Source: a phage
Reading direction: 5' to 3' (one strand)
Length of the DNA: 47,035 nucleotides
Sequence record: PZ787841.1
The notes under the pieces are model-generated. The model was not told the DNA's origin and did no database searches. It saw only the letters and a list, made by a program, of their open reading frames with translations. Positions 1-47,035 of this stretch are shown here, one piece after another; positions within the stretch are counted from its first letter, which is position 1; each line of letters begins with the position of its first letter. The translations under genes were made by a program, and so were the position numbers.

Positions 1-168
1 CATGGAAACCATTTCGCCCTTGGAGGTGTCTTTTACCCAACCTGACAGCCAGTATCTTCAACCCCGGCGACGTTGATGCTGCCTTTGTAGTCGGGTTGTT
101 TGCTGCCGGGAGTCTTGCGGTCGTTGGTAAACAACGCGCCACGGTTGGTGTTATCGTATTGTGTCATC
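1..168 (-). CDS. Small conserved hypothetical protein, 5' part only; the ORF runs off the window start
   Basis: ATG at 166-168 behind a GGAGA RBS; reads MTQYDNTNRGALFTNDRKTPGSKQPDYKGSINVAGVE, then continues in another frame (YWLSGWVKDTSKGE). Confidence 0.4.
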
Positions 169-201
169 TCTAAGTCTCCGGTTGTTTGCTGCCTAAAGTA
201 T

Positions 202-231
202 GTTGTACCATAGGGTTGGGGGCCGTGTCAA
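202..231 (-). promoter_or_regulatory. Weak member of the repeated promoter family (TTGACA -35 at 226-231, poor -10), inside a GTTGGGGG/CCCCCAAC hairpin
   Basis: Minus strand reads TTGACA-18-TACAAC; the downstream leader CAACCGGAGAcTTAGAGATG is shared with the copies at 40.2 kb and 42.0 kb. Confidence 0.3.
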
Positions 232-244
232 CCCCCAACTTATG

Positions 245-2103
245 TTATTTGGTTATGACGTCCTGTCGGGTGGCTTCCCACCAGTTTGCTGCCAGTCCAC
301 CGAAGTCGGTGCGAATCGGCACACGCAGACCTTGTCCTGCACCAGTCGCTTCATCTCGCGCAGGTGGCGCACGGTGATGTCGCCTTCGTCCAGCATCGAC
401 ATTCAGTATTCGTCGTGGATGTTGAGCAGGAATCGGTTGTGCGGGCACTCGCTTTCGATGTATTCGGCGATTTCAGATGTTGCGCTTGTTAAAGTCCGCT
501 GCCGTGCCCTGATACACCAGCCCTGACGCCTTGTACGTGAACATGCCGCCGGGGAATGAATCTTGCGCCCATACATGGTCTTCACATAGCCACGGGATTT
601 GGCGAGCGACCCGGCGCGTCTGGCGACCTCACGCACACCCGGCACTGCCCGGTAGTAGGTTTCCATGACTTCCAGTGCTTCGTCACCCGCCTTCTTCGAT
701 CGGCGCTCTTCGCGCTCGCCGTCAAACATGGCAGTTTCCCAGTGGTACGGCAGATTCATCTGCGACGCCAGCTCGCCGCCGCCCATGTTGAACACCATGG
801 CGAGGTTAATCTGCTTGGCGTTGGCACCACCAGCTCAGGGGCCGACCGGGGCATACCCGTCATGTCCGCCACGATTTGGTGCATGTCGAGGTCCGGGTTG
901 GCAGCATACGCATCAATCAGGCTTTTTGGATTTCGGATAATGCGCGAAGATGCGGAATTCGTGCTGGTCAAGGTCGCCGTAGGTCCACTTCTGACCGGGG
1001 TCTGGCAGGAAATCGGGCGCACCAGCGCGGCTACTTCCTTGTCACGGGAAGGTACTTGCTGCAGTGCCGGGCGGGTGTAGGACAGGCGACCTGTTCCGGT
1101 GCCCTCCGTGCCGTCTCCGTTGTCTCCCTTGGTCTGGTTGATGTTCGGGTGCACGTAGCCATTGACGGCGTTTGCGAGGATGTGCCCGCTGATGAAGGTG
1201 TCACGGGTCTTCATCAGTTTACGTGCCTTGAGAATCAGGCCCGCCGCCGGGTGTTTAATCTTCTTCAGCGCTTCTTTGCCGAGTGACGGCTGGCCCGCGT
1301 CGGTGGTGTCGATCGGCGTTCCGTCTTTGGCGTACCACTGGTCGCCCTCTTTGTACGGCGCGAACAGCTTCTCGATGGACCCCGACGGGTTCGGGTTGAC
1401 CTCGAAGCCAGCTATCTGGTTCAGCTCCTTCTGCGTCTGCTGAACTATGCGGTCAATATCCTTCGACACGCTGGTTCGCCAGTTCTTCATCGATGCGGAT
1501 ACCAACACTCTCCGACGCGATGACGTGCGGTTGCAGGCGCATTTCCAGTTTCCAGACCTCGGTCAGGTCTTGGCGGCTGATTTCCTCTTCCTGCCACTGC
1601 CACAGAGCTAGCTCGGCGTCCACACGGGCGTAGCGGCGCATCATGCTTTCCGGGGCGCGGTGGAAGTTCGGCGCTTGTGCTTTGCGGGTCGGTTTGCCGC
1701 GAAAGAGTGCTGCCAGCTCTGCGTAGATATCATCGACCTTGTTCTCGCCGAGGTATTTGCTCGCCAGTGAGTCGAGGCTGTAGCTCATTAGGTGCTCGTT
1801 GATCAATGCGGCACGAGTTTGCGTGCATTCTGCCACCTTCGGGTCGATGCGGATATCGACTGTGCGGAGCATGTGGATATCGAAGCTTATGTTGTGGTTG
1901 ACCGGGCGACGGATTTGCGGCACTTCCTCGCGCAGCCATTGAAAGGCTTTCAGGTCTTTGCGCAGGTCGTAGTATTCGCTGTATCCGTTGGGTAGGGCGA
2001 TTGACACGCCGAACGCCTTGTCACCACGTGCCCATTCCAGACCTGTCGATTCGCAGTCGATAGCCACCTGCTCATAGTTGCGAAGTCTTGGGAAAATAGC
2101 CAT
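245..2103 (-). CDS. DNA polymerase, family A (Pol I-like), with N-terminal 3'-5' exonuclease domain; at least 3 frame breaks
   Basis: Exo motif DCESTGL (ORF 1453..2103); palm-like region in ORF 756..1508; motif C LLNIHDE (ORF 403..798); Pol I-like C-terminus VPI..GGLAANWWEA (ORF 245..448). Confidence 0.85.
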
Positions 2104-2109
2104 TATTTT

Positions 2110-3580
2110 TTCTCCAGTTTTACGGGTTTCATCAGGATAGGGAGGGCGTTGTCACCGTGGACGATGTCGAGGATGTTCTTCGTGCGCGTCACTGCTACGT
2201 AAAAGGTGCGCATTTCGGCATAGATGCCTTCCTTGTTGTCCATGCTCTTGGCGGTCTTGTTCGACACGTCGTTCGATGACTACGACACGCTCGGCCTGAC
2301 GACCCTTGGACCCGTAGAATCGTGGACAGGTGGATGGTCGGCTTCCAGTCGGTCCCGTACTTGGTTTCGATGCTGCGCAGGTATGCCAGCCACGGTCCGC
2401 CCAGCTTGAGGTGGTCCCACGGCTGGCGGGCAGTTATCTTGTCCCAGCGCCTGCTTGTCCACGCGGCCTTGGCGATTTCGGTCATGTTGCGCTTCATCAC
2501 ACGCACCTCGGCGTCGGTCAGTGCCGGAATCCCTATTTCGCAGATGTTGGTACGGGCTTTCGATAAGACGCAGCGATGCTGACACCGCGCCCTGCAGGAG
2601 GCCCGGACGCCCGGAATCGGTGACGTACGGGATTTGACGCTGAATCAGGTATTCCTCTATCTCCTTGCGCATATAGTGACTGCGGTATAGCACCATCGTA
2701 TCCTCGCCATGAGTCAGCTAAGGCTGTGCGGCGCGACGTGATGCTTGATGACACCTTCTTCGTCACGCGGGCGGTATTCTTTTTTCAACACGTGACGATA
2801 CCTGACCGATGACACGTTCTGAAATACGTGGGCATAGTGTGGCACTCGATAGCTCTGTCCGAGAACGACCCTTTCGGCCCCGTACTCTCTCTCAAAGCGG
2901 TGCATACCGTCCGGGTCCGCCCCACCCCATATGTAGATGGCTTGGTCATCGTCGCCAGCGATGGTGATGTTTCCATAGTTCCCGACCAATGTCGTCAATA
3001 ACCGCCCATTGTAAAGGGGAGAGGTCTTGGGCTTCGTCGACGAACAGGAAATCAAGCCGGGGAGCAGGGATATCAAGAGCAGCGCCGAGCATATCCGAGA
3101 GGTCGATGTAGCCATATGCGTTTTTCCAGTTGTCGTAGGTTTGGGCGAAATAGATGAATCGGTCACGAGTGCCGGGCTGGTCAGTTTGTCGTAGGTGTCA
3201 CCGTAGGAAGTCTATGCGGGCGTGCGCCAGACCGTACAGGGTCAGATAGTGGTCGCCTTCGCGTAGTTCTTCCTCTTCCTCCGGGTTCTCGCCACGAATC
3301 TCGATGCCTACCTCCTTCTCGAACTCCTTCAGGTGTGACCAGCCAATCACCTGTTGCTTCGACACGCCGAGCAGTCGGTAGCAGTAGCTGCGAATGGTGG
3401 CGATGTTGGAGGAAGCCAATACCGATGCGCTGCGCCAGTTCTTTGGCTGCTGCTTTGGTGAAGGAGACTAGACCGATTCGGTCGGATTGATTCCGTCGTC
3501 GAGGAGTGCCGAGAAGCGGCGGATGACTCGGTCGATTTGCCTGTGCCGGGAGGCCCATAAATGGCAGTGTACTGGTTCAT
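2110..3580 (-). CDS. UvrD/Rep-family (SF1) DNA helicase
   Basis: Walker A GPPGTGKS at the N-terminus (MNQYTAIYGPPGTGKS); motif III AGDDDQAIYIWGGA and QSYRVP (ORF 2714..3166); C-terminal TIHGSKGLE/VAVTR-like motifs seen after frame stitching. Confidence 0.8.
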
Positions 3581-3593
3581 GTTTTAATCTCTT

Positions 3594-3625
3594 AAAAAGC
3601 GGCCCCCGAAGGGGCCGAAGGAGGT
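3594..3625 (-). terminator. Rho-independent terminator on the minus strand, immediately upstream of the helicase start
   Basis: Minus strand reads GGCCCC-ttcg-GGGGCC followed by GCTTTTTAAG. Confidence 0.5.
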
Positions 3626-3656
3626 AGCGATACCTCAGGGTAGCTACTGAACGTTC

Positions 3657-4409
3657 TTACATGTCGCTGTGATCTTCCGACGTTGCGTCGAAGGTGCGGT
3701 CTGCTGCGACCTTGCCGGACATCAGCAGCTCGTAGAAGTTTTCAGCACGACGATAGAGAGCTTCGTTCACGAAGGCCACCGGGTCGATTGCCACGTTGTA
3801 GAAATCCTGGCCTGCTTTGTTCTGGTCCGCCACGCCACGGATACGGTACAGGCGGGAGAAGCGATCGCCACCGTTCAGGCGAACGAGGCTGTTGAACTTG
3901 CGGCTAACACGTGCTTTGGACTTCGCCATCGATACCACAGCTCGATGATTTGGCCCGTGCTTTCGCTGACGATAAGACCGAAGTGCTGCGGGGTGTCTAC
4001 CACTTCCCACTCTTCCGGCTTCTCTTGGGTGCTGCGGACGCCTTCGGCTTCTTCTTCGGTCGCGAAGCTGCCACCGAATCCGCCGCCGACCTTCTGGTCA
4101 CGCCACAGCAGGTATTCTTTGACGAAAGCCACTGGCACGAACAACACCGATTCGCCGTAGACTTCACGGGTGACGTTGTTATACAGGTCGCCTTCCTGAT
4201 GCCTTCGATGTAGTTGGGGAAGCCTTTGCGGACTTCGGACAGGGACTGCACCAGTTCGAGGCGCGGCACTGTCATGTCTTCGCTGCCGACACCTTCGTTC
4301 CCGCGACCGTCGCCCATCTTGTCACGCAAGAAATCAGGTACAGCGGAGTTAGAAGGTTGGCTACATTGAAGCCAGCTTCTTGGGTAGCTACTTCGTTCTT
4401 CTTGGTCAT
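3657..4409 (-). CDS. Hypothetical protein (about 250 aa, stitched from three frames)
   Basis: ATG at 4407-4409 (MTKKNEVATQEAGF...); overlapping minus ORFs 3997..4329, 3875..4147, 3657..4010; no motif recognised. Confidence 0.4.
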
Positions 4410-4522
4410 GTTGTTTCTCTCTTATCTATTGGATTTGGCTTATGCCGTTGTTGATGCTGTTTCTTGTTGCTCGATTCTAGCGGGGGAGACGGCCCCCGCA
4501 ACGCCGGACTGATCAATCGAAA

Positions 4523-4786
4523 TTAAGTTTCAATTGGTGCGTTTTTAGGCGCTTCAGCGTGAGTGCCAGTGAAGGTCGGGGTGATCGCACCTTCTTTGTT
4601 GGCGTACGCTTTAACCTTCTCGCCGTCCACTTTGAAGATGGTCGGAGAGGAGGAGGTGCCAAAACCGTACTGCCCACCAGCTTCCAGAACCTTGGTCACT
4701 GCGCCAGAGGCTACTACGTTAGCCGCAGAACGGTTTGCGAATGCTACTACTGCGGTTGCTGCTACTACGATGTTCAGTTTGCTCAT
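4523..4786 (-). CDS. Small secreted protein with N-terminal signal peptide
   Basis: Intact 87-aa ORF MSKLNIVVAATAVVAFA...; hydrophobic N-terminus. Confidence 0.5.
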   Translation of the reverse strand: MSKLNIVVAATAVVAFANRSAANVVASGAVTKVLEAGGQYGFGTSSSPTIFKVDGEKVKAYANKEGAITPTFTGTHAEAPKNAPIET

Positions 4787-4842
4787 GGTTAATCCTTAGT
4801 TGGTCTTGCGGGTTGGCGGGGTCTTGATGCCCCCAGAAGTGC

Positions 4843-4851
4843 ATTATACCA
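4843..4851 (-). promoter_or_regulatory. Extended -10 element TGGTATAAT (minus strand) upstream of the secreted-protein gene
   Basis: Plus-strand attatacca at 4843-4851; no good -35. Confidence 0.3.
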
Positions 4852-5022
4852 TGGTCGATGCCGGATGCGAGTATTGTTTTGCATCCCAACGTATTTTATT
4901 TTTTCTGAATGGCTACATAGGTCTTCGGCGACACGTTAGTGGGTCTTCCGGCAGGCCGTCATTGTCGGCGATAAGAGTCTTTGCTCACACCTTCAGACTG
5001 GACGAGTTGACTGTGTTCTGTA

Positions 5023-5435
5023 TCAGGTCGGCGTGACCGTGGTCTGACAGCCGGAGATATGCTCCCTCTTTGGCACCTGCACGGGTTGACGCATGATGCT
5101 GCTGCTCATATAGACACGACCAACACCCGGCACCGTGAATGACTCGATGCCCGCGTCATCCATTTTGTCGACCATGACGCTATGGCGAAGCCAGTCATAG
5201 GTCTTCTGCATGTCCTTCTTCGAGCGGTCGATTTTCTCGACCGATTCGTTCATCTTCTGATGAATCAGGGCCAGCACTTGAGGTCGCAGCACCGCAGGGC
5301 GTCGCCGACACGCTCTACGCTGAGAAGCTCGGTGGCCTCGTTCAGAAGATCAGCCAGTTGAACCACGCGGGCCAGTACGCTGGACCCGTTCAGGCCGATG
5401 GTTTCTTCGGTGTTGGTGGTGTTTTGTTCGTTCAT
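5023..5435 (-). CDS. Hypothetical protein
   Basis: ATG at 5433-5435 (MNEQNTTNTEETIGLNGSS...); continues in ORF 5023..5292 after a frame break. Confidence 0.35.
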
Positions 5436-5460
5436 CTCTAATCTCTCTCTTATTTGTACT

Positions 5461-5821
5461 TGATAGGAATGTTTGGTCGACCGATAGACTGATAAGTTCT
5501 GGATTGAAGCTGACATCGATGTACGCACCGTCGATGCGGGACCACCAAAGGACGCTAACTTCACCTCATCTGGATAGCCAGAGCGAAGACATACCCCATG
5601 ATGATGGGTTTCCAGACAGCAGGAGGTAGTCGCGGTCCGGGTCGAACTGGCGCATGGCGTCCTCGATGTCGCGCATCAGGGCTGCGTTGCGTGGGCTGTT
5701 TTGACCGGGCTGAACTCGATGGAGGTGATGAAGACGACCTCACCGATTTTTCGGCTGGAAGGTAGTTCAGGTTGGGGTTTTCCTGGACTACGAAGACTTT
5801 CGGCTTTGCGTTGTTGTCCAT
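5461..5821 (-). CDS. Hypothetical protein
   Basis: ATG at 5819-5821 (MDNNAKPKVFVVQENPNLNYLPAEK...); frame breaks downstream. Confidence 0.3.
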
Positions 5822-5854
5822 TAATTAATCTCTCAATCTCGATAAGAAAGGGCC

Positions 5855-5863
5855 ATTATACCA
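5855..5863 (-). promoter_or_regulatory. Extended -10 element TGGTATAAT (minus strand) sitting in the loop of hairpin GGGCCAT/ATGGCCC
   Basis: Plus-strand gggccattataccatggccc at 5850-5869. Confidence 0.3.
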
Positions 5864-5879
5864 TGGCCCGTATGCTTGT

Positions 5880-7720
5880 CTATCGCAGAAGCGCCAGAAG
5901 CTCTTCGGGTGAACGGTCCATGCAGTCACGCACATATGCTGGAAGGTCTTTCTTGTCGTGGATGGCCTTGGCGATGGTGACGTCCACAGTGCCACGTGCC
6001 ATCACATCCGTGTATACTACCGAGTTGGTCGACCGATACGGTGGTTGCGGTCCTCCGACTGCATCCGGTCAACGAGGATGAAAGAGTTGGACATATAGAA
6101 CGTGCGGCTGGCCTTGTTCAGGGTGAGGCCCGTGCCCCCGGTCTGCTGGTTCGATACGAAGAACATGGCGTCACCCCTGAAGGAATTTGCGTTTCTGCTC
6201 GTCGCGCTCGTCCGGGTTCAGCCCGCCGTGGTACTGGCACACCGCATCAGCTCCGTACTTCTCGGTCAGCGCTTCCACGATGTCGGCGATTTCGGGTCGG
6301 AACTGGCCCATATAATCATCGGGTGTCCGGCGTTCTCCTCCGCGTACTCCATCAGGTACGCGATTTTCGGGTTCTTGGCGGGTTCGATGATGCGCACGAT
6401 TTCGCGGTGGCGAGTGCTATGCTCGTCGTTCGGGTCGTCCAGCTTCCAGTACGACACATATCCGGCACAAACTTGCTGCAGGGCCGTATAAGCCGCCAGC
6501 ACGTTCTCGCAGACCAGTTCCACGAAGGAATCGGTGACTGCCCAGCACGCTGGGCCAGCAGCACCGAGAGGTCGGCCTGACGCTCCTTCTTCATTTGGTC
6601 GTATATCTTCTTCTGTTCGGCGGTCAGGTCCACTTCCACGGTGGTATACATCTTCGGCGGGAGGTCTTTCAGCACGTCTTCCTTCTTGACTTGGTACACG
6701 TACGGCTTGATGATCTCCATCAGCTCTTCGATATTGGTATACCCAGTGATTTGCTTGTTCTGGAACCCGCCCTTCTCGCAGTAGCGAGCTTGGAACGACC
6801 CGAAGTCGCCCAACCCGATGATGTCCGGTGACAGGAACTGGAACTGCTGGTACAGGTCCATCGGCCCCTGCGAGATGGGCGACCCGCTCATTATTGCCTT
6901 GTATTTGGACTCGCGGCCCAATATCTCGATGTCGATAGCGCGTGATGCGTCGTGACCCTTGATTTTGTGCGACTCATCCACTGCCTGCATGCGCTGATGG
7001 CTGCGGCGGACAAACTGGGAGGTAGCCGCATACGCTTTGCCCTTCGCTTTGCCCTGACTGAGTGACTCGATGCCGACGATAAACACCTTCATCTTGTTCA
7101 TACCAAAGTCAGCATCGTTGACAGTTTGGCCTTCTTCTCAAACCCGGACATGGTGGTGTCGCAAACAAACGCCTCGTACGGCACGCCGCAATGGATAGCC
7201 AGCTCGTTCACCCAGTTGGTACGGAGCGGTACGGGGCAGTAAATGACCAGCGCGTTTACGATACGAGCGCGGAACCGGGCCGAGGACAGGGTAGATCAGG
7301 GTTTTCGATTTGCCAGTGCCCATCTCCATGAAGAACGCCACCAGCGGAGAGGACCAGCTAAAATCCAGCGCGTCACGCTGGAACGGGAACGGGTTTGTCT
7401 TGAAGTTCGTGCCACGTCGGGAACAGTTCGCGCCGGGTGATGGCGACCGAGTTCACGGCCTCGTTGCACTCCTGTATCACTTGGTCACAGATAGAGACGC
7501 CCGGCTTGCCGACGATGTTGTTCAGCAGGTGCTCGGCGTTCCGACGGATGATCGGCACTACCCAAATCGAGCGGCGTTTCTCAAAGCGGCGGTTCGGGAA
7601 GGCACATAATAAGGTTGTGTACGAGATGGACGCCTCGATATGCATACGCCCGGTGTTGTCGTTCAGACTGATTTTCATGTATGCGCCGGGGCGCTTGTTG
7701 GTATTCGTAGAGTAGAACAT
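5880..7720 (-). CDS. SNF2-family (SF2) helicase/ATPase
   Basis: Motif I GTGKS (ORF 7138..7341), DExH box DESHKIKG (ORF 6352..7101), C-terminal QSEDRNHRIGR motif VI after stitching. Confidence 0.8.
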
Positions 7721-7778
7721 GTTTACATCTCGCTCATTTCTTTCGGTTTGATTTCGGAGGTAGTCAGCTTATCCACCT

Positions 7779-9273
7779 TCACATACCATACATTAGACAG
7801 ACTGCTTGCCGACACGTAGCTTGGTATGCTCGCACCCGTGTTGTTTGAGGATGACCCACACCTGCGGCCCCTTGACGTCGTCGGCACGGTTCTTCTTCAG
7901 GTAGTCGAGGAAGTCCTGACCACGGAAATATACCATGCGGGTTCCGTCCCGGTCCTGCACGACAGGCGTGCCATAGTGCAGCGATTCGCGGTCGTTCTGG
8001 TCCAGCCCGTCCGATTCGAGGTCGGTCTTGGCGAGAAAGGACTGGAGGCGATTCCACATAACACCCTCGATGGTGGCCTCTTCCGGCGCTTCTATCGAAT
8101 ACCGCTTTCGCCATCAGGTCGTGGAGTATCACCTGCCAGCGGTCGTTCTTCATCGGCGGTATCAGGCGGGTCAGTGCCTCGGCGACAGCTTCACGTACGG
8201 CCCGGAAGTCCATCAGCTGGTGGTCAGCAGGTTGACACGCGCCCCATCCACGTACATCGACCAGCGCACTGGCGTAGTCATGTATTTTTCGAGCGGGCCG
8301 AAGGCCGGGAGCGCCCCCATGTCCATCTCGCCCTTCTCCTCCGGTGTGATACCGTATTTGCGGGTCACACACTCGAACGAGCGGCACAGTGATTTCCAGG
8401 GTTCTTCCTTGCACTTATAACGATAATCGCGACGCCCGGCACTGGCGATGACCTTCTTCGCCTCGGCGTGTGACATCGGTTCGGTGAAGATGCGGGCATT
8501 CATATCGAAGGCGCGGTCAACGTAGGTTTCCGGGAAAGCCTGCTTAAGGTAGATGACCATGTTATACATGGCCTCGTTCCGGTGGCCCTTGCCGACCGTC
8601 CGCTATCGATACGCTGGATGCACGGCGGCGCTTCCTGATGCTCGTTATCGCCCTTCTCTATCAGCATGCCCGGCGTGGTGCGGCGAGACTCCGCCACATC
8701 GAGGAAATGCTCGAACGTGATGCGCTTTCCGCCTTCCATGCAGTACCGCAGGCAGTCCGGGTTTTCGGCATCGAACCATGCAAGGTAATCCAGCTTCCCA
8801 GCTGTTGTTCGCCCGTCATCTTGTCCGGTGGCAGGAAATCCTGCTTCGGGAAGACCTCACACCCGCCGTGGCCCAGTTGCACCGCCCACTTAGCCAGTAT
8901 CTTTCTGATGACCGTAGCGCGGATGGTTCGTTGGCGAACAGATAAAGGTGAGCGCCGCCTGACTGGAGCGGCACACGGTCAGCGGGTAGTCCAGCTCGCG
9001 AACCAGCTTTTCCAGTGCATACAGGTCGATGTCCTCGGCGTCACCGTGGGCGTCGATGTCGATGGCACCAAACCAGCAGAAGCCGTCATCCATAATCGGC
9101 ACCAGACCTAGCCCCTTCTTGCCATCGAGGTGGTCGATGAAGTGGTCTATCGTATAGCTTGATTTCTCGGTGATACTGTGGCGCGAACTCGGCACATTCG
9201 GCGTAAACTGACCGAAAGACCGCTCGTTGCCACGGAATAGTTGGACGAACCGCAACAGGTTTCTTTCGTCCAC
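7779..9273 (-). CDS. Primase, archaeo-eukaryotic (PrimPol-like) type, with PriCT-like C-terminal region
   Basis: FGAIDIDAHGD motif in ORF 8890..9273; cysteine-rich region KCKEEPW...CRSFEC in ORF 8213..8569; position next to the helicases. Confidence 0.5.
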
Positions 9274-9420
9274 TAGCGTTTCCTCGTTATCTCTTTATCT
9301 CGGTGCCCATTAAAGCACAGATGACGCCGCCCGCGCTAGTATCCTCTGTTCGGCACCACTCTTTCACGCCCGCGAGAGGTTTTTACTGTCTACCGCCGAC
9401 GACGACGGGGCCGACGGCAT

Positions 9421-9620
9421 CCAGTGTTATCTGTTCCGGGTCTGTTCCATCTGTTCCATCCTGTTCTGGTGGCTGATGGAACGCCTCGTGCCGGGAAGGA
9501 CGCGGTCTGTAGAGGTGTTGTTCCATTGTTCCATCTCGGAACGTATCGGTCGATATTGTCGGCCGCCGACAGCTTCGATTCTCGCGGCGTAAAAACGGAA
9601 CAGAGGAACAGCATCAGAGT
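9421..9620. repeat. Iteron-rich element, copy A: repeated TGTTCC/GGAACA half-sites flanking the perfect palindrome TGTCGGCCGCCGACA
   Basis: ctgttcc x4 at 9430-9468; gttccattgttccatc at 9512-9527; palindrome at 9556-9570; ggaacagaggaacag at 9597-9611; about 90 bp near-identical to 33866-33962. Confidence 0.7.
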
Positions 9621-9645
9621 GCTGGAAAAGGCAGTCCTCATCTTT

Positions 9646-9745
9646 CAGCAAACGAGAAGCCCTCCGTGAAGGTCGAGCATCGAGGCGGTGGGGTAGTGGC
9701 TGGACCCCCTCTTCATGTAGAGGAAAGTACCAGCCGTTTGAACAG
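9646..9745. repeat. Conserved ~100-bp element, copy A, directly 3' of the tail-fibre gene
   Basis: Ends gcaaacgagaagcCctccgtgaa and gaaagtaccagccgtttg match the 34948-35055 copy with the same 52-nt spacing; internal hairpin cctct-N6-agagg. Confidence 0.6.
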
Positions 9746-9762
9746 GAGGGATATCTACTGGG

Positions 9763-12750
9763 TCAGGCTAGCCAGCGCGTGGTCTGGGATGGCGGTTTCG
9801 GAATAGATGTCATAGTCCGCACCATATTTTTGTACAGAAGATACATCCCCAACCCACGGAAGATTTCACCCGTGTAGAACCCGAAGGCCATGCCGTTATC
9901 GTTCGATTCCCTCGGTGCCGGACTCCATGCTCCGTTGATGTTCTTGCCGGGAATGCTGGTCACCGTGAGTTGTCCGCAAGCTCCCTGACGCACCCCTCGA
10001 TAAGCACGTCTAGGTCTGGCACCGTTGACCCCGCCATCTTCGAAGAACTGCACCCGCGAGGAAGAGGCCGCACATATGGCCCGTGAAGTCGTCGGCACTG
10101 GTACTGACGGCCCGGTCGATGGGAAATCGGTCGGTGTCGCCTTGTACTTGCCCGAGTACACGATAAGCCAGTATGCCCAGTTCTCTACGTACTGCTCCAG
10201 CTTCTCCGGCACAGGCTGACCACGCACCTTAAGCTCATACCATGCGCGTGCTGCGGCGTTGAACGCACGGGGCTGATACCCGGCCCATGGGTGACCATCA
10301 CCCCAATGATAGTTGGTCCATGTGTCCGGAGGCCCGTACTTGTAGTTGTCCCAGCGGTTCCAGATGTAGGCTGCACAGCCCGGACCCAGTTCACCAATCA
10401 TCGTGGAGTAGGCCGCTTGGCTGTCGTGCATGAACTGCACCCGATTGTGAACCACGTGGCGTACTTGGACGGGTCTTGATGGATGGTATACATGAACGGG
10501 TACTCGATACCCCGGATACGGCATACCGTGCCACGCTCCATCTGTTCTGTACCTTCCGAGTAGATGTTCGAGAACGGGATAACACCCGGCGCATAGGCCA
10601 GTGAGTCCAGACGGTTAATCATCGTGCAATCACCGATGACCGCCTTGTACGACTCCGGGCAGTTCAGCATCATACGGTAGGTCATCGTCCAGCCGTTGGG
10701 GATATTGTATAGTGGCGGCACGTCGCTTACCACGTAGTAGCTGAAGTTGGCGTTCGGCGTGTTGGAGTCCAGCAGGATAGTTATCTGGTCAACCGCCACC
10801 ATGTTCGGCGTGCTCGGCTCCGGGTCGGCCTCGGTTCCGCCATCCGGGTGGTCAGGCTGGTAGCCGGACAGTGCTGCATCAGCCGGGTTAACTCGACGGT
10901 CGCCCAGTTGCCACGAGTAGCCGGGAGCATCCACCACCAACGCCAGTTGTCGCCGTCAAGCATACGCATGTTGAAGTCTTGGTCGGCTTTTACACACGAT
11001 CTTCTTCGGAATGACTGCTTCTTCGTTGGTCAGCCAGAAGCCAATCACGAAGCCCGCGTCATCGTCCGGGAAGTGCGCGTTGATCACCGTAGCCTGCCGC
11101 CCATCGTGGACGTTGGTTTCGAACGCCTCGGCCCACGTGCAACCACCGTAGTCGGTCACAGCACGCGCATCTGCAACCATGTAGTCGTCATCAGTAGCCG
11201 GGTTGGTCATCAGTGCCAGCGACGTGATGGGGATATCACGGGAAAACAGGTGTCATGCGATGGACTTCGGCAGGGCCAGTCCATACCATGTCGGGTTCGG
11301 CACTTCCTCCTTCGTGGGTGACACGTCCAGCATAACCTCGATGCCGACCTGCTCCCCGGTGTCGCCGATGCCACCATAGGTCGCACGGATTTTGGCGTTG
11401 TAGTCGACGCGGAACCATACCGATTGCTGCTCCATATAGTGCTGGGCCGAGCGGTCCACAGCGACCGTGATGTAGCCCGCAGCGTCGCGCCCGTACTCGA
11501 TGACCGCCGTGTTGGGGTAGCTGATCGTAGCCGATGCCATCGGTAAACGGCGTGTTAGCTACCACCGACTGGCGGAAGAACTTGTCGAGGCTGTCGATAT
11601 AGGTGTACTCGTGGCTTGTGTAGAAGGCACAATCGCACGCCTGCTTATATTTAGCCTCGCCAGTGATGCGCCACAGGAGGTAGCAGCTATCGATGAACCA
11701 AAGCTCGGCATCTGCCGCGTTCCCTAGCTGGTTGTACGACGGAGGCGTGGCCTTCAGCTGCTGAATGGCATATGCACCGGGCGGTTGTGCCATGGTTCAT
11801 TCCGCGCAAACATGTAGCCACCCTGCGCCACTGGTACACGTGATGCGTAGTTGAACAGCCATACCCCGTTTACGGTCGTGTCCTTGAGCTGAATAGTGCC
11901 GAGCTGCGCTGGCTGCGTAGCCGCCGTCGATGATGTCGCCCGCATCGACGTCGAGATCTTGTTCCCGGTCCATGCGATTATCCAGTCCACCGGGTATTCT
12001 TTCGCCTTCGTATCACCGCCTGACCACACCGGAGTGTATACGTCGCCGAGGTACGCCTGCCAGTTAATCCACGCGGAGGATTTCCACGGCTCGGTGACGC
12101 CCGTCGTGATGCGGTGGGAGTCGTACCGTCTGCCAGTTAATCTGCCCGGCGACGTCTTCCTTGATTTTCTGCACTGACGCGTTGATGGCTTCCCACGTCA
12201 TGTGGCCCCGGTGGGCGAACGTCGCGGTGTCCAGCCATTCACCGAAGAACGGTGCGCCCTGTGGGATTTTGGCCCGACCATTGGTAAACACAAGCGGGAC
12301 AGACTCGAACCCACCATGGGTAGCATCGACCGGGTCGATTGGGTAGTGGGCCAGAATCGGTTCTTTGCCGTTTACCAGCCAGTTGCAGATGTAGCGCTTT
12401 GGCGTGGTCGGCACTGGTTGCCCGGCGTAGAAGTAGGCAATATACGCATCCCGAGCCTTTTTCGCGGCGTTGAGAAAGGTCACGTCACGAGTAGCCAGAT
12501 ACATATGGCAGTAGCCGATGATATGGAGTGCCTGACCTTCGGTCGCAGCATCACCGTTCGGCTGGTACTCGGCACGTGTCATGCCGATGAAGTGGCGGTT
12601 GTTGGCGAGTACGCCCTCGTTGTTCTGCAGATAGTGCTGCACCTGCGCGTCGTTGGTGTCGCCCGTATTCCGGCGAGCAAAATCCTGATGCCCATAGGCA
12701 AGAGAAAGAGCGGCGGCAAGTGCGCCGCCGTTAGCAGTATATAGTGACAT
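9763..12750 (-). CDS. Large tail-fibre / tailspike-like protein (about 1000 aa, many frame breaks)
   Basis: ATG at 12750 (MSLYTANGGALAAALSLAYG...); contiguous minus ORFs 12064..12750, 11754..12029, 11236..11793, 10398..10940, 9763..10524; sits after the J-like gene. Confidence 0.45.
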
Positions 12751-12820
12751 TTAGTACCCCGATGCGGTGTGAATACCCAGCCATGTGGACCCCCTATCAT
12801 ACGTCACAAGTTGCACAATG

Positions 12821-15800
12821 TCAACCTTGTTCTGCACATAAGACAGGGACGGCACAAGGCCGTTGGGCCACTCTGACGTTGCCGGGCCACGTGACTTTAT
12901 TGGCCCCGGTGCCCTGCTTCAGAAAGAGAACTACTTCCTGTGCGGTGTCGAGCAGCGTCGAGGTGCCGGAAAGAACGACCGTGCACTGCGCCGAGTTCAG
13001 CGTCACGTTGAAGTGCGACGCCAGCGACAGGTTTATGGTCGCCGTAGCTGCCCCCGCCACGTCGCGCTTGCGATATAGCCCATATGCCTGCGTCGGGCCG
13101 GGGTCCGGGTCTTCCCCGGTCGCTTCCTCCAGCAGGTCTACCAGCCGTTTCCATGAAGGACCGGAGAACTCCGACCCATCAGCCAGCTGCACGGTGATGT
13201 TGCCCGGCGAGGAGAAATCTTCTGCCAGTTCAGCTTGTCGAAGATGGCGGCACGTAGCCGATAGTGCACATCATACGACATCTGGGCCGGAACCTCGAAC
13301 AGGAGCGACTGGGGCAGCACGTACCAGCCCAGACCCCCGGTCGTGGTGCCGAGGTACGGCTTGACCACGGTCAGTTCTGTATCACCGAGGACGTCCTCCA
13401 CGGTCAGGAGGTAGTTTACCCCGCCGACCGTGGCGCTGATGATGTCGCCCGCTTTACACTCGGTGGCAAAAACGGTCTGTGTACGAGTGACCGTCTTCGA
13501 TCCTGCGTTAATAAGATAGTACCTGCTGGCATCTTTGACCCCTTAAGACCATTTAGAGTTGTAGCGCGAAGTCACCATCAGTGAAATCGGGGAAATACTG
13601 GCGCGCCCGGTGTGGCTGATGAACACGCGAACCTCGATGCTATGGTTGGTGTTCCGCGCAAGGTCGACCGAGCAGGTCAGGGTCCGGGAGCTGGAACCTT
13701 CGCCACTGTGTGATGCCGTTATACCGATCGACACTCCGTTAACGAAAATCTCTACACCGCGAGAGCGCACAGTAGGTTTCCGGCGCTGTCGGTATAGCCT
13801 GATGCCGACATCGGGGCCGTCGCAGCAGGGTACGCTCCACGTCCGGGTCGGAGTCCAGCGTATAGTTGTAGTCAGTGCCCCAGTTTTCTATGGCGTTTCC
13901 GTAGTTAATCGTGACCACCTTCAGGTCGCAGAAGTTGCCACGGATGTTGCCCGCCGAGAGAGTGCCGAGGATAGTGCAGTTTTCGCGGATGATGACGTTG
14001 TTCAGGTCGCCATAGTTGGCATAGGTAGAACCGCGCACCGTCACGTTGGCGAAGTTGGCGTTCCCGTTCTTGTTGATGATCCAGACCGACGTTGGACCCG
14101 TTCCAGTTATCCGACTGGATTTGCTGGGCGATCAGTGCCGAGGTGATCAGCGCGTACTTCATTTTGGCGGTATCGATCGAGGCGTTGCGAATCATCGCGT
14201 CGTCGTAAGTGTCTGCCCGCTCGCGATAGCGAATACCAGTTTGTAGTTGCCCGGCGTGGTGCTGTTGTAGATGCCGAGCGGTCAGCCTTGAACAGCATGG
14301 TAGATTTCTAGCTGCCTGAACCGTCCGGTTCGATGGACATCGCCATACCAGCGCTGTAGTATTTGCCGCCACGGTTGATACCGAGGTTCAGGGTGTATGA
14401 CGCCTTCGCCGTACCTTCACTGGTCACGATGGAGGTCATCTTCTGCTGCACTGATGCGGTCAGGTCGTTTGCCACGCCCGGTCAGTTCATCGATGTAGCG
14501 GCCCTGCGCGATGACGTTTGCTTCAAGGTCAGCCATAGCCAGCTGGTCGTTGGCGATGGTAGTCTTGACTGTGATGATGTCAGCACGCACCTCGCCGTAG
14601 TTGCTCCATTGGTGGTCTACGTTAGCACCTGTTGAGCGGGCTTCGAGAATAGCCATAGTTCATCTCGATTGGCTTCATCAGGTTCTGGTAGGCCGTGGTG
14701 GTCTGGAACTCTGCGTCGATCATCGGGAGCAGGTCGGCGATGTCGGTGTGGCGTAGTACCTCTAAACTCGAGGAAGTCGGACGCACCGAAGGCGTCGCTG
14801 CACGGATATACCACCAATAGGTGTGGCTGTTCTTGAGGCCGGACTTGGTCCAGATGGTCCCCTGCCCTTCGTGGTTGGCACCAGCTCGACGGTCGCGGTC
14901 GCGGCGTTCGGCAGACGTGATTCCCCGGAAGTCCAGAAGTCGTAAGTCACCGACACGTTCGACAGGTCAGCGGAACGTGGCTTGATAGTGACGGCGAAGT
15001 AGCCTTGCTCATCTCGGCACCCGTCGGTTTGGACGGTGCACGGGTGGCGATGTCAACGGTGGTTTCGACCGAGCGTTGACCGCGAGCGTTGACCGCCAGC
15101 ACACCCACGGTATACTCGCCACGTGGTAGACCATTCAGTCGGCAGACCGTCCCCGGAACCTGTACCGTGTAGACAATGGACCCGGCTTTGCGCACGATGA
15201 CGTTGTTGTACACGATGTCCGACGTGTTGTTCCAGTCAGAGCACCCTGTACCACCTCGCCAATCTCCATCACTTGGTACTGCAGGTTCCACGGAGGCGTC
15301 ACTTGACGGTTACCGGAGGCACTGTCAGGTCGGGACGAAGTCGACGGTTTGCCGATTGCGTCATCCCACACGGCGACTGTTTCCTGACGCAGGGTCAGTC
15401 CGACACCGTTGACGCCGTTCAGCTCCCAGCTGGTGATGCGGAACTCTTGGTTGATGATGCCGAGGGTCTTGATGGTCGGCTTCACGTAGTAGCCCGGACG
15501 CATCGCATACCCGAAGTAGTTGGCGGTCAGCTTGATGGTGCGGCCCAACCGGGAGCGGTTGAGGGTGATTTGCGCCAGTCGCTGGGCGTGCCACTCGTCG
15601 GTCACGAAGCGGTATTTCTTGTCCTGCGTGAACTCGTTCCCGTCTTCTTCTACCCACTGCTCGATGCGCACAGGCGGGAAGTCGGCTTCGGTGTAGTCCT
15701 GCTCCTTGTCTACGAAGGTGCCGGTGACGATATTCACCTTCTGGTTATACGCGGTTTCAGGTGTGATTTCGACGTCACTGATGATCATGTCGTCGTTCAG

Positions 15801-16489
15801 CACCATCGTCGCCGGGCCATAGTATGCACCGACCAACAGGCCGTGTTTACCTGCCATATAAGTCGGTTCGCCTGCGCAAGCTTCGTGCATGTCGTCGAGG
15901 ATGGAGGAGATGGCCTCGTCCGCTTCGAACTGCCCGTTGATTGTGTAGCGCTTGGAGATGGACGAATCCGCGTTCAGCACTGGCTGGTCAGAGATGTTCG
16001 CGGCCTCGTAAACATCGGGTCGTCCACGTCTTCGGGTTCAACACCAAGCATCGGTGACAGGTAGAAGTCGCGGATAACCAGTGCAGCGTTGTCGGTCCAC
16101 TTGGTCACGCCGTCACGTGGGTCGTATACGCGTTTGCCGCGAATAGTCGCCTTGATGTTCGGGATACCGGAAGGGAACTTGTCTTGGTCGAACTTGAGCG
16201 ATACGACGATGTAGGCCAGACCCTTGCCTATCATGTCAGGTTTCCACTCGTTGCAGCGGTCGAGCAGGTACTGCGGCACAGTTGTGGTTGTTGTTGTTAG
16301 ACGCCACGTGGCGTACTCACCATACGCGTTGATGATTTCTTCGCCGAGGTAGACAGTCTCTACGGAGTCGATTTCGTGTGCCGCCAGCACGATGACCAGA
16401 TGGACCCACTCGTGGTCGTCTGCCTCTTGCTCGCCCGGCTGCTCCTGCGCAAGCTGCAGCAAGCCCGACGTGGCGACACGCCCATACAC
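12821..16489 (-). CDS. Host-specificity protein J-like central tail fibre / tip attachment protein
   Basis: J-like N-terminal region in ORF 15974..16489 (KGLAYIVVSLKFD...GKRVYDPRDG...TDNAALVIRDFYL); fibronectin-III-like segment in ORF 14947..15291; lambda-like gene order. Confidence 0.7.
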
Positions 16490-16499
16490 ATACGAGCAG

Positions 16500-16703
16500 G
16501 CTCCCGCTGCTGAACGGAGAACCTGCTTTCTTTCTGACTGGCTGCTGTAGTTTCCGATGCTGGGGACTGATGTTTTCGAGAAGGCTACCCGCTACGGTAG
16601 CCAGTGCCCCGATGACCACGGCTGCAGTCATCGAAATCACACCAACCGCACCAGCCACCGAAGCACCGACCGCGATGACTGCGGCGATAATCGCTGGTGG
16701 CAT
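16500..16703 (-). CDS. Small hydrophobic protein (lambda I-like position, or the N-terminus of the J-like protein)
   Basis: MPPAIIAAVIAVGASVAGAVGVISMTAAVVIGALATVAGSLLENISP in ORF 16317..16703. Confidence 0.3.
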
Positions 16704-16722
16704 TTATTAACCCTCCATACCC

Positions 16723-17100
16723 TTAGTATTTTGTCGTAGGTTTCGTCCAAGAATACCGAACCTTCCGGTCCCGCGCTAAGTACACCCCCATTGAAGTATA
16801 CCCCAGCGTCGGTCCCATGTCTCCGGCGAACAGAACTACATCTCCACGCTGGACAAAAGGCGTATCGACAGGTTCGAGTTTAGCATCGAGACAGGGCTTC
16901 GAGTCCACCCTTGGCTACCTTAGCCAGAGCGCGTGCCGCACCCGTCTGTGTTTTGTATTTGCCACGGAATTCGGCGGCGAAGTCGGTCCCGGTCATCGCC
17001 AGCACCGCGTCGGCGGCAAACAGGGCGCAATCCTGCTCACCCCACTTGAACGGAGTAGCCGCACGAGACTCGAGCAAACTCCATGAGTGCTGACTGCCAG
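16723..17100 (-). CDS. NlpC/P60-type tail protein (lambda K-like)
   Basis: FKWGEQDCALFAADAVL catalytic-Cys motif (ORF 16880..17077); continues in ORF 16723..16908. Confidence 0.55.
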
Positions 17101-17109
17101 AGGCGTGTT

Positions 17110-18250
17110 TTAAGAGACATAGCGGAACCCCGGCGCGTCTTTCTTGCTGCCCCAGTACAGAGAGCGTTCGGCCATCTGTGCATATACCGGAAGAATCGGT
17201 CGCCCGGATGACGGCGGGTGTGACTCTCGTCGGTGTAGCGGAACGGTTACCCTTTGACCAGAACTCGAGAGATTCGACACGGTGAAGCTGATTGCCGAGT
17301 TATCACCCATCACGCAGGACGCCCCAGTGATGCGGCCCTTGAACAGCAGGTTGTAGGCGATGGTCTTGATGGAGTCATCGAACACCGCCACGAATACCCG
17401 CACCTTCCGGTTTACCGAGGATTCGTTGAGCGCGATTGAGATAAGCTGCGGTTCCAGCCCGGACAGGGTTAACTGCAACTGGGTGGCGCTTGAGCTGTTC
17501 TCTTCCTTCACCGACCCGACGTCGGACAGCGACCCCAGCCCGGTGTATACGTTGCCGTCGATAAGCACTTCGCCCACCCCGGTATGGACGCGCGACATAC
17601 CAGACGCGAAGTCGAGTTCTCCAGCCAGAACCATGTTGACGTTCGGCTGCTGGATGGCCTGCGCCACCGACAGGCTGAATGGGTTCTGAGTCGTAGATGT
17701 CCTCTTCCAGGGTGATGGTGATGTCGTTGTTGATGCTGGTTTACGGTCCACGCCTGCGGTGTTCTCGCTAAGCAGGAAGGTTGACCACGTGTTGAGCGTG
17801 TCGATAGACGAATTAACAGCCGGAGAACGGCGGAGTGCCGGGGTGAACTGGATGATGGCAATGCCGGACGCGTTCGAACCGCAATCGACCGTGACCATCT
17901 TCAGTTCACCACCAATCAGCACCCAATCACCCACTTTCAGTACGGTAGTGTTGGCATTCCATCCGGACGTTGTGACTTGGTCGCCCTGTTGGTCGCCGAC
18001 TGACACGCGAGGCGTGCCTTTGGGACTGTCACCCAGTCTACCGAAATCGCGGCATTTGACGCGGTTCGCCTGACCGTCCAGTCTGAACAGCAGACCTTCC
18101 AGCAGGCGAGACTCCGAATCGTCGAGGTTGTTAATGTCAGGTCGATACGCCAACGTGACCCCGGAACCCGTACCGTCTGCACCACGCCTGACCATTTGGA
18201 CGGTTCGCCTGTGTGTTGGACACGAGGCTGACGGTCATGGTGGACGGTAC
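17110..18250 (-). CDS. Minor tail proteins, M-like then L-like (two adjacent genes, boundary unresolved)
   Basis: MATFNWPSGLVPSTMTVSLVSNTQ start (ORF 18137..18388), then 361-aa ORF 17110..18195; placed between the tape measure and K-like genes. Confidence 0.45.
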
Positions 18251-18259
18251 GAGGCCCGA

Positions 18260-20569
18260 AGGCCAGTTGAATGTCGCCATACTTATCTCCCGATTTTCTT
18301 GAGATATCGCCACGGTTTGACACATCCGACAGCACGGCGTTGTAGCCTGCAGCCGCACCCTGCTGGGCCGCTTCGTTAGGCATAGCATAGAGAAGCTGCT
18401 TGTCGCCCATCCCGGTTCCGTTTAGGTAGAAGTTCATGGTCGGCTGGAACCCACCGCCGTTGCCGCCGCCACCACCTTGGGAGGCGTTGACTCAGCCATA
18501 GTTTGTTGCCGTGACGTCACACAATAGCCGGACCGTTCACAAGCTCCGGGCCTAATTCGCCAACTATACCACTTTTGCCCGCCGGAATGAAGCCGCCTTG
18601 GTCAAATAGCCCGGCGATGGATTGCCCGGCGACCGTCGCCACGCCCGCGTAGCCCAAGGCGCGGACCGCAGAAGCCGCAATCGGACCAGCCACCGGACCG
18701 AGTGCCAGAGCTTTTCCAGCGCCTTCTTCGGTCGATACAATCATCGACGGGATAGCCATCGCCTTCTGTGCCGCGAACAGTGCTTTGTAGATGATGTTGC
18801 TTTCTTCCCCGGCCTCGGCGATTGCCGACGTGATGGTCAGCAGCGGCGGCTCCATGTAGCTCGCCATGGTCGCCACCTGACCAAGGTATAACTGCTGCTG
18901 CTCTTCCGCGTGGCGCTGCTGAGTGCCTTCGTCGGGTCTTGTCGCTGCGTCTCGGTCAGCTCCTCGTTCTCCAGAATCAGCTTGCGCTTACGTTCGAATC
19001 CTTCGGTCAGGGCATCTTCTTCCGAGAGCAGGTCTTGCCGGATTTGCTCCACCTTGGCGAGGCTGGTCGCCTTGGCATCAGCCAGTTCCTGCTCGTAGAA
19101 GTTCTTCGACTTTCTCGCAGGGTGTCCTGTTCGGTCGAGTTCAGGGCTGTGTTTTCCCTGATGATTGCGTTCCGTTCTTCGTACTCGCGGCGAATCGTCT
19201 CGGTCTGTGACTCCGTTGACTGCTTGGTGCGCTCGAACTCTTTGGCACGCTGTTCAGCCAGCCGTGCGGCCTCCTTCGCTGCCTTCGCCGCCGCCTTATC
19301 ATCGCCGCCGTCTGAGTTGCCGGAGTTGTCGCCGCCAGCGATTTTGAACTGCTTCAGGCGGTCCTGATGGTTCTTCTCGCCAGCTTCGTTCTTGCGGCGG
19401 AACTCCTCGGCCTTGTTGAGTGCGCCCTGTGCCAGAGCGTCGGTCATCACCTGCGTGGCTATGATCTCGCTGTTGATGGCGTCTTTCTCGGCCTGCAGCC
19501 CGCTATTGGTGGCGGTCAGGCGGGCATTGAGAGACTTGGCGACTTCGGCTTGGTCGGCAAGCGGGTTGAGTGCAGCTGCCGCTGCCTTGCCATACTCCAC
19601 CGTCTCGAGTGCCCACGCCCGGATATAGGCGATGGCAGTCTGCAGAGCAGCCCGCAGGGTAGACGGGAAGTTGGAGATATAGTCGCCGATTTTGGTGATG
19701 GTGTCGTCCGCTTCCACATCCATATCGCCGACATCGCCGAGAACCCGGCTTAGTTTACTTCACCCCACAAATAGTCGAGGTCGTTGCCCCAGCCGGACCA
19801 TGCCATGCCCCACGCCTCGAGGTGGGCCTCCATCGCGCCGGACTCCATCTGCACATTCCAGCTCGTTCAGGGAGTCGGTGACCAGATTGATGGACCCTGC
19901 CGCGAGGTCGGCGAACGTGCCGTCGGACATGTTGTACTTGAAGATTTCCCACGTGTCGGCGAGGTTGGCGATTGCCCCGTCCAGTGTTGCCATCTGGCGT
20001 TCCATCGCACCGCCGAAGTTGGTTTTACCCGAGTTAATCAGGTAGCTTTCGATTTCGGCGGCGTTGTTCTTCACAGTCTGTGCCACACCACGGAATGTGA
20101 ACGTGATGGTGTCGCCGTTGTTCTTGGCCTTGATGCCGAACTCTTTCAGACGCTCGAATTCGCCAGTGGCAGCGTCAGCCACAGCCTCGATGATCTCGTT
20201 AGAGACTTGCCCAGTGCCGAGGAGGTGTCACCGTAGGAGCGCATGGCTTCCTCAGACGGAGTCAGGCCGAGGTTGACCAGCTTCGTGAGGAGTCTGTGAC
20301 CTGCTCGATGCCGAAGGGCGTCTCCATCGCAAACTGCATGAGAGCACCCACGCCTGTTCCATGCCCTGCCGCTGACCCGGTGGCGGTGACAAGCCCGGCG
20401 CGCAGTTTTCGAACTGGCGGTTGGTTTCGACCAGTGCCTGAATGCCTTTAATAGCCGCACCCAGCGACAGGAAGCCAGCAGCCGCAGCACCTAGCTTGGC
20501 GGTCAGACCAGCCGTTGCCTTCTCTGCTGCACGTGCCAGACTTCGACAGGCTGTCGATTTGCCCGACAC
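18260..20569 (-). CDS. Tail tape measure protein
   Basis: ATG at 20569; long alpha-helical, Ala/Gly-rich ORFs (19760..20182 EFGIKAKNNGDTITFTFRGV; 19007..19723; 18517..18876); follows the chaperone gene. Confidence 0.65.
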
Positions 20570-20609
20570 CTGGTTGAACCCGGTCGAGGTAAAGCGAGTG
20601 GTTAATCGC

Positions 20610-21186
20610 CTACGCTTGAAGACATACTATTTCCTCATGATTCGGTCGAGCTTCGATTATCGCATCCACTTCATATGGCATGAGTGATATGTTCATTAGC
20701 TCGGAGTAGGATTTTATCTCGGTATAGCTGATGGGTTGACCGGAAAAGAGTGCTGCGAAAGTGTTCCAAAGGTAAAACATTTCTTTATTTAGCTTCACTT
20801 CATCAGGTGCGCCTTTGGACGACGACCCAGCGTTTCTATTTGCGCCCAGTGCTGGCGAAGAGTGGTCCCCTTTCATTCGGGGACCATTTTATTCAGCTCT
20901 GTTTCGGCTTGCGCGTACGCGTAGAGGTTGTCGAGGGCTTGGCGAAGAATGGCTGCGCCGGGAGATGAGTATCCACCGCATCAGCCAGATAAGGCGCACC
21001 AGCTATCAGCTCTTCCGCCGCTTCGAATGAGAATGGCACATCGAACGACCAGCCACGGATACACGAGGCCAGCACGTTGAACCGGGCGTCGTAGATTGCG
21101 TTCCGGCGTTGCTCGGCTGTTTCCAGTGCCGCGATGGATACGCCGCGCTGCTCCTGCTCATAGCGGGAGGCACGGATTCTTTTCAT
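20610..21186 (-). CDS. Tail assembly chaperone (G/GT-like), two-frame arrangement
   Basis: ORFs 20893..21186 and 20610..20876 in different frames between the major tail and tape measure genes. Confidence 0.45.
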
Positions 21187-21319
21187 TCAGTACCGACCAC
21201 CAACAGGTAGTCCTCGGTTGGTGTTCCGTCCGGCAGCACCAAGAACATCTTCACGGCTTCCTGCGCACGCTGGGCGGTTTTATAGTCATCAATGCTAATT
21301 TGCGGGTTGTGGTCATTGT

Positions 21320-22245
21320 TTACACCTGTGGGATACGAGTCACGGTCAGAGTGGTAGCTGCCGTACCGTCATAGGTCGCGGTAAATGGCAGGCGGTTTGT
21401 CACCGGGCCTTGGCCTGGAATATCGGTATTTCCGCCCGTATATTTCAGCTTCGGAATGGTGAATTTGTAGGCATTGCCGCCTTCGCCATCGGTCAGGGTG
21501 AACTCGATGTTGGAGGTGGTTTCATTGATGTACTTCTCGAGCAGGTAGCTGTCTTCGAAGTACGCCGTCGCCTGACCGGACACGTTGCACATGCCGAGCG
21601 ATGGGCGAATGGAGTTGCGGGAACCGACCACATAGCGCGGTTCGATGCCGTTCTCCATCGACAGGGTCAGCTCTGTGGTAGCTGCGATCGACGTGCCGCC
21701 TTCGGTGATGGTCCCGGTGAGGAATCCATACCTGCGGTATTGGTAGGTGCTGCCAGCACTGCGCCCGTCGGGGCGGTGGCGGACATCGACATACCTTTGC
21801 CGACCCAGTTCGCAGAAGTGGTTAATGGCTTCGGTCGACACGGTCAGCGATAACGAGTTGGCTTCCATCCCGGTGAACAGCTGAGCACTTCTTGTTGCTC
21901 GGGGCGGTGCCTTCGAGGTCGTCGAACGTACGCAGGATGGAGAAGCTGCGGCGGGTGGAGCCGACCTTCGGCACGTTAGCCCACGTGCCCATAAGCAGAG
22001 CTCCAGCACCTCGTCGAGGAACCGTAGGACAGCTCAGACACCACCTCACCAGCGGCCTGCTGCGTACCCATACGGAAGTCCACAATCTGGCGATTGGGGC
22101 GGATTTCTTCTGACTGCAGCGTGTTTTTCGCTACCGCCAGAGTGGTTGAGTTGTGACGGTAAAACTTCATCGATGGGGTCGCTGGTGTGACGCCAGACGC
22201 GACCTCTGCGATGAAGTATAGACCGTGACGGCTACCGTTTGCCAT
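21320..22245 (-). CDS. Major tail (tube) protein
   Basis: AGGAG RBS and ATG at 22243-22245 (MANGSRHGLYFIAEVASGV...); C-terminal part in ORF 21320..22009. Confidence 0.6.
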
Positions 22246-22312
22246 GTTTAAGCTCCTAAGCGTTGTAAGCGGGAATAAAAACCGATGGTCACGGGAACTC
22301 GCCACCATCCAT

Positions 22313-22660
22313 TCACTTCTTTACCTTGTGCACGATGGACGTATGTCGGCACGACAGCAAATCATTACACAAACGATGACCTGTCGGGAATAGGTCGGCG
22401 ATTTTGTCTGCCGTCTCGCGGGCGTCTTTGGTGCCGGAGAAGAGCGGGTAGTTTAGGTTGATTTGGACGAAGCCGACCACCTCGTCGTAGCCGTACGAAG
22501 ATGCGGTCACGGCTTGAGTGCTGGCTGGCACGAACCAGAGTTCAGCCCACGGCGCATTGTCCGGGGCTTCGAACGGCTGGTTTTCGTAGGCAGTTGGCAG
22601 GTCGAACCCACCATTTATCCAGAAATAGCGCAAGGCAGTCTCTGTCTTGTCTTCTTGTCT
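22313..22660 (-). CDS. Tail terminator / tail completion-like protein
   Basis: MRQEDKTETALRYFWINGGFDL...DEVVGFVQINLNYP...ETADKIADLF at the 3' end of the composite ORF 22313..23884. Confidence 0.4.
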   Translation of the reverse strand, partial: RQEDKTETALRYFWINGGFDLPTAYENQPFEAPDNAPWAELWFVPASTQAVTASSYGYDEVVGFVQINLNYPLFSGTKDARETADKIADLFPTGHRLCNDLLSCRHTSIVHKVKK

Positions 22661-23042
22661 CATTAGGCTGACTCCAGAACGTGCTTGAACCGGGCTAGGT
22701 TGCGGCGAAGCATACCCTCCGGCGCTTTTTGCGAGTGACCGAAGTATCTCGATGACCTCGGCATACGGATAGCGGTTGACGAACCACAAATCCTCACCCA
22801 GCACGCACCGCTGCACCGCAGACGCCACCTGCTTCATGGCGATGGACCCGTTTTTATCCGGGGCCAGTCCGCCGATGCCCGGCGTGCCGATATACGCCGC
22901 CCAGCCGCCACGCAGATAGCCATCCAGCACCGGGGTGTCGAGGATGACGGAGGCCATAATCTCCATCACCGCCGCACGCCACTTGCGGCTGGCCTCTTTT
23001 TCGTGTAGCTCCTTGAAGCGTTTTAGCTGGTCGGCGTAGGTC
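22661..23042 (-). CDS. HK97 gp10-like head-tail completion protein
   Basis: MTYADQLKRFKELHEKEA...ILDTPVLDGYLRGGW (TPV.tG.LR-type motif). Confidence 0.4.
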
Positions 23043-23044
23043 AT

Positions 23045-23397
23045 CGTCTCACCTGTGCTTTGCTGAAAATTCGGGTTTCGCCGTCGAGCGCCAGCTCGTC
23101 CACGTTGACGATTGTGTAGACCTTGCCACCGAACACGGACCTTCTGGTTCTTGGTCGGCTCGACCGTCGTTCTGCCATCAGCACCTTGTCGCCCTGCTTG
23201 ATGACGGTGCCATCGATTTGATACGATTTGTATTTTTAGCACAAGCGCACGGCCCGACGCCACCACCATGTCCGGCAAAGTGCCACCAGTGACCGGGTCG
23301 GACCCGCCGGATACCAGAACCTCGATATCTCCGCCGTATTCGCGGATGGCAGCTGCTGCGGCGTCGGCTTGTGCTGCGGTGTAGTCAGGATGTGCCA
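23045..23397 (-). CDS. Head closure / head-tail joining protein
   Basis: MAHPDYTAAQADAAAAAIREYGGDIEVLVSGG... then DGTVIKQGDKVLMAE...GKVYTIVNVDE after a frame break. Confidence 0.4.
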
Positions 23398-23884
23398 TCA
23401 CGCCCTCCGAACTTCGGTGCGACCGTACCAGCCACTGACCGCGAAGATAGCTCAAGAATGGTATCCACTTCCGGGAATACTGGCTGCGGGGCGATGGTCG
23501 GGTCGGTTTCGCTGACCGCGTATTCCCACTCCAGCACGTCCACCTTCTTGGATTTCGGCACTTTGGTGTCAGCGGTGGTGTCGTTGAACAGGGCTGTTCC
23601 TTCAGCTGCCTTAACAGCCAGAGTTGTTTGCGCCTTTTTGACAGCCGTCGGGATACCTTCATATCCTGCACCTTCACGGGGCCAGCCCAGTTCACCCTTG
23701 GGTGTGCCGGGCCACTGGGGGTTGTACTTGTCGAGGTAGTCCATGGCGAGTCGAGCTTGCTGGTCAGCTGGTCATCTGCCGGGAGGGTGATGCCACGGAG
23801 GGCGGCGTAGTCTTTGAGGTCTTGTACGCTGATGTAGGAGTTTGCCCCCTCCACCAACGTTCCGTCTTCGATGATAATTGGCAA
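23385..23884 (-). CDS. Head-tail adaptor (gp6-like connector)
   Basis: TTG start at 23882-23884 with GGAGG RBS; PIIIEDGTLVEGANSYISVQDLKDYAALRGITLP; continues in ORF 23385..23744. Confidence 0.5.
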
Positions 23885-24292
23885 GGGGGCGTCCTCCGCT
23901 TATTTGCCTAACTGGGCTTTCTTGATTTTTTCGTCCAGTGCACGCTGCTCGGCGGCGAGCTCTGCGATGGATGGGTTAGTGGCGTTCGGTTCAGGAACCG
24001 TTGCCGTCTTCTTATCGTCCTTTTTGGTCGTCATTAGGCTTTATCCTGCTTTGCGTCGAGGGCGGTTTGCAGACCGGTCGCCTGTGCGATGGTGTGCGTG
24101 TGAGTGCCTGCCAGTTTGGCGTTCTTCAGGTTGCCATAGACCACGATGGTTTCCTTCTCCAGCGCTGAGCGGGTTCGGGTTGGTAGCGTTCGGTACTTTA
24201 TCGGCCATTTGATACCTCGTACAAAAGAGGGGGCCAGCGCCCCCTGTTCGATATTAAGGGGGATTAGCCCTTAGTGGTGCAGAACGCCATGT

Positions 24293-25357
24293 TTACTTTC
24301 TTACGATCGTAAATGCGCTCCCAGTTGGTCGCCGACGGAGGTCAGCCCAACTTGCGTTCTTCACCGCCACGCCGTCATCGGTCGAACCGTTGCCAGTCAG
24401 TGTGGTGGCGTTGAACTTGTACCCGGTCGGGTCCAGCAGCCACGTTTTACGGGAGAACAGCGTCTCGACGCCGCCACCGTGACCGCCAGATGGGGAACGA
24501 TCGATTTCGTGCGGAACGCGCGGCGTACCGTTGCCGTAGGTCAGAGAACCTGCACCGAACAGCACGGTCAGGTAGGTACGGGTCGGGCCGCTACCGAACG
24601 TCGGCATGGAGTCATCAATGACCACACGGCAGTTCTTGTACGACAGGTACAGGAGGTTGCCTTCGGAGTCGCGGATGTACTCGATTTCGTTGTTCTTGGT
24701 GATGCGCTTCGCCACCATGGAATGCATGGCTACAACGCCCAGATTGCCGACGTGGTCGCCCATCGTAAACTGCGCGTCTACGAAGTTGTTCACGTTGAAA
24801 TCTGCTCGCCGACGTCCGCATAACCGGAGGCGTCGACCACCATGTCGCCGCCGTTCGCCGCCACGTTGTCGTTGTACAGGCCAACGACGGTAGCGATGAT
24901 GCGCTTCTGGAACTGACGTGCCCAGTAGTTGTCTACACGGTTCGCCATGCGCTGGTTCGGAGAAGAACCTGCCAGCTCGGTGACGAGGTCTGCCGCAGCC
25001 CAGCTGTTGTTCAGGAGGAACGCAATGCGTGCGGTCTGCTCAGAGTTCGTTTTGTCCGGCGTGGAGTGATCGGCTGGGTTGTCGTTCGAGTAGTTCGGCT
25101 CGTCTAGACGCGTCAAATCGATTCCAGTGCGGCAGGGTGATAGTGGAACCACCATTTGCCAGCATGCTGTTAATGAGTGGGGAAGAGCGCATCACGCCGG
25201 AATCGGCAAACGCGGTCAATTCCACGTTGTGGTTGACGGAATAGCTGGTAAACAGGTCCGGGATATATGCATCCGTCAGGGCCACTGTGCCAGCCGCGCC
25301 CGCCAACGTGGGCGCGATGTAGTCAGGAACTAAGATACCGCCTGCTGTCTTTTTCAT
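24293..25357 (-). CDS. Major capsid protein
   Basis: ATG at 25355-25357 (MKKTAGGILVPDYIAP...); ORFs 25040..25534, 24790..25155, 24293..24793; position between scaffold-like and neck genes. Confidence 0.6.
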
Positions 25358-25379
25358 GCTTGTCTCATTATCCGAAAAG

Positions 25380-25990
25380 TCGTTTGAGTTGTTCCGGGTC
25401 TTCTTTCGCAGTCTGGCACGCTCTGCTTCCGGCATGTTCCGCGCGGTTTCACGGTATACTGCTCGCTCTGCCCACCCGGTCCACGTTGTCCACCAGTACC
25501 AGACCCGCCCTTGGCAGTCAGGAACGGTTCCCATTCTTTCACCTGAGCGAGCTCTCCGCGAGATCGTCGAGTGTCATCGCAGACACCGCACCGTCTTTGT
25601 CCAAAACCCGCGTCACCACTTACCGTCTTCATCGATTTCTGCGGTCAGACGTCGGGCCACGTGGTGTTCCATAGCGGACGGCACCTTGAGGAGTTCAGAA
25701 GCCAGTTTAGCAGTGGCTTCGCCCACGGTCGAGGTTGAGATGCTCGCCTTTAGTTACCCTCGGCGGCTTCACTTGCTGCTGCTTAGCTCCGCGATTTGCT
25801 TCTTCTAGGACGCTTCGAGTGCTTCCACATCCGGGCCACCTTTGCCGCGAGACTTGTCATTCCGAGGTCGGTGACCTTCAGTTCCAGTCAGCCAGCTTCT
25901 GGCGCAATGCCTTGTTGGCGTCCTTCTCGTGGTCACGCGCACGGCGCATGGTGTCGAGTGAGGTTTCGTCGAACAGACCCTTCGATGTCG
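25380..25990 (-). CDS. Scaffolding-like protein
   Basis: Charged, helical, fragmented ORFs immediately upstream of the capsid gene; position-based call. Confidence 0.3.
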
Positions 25991-25999
25991 ATGGTCAGC

Positions 26000-27268
26000 T
26001 TAAAACTCGGACCCATCCTGCTCGTACAGGGAGCGGTATGCTTCCGGCACAGAAGTCAGGTTGGACACAGTACGCGCTAGCTTCGCGGACGCCGTGCCAG
26101 CCAGTTGCGGAAAGGTTGAACCGAGTTGATGATGTGGGTGTTTTTCATTGTCATACTCCAGTATGTGCCACGGGCACGGATTTTTTGAGCTATTCGGACC
26201 ACAGGACCGATTCCACTCGCACAGGTCGCAGACCAGCACGTTGAAAGCTGCGGATTGATCCATTCGTTTCATCTCGTCCAGTGTCAACGGTTCGACGAAC
26301 GTCCCAGATTGAGTCGGGCGAACTCTGCGGCGCTGATGCCGCCTTTGTCGAAGAGCTTGGCTCTCGTCGGCCCCAAAGCCAGTACCTTAACTCGTAGGAC
26401 TCGCCTTTTTAACCATTCATAGTAGCTGATGCTGCCTGCCACGTACCCGTCTTTCGAGGAACGAGTGCCGCCTGTTGTGCCGCTGCGGTATTCCGCTTTC
26501 GGCACTGGCACCGTCGTACTACGGGCAACCGGGGTGGAGTGGTGGGACCGGGCCTTGCCCGTTCTTGAACTCCCGACCGTCGAGGCTGGGCAGATGGTCG
26601 AGGTTCGCCCGTCCAGTGTCGCCGCAGTTTATAGCCTTCGACGATGTCGTCGTTTGCGTCCCACGCTGCCATTCTTGCCGTATTCGCCACGTGCTGGGTG
26701 GCTGTCCGGATGACCGTCTCGGTGTCGCGGTTGAACTTCGCCAGCAGCCCGTCGGTGTATCCGGCTTTCTTGGTGCCTCTGACCGCCTGAATCGGCTGGG
26801 ATTTCGTCATCCCTGACCAGTACCCTTTGCGGACCAGGTTCTGCACCGCCTCTACCTGAGCTGTTCTCCCAGTCCTTGGAAAGGCTTCAGCAGCTGCCCG
26901 GTGGCTTGGATAGGTGCTTCACTTGCCAGCTTCCAGCTGTCGATGCTGCTATGGGGTTTATTGTAGCAGAGGTGCCACAGCTGGCAAGGTGTTTAGTTCG
27001 AGGGTAGACTTTCAGCCGCTAATCCTCGTTCTTGGCCTGAATTCGGTGGTCCAGTCCGGCAATACCCCCCGCATTTTTCCGTCGAGCTTCTCGATTGCGG
27101 CGTCTAGGTCACGGAGTGAAGCGCTCGTGCTCGATACGCCTTGGTCGAGTGCCTCCAGCAGCTGACCGGATGGCCCGGTCGAATGCCTTCGGCTGTCTGT
27201 TCCGGAAGTCCTTGCCAGTTTGCGCCTTCAGGCGCTCGTGAGCACCTGCCGACGTGTGATGATATTGA
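26000..27268 (-). CDS. Head morphogenesis (minor head) protein
   Basis: ATG near 27268 (MINNDLINIITRRQ...); ORFs 26409..26846, 26284..26511, 26000..26287; position after portal. Confidence 0.4.
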
Positions 27269-27283
27269 TCAGGTCGTTGTTAA

Positions 27284-28779
27284 TCATTCTTCACTTCCCG
27301 GTGGGTTGTTCGGGTCAGCGGGTGGGTCTTCCTCTTCCGGGTCAGTTCCCAAATCCAGCGGCTGGCGGTTCGTCGGAGTAGATTTCCTCCCGTGCCTCCT
27401 CGTCCTCTTGGAACGCCGTGCCGCCTTTCTTGAACGCAAAGCGCATCTCGAGAGAAGCTGATGGCACCTGCTTGCCACGCCGCGATGTAAGCGGTCATCT
27501 CTTCCGGTGACATCCGGGACAGGTCGAAGTCGGTGTTCAGTTCGAACTCGATTTCTTCGAGGTTGTCGCCCGTGTAGTCACACAGCCAGCTGAGGCACTG
27601 CAGGTACGCCGCACTCACGTTCCGGGAGATGGTCGCTAGGATGGACGTCTGCGTGGCGCGGTCGCCGCTGTATTCCTTCGCCGTACGCTGCACGTCACGG
27701 TTCTGGACGATACGCGCGCCCAGTGCCACCATCTGGTTTTCCTTGTGCTCCATAGCTAGCTACCTTGGCTTCAAGGTTCCCGCTGGTTTCGAGCAGTTTG
27801 ATATCGCCGCCTTTCGGCATTTAATCAGTTCGCGCGAACCTAGGTAGATAGGCTTGTTCCCCAGTACCTCTTACCCAAGCCATATCCAGCCCGGTGACGA
27901 TAGGGGTCGGCTGGCCGATAAAAAAGACTGAGTTCTTCGTAGTCGGCGGAGTTGATGTAGTGGCCTTGGTTAATCTCGGCGATGTCTGCCAGTGGGCTAT
28001 CGTCCACGCCGGGGTCGTTGTTGTCGGAACCCACGCGGTGACTGCCGGGATTTCGTTAACGGCTTGCCATCGGCACGTGTCGGGCGGACCCAGTCGGAAG
28101 CGACCAGTGTATCGTCTACCGTAGTCCAACGACGCGCCCAAAAGTTCGCCGTCGATCAGACGCAGTTCACGGTAGCCCTTCTCTACGTACTCTTCGAAGG
28201 TGTCGTCACCGTTGCGGTCCACGTACTCACGCAGCACGAGCAGGGTCAGGCGGCGCTTGTCCACCCACCAGCGATTCGCGCCAGTTGATGATGTCTTCAG
28301 GCGGTACGTTGGTGGTCGAAGGGGCGGATTTCGCCGCTCGACACATCGGCGGCACTTGCTGCCCCGTCCACGTTGATAGTCGGCGAACAGGCAGTGGCGA
28401 CCAAAGCCGATGACGTCTGTCGTGACTTCTTTTGCCTGCTGATCAGCCCGGTGCCAGAACCCGTGACATCCTCTTGCAAAGCGGCCCACGAGGTAGGCAG
28501 GACGACCACCGGGTCACGGCTGAACACCTGACCCAGCATACCTTTTACCGTGTTTCCGGTGATGTTGTAGAAGCGGGCACGCATCGACATAGTCTTGAAG
28601 CGCTCGTCCCCCATCTTCGTGCCACGTGTGGCGGGGTCGGGGTGCGGCGACCACTCTGCACCACCGCGTTTGACTTCCTGCGGCCCGGTGAGGCACGCAC
28701 GGATGAAGGCGTACAGCCGCTGCACCTTCCGCAGGGCTGTTTTTTCGTACTCAACAGTGGCGACGCTGACTCTTGACAT
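27284..28779 (-). CDS. Portal protein
   Basis: About 480 aa directly downstream of terL; acidic C-terminus DLGTDPEEEDPPADPNNPPGSEE; ORFs 28297..28779, 27821..28489, 27280..27753. Confidence 0.55.
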
Positions 28780-28791
28780 TGGGTTCTCCGG

Positions 28792-30259
28792 TTATCCGTG
28801 GCGGCGCAACTGGACGTCAACACCTGCCATTGAGTTATCGATTTCGTTCAACACTGCATATCGTACGTCATCGTAAACGTGGTCTTCGGCTTTGGTGTCC
28901 ACGTCATCGAACTTTTTCGGGTCGCGCGGCGGCACTGGTAGGGTCGTGCGGAAGGCATTGCATCGATGCATGGCGTAGATGCCCGGCTCTTCCTCGTTTT
29001 CCTTGACTGCTTCGAGTCGGTCGCGCACAAGCTGCAAGCCGTTGGTACGGGAACCGGGGGACTTGTTGGCCCGCTCCCAGTAGACGCCCACGTCTGACAT
29101 CTTGTCGGCGATGGTCGGCTCGTCGTCGCCCTCGTTCTGGTTGAGTATCTGTCCGTCTGCGACCCCTGAATAAGGCATTTTACCCATCCAGCCGCTTTCG
29201 TACCATTCTGTGTCTCTCTCGAGGATACCTTCTCCAACCTTGCGAGCTGCCATCTTTAGAGCCCTTGTTAGACCCTACCTTCTCGGTGCCGTACCACTCC
29301 GCGATACGGATAAGGGAACCCGCCTGCAGAAATACGACCCATCGGGCGGCTTGACCTCCTCACCGTTGGCGATGGCCCACAGCCCGTAGCTGAACGGGTG
29401 AGTGCTGCCCAGTCGAGAAGGTGCGGAAGAATTCGCCACGATTCCGGTACTTTGAAATTCGGCACCATGACCCGGTCGGTCCACACGTCATCGATAGCAC
29501 CACCCGCGACGATGTTCCAGTCACCCGTCTTCATGGCCTTGACCAGCTCAGGAGAACCGAGGCCGGACAGACGTGCTCATAGCCGGGGTCGTTTTTCAGC
29601 AGCAGATCTGGTTGTCCGCCAGCTTCGCGGGGATGTATTGGCGGAGCATACCGCCCTCGTCCTCGGCTGTGCGTGAAATGGCATAGTGTGCCTGATAGTC
29701 GACAAACGCGGCCTTAACCCAGTTGTGGACCAATGCTGCCGGGGTTCGACCCGTTCGTGATAAACGGCAGCTTCTCGCGGTACTCTGGCGGTGGCGACCA
29801 CTGACCGAGACGCACACGACCACGGAGGAAGGTATACTCGGCTTCTAGGAAGTGGGTCAGCTCGTCCATCAGCAGAATGTGGATTTCGGCACCTTGGTAC
29901 TTCATCAGGTTCTTTTTATGCTGCAGGTGGCACAGGTGGATAGTGGACCCGTTGGTAAAAGAATCTTGTTGTCTGACAGAATGCGGCACTGACCAGCTCG
30001 ACCAGCGGGTTGAGCATGACCGGGAAAGAGGAACCACCCTCCATGTGGTTCAGGTAGAGGTCGCCGTAGTTGCGGCGGAAGATGTAAATCTGGACACCGG
30101 GGCACTCCATCGCGTAAATCATAGCCAGAGCACGCATCAGGTGCGACTTCCCGCCGCCAGCTGCTCCGCCGTACAGGATTTCAGTCGCCTTGCTCGATAA
30201 AAGCGAATCCCTGTTTCGGTTGCAGGGACAGGTTGACTTCCGGTGCCATTGCTTGCATC
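28792..30259 (-). CDS. terL: Terminase large subunit
   Basis: ATG at 30257-30259 (MQAMAPEVNLSLQPKQGFAFIEQ); Walker A YGGAAGGGKS after stitching; ORF 29916..30137; nuclease-domain region in ORF 28792..29253. Confidence 0.85.
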
Positions 30260-30338
30260 TTATTCCTCTTTACACTTCGTTGTACCCGGTGGTGCGGGAA
30301 CGGGTAGCGGGTTGTATCCGTTGTGCTTTCGCAGCACA

Positions 30339-30830
30339 TTAGTCAGGTCCGGGTAGCCGACCCACACGAGACAGTGGAGATAGGCGGTGTACGCCAGCAA
30401 GTCCTCGGTATTCTCTATGTGGCTCATTTGCCTTTAGCGGGTGCAGCAGGCTTTCCGGTGTCTTGCGTTCCACTTCCTGAGGCTGGACTGGACCCTGTGG
30501 ACATCCTACCAACAGAAGCAGGCAGCTGGACTTGAGAAAAGCTTTGATTTCTTCATCATTTTGTCCAAGTTTGCGGAGCAGGGCGCGGATTTCGGTCTGA
30601 CGACGCTCTATGTCGTCTCTTATGCTGTTCAGGTCTTGTATGGACGTATTCAGCTTGGTAAAGTCCTCACGCATGTGTTCCTCGGCACGGTTTGATTGGT
30701 TTCGTTGACTATGTTCAGATGCTGGATGCTTCCGGCCTGTGTGGTGATGACCTCACGTGCCGAATCCAACTGCATACAGGACGATTGAAACCCCCACCGC
30801 TAGCGCGGCGAGGATACCAAGACCTGATAA
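30339..30830 (-). CDS. Spanin: i-spanin (N-terminal TM plus coiled coil) with an embedded lipoprotein-type o-spanin candidate
   Basis: MGAKLKG then LLLSGLGILAALAVGVSIVLYAVGF (TM); coiled coil in ORF 30339..30674; LLLLVGC lipobox-like motif followed by a Pro-rich stretch. Confidence 0.4.
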
Positions 30831-30839
30831 GAGCAGCCC

Positions 30840-31195
30840 TTAAGCTTAGCTCCCATTTCTATCTCCTTGCCGGGGTCTAGGTCTATCCCCAGCTTCTGCT
30901 TAACAAACCGGATGACCGCAAATACAGTGGCCTCCGCACCCAACCACGAAAACACCCCAACGATGACGCCGGACCATACCCAATGAAGACCGGACGCCCG
31001 ACACATTAACAGGGCCACCACGCCGAGAAAGCCAGCACTCAAACCTTCGAGAACCGCACGGCCTACTGTTGCCTGTTCTTTCTTGCCTACTGTGCGCGCA
31101 TCAAATAGCCTAGTCCACCGCCTATCGCGGCAAAAGCCACGAATATAGCGATTTCGACCCACGTTAACGCGGCGGCTAATAGCCCTGTTTTCATT
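30840..31195 (-). CDS. Holin (three predicted TM segments)
   Basis: ATG at 31193-31195 (MKTGLLAAALTWVEIAIFVAFAAIGGGLGYL...); further TM stretches in ORF 30800..31228. Confidence 0.5.
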
Positions 31196-31198
31196 TAT

Positions 31199-31697
31199 AC
31201 GCGCTCCAACAATGCAGGTACTCCGCACTCCTGCGCTTTTTTGAGATAGCCCGCTACCGTACCCTTGCCCGCCGACGTGTTATAGTGCTTTTTCCAGTAC
31301 TCGGCCCGGCCCACGAAGGACGACGGGATGGCACCGGGAGCGCGTGCATACCGCAAACGGCAAAACAGCATCGCAAGCAGCGGGCTGGTTTCCAGTTCTT
31401 GGTACTTGGTCTTGGACAGATCGATGTTGAACGTCTTCAGGACCGCGTCGGCTACCGGGCCTTTGGAATACAGACCCTTCAGCCAGTCGACGTGCCTTCA
31501 TCCACCTGCGTCGATCCCGTGCCTGCACCGTACGGGGTCGGGTCGCGGAGTGTGCCCAGCAGGGTTTCGGCGGCGGCGGTTTCCACGAGCAGGGCAACAG
31601 CTGCCTCTCGTGTAGCCGGGTCGCCGACGACCGCGCAAACCTGCCGGGCGTACATAACCGCGTCTTCTTTACTCTTCAGCCCATAGTACATGGGTTT
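31199..31697 (-). CDS. Hypothetical protein; endolysin candidate by position only
   Basis: ATG at 31695-31697 (MYYGLKSKEDAVMYARQV...); sits between terS and the holin; no catalytic motif recognised. Confidence 0.3.
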
Positions 31698-31703
31698 ACT
31701 CCT

Positions 31704-32253
31704 TTTTGTCGGTGATAGCCGTAGGACACTCTTCTTCGGTCGGCACCTGACCAAAAGTCTTGACGTTGAGGGTCGGACGCACGCCCTTGATACTTAACTC
31801 AGCCTGCTCCTTGAACACATGCCCAGCTGCTTGCCCAGCATCTCAGTGCTTTATTCGCTGCCGCGAGAAGTCGGACTATACTCGCCAGTCGGCTGACCGT
31901 CTTTGTCGAATACAGGGACGGCGTTCATGGCACGCTCTGCCACGTGACGCAGTCGCAACATGACAAACTCAGCACGACACTATCTGCGGGCGTTGATGCT
32001 CTGATGCGGCGTACTTGCTGTACTTGACGACGTTCGGCTTCTTGAGGATGTCGCACGCGGCTACCTTTGCAGCGAGATACGATTCGCAGTTCGGGCGAAT
32101 CAACATATAGGCTGCGGTTGCGTTCCGATAAGGGTCGGCGATGATGGCATCGACCAGCTGAACTTCATGGTCTTCGATGTGAACTCAATCGCTATCGGGT
32201 TGAACCGGGCGCTAGGTGGCGGATTGCTTTTCTTTTGCTTCTGTTTGGTCATG
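31704..32253 (-). CDS. terS: Terminase small subunit
   Basis: ATG at 32251-32253 (MTKQKQKKSNPP...); NATAAYMLIRPN...AAKVAACDILKKPNVVKY after stitching. Confidence 0.5.
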
Positions 32254-32344
32254 ATGGCCCCCGTGTTAGTTCTAAGATTAGACCACGGCGGGCTTGTGCG
32301 GGCAACAGCTTTGTGTTCGAATACACGTGCGGGTTGTACTTTTT

Positions 32345-32374
32345 GCCCACCCCCTTAAAGGTGGGCCTTTTTCC
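32345..32374 (+). terminator. Plus-strand terminator-like hairpin (orientation opposite to all genes)
   Basis: GCCCACC-cccttaaa-GGTGGGC followed by CTTTTTCC on the plus strand. Confidence 0.3.
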
Positions 32375-32447
32375 TACCTCGTCGTCCTGAAGGACGCCAG
32401 CCAACGACTCGCGGCCTCCCGGTCCAGTTTCTCCTTTTCTTTTTTTC

Positions 32448-32912
32448 CTAAGCAGGAAAGCCTGCTGGTCCAGTGCCGCCTTCACGGGCTGGCGGTCGTC
32501 GATTATGCGGCCCGTCGGTGAGGTCTTCATGCTTCAATCCCCCGTCCGATGGCTTCGTCGTAGTCGCGAGAGTCCTGCATTTGAAAAAGAGTTCGTCCGG
32601 GCAGGGCTCCGGGCGCTTCGAGGCCATTCTCGCAGCATAAGCTGCACGGTACGGGCGCATGGCACGCCACCAGTTGTACCCGTGGACGTCGCCCAACAGG
32701 TAGGTTGACACGGCGCACGGGGTGTGCATCGCGTAGGCCAGTACTTCGAGCAGCTCTTCTTCGCGCTCTTTCAGGAAGACCTCGCGGGTGCGGTACTCGC
32801 TGCCGTTTGCGTAGTAGTCTTCCAGCTGGTCGCGGATGTAGGCCAGCATGTCCAGAAGCTCGTTGCGGTTGGTCATGGTGCAGCGGGTAAAGCCAATAAG
32901 TTCGAGTTTCAT
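32448..32912 (-). CDS. Hypothetical protein
   Basis: ORF 32448..32912 (MKLELIGFTRCTMTNRNELLDMLAYIRDQ...), no motif recognised. Confidence 0.3.
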   Translation of the reverse strand: MKLELIGFTRCTMTNRNELLDMLAYIRDQLEDYYANGSEYRTREVFLKEREEELLEVLAYAMHTPCAVSTYLLGDVHGYNWWRAMRPYRAAYAARMASKRPEPCPDELFFKCRTLATTTKPSDGGLKHEDLTDGPHNRRPPAREGGTGPAGFPA

Positions 32913-32928
32913 CTCTTATCTCCGGTGT

Positions 32929-33295
32929 TTAGTGCCCCAACCCTTGACTGTACGATGGATGGGGGTCGGTGTCAATTAGTTTGCAGCGTCCCAGTACTTC
33001 ATGTCGATGACGCCAGCCGCCTGCATCTTCTCCAGCAGGCCATAGGCTGAGTCGCTGCACTGCGGTAGATGTCGTGGTATCCGCACTCGTCGTCGCCGAC
33101 CACCGTCTGGAAGCCACCAGTGAACAGGCGGTAGTGATGCCACACTTTACCGTCGATGCGACGCAGGGCCACACATGCGTTCACGTCGGTGTCCATGCCG
33201 TCCTCGGTCATCACTTCGTGCAGGTCGTCCGAGCGCTCGATGAAGAGTTCAAACAGCGGGGTTTGCTCTGGATAGCCCATAATACCCACTGGCAC
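32929..33295 (-). CDS. Hypothetical protein
   Basis: ORF 32999..33295 (MPVGIMGYPEQTPLFELFIERSDDLHEVMTEDG...). Confidence 0.3.
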
Positions 33296-33338
33296 GGTCT
33301 GGTTCAGGTTGGATAAGGTTCGCGTTCATCTAATCTCC

Positions 33339-33461
33339 TTAGTACGCCACGCCAGAGTGCAGACGGGTTTTCATGTAGCGGGCCACGATAGCCTTCGCTT
33401 GTTCTGCGGTGTCTGCGTCGTAGGTCGCGATGGTCTTGCTGCAAAACTTGAACTTGGTCAT
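33339..33461 (-). CDS. Small protein (40 aa) behind a consensus promoter
   Basis: MTKFKFCSKTIATYDADTAEQAKAIVARYMKTRLHSGVAY; leader CAACCaCCCGGAGATgcAGAGATG resembles the other promoter-proximal leaders. Confidence 0.35.
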   Translation of the reverse strand: MTKFKFCSKTIATYDADTAEQAKAIVARYMKTRLHSGVAY

Positions 33462-33501
33462 CTCTGCATCTCCGGGTGGTTGGGGTCGTGCTGTAATCTT
33501 T

Positions 33502-33563
33502 ATTATACCAAAGCCCCAACTCCCTGTCAATGGTCGATGCACGAGGATGCGACCTTTGTCACA
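33502..33563 (-). promoter_or_regulatory. Consensus sigma70 promoter TTGACA-17-TATAAT (minus strand) with an upstream TGTGA-N6-TCGCA palindrome
   Basis: Plus-strand attata at 33502-33507 and tgtcaa at 33525-33530; palindrome (plus strand tgcgacctttgtcaca) at 33548-33563. Confidence 0.55.
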
Positions 33564-33747
33564 CGAAGCACGGGTTCAAATAGTTGGGATGTGGCACTCG
33601 TCACGCAGCACTCGGAGGTCGGTCTGTGTTCCATCGAGCGGTCGTTCGAGCATAAGAGGAGGGGGACTCGACGGAACGTTCTTTTTATGTGTATCTACAT
33701 AAGCTAATCTTGACAAGATAGGCACTCTCATGCGTTCGGGTCTTTTT

Positions 33748-33962
33748 GTTCCATTGCGTTCCACCATCGTTCCACTATGCCCGGAACAACCCTCCTAAAC
33801 ACGCGCGTAAAAGGGAAACCGCGTCGGTCGCGGACTCTCTCGCCTCGGACGGCAGTTCAGCTATGTCTGTTCCATTGTTCCATCTCCGAATATTAAGTCT
33901 CATATTGTCGGCCGCCGACAGTTTCGATTCTCGCGGACGTAAGAGTGGAACAGGGGAACAGG
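33748..33962. repeat. Iteron-rich element, copy B (same architecture as 9421-9620)
   Basis: tgttccat/cgttccac repeats at 33758-33780; gttccattgttccatc at 33869-33884; palindrome TGTCGGCCGCCGACA at 33906-33920; ggaacaggggaacag at 33947-33961. Confidence 0.7.
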
Positions 33963-33989
33963 CCATCGAGCGCTGCCCATGGCGCTGCT

Positions 33990-34910
33990 ACCCCGGCCCC
34001 AATCCCCCTTTTTAATGTATTCAGCAGACCTGAGACCGTGGTTTTCAGCTGCTGCTCCCGGCGCTTGGCCACAGTGCCGCTTATCGTGTTCCCACAGGCC
34101 ACGACCATGCCCGACAGCTCCAGGACCGACAGGAATTTGTCCTTGCTCTCCATCAGTGCGACCATCAGGCTATCGACCAGCATCACATCACCATCATCCA
34201 CAGGTCGGTCGACCACTACCGCCTGCAGTGCTGCCTTAATCCCCATTCACGGTACTGGCGACTGTGAACTGCTCACGACCAGCTGCGTTTGTCTCTTGCT
34301 CCCGACATCGGTCAGGGAGAGCACGTATTCGTATTCATTTTCGTCTTCTTCACAGTCCCACCCCGTCCATCAGCTCATTAACACCGTCACCTCACGAGCG
34401 CCCATCGGCAGCTCGACCCGATACCAAGCCTTCAGTCCGGTCTTCGCAGTCGAAGCGAGTGCGTCCATTGCCACCCGGTGGTATTCGTTCACCAGAGGAA
34501 CCAGCCACGGGGTCACGCCAGCCAGAGCAGCAATCAGCTGGTTTTCCAGCATCTCGGCACTCAAATCCTGCCCAGCACCCGCAGGTCAGGACAGGCTTCG
34601 CTGCCACGGTTGCTCGAGCTTCCACCCACCAGCACCGACACATCAGCGTATTTTCTCGTATAATCGGTCCCCGCTATCGCAGTTATGGTCCGCACGCCAC
34701 CAGTGCTGCGTACAAGCTCACCACCCACCGCAACCACGTTCCCACAGTCCCGGATAAGCATCTCGGTCAGTCCACGCTCTACATCCACCCCACAACGTCT
34801 GAACGCCTCGACCGTCTTTCCCAACCTCTGTAGCCGTACCAACGACCGTCGACTCGAACCCATCAGCCCAGATGGTGGTTATCTGGAATTTCTGACCTTC
34901 GCCTTTAGTA
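33990..34910 (-). CDS. Cluster of about three small hypothetical ORFs lying between the two halves of repeat copy B
   Basis: Minus ORFs 34561..34863, 34370..34564, 33893..34246; no motif recognised. Confidence 0.3.
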
Positions 34911-34947
34911 TTCATTTTGTTCACCTTTTGCATCCGACAGTTTATTT

Positions 34948-35055
34948 CAGTATTTAGCAAACGAGAAGCTCTCCGTGAACCTCTCGTATTGACCCGCTAC
35001 ATCAGTATTCCCGACCCCCCTCAGGTCAAGGGAAGTACCAGCCGTTTGCACTCTT
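34948..35055. repeat. Conserved ~100-bp element, copy B, directly 3' of the AP2-like gene
   Basis: gcaaacgagaagcTctccgtgaa ... 52 nt ... gaagtaccagccgtttg; internal hairpin ccct-N7-aggg. Confidence 0.6.
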
Positions 35056-35449
35056 GCGTATTCTCCACCACGTCGAGGTTTTCACCCTCTTCTCTGGACT
35101 TCCTCAGGGCGTCGACTACATTAGCCGAGTTTGTACCTTGCTCAGGATTTCGGCCTGAAGGTAGGCCACGTGGGGTTCTGGACAGTCCGACCATCGGATA
35201 CAGCACCACAGACTCGAAGGCCCGCAGGGTATCTTTCAGCCGCTGGTTGGTGCTTTTATTAATCAGGTCACGGAAGGGTGCTGCGGTGCGGTAGGTGGTG
35301 AACAGATGGACGTAGGCACCGACAGACGTCAGTCCACGTGCCACGAAGTAGGTGTTGCGGTCCCCGTGCATCAGGCGGGCCATCCATGTGCCATCGCTGC
35401 GTGCGATATGTACATAGACCTTCGGGGTGTTTTTGGTGTCTTTCATGTT
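35021..35449 (-). CDS. AP2-like DNA-binding domain protein
   Basis: MKDTKNTPKVYVHIARSDGTWMARLMHGDRNTYFVARGL...AYVHLF (W-A-R / YLG-like AP2 pattern); no catalytic domain seen. Confidence 0.35.
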   Translation of the reverse strand, partial: NMKDTKNTPKVYVHIARSDGTWMARLMHGDRNTYFVARGLTSVGAYVHLFTTYRTAAPFRDLINKSTNQRLKDTLRAFESVVLYPMVGLSRTPRGLPSGRNPEQGTNSANVVDALRKSREEGENLDVVENTQECKRLVLPLT

Positions 35450-35494
35450 GTCATCTCTTATCCAGCAGATCCAGCGGCTTGCCGGGGGAAGTTT

Positions 35495-35542
35495 AGTATA
35501 GCACACTTCCCCCAACCTGCTAACCTATGAACAACGTTGTTT
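35495..35542 (-). promoter_or_regulatory. Sigma70 promoter TTAGCA-17-(TGc)TATACT (minus strand) with upstream perfect palindrome AACAACGTTGTT
   Basis: Plus-strand agtata at 35495-35500 and tgctaa at 35518-35523; aacaacgttgtt at 35531-35542. Confidence 0.45.
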
Positions 35543-35622
35543 GGCGTGCTTATACGTTTCCTTATATAAGGATCGCCGGCTGTGTGCCAGTCGTGCCAGG
35601 TCCACCTGTACGACACCGAGGG

Positions 35623-35898
35623 TCAGGCAGCATGAACTGTGGGTTCGTCGCCGGGCGCTACACCCGTGCCATCCCTCGATACAGGCCAGCGGCTGTATAC
35701 CAGTACAATCCCGGCGGGGAGCAGCCATTCACGGTGCGCGATTCGCCCGACGTTCGGACCGAGCAGGTTCGCCCGGTACAATGCAGCACATACATCGGAA
35801 TCGAGGAAGACGGCGAGAAGCAGGGCGATAGCCACGCCAAAAGCGACCTCCCACGTGGTCAGCGCCGCGATTTGCAGCATCAGGTTGTTCGATAACAT
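35623..35898 (-). CDS. Small membrane protein
   Basis: MLSNNLMLQIAALTTWEVAFGVAIALLLAVFL... (C-terminal part of ORF 35623..36180). Confidence 0.3.
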   Translation of the reverse strand: MLSNNLMLQIAALTTWEVAFGVAIALLLAVFLDSDVCAALYRANLLGPNVGRIAHREWLLPAGIVLVYSRWPVSRDGTGVAPGDEPTVHAA

Positions 35899-35920
35899 TC
35901 TCCGGTTTGGGTTTTTGGTA

Positions 35921-36382
35921 CTACGCCCCAGCATAACACGGGGCGCACTGACTAGCAAGCTTGACCATAAGACAAAAGGCACTGACCTTTTTCGGTTCGG
36001 CCTCTTTCGTAGCCTCGCGCCGGGCTTCTTCGGCCTGCTGGCGGATTCGATCGATGCGGGCCTCGGCACGTTTTGCCTTGCGCACGGCCTTGTCCTTCTC
36101 ATTGGTACAGTGAAGGCAGATAAACCGGACGTGACGCCAGACCCGTGGGCCTCCACAGTGCCGGCAGATGGTCTTGTCACGTTTTATGCGCAGGTAAATC
36201 CCGTGCTGGTGGGCGTACATCCGCAGCGCCGGAACCGAGCGATCAAGTGCCGCCGCCATTTCCGCAGCGGTCTTTATTCCCGCACCCGCTACAATGTAGC
36301 TCGTGTTCCCGCTGGGTCCCATCTTCCCCTGCCAGCGGCCCTTTATGGTCCTGTTGTGACGCGGTGCTTTCGAGGTCATCAA
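35921..36382 (-). CDS. Zinc-finger protein, possible DNA-binding regulator
   Basis: Intact 153-aa ORF; CRHCGG...CLHCTNE cysteine pairs followed by a basic, helical tail. Confidence 0.35.
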   Translation of the reverse strand: MMTSKAPRHNRTIKGRWQGKMGPSGNTSYIVAGAGIKTAAEMAAALDRSVPALRMYAHQHGIYLRIKRDKTICRHCGGPRVWRHVRFICLHCTNEKDKAVRKAKRAEARIDRIRQQAEEARREATKEAEPKKVSAFCLMVKLASQCAPCYAGA

Positions 36383-36580
36383 GCAAGTCCCCCATCGGGT
36401 TCTGGATTATGAAGTCCGGCGACGAGGTCTTCTTTGCTGTAGTGCTTAATTTGTGATACAGCCGCGATCGATGCAGGAGACACTGCCTCCATGACACCAT
36501 TCACGTTCACTATGTACGCCGCCCCGTGAACTGGGCTATCTTCAGCGCCCTGTCCATCGAGTTTTCGGTATCGTCGGTTT

Positions 36581-37211
36581 TCAGTTGGTCCACTTGGTAT
36601 CTCCATAAAAGACCAGCCGTTGCTGACTGATGAAATCACACCACCAGACCAGAATGTAGCCGATGAAGTAGGCGGCCGGTTCATCATTCGTCACATCGTG
36701 CTCGATGTCATAGTTCTGGTAGATGTAGTTCACTGCGTGGTAGGCTTCATGGGCCATGCTCGCAGGTTCCTGTCCGGTCCCACAGCGCACCAGCATGAAG
36801 ACGCAGTAGAAGTTAGCGCCCGATAATCGTAGACGCGGCCCCCGGACACCGGACCCATATCCTGAAGCCCGAAGTATGGACCAGCTCCTGCAAATCGTCG
36901 GTATGGACGAAGACCAGCTGGGCCGGGTAAACACCCGCCTGTATCAGGGCGTTGTGGTCCCCGACCCATTCTTTCAGTTCTTCAAAGTTCTTGGCATAAG
37001 CAAAAAGGCGGTTGCCCGCCTCCTCCGGTTTACACGATTTCCGCGTGTTTCGCTTTCTTCGAGATCGACAGGAACGTCTCCATGTCGATATGAACCAGTC
37101 AGCGTTCGCCAGCTTCGGCGGCGGCGCATCTTCCGGCGGTCGGTACATGGTGGCCTCGATCGACCAGGCCGAATTCCAGCGAGAGGTTGATGTACGGCTT
37201 GTTGTGCCCAT
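36581..37211 (-). CDS. HExxH-motif protein (possible zinc metallopeptidase, SprT/ImmA-like)
   Basis: MAHEAYHAV in ORF 36581..36934; upstream part in ORF 36813..37211 in another frame. Confidence 0.25.
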
Positions 37212-37860
37212 CGTTCGGTAGGTTGGTCTTCACCAGCACCGACTCGTCGCGGGCCAGTAGCTCCATCACCTGTTCCAGTCGCTCGGTGTACCCCTGCAGC
37301 TCCAGTTTTTCGTCGCAGGTGTCAGGTAGCGGCGGGTCACGTCATCCAGCACGCCTTCGCGGTCATTCTGGTCAGCCATCTTTCTTCTCCATCAGTTCAT
37401 ACCATACCACATAAGGCCACACTACGATCGCAATAAGGGTGGCGATTGCGAAGGCCCACACTGGCGCGTAGCGCTTGTTGATGACGTCATCCAGTACCGC
37501 CAGCGCCGCCACGAACAGACCAACCCACAGATACCACAGAATCAGCCATGCATCTTCGTCTTCCTCTTCTTCCTGCGTGTCGTAGTCTTGGACAGGTCGG
37601 CGGTCACTACCGGGCGTTCATGGTAGCGGCGGTCGGTCGGGCTTGACAACTCGGCACCCATGAAACGGGCGACCGTGCCGTCTTCCCGGCGCACGTCGTA
37701 GGTGTAGCTGTCGAACATTGGGTGGAAGGTGGCGGCAGCGATAAGCCCCAGCCCGGTGATGGCGGCGTCGGCAGACGACCTGTAAACCACCTTCGTGCCC
37801 ACCGGGTACTTCGGCTTCTTTGCGGTCTTGCGACGGAAGTCTGGCACTTTCTTTTTCATC

Positions 37861-38521
37861 TCAACGTCTCTTGGTCAGTGTAGCCAGTTGCGCCTTAAGC
37901 GGCGCTTTGATGGCTTCGGTCACCGCCACCCGGCCCAGATAGGTCGGCTGGATAGAGCTCGACTCAACGTTCTTTTGTGGGGTGTTCCAGTAGGGCATCG
38001 TCTCCCAGCTGTAGACCCAGCCTTCGAGGTCGCAGGTGATGATGTTCGCCTCGTTGGACACATTATACCATGCCTTCCCCGCGAGTTCAACCCCGTCCCA
38101 CAAATACGGGCTACGCTGCCCGATCACCTGGTCTTTTTCGCAGGCTGTCGGCGAACTGCTTTGCCTTTGCCTGCTCGGTCAGGTGGGCAATAATAAGGCC
38201 GATAAACGTCAACAGACCCCCGCATATCGCCATCGTCGCCAGCATGGCTATCCCGGTTAGTACCTTCTCCATTCGTCGCGCTCCTGTAGTCAGTACGGAT
38301 ATCACACGGCTGTCGGCGCGTGGAAACCACAGGAAATGGTCCTCCTGCGTCTTCAAGTTCCACACCGTCAGCAGCACGTCATACACGCCACGGTAGCCGA
38401 CCTCACGGGCATAGTAGACACCATCTGGCACCTTCTCGTCGTTCTTCACTTCGATGTAATGGTCGGTCAGTTCGGGCCAGTCATGCACCCTTGGCATATG
38501 CAGATAAAAGAACTCCGGCAT
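37861..38521 (-). CDS. Hypothetical protein with a central transmembrane segment
   Basis: ORF 38111..38521 (TGIAMLATMAICGGLLTFIGLIIAHL), continuing in ORF 37861..38127. Confidence 0.3.
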
Positions 38522-38880
38522 GAGCAGGGAGGCACCTGCGTCTCTTCACGCTCCGACTTCGCCAGCGCGATATGCAGGTCGAAATATTCCGCCACTTCGT
38601 CATCGCGGCGCTCAATTGCCCGCACCTGCTTGCGCATTGTCTTCATTGCGCGGCGGTTGGACCGCCACCAGCTATGTTTTTTCATACGTCATCCCATCTC
38701 TTGGCTGCACTGAATTTCGGGGTTTCTGCCCGTGCCACTCGTCCCAAGATGTAGTCCGGGCGGCGGGCGTCTGGTTGTGGACAGATGGCGAGGATACGCC
38801 AGCCTTTGTCCAGAGACCTCTGGATGAGGTCTGTACAAGCATCTTCACACAGCATAAGCTCATTCATTGCCATCAGTCCC

Positions 38881-39381
38881 TCACCGGGCTGGCGGGAGTT
38901 GGTGACGGTATTCGAACATCATGCGACTAGCCCGGCCCAGCTGGTCGATGACCTTCTCGTTCAGCTTAATCAGGCTTTCCATGAAGAGAATGCCCGATTG
39001 CTCCGGTTGCGCGGCGGGTGGCACCACGTCCACGGTCCGGGACTTCCGCACATGCACCTCGATACCGAGGTCCAGCAGGTTCATATACTCGGTATCCTGA
39101 ATCTCCGCGTCGAAGTCGCGGTAGTACGGGTACTGCTCCAGCAGTGAGGCCAGCTTCGTGTGGTCCTGCGTCAGCTCCTGCCAGCTGTTCTGGCGGTTGT
39201 CCTCACCCACCGCGTATTTGGCTGGTGGGTAGTAGCGGAACCCAAAAGGCGGGTCACGCCGGGCGTCCTCGGTCGGCAGCACTCGCAGCTCCGGGTGAAG
39301 CTCTGCCATCTTCTGCTGGGCCGGGGTCAGCTTGTCAGCGTACCCCATAGCCACGTTGACGTCAATCAGCCGGACTTTCAC
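38881..39381 (-). CDS. Hypothetical protein
   Basis: Intact 166-aa ORF MKVRLIDVNVAMGYADKLTPAQQ... Confidence 0.35.
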   Translation of the reverse strand: MKVRLIDVNVAMGYADKLTPAQQKMAELHPELRVLPTEDARRDPPFGFRYYPPAKYAVGEDNRQNSWQELTQDHTKLASLLEQYPYYRDFDAEIQDTEYMNLLDLGIEVHVRKSRTVDVVPPAAQPEQSGILFMESLIKLNEKVIDQLGRASRMMFEYRHQLPPAR

Positions 39382-39635
39382 TTATCACCACCTACATTGT
39401 TGGAAGTTGATGATGGTGATGTGCTGCGGTTTGGGCGCTTTCGACGAAGGCCCAGATGAAGGCACCGACCCAACCCAGCAAGGTCCAGCCCAACAGCAGA
39501 TCGAGGAAGAATACCGCCAGTTTGTTGTGATGCCCGTTCAGGCACGCCGCGATAGTCGGCAGGAAGTACGAGCAGATGATGACGATAAGGGTGGCTGGAG
39601 GAGTCATGATTGTTTCCTCTCTTTCATGGGTTAGG

Positions 39636-40020
39636 TCAGGCCGACTTTTTGGTGCGCTTGGCATATGACCCGCGCGGTTTGTCGGATACACGGCACTCGT
39701 TCCCGGCGTAGTTGAAGCCGTCGTCCTCGCGGAACTCGGCCCGGCCCGGATGTCGTACTCTTTGATGTTGGTAGATGGCACGGGTTGACGTGCTCACGGG
39801 CGCGGCGAGTGGCACCGAACTCGGTGGACTCACCGTAGTGGTTGCGGTTGCAGGTCGGGCAGTTGATGTCGGGATGACGGCGTTGTGGAAGTGTGCATCA
39901 TGGTAGCCGTCCTTCAGCGTGGCGGTGGCGCCGCACGAGTCACAAATAAGGGTGGCGGTGAAGTCGTTCCCGTGCTGGTGGGTGATGGTCTGGACTTTTC
40001 TCTGTATCTCCGGGTGGTGC
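39636..40020 (-). CDS. Zinc-ribbon protein
   Basis: CDSCGAT...CPTCNRNHYGE after stitching; GGAGA RBS before the start. Confidence 0.3.
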
Positions 40021-40035
40021 TGGGTTTATTAGCCT

Positions 40036-40200
40036 TTATACTGGATTGCGGTGCCGTCGAAGTAGATACACATAACCATAGCACCCTTGCGCAGCAGAAC
40101 TGAACCGAGGTCGGTTCTCGAACTCGGTCCAACCCTGCGCGGTCGCTTTTGCCACCGATACTGCCTGCTGGTTAGTTGCTTTCATCTCTAAATCTCCGGT
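40036..40200 (-). CDS. Small protein behind promoter b
   Basis: CAACCGGAGAtTTAGAGATG leader, MKATNQQAVSVAKATAQGWTEFENRP... Confidence 0.3.
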   Translation of the reverse strand, partial: TGDLEMKATNQQAVSVAKATAQGWTEFENRPRFSSAAQGCYGYVYLLRRHRNPV

Positions 40201-40228
40201 TGGTGCTTTGTGCTGCTTCTGAATTTTT

Positions 40229-40300
40229 ACTATACCATAGGGTTGGGGTGTTGTCAATCCCCCAACTTATCTCTATGTAGAAGATGTGACACGCATCACA
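40229..40300 (-). promoter_or_regulatory. Consensus sigma70 promoter TTGACA-17-TATAGT (minus strand) with an upstream TGTGA-N6-TCACA palindrome
   Basis: Plus-strand actata at 40229-40234 and tgtcaa at 40252-40257; palindrome tgtgacacgcatcaca at 40285-40300. Confidence 0.55.
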
Positions 40301-40809
40301 CTCTTAGTGTCCGACCCATATCTTGTCGGTGAACCGCAGCACCGGGACATACAACGACTTGTCGAGGCTTTTGAGTCTGCACGAGGGCATCAGGTTCGGA
40401 CTCCCACACAAACGGCACGTTGTCATCGTAGCCTAGGGCCGGGTCATGCACCACCGGGGTGAAGTCGCGGCAGTCGACCACCAGCGCGTGGAACTCCACC
40501 TTTGACCGCGAAGACCAGATAGATGTTCCCGGTTTCCAGCCAGTGGCCCGCTGCGATGTCCACGGTCGCCGTTCGGATCGACAGGAGACTGGCACAGGCT
40601 TTCAGGTTCGCCGACCGGGTGTACAGGTCGTGGATATTGGTATAAAGCTCTTCCGTGATATCAATATCGGACATCATGAGCAAGCAGGCGGTCACGCAGG
40701 ACCGACGGGTGGCTTGTAGGACTTCGCGGATGGGTTTCATATACATTGCCTTTAGAAGAGAACGATTCGGCGGGTATTGTTGCCCCCGCCGTCGAACAAA
40801 AGATGGGTA

Positions 40810-41665
40810 CTATGGGAGGCGGCCGACGACTTCCAGCACCTTGCACACGGCATCAGAAGACCCGGAGATGGTCGTCGTCTGCTCCGGTGACACCGTCGAA
40901 TAGGTCAGGTAGTCATCGCCGACCACTTCGCCGACCTGCGGCACGCAGTCGATGCCCACCCCGCCGTGGTACACTTCGCTGTGAACGCTGACACCACGCA
41001 TCATGTCGCCGAAGTCGGTGTCACCCGCCACCGTGTCCGCGAAGGTATCGGCACCGTGCAGTCGGTCGATGACCCCCTGCTTCTGGTCGATGGTCATCTC
41101 GTGCAGGCGGACTGTATCCCGTAGGGTATGATTGGCCTGTTGCGCCTCTTCCAGCGCCTCCATCAGGTAGGAACTGCTGCTTGGCCTTCGCCACATCTTC
41201 GTGTGCGTCTGCTATCTCGGCACGCAGACGGGCCACGATACCATCGGCGTGCTTCAGCGGTGACGCGTCTGCAACCACGGCTTCCGGTTCACGCAGGCCA
41301 TCGAACATGCCGGAGATGTCCATGCCGAGCGCCTGCAGGATCACCAGCACCGACATAGCCGAGACTACATCCCGCAGGCCCACGTAGTAGTGGAAGCGCA
41401 CAATCATCTCTGACACGTAGACGTCGGCCTTGTCCAGTTCGCGGGCTTCGATGATGTCCACCGAGTCGCCAAAACGCTGGTTCAGGTACACGATAGCCTG
41501 CCCCACCTTCGGGCTTTCCATCTTGCCGTCCGGTCCTTCCACCTTGACCGGGGTCGCGGTCACCCACGGTGGCTGCTGGTTCACCTGCGGCGGTTGCGGC
41601 ACGTTCGGGGTTTTCTCGCCCACTACTGGACGGCGGCGTTTCATTGGTTCGGTCATTTTACTCAC
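40810..41665 (-). CDS. Hypothetical protein (about 280 aa)
   Basis: ORFs 41021..41665 and 40810..41196 in two frames; no motif recognised. Confidence 0.35.
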
Positions 41666-41863
41666 CTAAAGCTTGCGGATTTTTACTAGCCCATGATGCG
41701 GTGGTCAGGGGCAGGGAGTGCACACGGCCTTTCTTGTCGTCGTGGAAGGCCGCGAAGTCGGTGTCGAGCGGGTTGCGGATACGACGACCAACTTGACATT
41801 GGTGTGCAGGCCGCGAGACTGGTACACAGACCAGATACCCGGAGATGTGGCGCGGATAAGCTA

Positions 41864-41981
41864 CCATAAGACCCCCGCCAGCAGGATCACTGCCAATACT
41901 ACCGCGAAGCCGTACCATGTTGCGCGGCCTGCTTCACGTGCTGGGTTCTCGGTGGTGTACTCGAACAGTGTATTTGTTCAT
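41864..41981 (-). CDS. Small membrane peptide behind promoter c
   Basis: CAACCCGGAGATgaAGAGATG leader, MNKYTV... then WYGFAVVLAVILLAGVLW after a frame break. Confidence 0.3.
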
Positions 41982-42022
41982 CTCTTCATCTCCGGGTTGG
42001 TGGGGGCTTTGCCCCTGAATTT

Positions 42023-42083
42023 AGTATAACATAGGGGTTGGGGCGCGTAATATTTGGTATGCGAAGATGTGACCTATGTCACA
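42023..42083 (-). promoter_or_regulatory. Extended -10 promoter TGtTATACT (minus strand) with an upstream perfect TGTGA-N6-TCACA palindrome
   Basis: Plus-strand agtata at 42023-42028; palindrome tgtgacctatgtcaca at 42068-42083, centred near -60. Confidence 0.5.
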
Positions 42084-42501
42084 GTTTACCCCGCTGCACT
42101 GCCTCCTTCTCGCGTCTGGTCATCATGGTTTTTACCCTAATGGTGGTGTCGATGACCTGCTCGTTGTAAAGCAGGTCCATCCACTGGATGATCGGGCCAT
42201 GTCGCCCTCGAACTTCTGCGACTGAATCTGCCAGTAGGTGACGTGGGGTAGTACATCACCGTCCGGGTCAGGTTGAAGCGCACACTGCGCATTTTCGGGT
42301 CGATTTCGAACTCACAACCCTTGAACTGCCGCCGCTGTCGTCCATCTGCTGGACCAGAGCGGAGGCAATGCCCATAACTGGGCTTGTGTTGTTTTCAGCT
42401 TGGCAGTCATTAGTATTCCACCTTAGGCAGGGATTCCATTTCATAGCGGCGCATAGCGCCACGCAGCACGTTTCCGAGGTTCATGCGTTGCATTCCGGGG
42501 T

Positions 42502-43348
42502 TCAGATGCCGTAGCGGTTCTGCAGGTCGGAGAGGCTGCAGGTTGTTTTCTTGTTGCCAGTCCCCACGTGGTCGATGCCCAGCACTCGCAGCACTTCGGC
42601 GGTGTAGCGGTAGACGTCGGAGATATCCATGCCGCGCAGAGCAGACGCCACGTAGTCCACGATGTAGATGGTCTTGCGCCCGGTAGTAGTGACGCCCAGC
42701 CCGACCGTGTAGCGGTCCATGTCCGGGTCAACCTTGTAGTTGCCGTTGAAGTCCACGCCCCAGTCGCACGCTTCGCAGTTGCAGACGGTGCTTTCGTGTT
42801 CCAGCACTCCGTCCGGGTTCACCTTGCCGAATACCAAGTCTTTGCTGTTGACGCTCGGGCAGGCTTTGAGGGCGAACAGATTAGCGCGGGTGATGCGCGG
42901 TGCTTTGGTCACGCGTTCGATGCGCTCGGCTTCTTTGCGCTCGGCTACACGTTCCATCACTTCGCGGCCTTTCGCGTTGCCACGGTTCATCAGCATAGCC
43001 GCCATGCCGGATGGCTTGCGCGGGGTTTCGTCGTGCTCTTCGGCGATATGCTCTGCCAGCGATTCGGCGCTCAGGAACTCGCAATCGCACTTCTCGCACA
43101 GGTGGGTGTTGTCGAGGTTGAAGGATACCTCGGGTGATTCTTGTCGCCAGCGGCGGACAGGGTTTCGATGGCTTGGTCGAAGCCAACTTCAGCGAGAGCT
43201 TCGAGCGCGGCTACGGTCGCCGGGTCGCTGTCTACTTTGCCAGAACGGATTTTGCGGGTTGCACCATTTTCGTCGGTATAGGTCACCCAACCGTTATTGA
43301 TGCTCGCGCGACTTGCACTAATTTGCCGTCTACGATAGCCTTGCTCAT
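42502..43348 (-). CDS. Zinc-finger protein (about 280 aa), candidate early regulator
   Basis: AGGAGA RBS and ATG at 43346-43348 (MSKAIVDGKLVQVARASI...); HLCEKCDCEF...EHIAEEH and CNCEACDWG motifs; ORFs 43071..43286 and 42502..43005. Confidence 0.4.
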
Positions 43349-43396
43349 TGTGTATCTCCTAATCTCTCATTGCCGGGGGCGTTGCCCCGAATCTTA

Positions 43397-43461
43397 AGTA
43401 TAACATAGAGTTGGGATTTGCGCCAAGCATCGACATAATCGAGAGTGTGACCTTTGTCACG
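43397..43461 (-). promoter_or_regulatory. Sigma70 promoter TTGGCG-18-(TGt)TATACT (minus strand) with an upstream TGTGA-N6-TCACg site
   Basis: Plus-strand agtata at 43397-43402; tgtgacctttgtcacg at 43446-43461; leader hairpin GGGGC-gtt-GCCCC at 43375-43388. Confidence 0.45.
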
Positions 43462-43755
43462 GAACGGCACCATAAAGGCCGTAGAAATGGCAGGCTAACA
43501 GCACATGTATCCGGCACTGGGTGTCATGCCGCAGGAGTGGCAGCACGTGATACAACGTCGTGCCTTTCCCGTTTATGGACGGAGTATACCAGCGGTTCAT
43601 GTGTTTCCACGCGTCCCGTATATCAGCCAGCTCGTTCCCGATATCGTCCGGTATACCCTTGTAGTAGTCGAGGAAGTCATCGACCGCCACATGGTGGGCC
43701 ATCTCCGCCGTGCTGGTCTTTGCAATGAAATTCCCGTCTTTCGACGGGATGAGGA

Positions 43756-44169
43756 TCATACCCTCGCTAACAAACCGAATAGCCATTCGCGTTTAACCTC
43801 TTCGCTGAAGGAGTGGCGGACGGCGTCCAAGTCCATCGTGGTCGGTCTTGATGGAAGGGTCCACGCCAGCGTGCCCTCGATGGCATACCATCCGACACTC
43901 CGACTTCTACAAACAGCCAGACATTGCCCGCCATCCCGTGGCGGCGAAGCCATGAACGTTGGCCCTGCGAAGTGGGTCAGGTCCAGTCGGCCCTTGTCGT
44001 CCAGCTCCCCAGCCTTCATCTCGATAAACCCGTGTTTTGTGCCATAGGTGAAGCACAGGTCAGGGAATGATGGCGCGGTGGCTGGCGACTCGATGCGGTC
44101 GTATGCCACGTTCATGTGCCGAAGGACCGGGCGAAGCTGGTCCCACATTTTCTGCTCCGGTTTACGCAT
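43756..44169 (-). CDS. VRR-NUC-type (PD-(D/E)xK) nuclease
   Basis: FPDLCFTYGTKHGFIEMKAGE in ORF 43756..44214. Confidence 0.45.
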   Translation of the reverse strand: MRKPEQKMWDQLRPVLRHMNVAYDRIESPATAPSFPDLCFTYGTKHGFIEMKAGELDDKGRLDLTHFAGPTFMASPPRDGGQCLAVCRSRSVGWYAIEGTLAWTLPSRPTTMDLDAVRHSFSEEVKREWLFGLLARV

Positions 44170-44171
44170 TT

Positions 44172-44743
44172 TCAGCACCCAAATAGTCGATGCGACCAAG
44201 GTAGTGGTCGGCACTCAGGGTCAGACAGCTCGTTCCACAGGGCCATCGCCGCCGACTTCCAGAGCGGTGATACATGGTCGAGGTACTGGATGAAACGCTG
44301 GTTCAGCCCGTGTAGCTGGTCGCGGGCGTAGCTACCTTCCCCATGCTCCATCAGCCAGTACAGCGCCTCGATGAAATCGGCGATTCGACACATACCTTGA
44401 TCGGGCCTTTGGTGTCGATTGACCGATAGTAGCCATCGCCTGCAGTCGCTTCCAGAGCTTCGAGTTTTGCCTTTGCGCCGAGGTACTGCTTGGTCGGCGT
44501 GTTGATGTCGCCAGTGAAGACTTCCGGCGCATCGTGCCACAAGGCCATGACCGCCACGCGACCCAGCTCCACGTCGGTGGCGGCTTCGCCGGGGTTCCCA
44601 CCAGTGCGGCGTAGCCACAGGTCCATCGCCAGCATAGCCACGGCCCATGAGTGTTGCGCCACGTTCTGTGGACGGGTGGTCGGCACTATCTGCCAGCGGT
44701 TTACATACTGTGCGCGCATCAGGTCGCGGGGGGTCATATTCAT
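44172..44743 (-). CDS. datZ: HD-domain phosphohydrolase, DatZ-like dATP hydrolase candidate
   Basis: HD motif QHSWAVAML...LWHDAPEVFTGD in ORF 44351..44743; small size; sits beside the PurA-homologue and MazG-like genes. Confidence 0.6.
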
Positions 44744-44854
44744 CTTGTTATACCTTCTTCGAGTTGTGTTGTGACAGATAGTGCCGTTTGCGGGCGTCCT
44801 GCGAGGAGAACCGTCTACCGCAGACTACACAGAGATATTTCTCTATCGGTATGT

Positions 44855-45660
44855 TCAGCGGCTGCTGGACCACTCCGACACTCTGGCTACCACACTGATG
44901 CCCTTATGAACCACCGGGGCGACACCTCGAGTGCGACCGCCATCAATCACATGTTGATGCGTGCCGTCTTCCAGCTTCTCCCACACCCGTTTCTCATTCA
45001 TTGCCATCTTGTTGGCTACGGCCTTGGCGATATCGATCCCGGCTAGGTGTCCGATGTCGAGCAGCAGGATAGCCACATCAGCGAATTCCCCGGCGTCGAG
45101 GTATTTGCTGGTGTCCAGCTCGGTTAATTCCTTCTTCAGCTTCAGCACTGCTTCGCCGATGGTGCGCTCGGGGAACGTGCGGTCGGCCCAGCCGGAAATC
45201 AGCTGTTGGACTTCGGCGATTGTTCCGGTTGAGTATTGGCGAGTCGCTCGCGTCTGTCCATCTTGTAGCGCTTTCTCAGGCACTGGTTGCACACGTAGTC
45301 CGACTTCGCCAGACGGCTGGGGCTGAATGTCACGTCCGACTGCAGGCACACGCGGCACACGGGCGGTCCAGCGGCGGTCATCTTGGTCTGGTCGGTTTTC
45401 GGCAATCCATCGGATAAACATAAGTCCACTTGCGGCGTGCGCGGCGTGGTGGAGGTCGGTTTCATGGTAATCGTTGCTCTTCTCTAATTCCAGTATGCGA
45501 CGCTCACTCCATCCAGAAGGCGCTCGACTGTCAGCCCGCGCCAGTTTCATTTCCCGTATTTTGCCTCACCCGTCGCCAGTACCCGCGCCACCTCCTCGGT
45601 GAAGCGCGGGTCAATCAGGCTAACGGGGCTTTGTCGGCATCGAGTTTCGATTGCTTTCAT
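44855..45660 (-). CDS. mazZ: MazG-like nucleotide pyrophosphohydrolase, MazZ candidate; an N-terminal KYG..NW region and an internal CxxC...CxxC segment may belong to it
   Basis: C-terminal GEAVLKLKKELTEL...GEFADVAILLLDIGHLAGIDI...NKMAMNEKR (ORF 44855..45550); ATG at 45658-45660; zinc-ribbon segment in ORF 45199..45465 in another frame. Confidence 0.5.
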
Positions 45661-45673
45661 CGCCCCTGCTCCT

Positions 45674-46781
45674 TATTCCTGCTCGTGTTTCATGTCGGTG
45701 AAGATGTCGTTCACGGTCGCGCCGTAGCCGTAGTATGTAGCCAGCGGCATATTGCCCGGAATCCCGGCGACCATTGCGGCACGTTCGATGGTTCCCACCA
45801 CTCAGCCACTTCGTCCGGCGTCATGTAGTTGGAGAAGTTGAGGAATACTCATCCGGGCGAATCGACTTCGAGCGCCGCCAGCGTCTGCAGGTAGCCGAAG
45901 GTGAAGATGCGGCGCGGGAGCTTGGTCACGGTGGTCAGTTCCGCTTCCATTCCGAGGTCTTTCTTCCAGTCCAGTTCCTTCTGGTCTTCGTAGTACGGGC
46001 CGGACCAATTTGCTCACCTGCTCGTTGTTGTAGCGGTTGGCTACGCGGATTGGGTAGGTGCGCATCGTGGCGATCGTGGTCTCGACGAAGGCCAGCGGCA
46101 GGTTGACGTCGACACAGACCTGTGCCGGGGTGCACTCGCGGGAGGTCGCATACGGGTAGAAGCCGTTGTTGATGCCGAGGCTGAGTCCCTGCGCACCCTC
46201 CACCGAATGCGTTCCGCGTCGTAGACTACCGACATATACTCGGCGTTGTTGGCGGTGCTGGTGGAGATGCCCGCTTCACGGATTGGCTTGCTTGTAGATG
46301 TGCTCTTCCATGTAGTCGGCGTTTCCGCCTACCGTGTTGTTGTCGTCCGGGTTGCGCGATGGATTTGGAAATCATCGCAGCACCGCAGCCTTTCTTGGTA
46401 GACCCGATTTTGGTCATCGGGCCTGCTTCCTCTTCCACGTGCTTCTGCATGATAATAGCAGCGGAGGAGTGTAGCATGATGCGTTTGCCGCGCAGCAGGT
46501 CCACACAGGACAGGATTTCGTCGCGCAGCAGTTCGACGTTCATCTGGCTACCGGGGCCAATCGGCACGGTGGTTAGCTTCGGCGATACGATGCCGTTTGC
46601 CAGCATGCAGTGGACAAGCTTGCGGCCTTCTGCATCGATGAGGTGTGGCCTGCGTTGGCACTCCACGCGGTCATCACTACGTCCGGCTGGTCGCGCGGGG
46701 CGACGTAGCCCGCAATGAGACCCTTGCCAGTGCTGCCAACTGCGCGTCAACGATGATAGTGGCTTTTTGTGTTGCTTTCAT
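45674..46781 (-). CDS. purZ: Adenylosuccinate-synthetase homologue, PurZ candidate (N6-succino-2-amino-2'-deoxyadenylate synthase)
   Basis: ATG at 46779-46781; P-loop-like GSTGKG, ANAGHT (GHNAGHT-like), LVHCMLANGIVSP, FEGAQGLSLGINNGFYPYATS (ORF 45802..46203); stop TAA at 45674-45676. Confidence 0.7.
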
Positions 46782-47035
46782 TTTATTGCTCCTGTGCATT
46801 TGCACGTTGTTTTAAGTTTAGGGTTGTACTGCGGTACTGCGTGTTCTCGGAGTGGGATGTCGTCGTCGAAGTCCATCGGCGGTTCGCTGCTCTGGTTCGA
46901 CGGGTTGTTGCCCCATCCACCTTGCTGCTGGTTCTGCTGCGGCTGCTGGTTGGCACCCAGCTGGCGCGGACCCTGTGCACGGGCCTGTGTGTTCTGGCGG
47001 GTGTTGGCACCGGGGCCGTCTTTCGGTTCTACCGA
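46778..47035 (-). CDS. ssb: Single-stranded DNA-binding protein, C-terminal part only (gene starts beyond the window end)
   Basis: Gln/Gly/Pro-rich tail ending PPMDFDDDIP, characteristic of the bacterial-type SSB C-terminal tip. Confidence 0.6.
   Translation of the reverse strand, partial: SVEPKDGPGANTRQNTQARAQGPRQLGANQQPQQNQQQGGWGNNPSNQSSEPPMDFDDDIPLREHAVPQYNPKLKTTCKCTGAIK

Follow-up and report, generated by a model that had tools for sequence, protein, structure and literature searches.

The window, by which we mean the whole 47,035-nucleotide stretch of phage DNA in sequence record PZ787841.1, can with good confidence be regarded as a complete siphovirus genome, of virulent type and from the PMBT28 / SH-Ab 15497 lineage, that bears a full PurZ-type Z cluster. 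As predicted from its genes, 2-aminoadenine (Z) is very likely present in the virion DNA of this phage. An earlier note, made from the letters alone, had predicted a 2-aminoadenine genome module, and each in-silico test run came out in favour (membership of the PurZ clade, diagnostic residues, MazZ and DatZ matches, a DpoZ polymerase and the likeness to the PMBT28 cassette). The call is sound but unsurprising, because the genome is that of a new relative of PMBT28, and the function of the corresponding PMBT28 genes has been demonstrated.

A six-gene Z cluster on the minus strand

Three adjoining minus-strand genes occupy positions 46781-44162, namely purZ, a gene for a MazZ-type pyrophosphohydrolase and a gene for a DatZ-like HD hydrolase. 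The earlier note had three adjacent minus-strand genes here, and both stitched alignment and Pfam matches far beyond chance confirm them. Its low coordinate, 44172, needed correction: this is the stop of a wrong-frame ORF made by a frameshift at ~44219, and the true stop lies at 44164-44162. Gene boundaries come from an alignment with PMBT28 proteins that tolerates frameshifts, and were afterwards read from the DNA itself. Gene identity, gene order, signature residues and clade membership are direct observations on this DNA.

Directly upstream of purZ are ssb, a phiVC8-type DpoZ polymerase gene and a helicase gene, giving a tightly packed six-gene minus-strand block in the order helicase, dpoZ, ssb, purZ, DUF5664-DUF550 'mazZ' and datZ. 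The UvrD/PcrA-type helicase (2106..3580, minus strand) is 77% identical to that of PMBT28 and has 13 frameshifts in the record; its PMBT28 orthologue is the 'helicase' of a six-gene dZ expression set (PMC12944874). Because the genome is circularly permuted, ssb is split across the window ends, with its C-terminal part at 46850..47035 and its N-terminal part at 1..167 (both minus strand, matching the PMBT28 'DNA-binding protein' at 47035-46850 and 167-1), and an alignment to Logan contig L020 spans the junction.

The layout is conserved. Sixteen related loci are long enough to be informative, and in every one the PurZ and DatZ matches are neighbours in this order, with datZ following closely on purZ, or on mazZ where that gene occurs; in 15 of the 16 a DUF550 match lies between them. 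A small PD-(D/E)xK-like gene (43759..44169, minus strand; phrog_2165) overlaps the datZ stop with its start by 8 nt. phmmer also matched this gene downstream of datZ in SH-Ab 15497 (gp42, E=4.7e-13) and more weakly in phiVC8 (p23, 2.7e-05); its inclusion in the Z module is uncertain.

Frameshifts are a property of the record

The three module genes carry 13 frame-changing indels and two in-frame stops in 2.6 kb, and none is an uninterrupted ORF, so their proteins exist only after stitching. Across the record, 167 frameshifts were counted in 32.3 kb over 31 genes (5.2/kb), including 10 in terL (6.8/kb), 13 in the portal gene (8.8/kb) and 12 in the tape measure gene (5.1/kb). For the module the figure is 4.2/kb in this alignment and 5.0/kb when the closer contig L020 serves as reference; in a relative whose PurZ is 91% identical, purZ is intact and encodes 367 aa. 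Since noise of equal density is found in terminase, portal and every gene tested, it belongs to the record and does not reflect module decay; the frameshifts in the Z genes are sequence-record errors, not biology. The record has too many errors for automatic annotation: gene-calling software would overlook the three Z genes or break them into pieces, so that Z clusters will be under-counted where long-read assemblies are noisy.

The PurA homologue is of the PurZ type

The purZ gene (45673..46781, minus strand; ~369 aa stitched) encodes a PurA homologue, predicted to be an N6-succino-2-amino-2'-deoxyadenylate synthase. It starts with an ATG at 46781, with AGGAG 8 nt upstream, and is not an uninterrupted coding sequence in the record, where it has seven frame-changing indels and an in-frame stop at 45851-45849. 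The protein belongs to PF00709 (E=1.9e-24) and aligns full-length to solved PurZ chains, with PDB matches to phiVC8 PurZ (6FKO, E=1.1e-69) and S-2L PurZ (7ODX, E=7e-64), as against 4.8e-13 for PurZ0 (7VF6) and ~5e-11 for E. coli PurA.

The P-loop GSTGKG that the earlier note had described, with Ser for the PurA Asp, is read directly from the DNA (46720..46737, minus strand), and its Ser17 codon, AGC at 46734-46732, falls in the column of the E. coli PurA catalytic Asp13. In our alignment this loop is GSTGKG in PurZ, GSEAKG in PurZ0 and GDEGKG in PurA, and Asp13 is reported to be replaced by Ser in 100% of 147 phage PurZ/PurZ0 sequences (PMC12884076). The ANAGHT motif (46642..46659, minus strand), whose His46 corresponds to the PurA catalytic His41, is likewise retained in the DNA. 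The third motif had been misread as FEGAQG, which is the E. coli PurA form; the DNA has VEGAQG (46186..46203, minus strand), with Gln200 corresponding to PurA Gln224.

Other substrate-contacting positions follow the same pattern. PurA Arg303 is Leu291 in the window protein and PurA Asp333 is Asn321, and the PurZ-type residues are Ser17, Thr286, Leu291 and Asn321. In S-2L the PurZ-specific substrate contacts are S23, T273 and Q308, and the contact that PurA Arg303 makes with the ribose 2'-OH is lost in PurZ (PMC8342488). Asn321 matches phiVC8 N297, and S-2L has Gln at that column. Catalytic residues common with PurA are kept (K20, N43, H46, T129, R144, Q200, T289 and R293).

In a small neighbour-joining tree (11 sequences, one outgroup, bootstrap replicates re-rooted), 99/100 bootstraps place the window protein in the PurZ clade and 100/100 in a PMBT28-like clade, with PurZ0 forming a separate clade (100/100). 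The comparison with PurZ and cellular PurA that the earlier note had proposed comes down on the side of PurZ by E-values and residues, and the phylogeny likewise groups the protein with PurZ, not with cellular PurA or PurZ0. The protein neither clusters with cellular PurA nor keeps all PurA catalytic residues, as Asp13, Arg303 and Asp333 are absent.

The MazZ-type, DatZ-like and DpoZ-type proteins

The 'mazZ' gene (44748..45660, minus strand; ~304 aa stitched) matches phrog_801, dATP/dGTP pyrophosphohydrolase (E=2.6e-48), and has four frame-changing indels and an in-frame stop at 45549-45547. Of its earlier description as a MazG-type pyrophosphohydrolase, the second word holds but the first is too simple. 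Instead of a stand-alone single-domain MazZ, the gene encodes a three-part fusion of the SH-Ab 15497 type, comprising a DUF5664 N-domain (~45630-45368; PF18909, E=1.3e-15), a DUF550/MazZ-1 all-alpha NTP pyrophosphohydrolase domain (45232-44948; PF04447, E=7e-07) and a C2H2 zinc-finger tail (44837-44766; zf-C2H2, E=0.004, below the Pfam cut-off), all on the minus strand. The DUF5664-DUF550 architecture of SH-Ab 15497 and PMBT28 is described in PMC12884076, a passage of which, citing Zhou 2021, reports that the SH-Ab 15497-type fusion enzyme hydrolyses dGTP and dATP. The best solved-structure match of the MazZ domain is S-2L MazZ (7ODY, E=8.7e-14). Its metal ligands E178, E181, E192 and D195, together with R225, are kept (S-2L E35, E38, E50, D53 and R83), as are the guanine determinants I198 and D202.

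The datZ gene (44162..44743, minus strand; 193 aa stitched, with frame-changing indels at ~44385 and ~44219) encodes a DatZ-like HD-domain hydrolase, predicted to be a dATP triphosphohydrolase. The small HD-domain hydrolase that had been noticed beside the mazZ gene is borne out by a match to PF12917 (E=5.9e-19), and its best solved-structure match is S-2L DatZ. Score alone does not separate this putative DatZ from YfbR-type 5'-nucleotidases, with E=5.7e-12 for 6ZPA (residues 7-151) and 1.4e-11 for YfbR (residues 8-92), and identities of 29% to S-2L DatZ and 27% to YfbR. The metal ligands H31, H70, D71, E74 and D123 are present. In S-2L DatZ the phosphate binders are R19, K81 and K116, and selectivity for base and sugar comes from W20, which keeps out the 2'-OH, from I22, which keeps out the purine 2-amino group, and from P79 (PMC8065100). 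Phosphate-binding equivalents R16 and K85 are present in the window protein, and the K116 equivalent sits on the frameshift at ~44385, where the DNA has GTC-GA-ATC against V-K-I in PMBT28. The selectivity residues are kept (W17, I19 and P83); the E. coli YfbR residue aligned with I22 is Leu.

The polymerase gene dpoZ (248..2103, minus strand; 622 aa stitched, with seven frameshifts and one in-frame stop in the record) encodes a phiVC8-type family-A DNA polymerase with a 3'-5' exonuclease. The protein matches phiVC8 DpoZ (7PBK) over its full length with E=8.2e-150, compared with 1.7e-36 for Klenow. Catalytic residues of the exonuclease (D16/E18/D75) and polymerase motif C (HD) are present, and in an alignment made without Pol I the protein is collinear with phiVC8 through three characteristic insertions (349-353, 442-448 and 473-491).

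The predicted pathway and its alternatives

Characterised orthologues are the basis for predicting what the enzymes do, that PurB and kinases of the host are needed, and how far Z would replace A. By this analogy, the DUF5664-DUF550 enzyme would convert dGTP to dGMP, and probably dATP to dAMP too. PurZ would then combine dGMP with aspartate to give N6-succino-2-amino-dAMP, with ATP or dATP as phosphate donor, from which host PurB would remove fumarate to yield dZMP, and host kinases would produce dZTP. DatZ would destroy dATP, releasing dA and triphosphate, and DpoZ would prefer dZTP opposite T. The predicted outcome is virion DNA with 2-aminoadenine for adenine, which would resist many restriction enzymes. 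A Pfam scan of 75 minus-strand ORF fragments (30.3-44.2 and 3.7-5.8 kb), whose fragmentation lowers sensitivity, found no PurB, guanylate kinase or NDK gene, so the later steps would depend on the host.

The PMBT28 genes purZ-mazZ-datZ give ~20% dZ in E. coli plasmids, and this set together with helicase-dpoZ-ssb gives ~50-60% (PMC12944874; bioRxiv 10.1101/2025.10.22.683976). In the literature on the PMBT28 Z system we found no direct base-composition measurement on PMBT28 virion DNA. These plasmid figures bear on the proposal that the cluster is real and substitution partial, mixed A/Z DNA being packaged because, for example, DatZ/DpoZ selectivity is incomplete or the host dATP pool wins. PMBT28 genes in E. 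coli give 9-61% dZ and never 100% (PMC12944874), which favours such an outcome, as does a DatZ membership that score does not fully settle. However, plasmids copied by the host's polymerases during cell growth tell little about phage replication by DpoZ, all six genes of the set are present in the window, and in the passage of PMC12884076 concerned, characterised PurZ+DatZ+DpoZ phages are described as fully substituted; we consider partial substitution improbable.

Two readings without base replacement have very little probability. Were the frameshifts and stops real, the module would be a decayed remnant of pseudogenes in a phage that uses ordinary adenine, and the density of lesions within its 2.6 kb is what such a remnant would show; yet indispensable genes have the same frameshift density, a phage with all its genes broken is impossible, and PurZ between the indels is 79% identical to that of PMBT28 with every catalytic residue retained. 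The chances are just as slim that the genes serve ordinary auxiliary nucleotide metabolism, through an AMP-boosting PurA, a house-cleaning or ppGpp MazG and a YfbR-type dNMP nucleotidase. Pfam does label the proteins only as 'adenylosuccinate synthetase' and 'YfbR-like', and the YfbR score nearly equals the DatZ score, but the Ser at PurA Asp13, the loss of Arg303 and Asp333, the nesting within PurZ, the kept MazZ guanine determinants and the DpoZ-type polymerase next door all argue against it. Full replacement by 2-aminoadenine is the reading we prefer.

Relationship to known Z systems

PMBT28 has the identical six-gene order helicase-dpoZ-ssb-purZ-mazZ-datZ, and its MazZ has the same architecture, C2H2 tail included. 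Stitched-protein identities to PMBT28 are 79% for PurZ, 67% for MazZ, 71% for DatZ and 82% for DpoZ. In E. coli, plasmids acquire dZ when the orthologous PMBT28 genes are expressed (PMC12944874). In contrast to PMBT28, the record of the window is full of indel errors. Acinetobacter phage SH-Ab 15497 also has the order helicase, PolA, ssb, purZ, DUF5664-DUF550 gene and HD hydrolase, with the same small gene downstream of the HD hydrolase. Its PurZ forms a sister clade (100/100 bootstraps) and is 55% identical to that of the window; its pyrophosphohydrolase differs in having a longer C-terminal extension without the C2H2 finger, its G+C content is 48% against 57.5% in the window, and its host differs. 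The Z cluster of SH-Ab 15497 was reportedly described by Zhou and colleagues in Science in 2021.

More distant systems share fewer features. Cyanophage S-2L has the same purZ, mazZ, datZ order, and the signature residues of all three enzymes are kept in the window, with identities of 29-40%; however, its MazZ is a stand-alone domain of ~105 aa instead of a fusion (PMC8342488, PMC8065100), and it replicates by a non-selective PrimPol, not DpoZ (PMC8065100). Vibrio phage phiVC8 provides the best or near-best solved-structure matches for PurZ and DpoZ and has DatZ near purZ, but its genome is of podovirus type, its PurZ is 42-43% identical, and a divergent MazZ-2 takes the place of the DUF550 domain, for which no match was found in the phiVC8 locus. 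The PurZ0 systems of Arthrobacter, Gordonia and Microbacterium phages likewise use a PurA-derived synthetase with Ser for the catalytic Asp and end in dZ-DNA. They differ in their separate clade (100/100), their GSEAKG P-loop and their low similarity to the window PurZ (27-30% identity, E=1e-10 to 1e-18), and they control nucleotide pools with DutZ/DmtZ, not DatZ/MazZ (PMC12884076).

Lineage and life style

The window is collinear throughout with Salmonella phage PMBT28 (MG641885) at ~75% nt identity, although in the structural region this identity extends across only ~68%, and at ~33-42 kb the window holds many accessory genes without a PMBT28 counterpart. None of the phage records searched was nearer to it than ~77% nt; an exact 42-mer had no match in IMG/VR, and an exact 231-aa ORF had none in the gene-position index. 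The earlier note saw its point of interest in the occurrence of a Z module in such a phage. That interest has vanished, since the lineage (PMBT28, PSA28, the Klebsiella phages VLCpiS6a and K21lambda1, and Kokobel2) is already a known carrier of the cluster; in our collection, 104 phage records give a PurZ-type match at E<=1e-10. The genome adds one enterobacterial-type siphovirus, at about genus-level distance from PMBT28, to the PurZ-DatZ-MazZ-DpoZ phages and leaves the understanding of the Z pathway unchanged. Its value lies in cataloguing, in work on host range and phage therapy, where the resistance of Z-DNA to many restriction enzymes matters, and in a further supply of Z-cluster enzymes, which may be well expressed in E. 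coli.

The phage had also been called lambda-like. That description holds for the long non-contractile tail, with a tape measure gene (20625-18285, minus strand) and a J-like protein of 1,066 aa (16703-13546) whose PSA28 orthologue is annotated 'host specificity protein J'. Tape measure and J-type tip proteins are common to many unrelated siphoviruses. The lambdoid integrase, repressor and replication part of the description finds no support, and the name lambda-like is therefore not supported. Primase (phrog_21866, E=3e-205), SF2 helicase, UvrD-type helicase, SSB and PolA are all phage-encoded, in place of O/P-type recruitment of the host replisome, and the same Pfam scan, with its sensitivity lowered by fragmentation, found no integrase or CI/Cro-type repressor. 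It yielded only Pam3 gp33/gp34-like proteins, a superinfection-immunity protein and a holin, and the genome outside the scanned regions is collinear with PMBT28 structural and replication genes. A tRNA search found none, and a promoter/terminator scan of 43-47 kb gave matches only at chance level.

Possible sequence footprints of Z-DNA

The record may bear two indirect footprints of Z-DNA, indel noise and a purge of G/C-only palindromes, although we regard this as unlikely. To our knowledge, nobody uses either as a Z-DNA diagnostic; should both prove general over many genomes, an assembly would suffice to flag a Z genome. Single-base indels occur at ~0.5% record-wide, affect all four bases and lie about half outside homopolymers. 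This noise would fit native long-read sequencing of dZ-DNA, for which nanopore accuracy is reported as lower on all four bases in a passage of PMC13128860 citing Zhou 2021. At the 167 frameshift sites, inferred deletions are T 32, A 27, C 24 and G 21.5, and inferred insertions C 23.5, T 16, G 15.5 and A 8. The A/T share of deletions is 57%, against 42.5% genome A+T, but this slight excess falls within method bias, because unambiguous calls are mostly at codon positions 1 and 2, which are expected to be A/T-richer than the genome; we rejected the indel spectrum as a footprint. Against the 91% identical contig L020, seven of eight single-base deletions are A or T, a sample too small to use.

G/C-only hexamer palindromes number 22 in the window against 145 expected, a purge that would reflect selection on the sole restriction sites that Z cannot protect. 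Observed/expected ratios are 0.15 in the window, 0.19 in PMBT28, 0.35 in phiVC8, 0.39 in SH-Ab 15497 and 1.00 in S-2L. These palindromes are also purged in two controls without Z, N15 (0.42) and Pseudomonas phage 73 (0.37), which makes the signal suggestive, not diagnostic. A GATC purge was rejected as a Z signature, because Pseudomonas phage 73, a non-Z phage, has no GATC site at all where 76 are expected; the window has 55 GATC sites and PMBT28 has 2, a far looser purge in the window. A base-composition artefact was also set aside, the coding-strand AT skew of 0.139, against 0.124 in PMBT28, being a trait of the lineage.

Broken reading frames of the purZ, mazZ and datZ genes

An ORF listing of the interval 42–47 kb returned the three genes only as overlapping fragments in differing frames, with no long ORF; the longest ORF anywhere in the 47 kb is 523 aa. 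By megablast, 44000–47035 matches three phages at 75–80% identity (Pseudomonas phage PSA28, Salmonella phage PMBT28 and Klebsiella phage VLCpiS6a), and the matching place in each is annotated ‘adenylosuccinate synthetase / nucleotide pyrophosphohydrolase / hydrolase’. With PMBT28 proteins as tblastn queries, each gene was spread across two or three frames. We stitched the genes using a custom frameshift-aware protein-to-DNA alignment against the PMBT28 proteins. On the minus strand, purZ aligns from 46781 to a last codon at 45682 (seven frameshifts, one in-frame stop, 79% identity to PMBT28), the pyrophosphohydrolase from 45660 to 44751 (two frameshifts, one in-frame stop, 67%) and the HD hydrolase from 44746 to 44165 (two frameshifts, no in-frame stop, 71%).

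Gene ends were settled by reading the DNA directly. The purZ gene begins with an ATG at 46781, preceded by AGGAG, and stops at 45675–45673; the mazZ stop codon is 44750–44748; and datZ runs from an ATG at 44743 to a stop at 44164–44162, its end overlapping the ATG (44169) of the next gene. The same reading confirmed the motifs GSTGKG (46737–46720) and ANAGHT (46659–46642) quoted in an earlier note made from the sequence alone; the third, at 46203–46186, is VEGAQG and not FEGAQG. The three adjacent genes described in that note are present, with this one residue misquoted and the frames broken by errors in the record.

Indel noise across the record

When 31 genes, together 32.3 kb, were stitched to the PMBT28 orthologues, they showed 167 frameshifts (5.2 per kb) and 8 in-frame stops. 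The terminase gene has 10 of the frameshifts, the portal gene 13, the tape measure gene 12 and the major capsid gene 3. The 2.6 kb of the three-gene module account for 11 frameshifts in this alignment (4.2 per kb). A search of 5.8 billion proteins found an intact 367-aa PurZ, 91% identical, on the Logan contig SRR10874818_64931, whose 2,487 bp show 91% nucleotide identity to the window from ssb through purZ into the 5′ portion of mazZ. This contig is the closest relative found anywhere and the best template on hand for error correction of the region. Aligned against it, window 45000–47035 and 1–400 displayed single-base indels of all four kinds, mainly non-homopolymer, and two extra compensating frameshifts near the mazZ 5′ end were exposed, which brings the module to 13 indels that change the frame (5.0 per kb), plus 2 in-frame stops. 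Record-wide, indels affect every base type, and roughly half of them are in non-homopolymer sequence.

Pseudogenisation of the module is made very unlikely by the similar frameshift density in other genes and by the intact, 91% identical purZ; judged from these sequence comparisons, the module frameshifts are sequencing or assembly errors. Automatic gene calling would fragment nearly every gene of the record. PMC13128860, citing Zhou 2021, states that nanopore accuracy on native DNA containing 2-aminoadenine (dZ) falls at all four bases. The base-unspecific indel noise of this record would fit such a drop if the reads were native nanopore, but we found no convincing A/T bias in the indel spectrum inferred from the record's frameshift sites and the contig comparison.

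The PurA homologue groups with PurZ

The PurA homologue belongs to Pfam family PF00709. Searched against all PDB chains, it matched phiVC8 PurZ (6FKO, 1.1e-69) and S-2L PurZ (7ODX, 7e-64) best, with weaker matches to archaeal PurA (∼1e-18), to 7VF6 of Gordonia phage Archimedes (4.8e-13), which is a PurZ0 (PMC12884076), and to E. coli PurA (∼5e-11). We aligned the stitched protein with those of PMBT28, the related Z-cluster phage SH-Ab 15497, phiVC8 and S-2L, and with E. coli PurA. Ser17 occupies the column of the PurA catalytic Asp13; at the substrate-contact positions of S-2L PurZ (S23, T273 and Q308; PMC8342488), the window protein has Ser17, Thr286 and Asn321. PurA Arg303 and Asp333 are replaced by Leu291 and Asn321, and the shared catalytic residues K16, N38, H41, T129, R143, Q224, T301 and R305 (E. 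coli numbering) are conserved.

In a neighbour-joining tree rooted on E. coli PurA, with every bootstrap replicate re-rooted, the window protein fell within PurZ in 99 of 100 replicates, and within the PMBT28-like group and as sister to SH-Ab 15497 in all 100; PurZ0 formed a separate branch (100/100). The homologue thus stands with PurZ, apart from PurZ0 and the E. coli PurA outgroup, and the Asp-to-Ser exchange already read in its P-loop is borne out. The P-loop differs by group, reading GSTGKG in PurZ, GSEAKG in PurZ0 and GDEGKG in PurA. Across 50,697 phage records, tblastn gave PurZ-type hits at E≤1e-42, as against 1e-10 to 1e-18 at 27–30% identity for the PurZ0 phages.

The pyrophosphohydrolase, the HD hydrolase and a small downstream gene

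The ‘MazG’ gene encodes a DUF5664 domain in its N-terminal part (PF18909, 1.3e-15) and a DUF550 domain (PF04447, 7e-07) whose top PDB match is S-2L MazZ (7ODY, 8.7e-14); PHROGs assigned the protein to phrog_801, dATP/dGTP pyrophosphohydrolase (2.6e-48). The protein retains the S-2L MazZ metal ligands E35, E38, E50 and D53 (here E178, E181, E192 and D195), the guanine determinants I56 and D60 (I198 and D202) and R83 (R225; PMC8342488). The SH-Ab 15497 form, also a DUF5664–DUF550 fusion, is described in PMC12884076 as reported to hydrolyse dGTP as well as dATP. As the third, C-terminal part of the gene, a C2H2-type zinc finger, CxxC...H...H, YLCVVCGRRFSSQDARKRHYLSQH, lies at 44766–44837 on the minus strand (Pfam zf-C2H2, E=0.004, under the cut-off). 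This tail is confined to PMBT28, PSA28, the related IMG/VR locus L009 and the window, and is absent in SH-Ab 15497 and 11 other related loci; a frameshift at ∼44874 sits between the catalytic domains and the finger, so its fusion here is predicted.

The HD hydrolase belongs to the YfbR-like family PF12917 (5.9e-19), and its PDB matches to S-2L DatZ (6ZPA, 5.7e-12, residues 7–151) and E. coli YfbR (1.4e-11, residues 8–92) are nearly tied. Because these scores barely separate the two, we base its putative DatZ membership on residues and synteny. Of the DatZ residues singled out in PMC8065100, R19, W20, I22, P79, K81 and the HD metal ligands are conserved; the K116 equivalent falls on a frameshift.

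Overlapping the datZ stop by 8 nt, a small minus-strand gene (43759–44169, ∼137 aa) carries a PD-(D/E)xK-like motif (PDL...IEMK). In SH-Ab 15497 a homologue (gp42, E=5e-13) directly follows datZ, and in phiVC8 another (p23, E=3e-5) comes after datZ with one small ORF in between. The gene, which the Z-cluster literature examined does not mention, may be another companion conserved alongside the cluster.

Gene order, polymerase and predicted pathway

The adjacent PolA (2103–248) matches phiVC8 DpoZ (7PBK) at 8.2e-150, compared with 1.7e-36 for Klenow. The two align collinearly through the three stretches where DpoZ has its characteristic insertions, and the window protein has the catalytic residues of both exonuclease and polymerase (reference for DpoZ, PMC8599892). 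PMBT28, PSA28 and SH-Ab 15497 share with the window the order helicase, dpoZ, ssb, purZ, mazZ, datZ. PurZ and then DatZ are neighbours in 16 of 16 related loci of sufficient length, with a DUF550 match between them in 15; the exception, phiVC8, has a divergent MazZ-2.

By orthology, the pathway would be the published one. The DUF5664–DUF550 enzyme would convert dGTP to dGMP, and probably also remove dATP; PurZ with host PurB would form dZMP, which host kinases would raise to dZTP; DatZ would destroy dATP, and DpoZ would prefer dZTP. Among 75 ORF fragments of the accessory regions (30342–44214 and 3660–5824) scanned against Pfam, no PurB or kinase gene was detected, which fits host dependence. 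The strongest functional support is indirect and comes from PMBT28, whose three-gene cassette gave ∼20% dZ in E. coli plasmids, rising to ∼50–60% when its helicase, dpoZ and ssb were added (PMC12944874; bioRxiv 10.1101/2025.10.22.683976). PMBT28 PurZ is listed among the PurZs characterised earlier (bioRxiv 10.1101/2025.10.22.683976). Of restriction enzymes, AvaII, PpuMI and EarI are among those reported to be blocked by dZ, and SalI, BstYI, ApoI and HpaII among those reported as insensitive to it (PMC12944874). The prediction of a Z-base genome was supported in every available computational test.

Palindrome and GATC content

G/C-only hexamer palindromes are nearly lost across the window (22 observed, 145 expected), with CCCGGG at 0 against 35, CCGCGG 0 against 23, GGGCCC 0 against 16 and GGCGCC 1 against 16. 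A/T-containing palindromes are mildly low (observed/expected 0.71) and G/C-only non-palindromes normal (1.05). PMBT28 resembles the window in this; the effect is weaker in phiVC8 and SH-Ab 15497 and missing in S-2L. Purging of these palindromes is seen as well in two non-Z controls, N15 and Pseudomonas phage 73. The loss could reflect selection on the sole restriction sites beyond Z protection. GATC occurs 55 times against 210 expected (26%), and is similarly relaxed in the Logan contig (3 against 12), compared with 2 sites in PMBT28, 4 in phiVC8 and none in the 10.5 kb of PSA28 examined; it is absent in the non-Z phage 73. The relaxed level may indicate a host, or a restriction pressure, other than that of PMBT28. 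Since non-Z controls purge likewise and S-2L has no palindrome purge, neither signal is diagnostic of Z, though both are compatible with it.

Genome layout and relatives

The window spans the entire genome in circularly permuted form. Its ends are crossed by ssb (1–167 and 46850–47035), and all identified genes lie on the minus strand in an order collinear with PMBT28. Nucleotide identity to PMBT28 is ∼75% across ∼68% of the 25-kb structural region compared, and the phage is a new species- or genus-level member of the PMBT28-like lineage. The label ‘lambda-like’ in the earlier note is not supported: no integrase or repressor was found in the Pfam scan of the same 75 accessory-region fragments, a primase, two helicases, an SSB and a PolA are phage-encoded, and the tail module, with tape measure and J-like tip protein, is that of a generic siphovirus. 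The phage is PMBT28-like, not lambdoid. Nor is the high surprise value placed on the cluster supported, as it is already known in this nearest lineage and exploited experimentally. PurZ-type hits at E≤1e-10 occur in at least 104 phage records, and 2,616 proteins of the database searched match at E≤1e-20.

Some 20 accessory genes of PMBT28 are without a counterpart in the window. The Pfam scan of the accessory regions returned a superinfection-immunity protein (PF14373, 2e-16), a Pam3 gp34-like protein in three fragments (3e-23), gp33-like proteins and a LydA-type holin. The coding strand has an AT skew of +0.139, with A well above T; as PMBT28 is skewed likewise (+0.124), this excess of A is a property of the lineage rather than an artefact of the record.

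Follow-up and report, generated by a model that had tools for sequence, protein, structure and literature searches.

The window analysed here, a 47,035 nt stretch of phage DNA (sequence record PZ787841.1), represents a complete and collinear phage genome of about 47 kb, in which a mazZ-type gene is located between purZ and datZ, as is the case in all relatives. By sequence, this gene is assigned as encoding the mazZ-type enzyme of a PurZ (2-aminoadenine) siphovirus, the DUF5664 and DUF550 domains of which are joined by a linker of ~45 residues that is predicted to be disordered. The DNA specifying this linker harbours, in the +1 frame, an ORF for a C4 zinc ribbon, which is predicted to be a small, unannotated, overlapping gene conserved in most phages of this Z-DNA group. 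The features of the locus are summarized in Table 1.

Table 1. Features of the mazZ-type locus and frame breaks in its window copy
Feature	Position	Strand	Description
Host gene, mazZ-type dATP/dGTP pyrophosphohydrolase	44748-45660	minus	DUF5664-DUF550 fusion with C-terminal C2H2 finger
N-terminal domain PF18909 (dGTP_diPhyd_N/DUF5664)	45365-45654 (approximate owing to indels)	minus	Pfam, AF2
Dual-coding segment	45222-45364	minus	Host frame, disordered linker; +1 frame, ribbon and basic tail
Nested +1-frame ORF	45199-45465	minus	88 codons plus stop, starting with the distal ATG (45465)
Ribbon core CRVCLQSDVTFSPSRLAKSDYVCNQC	45280-45357	minus	C4 zinc ribbon, CRVC...CNQC
Ribbon-frame peptide stretch ...SPSRIAKKDWICNQCLR...
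Catalytic domain PF04447 (dATP-dGTP_PPHyd/DUF550)	44945-45196	minus	MazG fold; Pfam, profile, Foldseek
C2H2-type zinc finger LCVVCGRRFSSQDARKRHYLSQHN	44763-44834	minus	In the enzyme frame in relatives, detached in the window
Inserted G (frameshift)	45648	minus	Offset by an A deleted after 45622
In-frame TGA, codon 38	45547-45549	minus	Exact 6 nt reverse-complement block: CATTTC in L020, GAAATG in the window
1 nt deletion (A)	after 45505	minus	Puts the N-terminal part out of frame with the remainder
1 nt deletion (A)	after 44885	minus	Detaches the C2H2 tail; false stop at 44855

In Z-phages, the mazZ-type enzyme depletes dATP and feeds dGMP to PurZ, and both this role in the Z pathway and the DUF5664-DUF550 fusion have been described previously (PMC12884076). 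The composite domain architecture, which an earlier note on this DNA had regarded as unusual, is thus already known. Conversion of dATP and dGTP to dNMP and PPi is attributed to the orthologue from phage SH-Ab 15497 in the citing account given by PMC12884076, and the purZ-mazZ-datZ cluster of PMBT28 is functional in E. coli (PMC12944874).

The label MazZ given in the earlier note was found to be appropriate in terms of both function and homology, with PF18909 and PF04447 detected in the family and PDB entry 7ODY recovered by profile as well as by fold. The PMBT28 orthologue matched PF18909 over residues 3-97 at a Pfam score above the cutoff (E=1.1e-24), and a 231 aa ORF of the window (44855-45550) matched the C-terminal third of this family below the cutoff (E=0.001), because a frameshift truncates the domain. 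The same ORF encompasses the MazG-like C-terminal domain that had been proposed for this region (PF04447, E=3.9e-7; 30.7 bits against a cutoff of 23). The enzyme family profile matched 7ODY with E=1.6e-27, and Foldseek comparison of the enzyme model with this structure returned target-normalised TM values of 0.84-0.87 at 38-40% identity.

When repaired, the host gene of the window comprises ~305 codons, and its deduced product is 95.4% identical to P0013, the 305 aa protein of the near-twin L020. Structure prediction of P0013 with AF2 yielded pLDDT values of about 80-96 for the DUF5664 domain (residues ~10-100), and 33-41, with no secondary structure, for the linker (residues 102-143). The C-terminal C2H2 finger was predicted with a pLDDT of about 89 and a beta-beta-alpha topology; its Foldseek matches to CTCF C2H2 fingers were weak (E about 1-2; rmsd 0.3-0.5 over 26-28 columns).

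All sequence features described in the earlier note were recovered on the minus strand, although the frame layout and the gene end it had assigned were not. The window copy of mazZ carries four 1 nt indels and one TGA, all relatives being intact, and its span was hit in three different frames by four intact relatives (tblastn). The N-terminal GEAKYG..NWRG segment is present as an ORF at 45547-45660 (MKAIETRCRQ...GEAKYGK*), with NWRG following in the same frame beyond the TGA. This segment had been placed in one frame with the MazG-like domain; in the window, the two are split by the deletion after 45505 in addition to the TGA, and a common frame is seen only in intact relatives. The proposed gene end at 44855 is a false stop, as the deletion after 44885 cuts off the C2H2 finger. 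At the N-terminus, the motif KLDADKAPL is scrambled by the compensating +1/-1 pair at 45648 and 45622. No frameshifting indel was found in the interval between the DUF5664 and DUF550 domains.

Such lesions are not confined to mazZ. Compared with L020 over ~15 kb, 24 of 25 genes carry breaks, amounting to 116 frameshifting indels and six premature stops, and the breaks therefore reflect a general problem of sequence quality rather than a property of mazZ. Assembly or basecalling errors appear to be the most likely source of the indels. A biological origin, with the window representing a decaying, non-functional prophage or remnant copy, is considered unlikely. It would accommodate the sheer number of broken genes and premature stops, and one of these stops arose from an exact 6 nt inversion, which is an unusual type of error; about 400 of the substitutions could, moreover, be unconstrained. 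However, 741 of the 1,108 within-gene substitutions relative to L020 fall at third codon positions (against 230 and 137 at the others), indicative of a lineage that evolved under purifying selection, and the genome has remained complete and collinear. In addition, 111 of the 123 indels in the compared region are short (93 of 1 nt and 18 of 2 nt), and 32 of the 63 one-nucleotide deletions involve an A, a pattern that resembles a systematic technical bias, while nanopore accuracy is known to be lower on dZ-DNA (PMC13128860). The frame breaks of the window are thus best treated as sequence-wide noise, for which a gene-by-gene interpretation is unwarranted.

The motif CRVCLQSD...CNQCLRKRY, which had been noted in a frame other than that of the enzyme, indeed lies within a separate ORF, consisting of a C4 zinc ribbon followed by a basic C-terminal tail. 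Besides the distal ATG, this ORF contains a second ATG at 45381, eight codons upstream of the first cysteine. A +1-frame ribbon ORF was identified in 22 of 24 sequences, covering enterobacterial, Acinetobacter and distant clades and including SH-Ab 15497, and it is retained in members whose host proteins are only 35-38% identical. The lineages of P0027 and P0065 lack the ribbon, indicating that neither the enzyme nor Z-DNA synthesis depends on it. Each ribbon-bearing locus has a single copy of the signature CR.C...D[WYF].C..C, at the same position and in the same frame, and the signature was found nowhere else in six-frame translations of all fetched loci and of the whole window; its occurrence is far beyond chance. 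Across the 22 aligned sequences, the four cysteines are invariant with a spacing of CRxC-x17-24-CxxC, the consensus showing an invariant C-R-x-C...D-[WY]-x-C-x-x-C, and invariant columns number six in the +1 frame compared with one in that of the host. Beyond the last cysteine, the nested ORFs extend for another 20-45 residues. In every intact relative that has it, the ribbon is out of frame with both flanking domains, and an in-frame C4 ribbon was observed in none of 67 called homologues and none of 24 DNA sequences.

The distribution of substitutions across codon phases points to protein-level constraint on the +1 frame. Phase counts for the ribbon segment, N-domain and C-domain were 88/45/32, 77/41/209 and 73/42/316, respectively (domains summed, 150/83/525), a difference with a chi-square p value of 2e-31 that overstates independence, as the sequences are related. 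Within the ribbon segment, substitutions are most frequent at third codon positions of the +1 frame and least frequent at those of the host frame, the shift having the same direction in all five clades. Estimates of dN/dS for this segment, which are biased where frames overlap, were 0.03-0.3 for the +1 frame and about 1-6 for the host frame in most pairs. Both TGC and TGT are used at all four cysteine positions, while the invariant arginine is specified by five codons and the aspartate by two; selection is therefore exerted on amino acids rather than nucleotides. Purifying selection is thus judged to act on the amino-acid sequence encoded in the +1 frame. Across the linker, the host frame is open in 12 of 12 representatives, an outcome retained by only 0-18% of synonymous resamplings, and the third frame contains one to four stops. 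The host frame here appears to be selected only for openness, as a flexible tether.

Similarity searches placed the ribbon near known phage modules primarily through the distant branch, the ribbons of which matched phrog_1035, 2340, 2633 and 2255 (endonuclease VII/HNH) with E values of 1.6e-5 to 3e-3. These matches are confined to the ribbon module, e.g. profile positions ~6-64 of 171. In L074, an ORF at 1825-2292 specifies a complete phrog_2340 endonuclease (E=5e-21) whose N-terminus bears this ribbon, and the distant branch aligned with it at an hhalign probability of 93%. Lar-like families phrog_5558/phrog_6422 were matched by the ribbons of L027 (E=5e-5, to phrog_5558) and L014 (E=2e-3), and weakly by that of PMBT28 (E=0.05). 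The ribbons of the window, enteric and Acinetobacter phages produced no significant PHROG or Pfam match; against Pfam, each ribbon retrieved only sub-threshold matches to assorted zinc-ribbon families.

No counterpart of the ribbon peptide was found in protein databases. A word-based search with the PMBT28 ribbon against 5.8 billion proteins yielded no match, the window ORF gave no match at E<=1e-3 in a phmmer search of 1.84 billion representatives, and a profile of 16 ribbons gave none at E<=1 in the 5.8-billion database. Against PDB sequences, matches of the ribbon profile were restricted to generic fragments of PHD, rubredoxin and RanBP type, the strongest reaching E=0.0056 over 20 residues. 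A single-sequence AF2 model of the ribbon was weak (pLDDT 60) and returned no Foldseek match at E<2. A degenerate DNA pattern produced 43 matches in IMG/VR, mostly to an apparently unrelated family of small double ribbons or out of frame, the only informative ones being the L014 contig, which was already known, and the endonuclease of L074. No free-standing ribbon gene was found beside split DUF5664-only and DUF550-only genes (L006-L011 and L016-L019), and the literature searched made no mention of zinc, an overlap or a frameshift in connection with mazZ/DUF550.

Initiation signals differ between the branches. In four distant lineages (L013, L014, L015 and L027), a +1-frame stop located 10-23 codons ahead of the first cysteine is directly followed by a Shine-Dalgarno (SD) sequence (-8 to -12 kcal/mol) and, at a spacing of 7-8 nt, an ATG situated 5-19 codons before that cysteine. 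No good proximal start was found in the window clade or the Acinetobacter clade, in which only a distal ATG or TTG with an SD sequence is present; this distal start does not constitute independent evidence, because it and its SD sequence overlap host-protein codons that are themselves conserved. Ahead of the ribbon, the enterobacterial and Acinetobacter clades have 36-73 codons of uninterrupted +1 frame, which, together with the lack of a convincing proximal start, would also be compatible with a trans-frame product, whereby some ribosomes undergo a +1 shift near the DDRRW codons and generate a DUF5664-zinc-ribbon fusion, terminated at the +1-frame stop, alongside the full-length enzyme. The conserved frame indeed switches right after the invariant DDR motif, and the upstream openness in Kokobel2 is improbable by chance (0.013 by resampling). 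In most lineages, however, chance alone gives such openness in 20-50% of resamplings (0.2-0.5 per lineage), and inspection of the junction sequences by eye revealed no shared slippery or shift-prone motif. The stop followed by a strong SD sequence and ATG in the four distant lineages is the signature of ordinary initiation, and these stops require any shift site to be located within 10-23 codons of the ribbon or fewer. A trans-frame product is accordingly regarded as a rather unlikely source of the ribbon.

The earlier note had offered two readings of the locus, a three-part enzyme broken by compensating indels or a nested small zinc-ribbon gene, of which only the latter was supported. Placement of a ribbon between two domains within a single polypeptide, with the frame difference explained by compensating indels or by two programmed frameshifts, is architecturally plausible, and compensating indels do exist elsewhere in the gene (45648 and 45622). 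None is present between the domains in the window, however, and the same frame relationship recurs in no fewer than 20 intact genomes and contigs that were sequenced independently, while the absence of an in-frame C4 ribbon extends to all 67 family proteins. Maintenance of an open host frame against expectation would be pointless if that frame were bypassed, and the DUF5664-DUF550 protein of SH-Ab 15497 is itself described as active on dATP/dGTP in the citing account of PMC12884076. Such a three-part enzyme is therefore considered extremely improbable. Little more credence is given to the ribbon being untranslated, i.e. a nucleic-acid element (an RNA structure or DNA site), a by-product of host-frame constraint or a recently dead endonuclease relic. 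The peptide has never been called by gene finders among 15 billion predicted proteins, and two lineages dispense with it. Conversely, its invariant residues are specified by interchangeable synonymous codons, five in the case of arginine, and the variation across codon positions is the opposite of that expected from host-frame constraint; a dead relic could not account for a dN/dS of about 0.1 across clades sharing only 35-40% enzyme identity. Insertion of an intein, intron or homing element was rejected, as all relatives have a continuous host frame and no indels flank the segment.

Taken together, the locus probably comprises a mazZ-type host gene affected by sequence errors and, within its linker DNA, a nested +1-frame zinc-ribbon gene, the latter reading being supported by conservation, codon-phase statistics, dN/dS, synonymous codon usage and the SD sequence and ATG of the distant branch. 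The predicted nested product is roughly 6-10 kDa in size and would consist of a C4 ribbon (CRxC-x17-24-D[WY]xCxxC) followed by a basic helix. It would be translated independently of the enzyme, from a start of its own, for which the distant branch provides the SD sequence and ATG; in the window clade, translation probably begins at an ATG 36-38 codons upstream or at a weak proximal start. The four cysteines are expected to bind zinc, and the ribbon may bind nucleic acid, most likely DNA, in the manner of the endonuclease N-terminal module but without a nuclease domain, acting beside the co-transcribed replication and Z-nucleotide module. The linker is probably the younger of the two frames, because the ribbon belongs to an older module family while the linker is featureless. 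A more speculative and, on balance, doubtful scenario is that the ribbon represents the domesticated DNA-binding remnant of a small endonuclease-type gene formerly situated between separate DUF5664 and DUF550 genes, which became fused by read-through across it, the linker arising as a de novo frame, and that it now serves specifically in Z-genome biology. In such a role, it may, for example, regulate purZ-mazZ-datZ-dpoZ, or recognise or protect Z-substituted DNA.

The purZ-mazZ-datZ genes constitute the minimal toolkit with which the replacement of adenine by 2-aminoadenine is explained and engineered, and they have been studied biochemically and transferred into E. coli and yeast. If the nested gene is translated as proposed, the clusters of most such PurZ siphoviruses would encode one protein beyond their annotation. 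Native and codon-optimised mazZ constructs would not be equivalent, because optimisation would destroy the ribbon, and, should the domestication scenario hold true, native constructs used for Z-DNA engineering would silently co-express a second functional protein. Because each +1-frame codon takes as its second base the third base of a host-frame codon, mutants that separate the two functions can readily be designed: changing a host GTG to GTC retains valine, while the corresponding +1-frame TGC (Cys) becomes TCC (Ser). The case also illustrates how an overlapping gene limited to a disordered linker can be missed wholly by gene callers and by protein databases of 15 billion sequences.

Among characterized enzymes, that of SH-Ab 15497 (P0035), designated mazZ in the PMBT28 work, is similar to the window enzyme in that PF18909 precedes PF04447, the gene is flanked by purZ and datZ, and a +1-frame ribbon is nested within it. 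It differs in length (385 aa), in having a longer linker and in carrying an unrelated C-terminal extension in place of the C2H2 finger; it is only about 37% identical to P0013, and its gene is not frame-broken, unlike the window copy. The MazZ of cyanophage S-2L (7ODY), a MazG-like (d)GTP diphosphohydrolase, is homologous to the C-terminal domain of the window enzyme and shares its role in the Z pathway, but consists of one domain only, ~100 residues long, and lacks DUF5664, linker, C2H2 finger and nested ORF.

With regard to the nested product, small phage endonucleases (phrog_2340, 1035, 2633 and 4723, and the HNH family phrog_2255) exhibit the same CxxC...[FY]..S...D[WY].CxxC ribbon followed by a basic stretch. 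The nested ORF, in contrast, has no nuclease core and is therefore not a member of these endonucleases, but only a relative of their ribbon module; it resembles their N-terminal module, as judged from the distant branch and a short cysteine-rich motif. Lar-like restriction alleviation proteins are likewise small phage zinc-ribbon proteins of similar size, the likeness being weak, limited to the cysteine-rich core and one of sequence rather than of anti-restriction function. Genes embedded within another gene in the +1 frame occur in phages, as exemplified by Rz1 within Rz of lambda, and by B within A and E within D of phiX174. Like these, the ribbon gene is small and lies entirely within a larger gene of the same strand, in a different frame, with both frames predicted to be functional. 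In the present case, where coding is deduced from sequence, the embedded frame appears to be the older and structured one and the host frame the younger and featureless one. Unlike the lambda and phiX174 genes, moreover, the ribbon gene coincides precisely with the disordered linker between the domains of a fused enzyme.

Everything relevant at this locus is encoded on the minus strand, where three pieces of the raw window are flanked by purZ-like and datZ-like genes. The features named in the earlier note, i.e. a GEAKYG..NWRG segment, a MazG-like domain and an out-of-frame CRVC...CNQC ribbon, were all present among these open reading frames (ORFs). There the MazG-like domain was said to share a frame with the N-terminal segment, but the raw window has the two in different frames; the gene, correctly placed between purZ and datZ, does not end at 44855 but reaches 44748.

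Features of the mazZ locus in the window
Feature	Position	Strand	Remark
ORF MKAIETRCRQ...GEAKYGK*	45547-45660	-	37 codons; NWRG continues in same frame past TGA
ORF with MazG-like domain	44855-45550	-	231 codons
ORF with CRVC...CNQC	45199-45465	-	88 codons, third frame
C2H2-type zinc finger (LCVVCGRRFSSQDARKRHYLSQHN)	44763-44834	-	last ~25 residues of enzyme
G insertion	45648	-	repair against L020
A deletion	after 45622	-	repair against L020
In-frame TGA	45547-45549	-	repair against L020
A deletion	after 45505	-	repair against L020
3-nt deletion, frame kept	after 45469	-	repair against L020
A deletion	after 44885	-	repair against L020

DNA searches retrieved relatives of 70-75% identity (Salmonella phage PMBT28, Pseudomonas phage PSA28 and Klebsiella phages K21lambda1 and VLCpiS6a), in each of which the purZ-datZ interval is a single unbroken ORF of 290-294 codons. 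Pfam assigned residues 3-97 to PF18909 (dGTP_diPhyd_N, formerly DUF5664) and 154-237 to PF04447 (dATP-dGTP_PPHyd, formerly DUF550), while PHROGs placed the protein in phrog_801, 'dATP/dGTP pyrophosphohydrolase'. The S-2L MazZ structure 7ODY matched a profile of 17 family members (E = 1.6e-27), and the AlphaFold model superposed on it with a TM score of 0.84-0.87 at 38-40% identity, so the C-terminal part does possess the MazG-like fold whose absence had been set beforehand as a possible refutation. In PurZ phages, dATP and dGTP are converted to the monophosphates by a DUF5664-DUF550 fusion, described for Acinetobacter phage SH-Ab 15497 (PMC12884076), and E. coli incorporates Z when given the purZ-mazZ-datZ cluster of PMBT28 (PMC12944874; bioRxiv 10.1101/2025.10.22.683976). 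Since the fusion has been published, the outer 'composite architecture' is known; the host gene belongs to an established family. The VLCpiS6a orthologue (L004 1941-2825, S6a_00032) is labelled 'endolysin; inhibits RNA polymerase', very likely a misannotation, apparently taken over from phrog_2252 or phrog_5033, both of which match the DUF5664 domain only.

The C2H2 finger was confidently modelled (pLDDT about 89), with weak Foldseek matches to CTCF fingers. It is in frame throughout the PMBT28/L020/L021/L022/L026 branch, Kokobel2 having a variant with longer spacing, and is replaced by unrelated C-terminal domains in the Acinetobacter and P0024/26/27 lineages. No mention of such a finger on this enzyme was found in the literature searched.

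The nature of the frame breaks was assessed against P0013, a 305-aa protein found by protein search and encoded on L020, a 47.5-kb Logan contig collinear with the window at about 90.6% identity. At about 47 kb, the window is apparently an entire phage genome, circularly permuted relative to L020 (L020 1-3021 = window 3011-1; L020 3022 onward = window 47035 downward). Its Z-DNA module is complete and runs DNA polymerase I, small SSB-like gene, purZ, mazZ, datZ. Once repaired, its protein is 95.4% identical to P0013. Gene-by-gene comparison, covering window 1-3011 and 35021-47035, showed 24 of 25 genes to be broken, DNA polymerase and purZ among them, by 116 frameshifting indels and 6 premature stops. 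Over about 15 kb, 93 one-nt and 18 two-nt indels were counted, a deleted A being the commonest: on the coding strand, 32 of 63 one-nt deletions removed A and 8 removed T, although A outnumbers T only 1.4-fold. Third codon positions account for 741 of 1,108 within-gene substitutions, an excess that reads as ordinary divergence under purifying selection. The TGA derives from an exact 6-nt reverse-complement block at window 45546-45551 (TACGG-CATTTC-AAACTGG in L020 versus TACGG-GAAATG-AAACTGG in the window), a micro-inversion, either a real event or a consensus artefact, and not a simple substitution. Z-DNA is reported to lower nanopore accuracy markedly (PMC13128860). We infer that the frame breaks are an artefact-level trait of the entire sequence with a technical cause; that they are biological, marking a decaying copy, is improbable. 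Any one-gene 'frameshift' in the window must accordingly be judged against its sequence-wide indels. The three-part enzyme broken by compensating indels, offered as one reading in the earlier note, was rejected: no frameshifting indel separates the two domains in the window, the ribbon is out of frame in intact relatives too, and the 67 called proteins of the family all lack an in-frame C4 ribbon.

The ribbon does not stem from the window's sequence errors: each of the four intact GenBank relatives has PPCRECGS.EAVYSPSRIAKKDW.CNQCLRRRHRAAKKER in its +1 frame over the linker. Among 24 sequences, window included (IMG/VR, Logan, ENA and NCBI contigs and GenBank phages), 22 show CRxC-x17-24-D[WY]xCxxC with a basic tail at the corresponding position of the +1 frame. 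These comprise the enterobacterial clade, eight Acinetobacter-clade members (seven GenBank phages, including the biochemically characterised SH-Ab 15497, and Logan contig L030) and four distant metagenomic members whose enzyme domains are only 35-38% identical. The remaining two are P0065, with a short spacer, and the P0027 lineage, with stops in the +1 frame. When all loci and the window were translated in six frames, each ribbon-bearing locus showed the signature exactly once, and no further copy occurred. P0027 (L028 1264-2364), like P0024 and P0026, is enterobacterial-type, with a linker of similar length, a +1 frame full of stops and a different, longer C-terminal domain, making this lineage a natural ribbon-less comparator. 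In a PMBT28-group sub-lineage (P0001, P0003, P0008 and P0012), a 6-residue linker insertion of GLPMGNIP type lies just upstream of the ribbon-coding stretch; judged from the host-frame proteins, it would extend the region N-terminal to Cys1 in the +1 frame.

To examine selection on both frames, the minimum number of changes at each alignment column was tallied by host-frame phase within five clades. Phases 1/2/3 showed 77/41/209 changes in the N-domain, 73/42/316 in the C-domain and 88/45/32 in the ribbon segment, where variation was thus highest at the +1-frame third position and lowest at that of the host frame. This shift was alike in direction in every clade (chi-square p = 2e-31, a value that treats related sequences as more independent than they are). 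By the Nei-Gojobori method, the ribbon segment has a +1-frame dN/dS of 0.03-0.3, against about 1-6 for most pairs in the host frame. Conservation as a purely nucleotide-level element was ruled out, since invariant +1-frame residues exchange synonymous codons (TGC/TGT at all four Cys, five codons for Arg, GAC/GAT for Asp). When the ribbon peptide was held fixed and synonymous codons were resampled for 12 representatives, the host frame, open in all 12, stayed open in 0-18% of resamplings (0-5% for 10 of them); the third frame contains 1-4 stops. Host-frame residues 102-143 of P0013 were predicted by AlphaFold without secondary structure (pLDDT 33-41) between two confident domains. Together, the selection, openness and disorder results indicate that both frames are maintained, the +1 frame as a structured ribbon and the host frame as an open, disordered tether. 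The other reading in the earlier note, a putative zinc-ribbon gene nested inside mazZ, is therefore well supported by comparative evidence.

Regarding expression, in four loci (L013, L014, L015 and L027) an ATG lies 5-19 codons ahead of the first Cys and only a few codons past a +1-frame stop. A strong Shine-Dalgarno (SD) sequence precedes it by 7-8 nt, with an anti-SD duplex of -8 to -12 kcal/mol, and the predicted product would have roughly 50-80 residues, an arrangement characteristic of ordinary, independent initiation. In the Acinetobacter and enterobacterial clades, canonical starts occur only 36-57 codons upstream, inside the host protein's conserved EK[GS].D codons, and the window has a further ATG at 45381 without an SD. 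Less probably, entry in these clades occurs by +1 frameshifting, yielding a DUF5664-ribbon fusion; their upstream +1-frame openness is only mildly improbable.

Protein database searches detected no ribbon homologues among called proteins, Pfam and PDB-sequence searches gave no significant match, and a single-sequence structure model was of low confidence. Ribbons of the distant branch matched the zinc-ribbon part of the PHROGs families 'endonuclease VII', 'endonuclease' and 'HNH endonuclease' (E 1.6e-5 to 3e-3), as well as Lar-like proteins (E = 5e-5). L074, an unrelated 59-kb viral contig from a DNA-pattern scan, offers the strongest clue to where the ribbon came from. Its 155-aa ORF (1825-2292) matches phrog_2340 endonuclease over the full length (E = 5e-21) and has an N-terminal ribbon of the same type (CRAC...FTPS...SKSDWICRDC); its hhalign probability against the ribbon profile, 93%, is partly circular because L074 was picked by the invariant residues. 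The DNA-pattern scan also returned small ORFs of 68-134 aa, a family met repeatedly and marked by a double zinc ribbon, CR[HW]CG...DWLC..C.RYQD...CP.CG, on IMG/VR contigs L039, L040, L045, L048-L052, L057, L068 and L078. The linker is probably the younger of the two frames, because the ribbon's module family is older and the linker featureless.

The nested product would be a small zinc-dependent nucleic-acid-binding protein, probably binding DNA, that is expressed alongside the replication/Z-nucleotide module; small phage endonucleases, in contrast, have a nuclease core that the nested ORFs lack. While the two-domain enzyme is already known, the putative embedded ribbon gene is annotated in none of the records examined and mentioned nowhere in the literature searched. 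Genes wholly embedded in a +1 frame are themselves familiar from phages, as in lambda, where Rz1 lies within Rz, and in the overlaps of phiX174.
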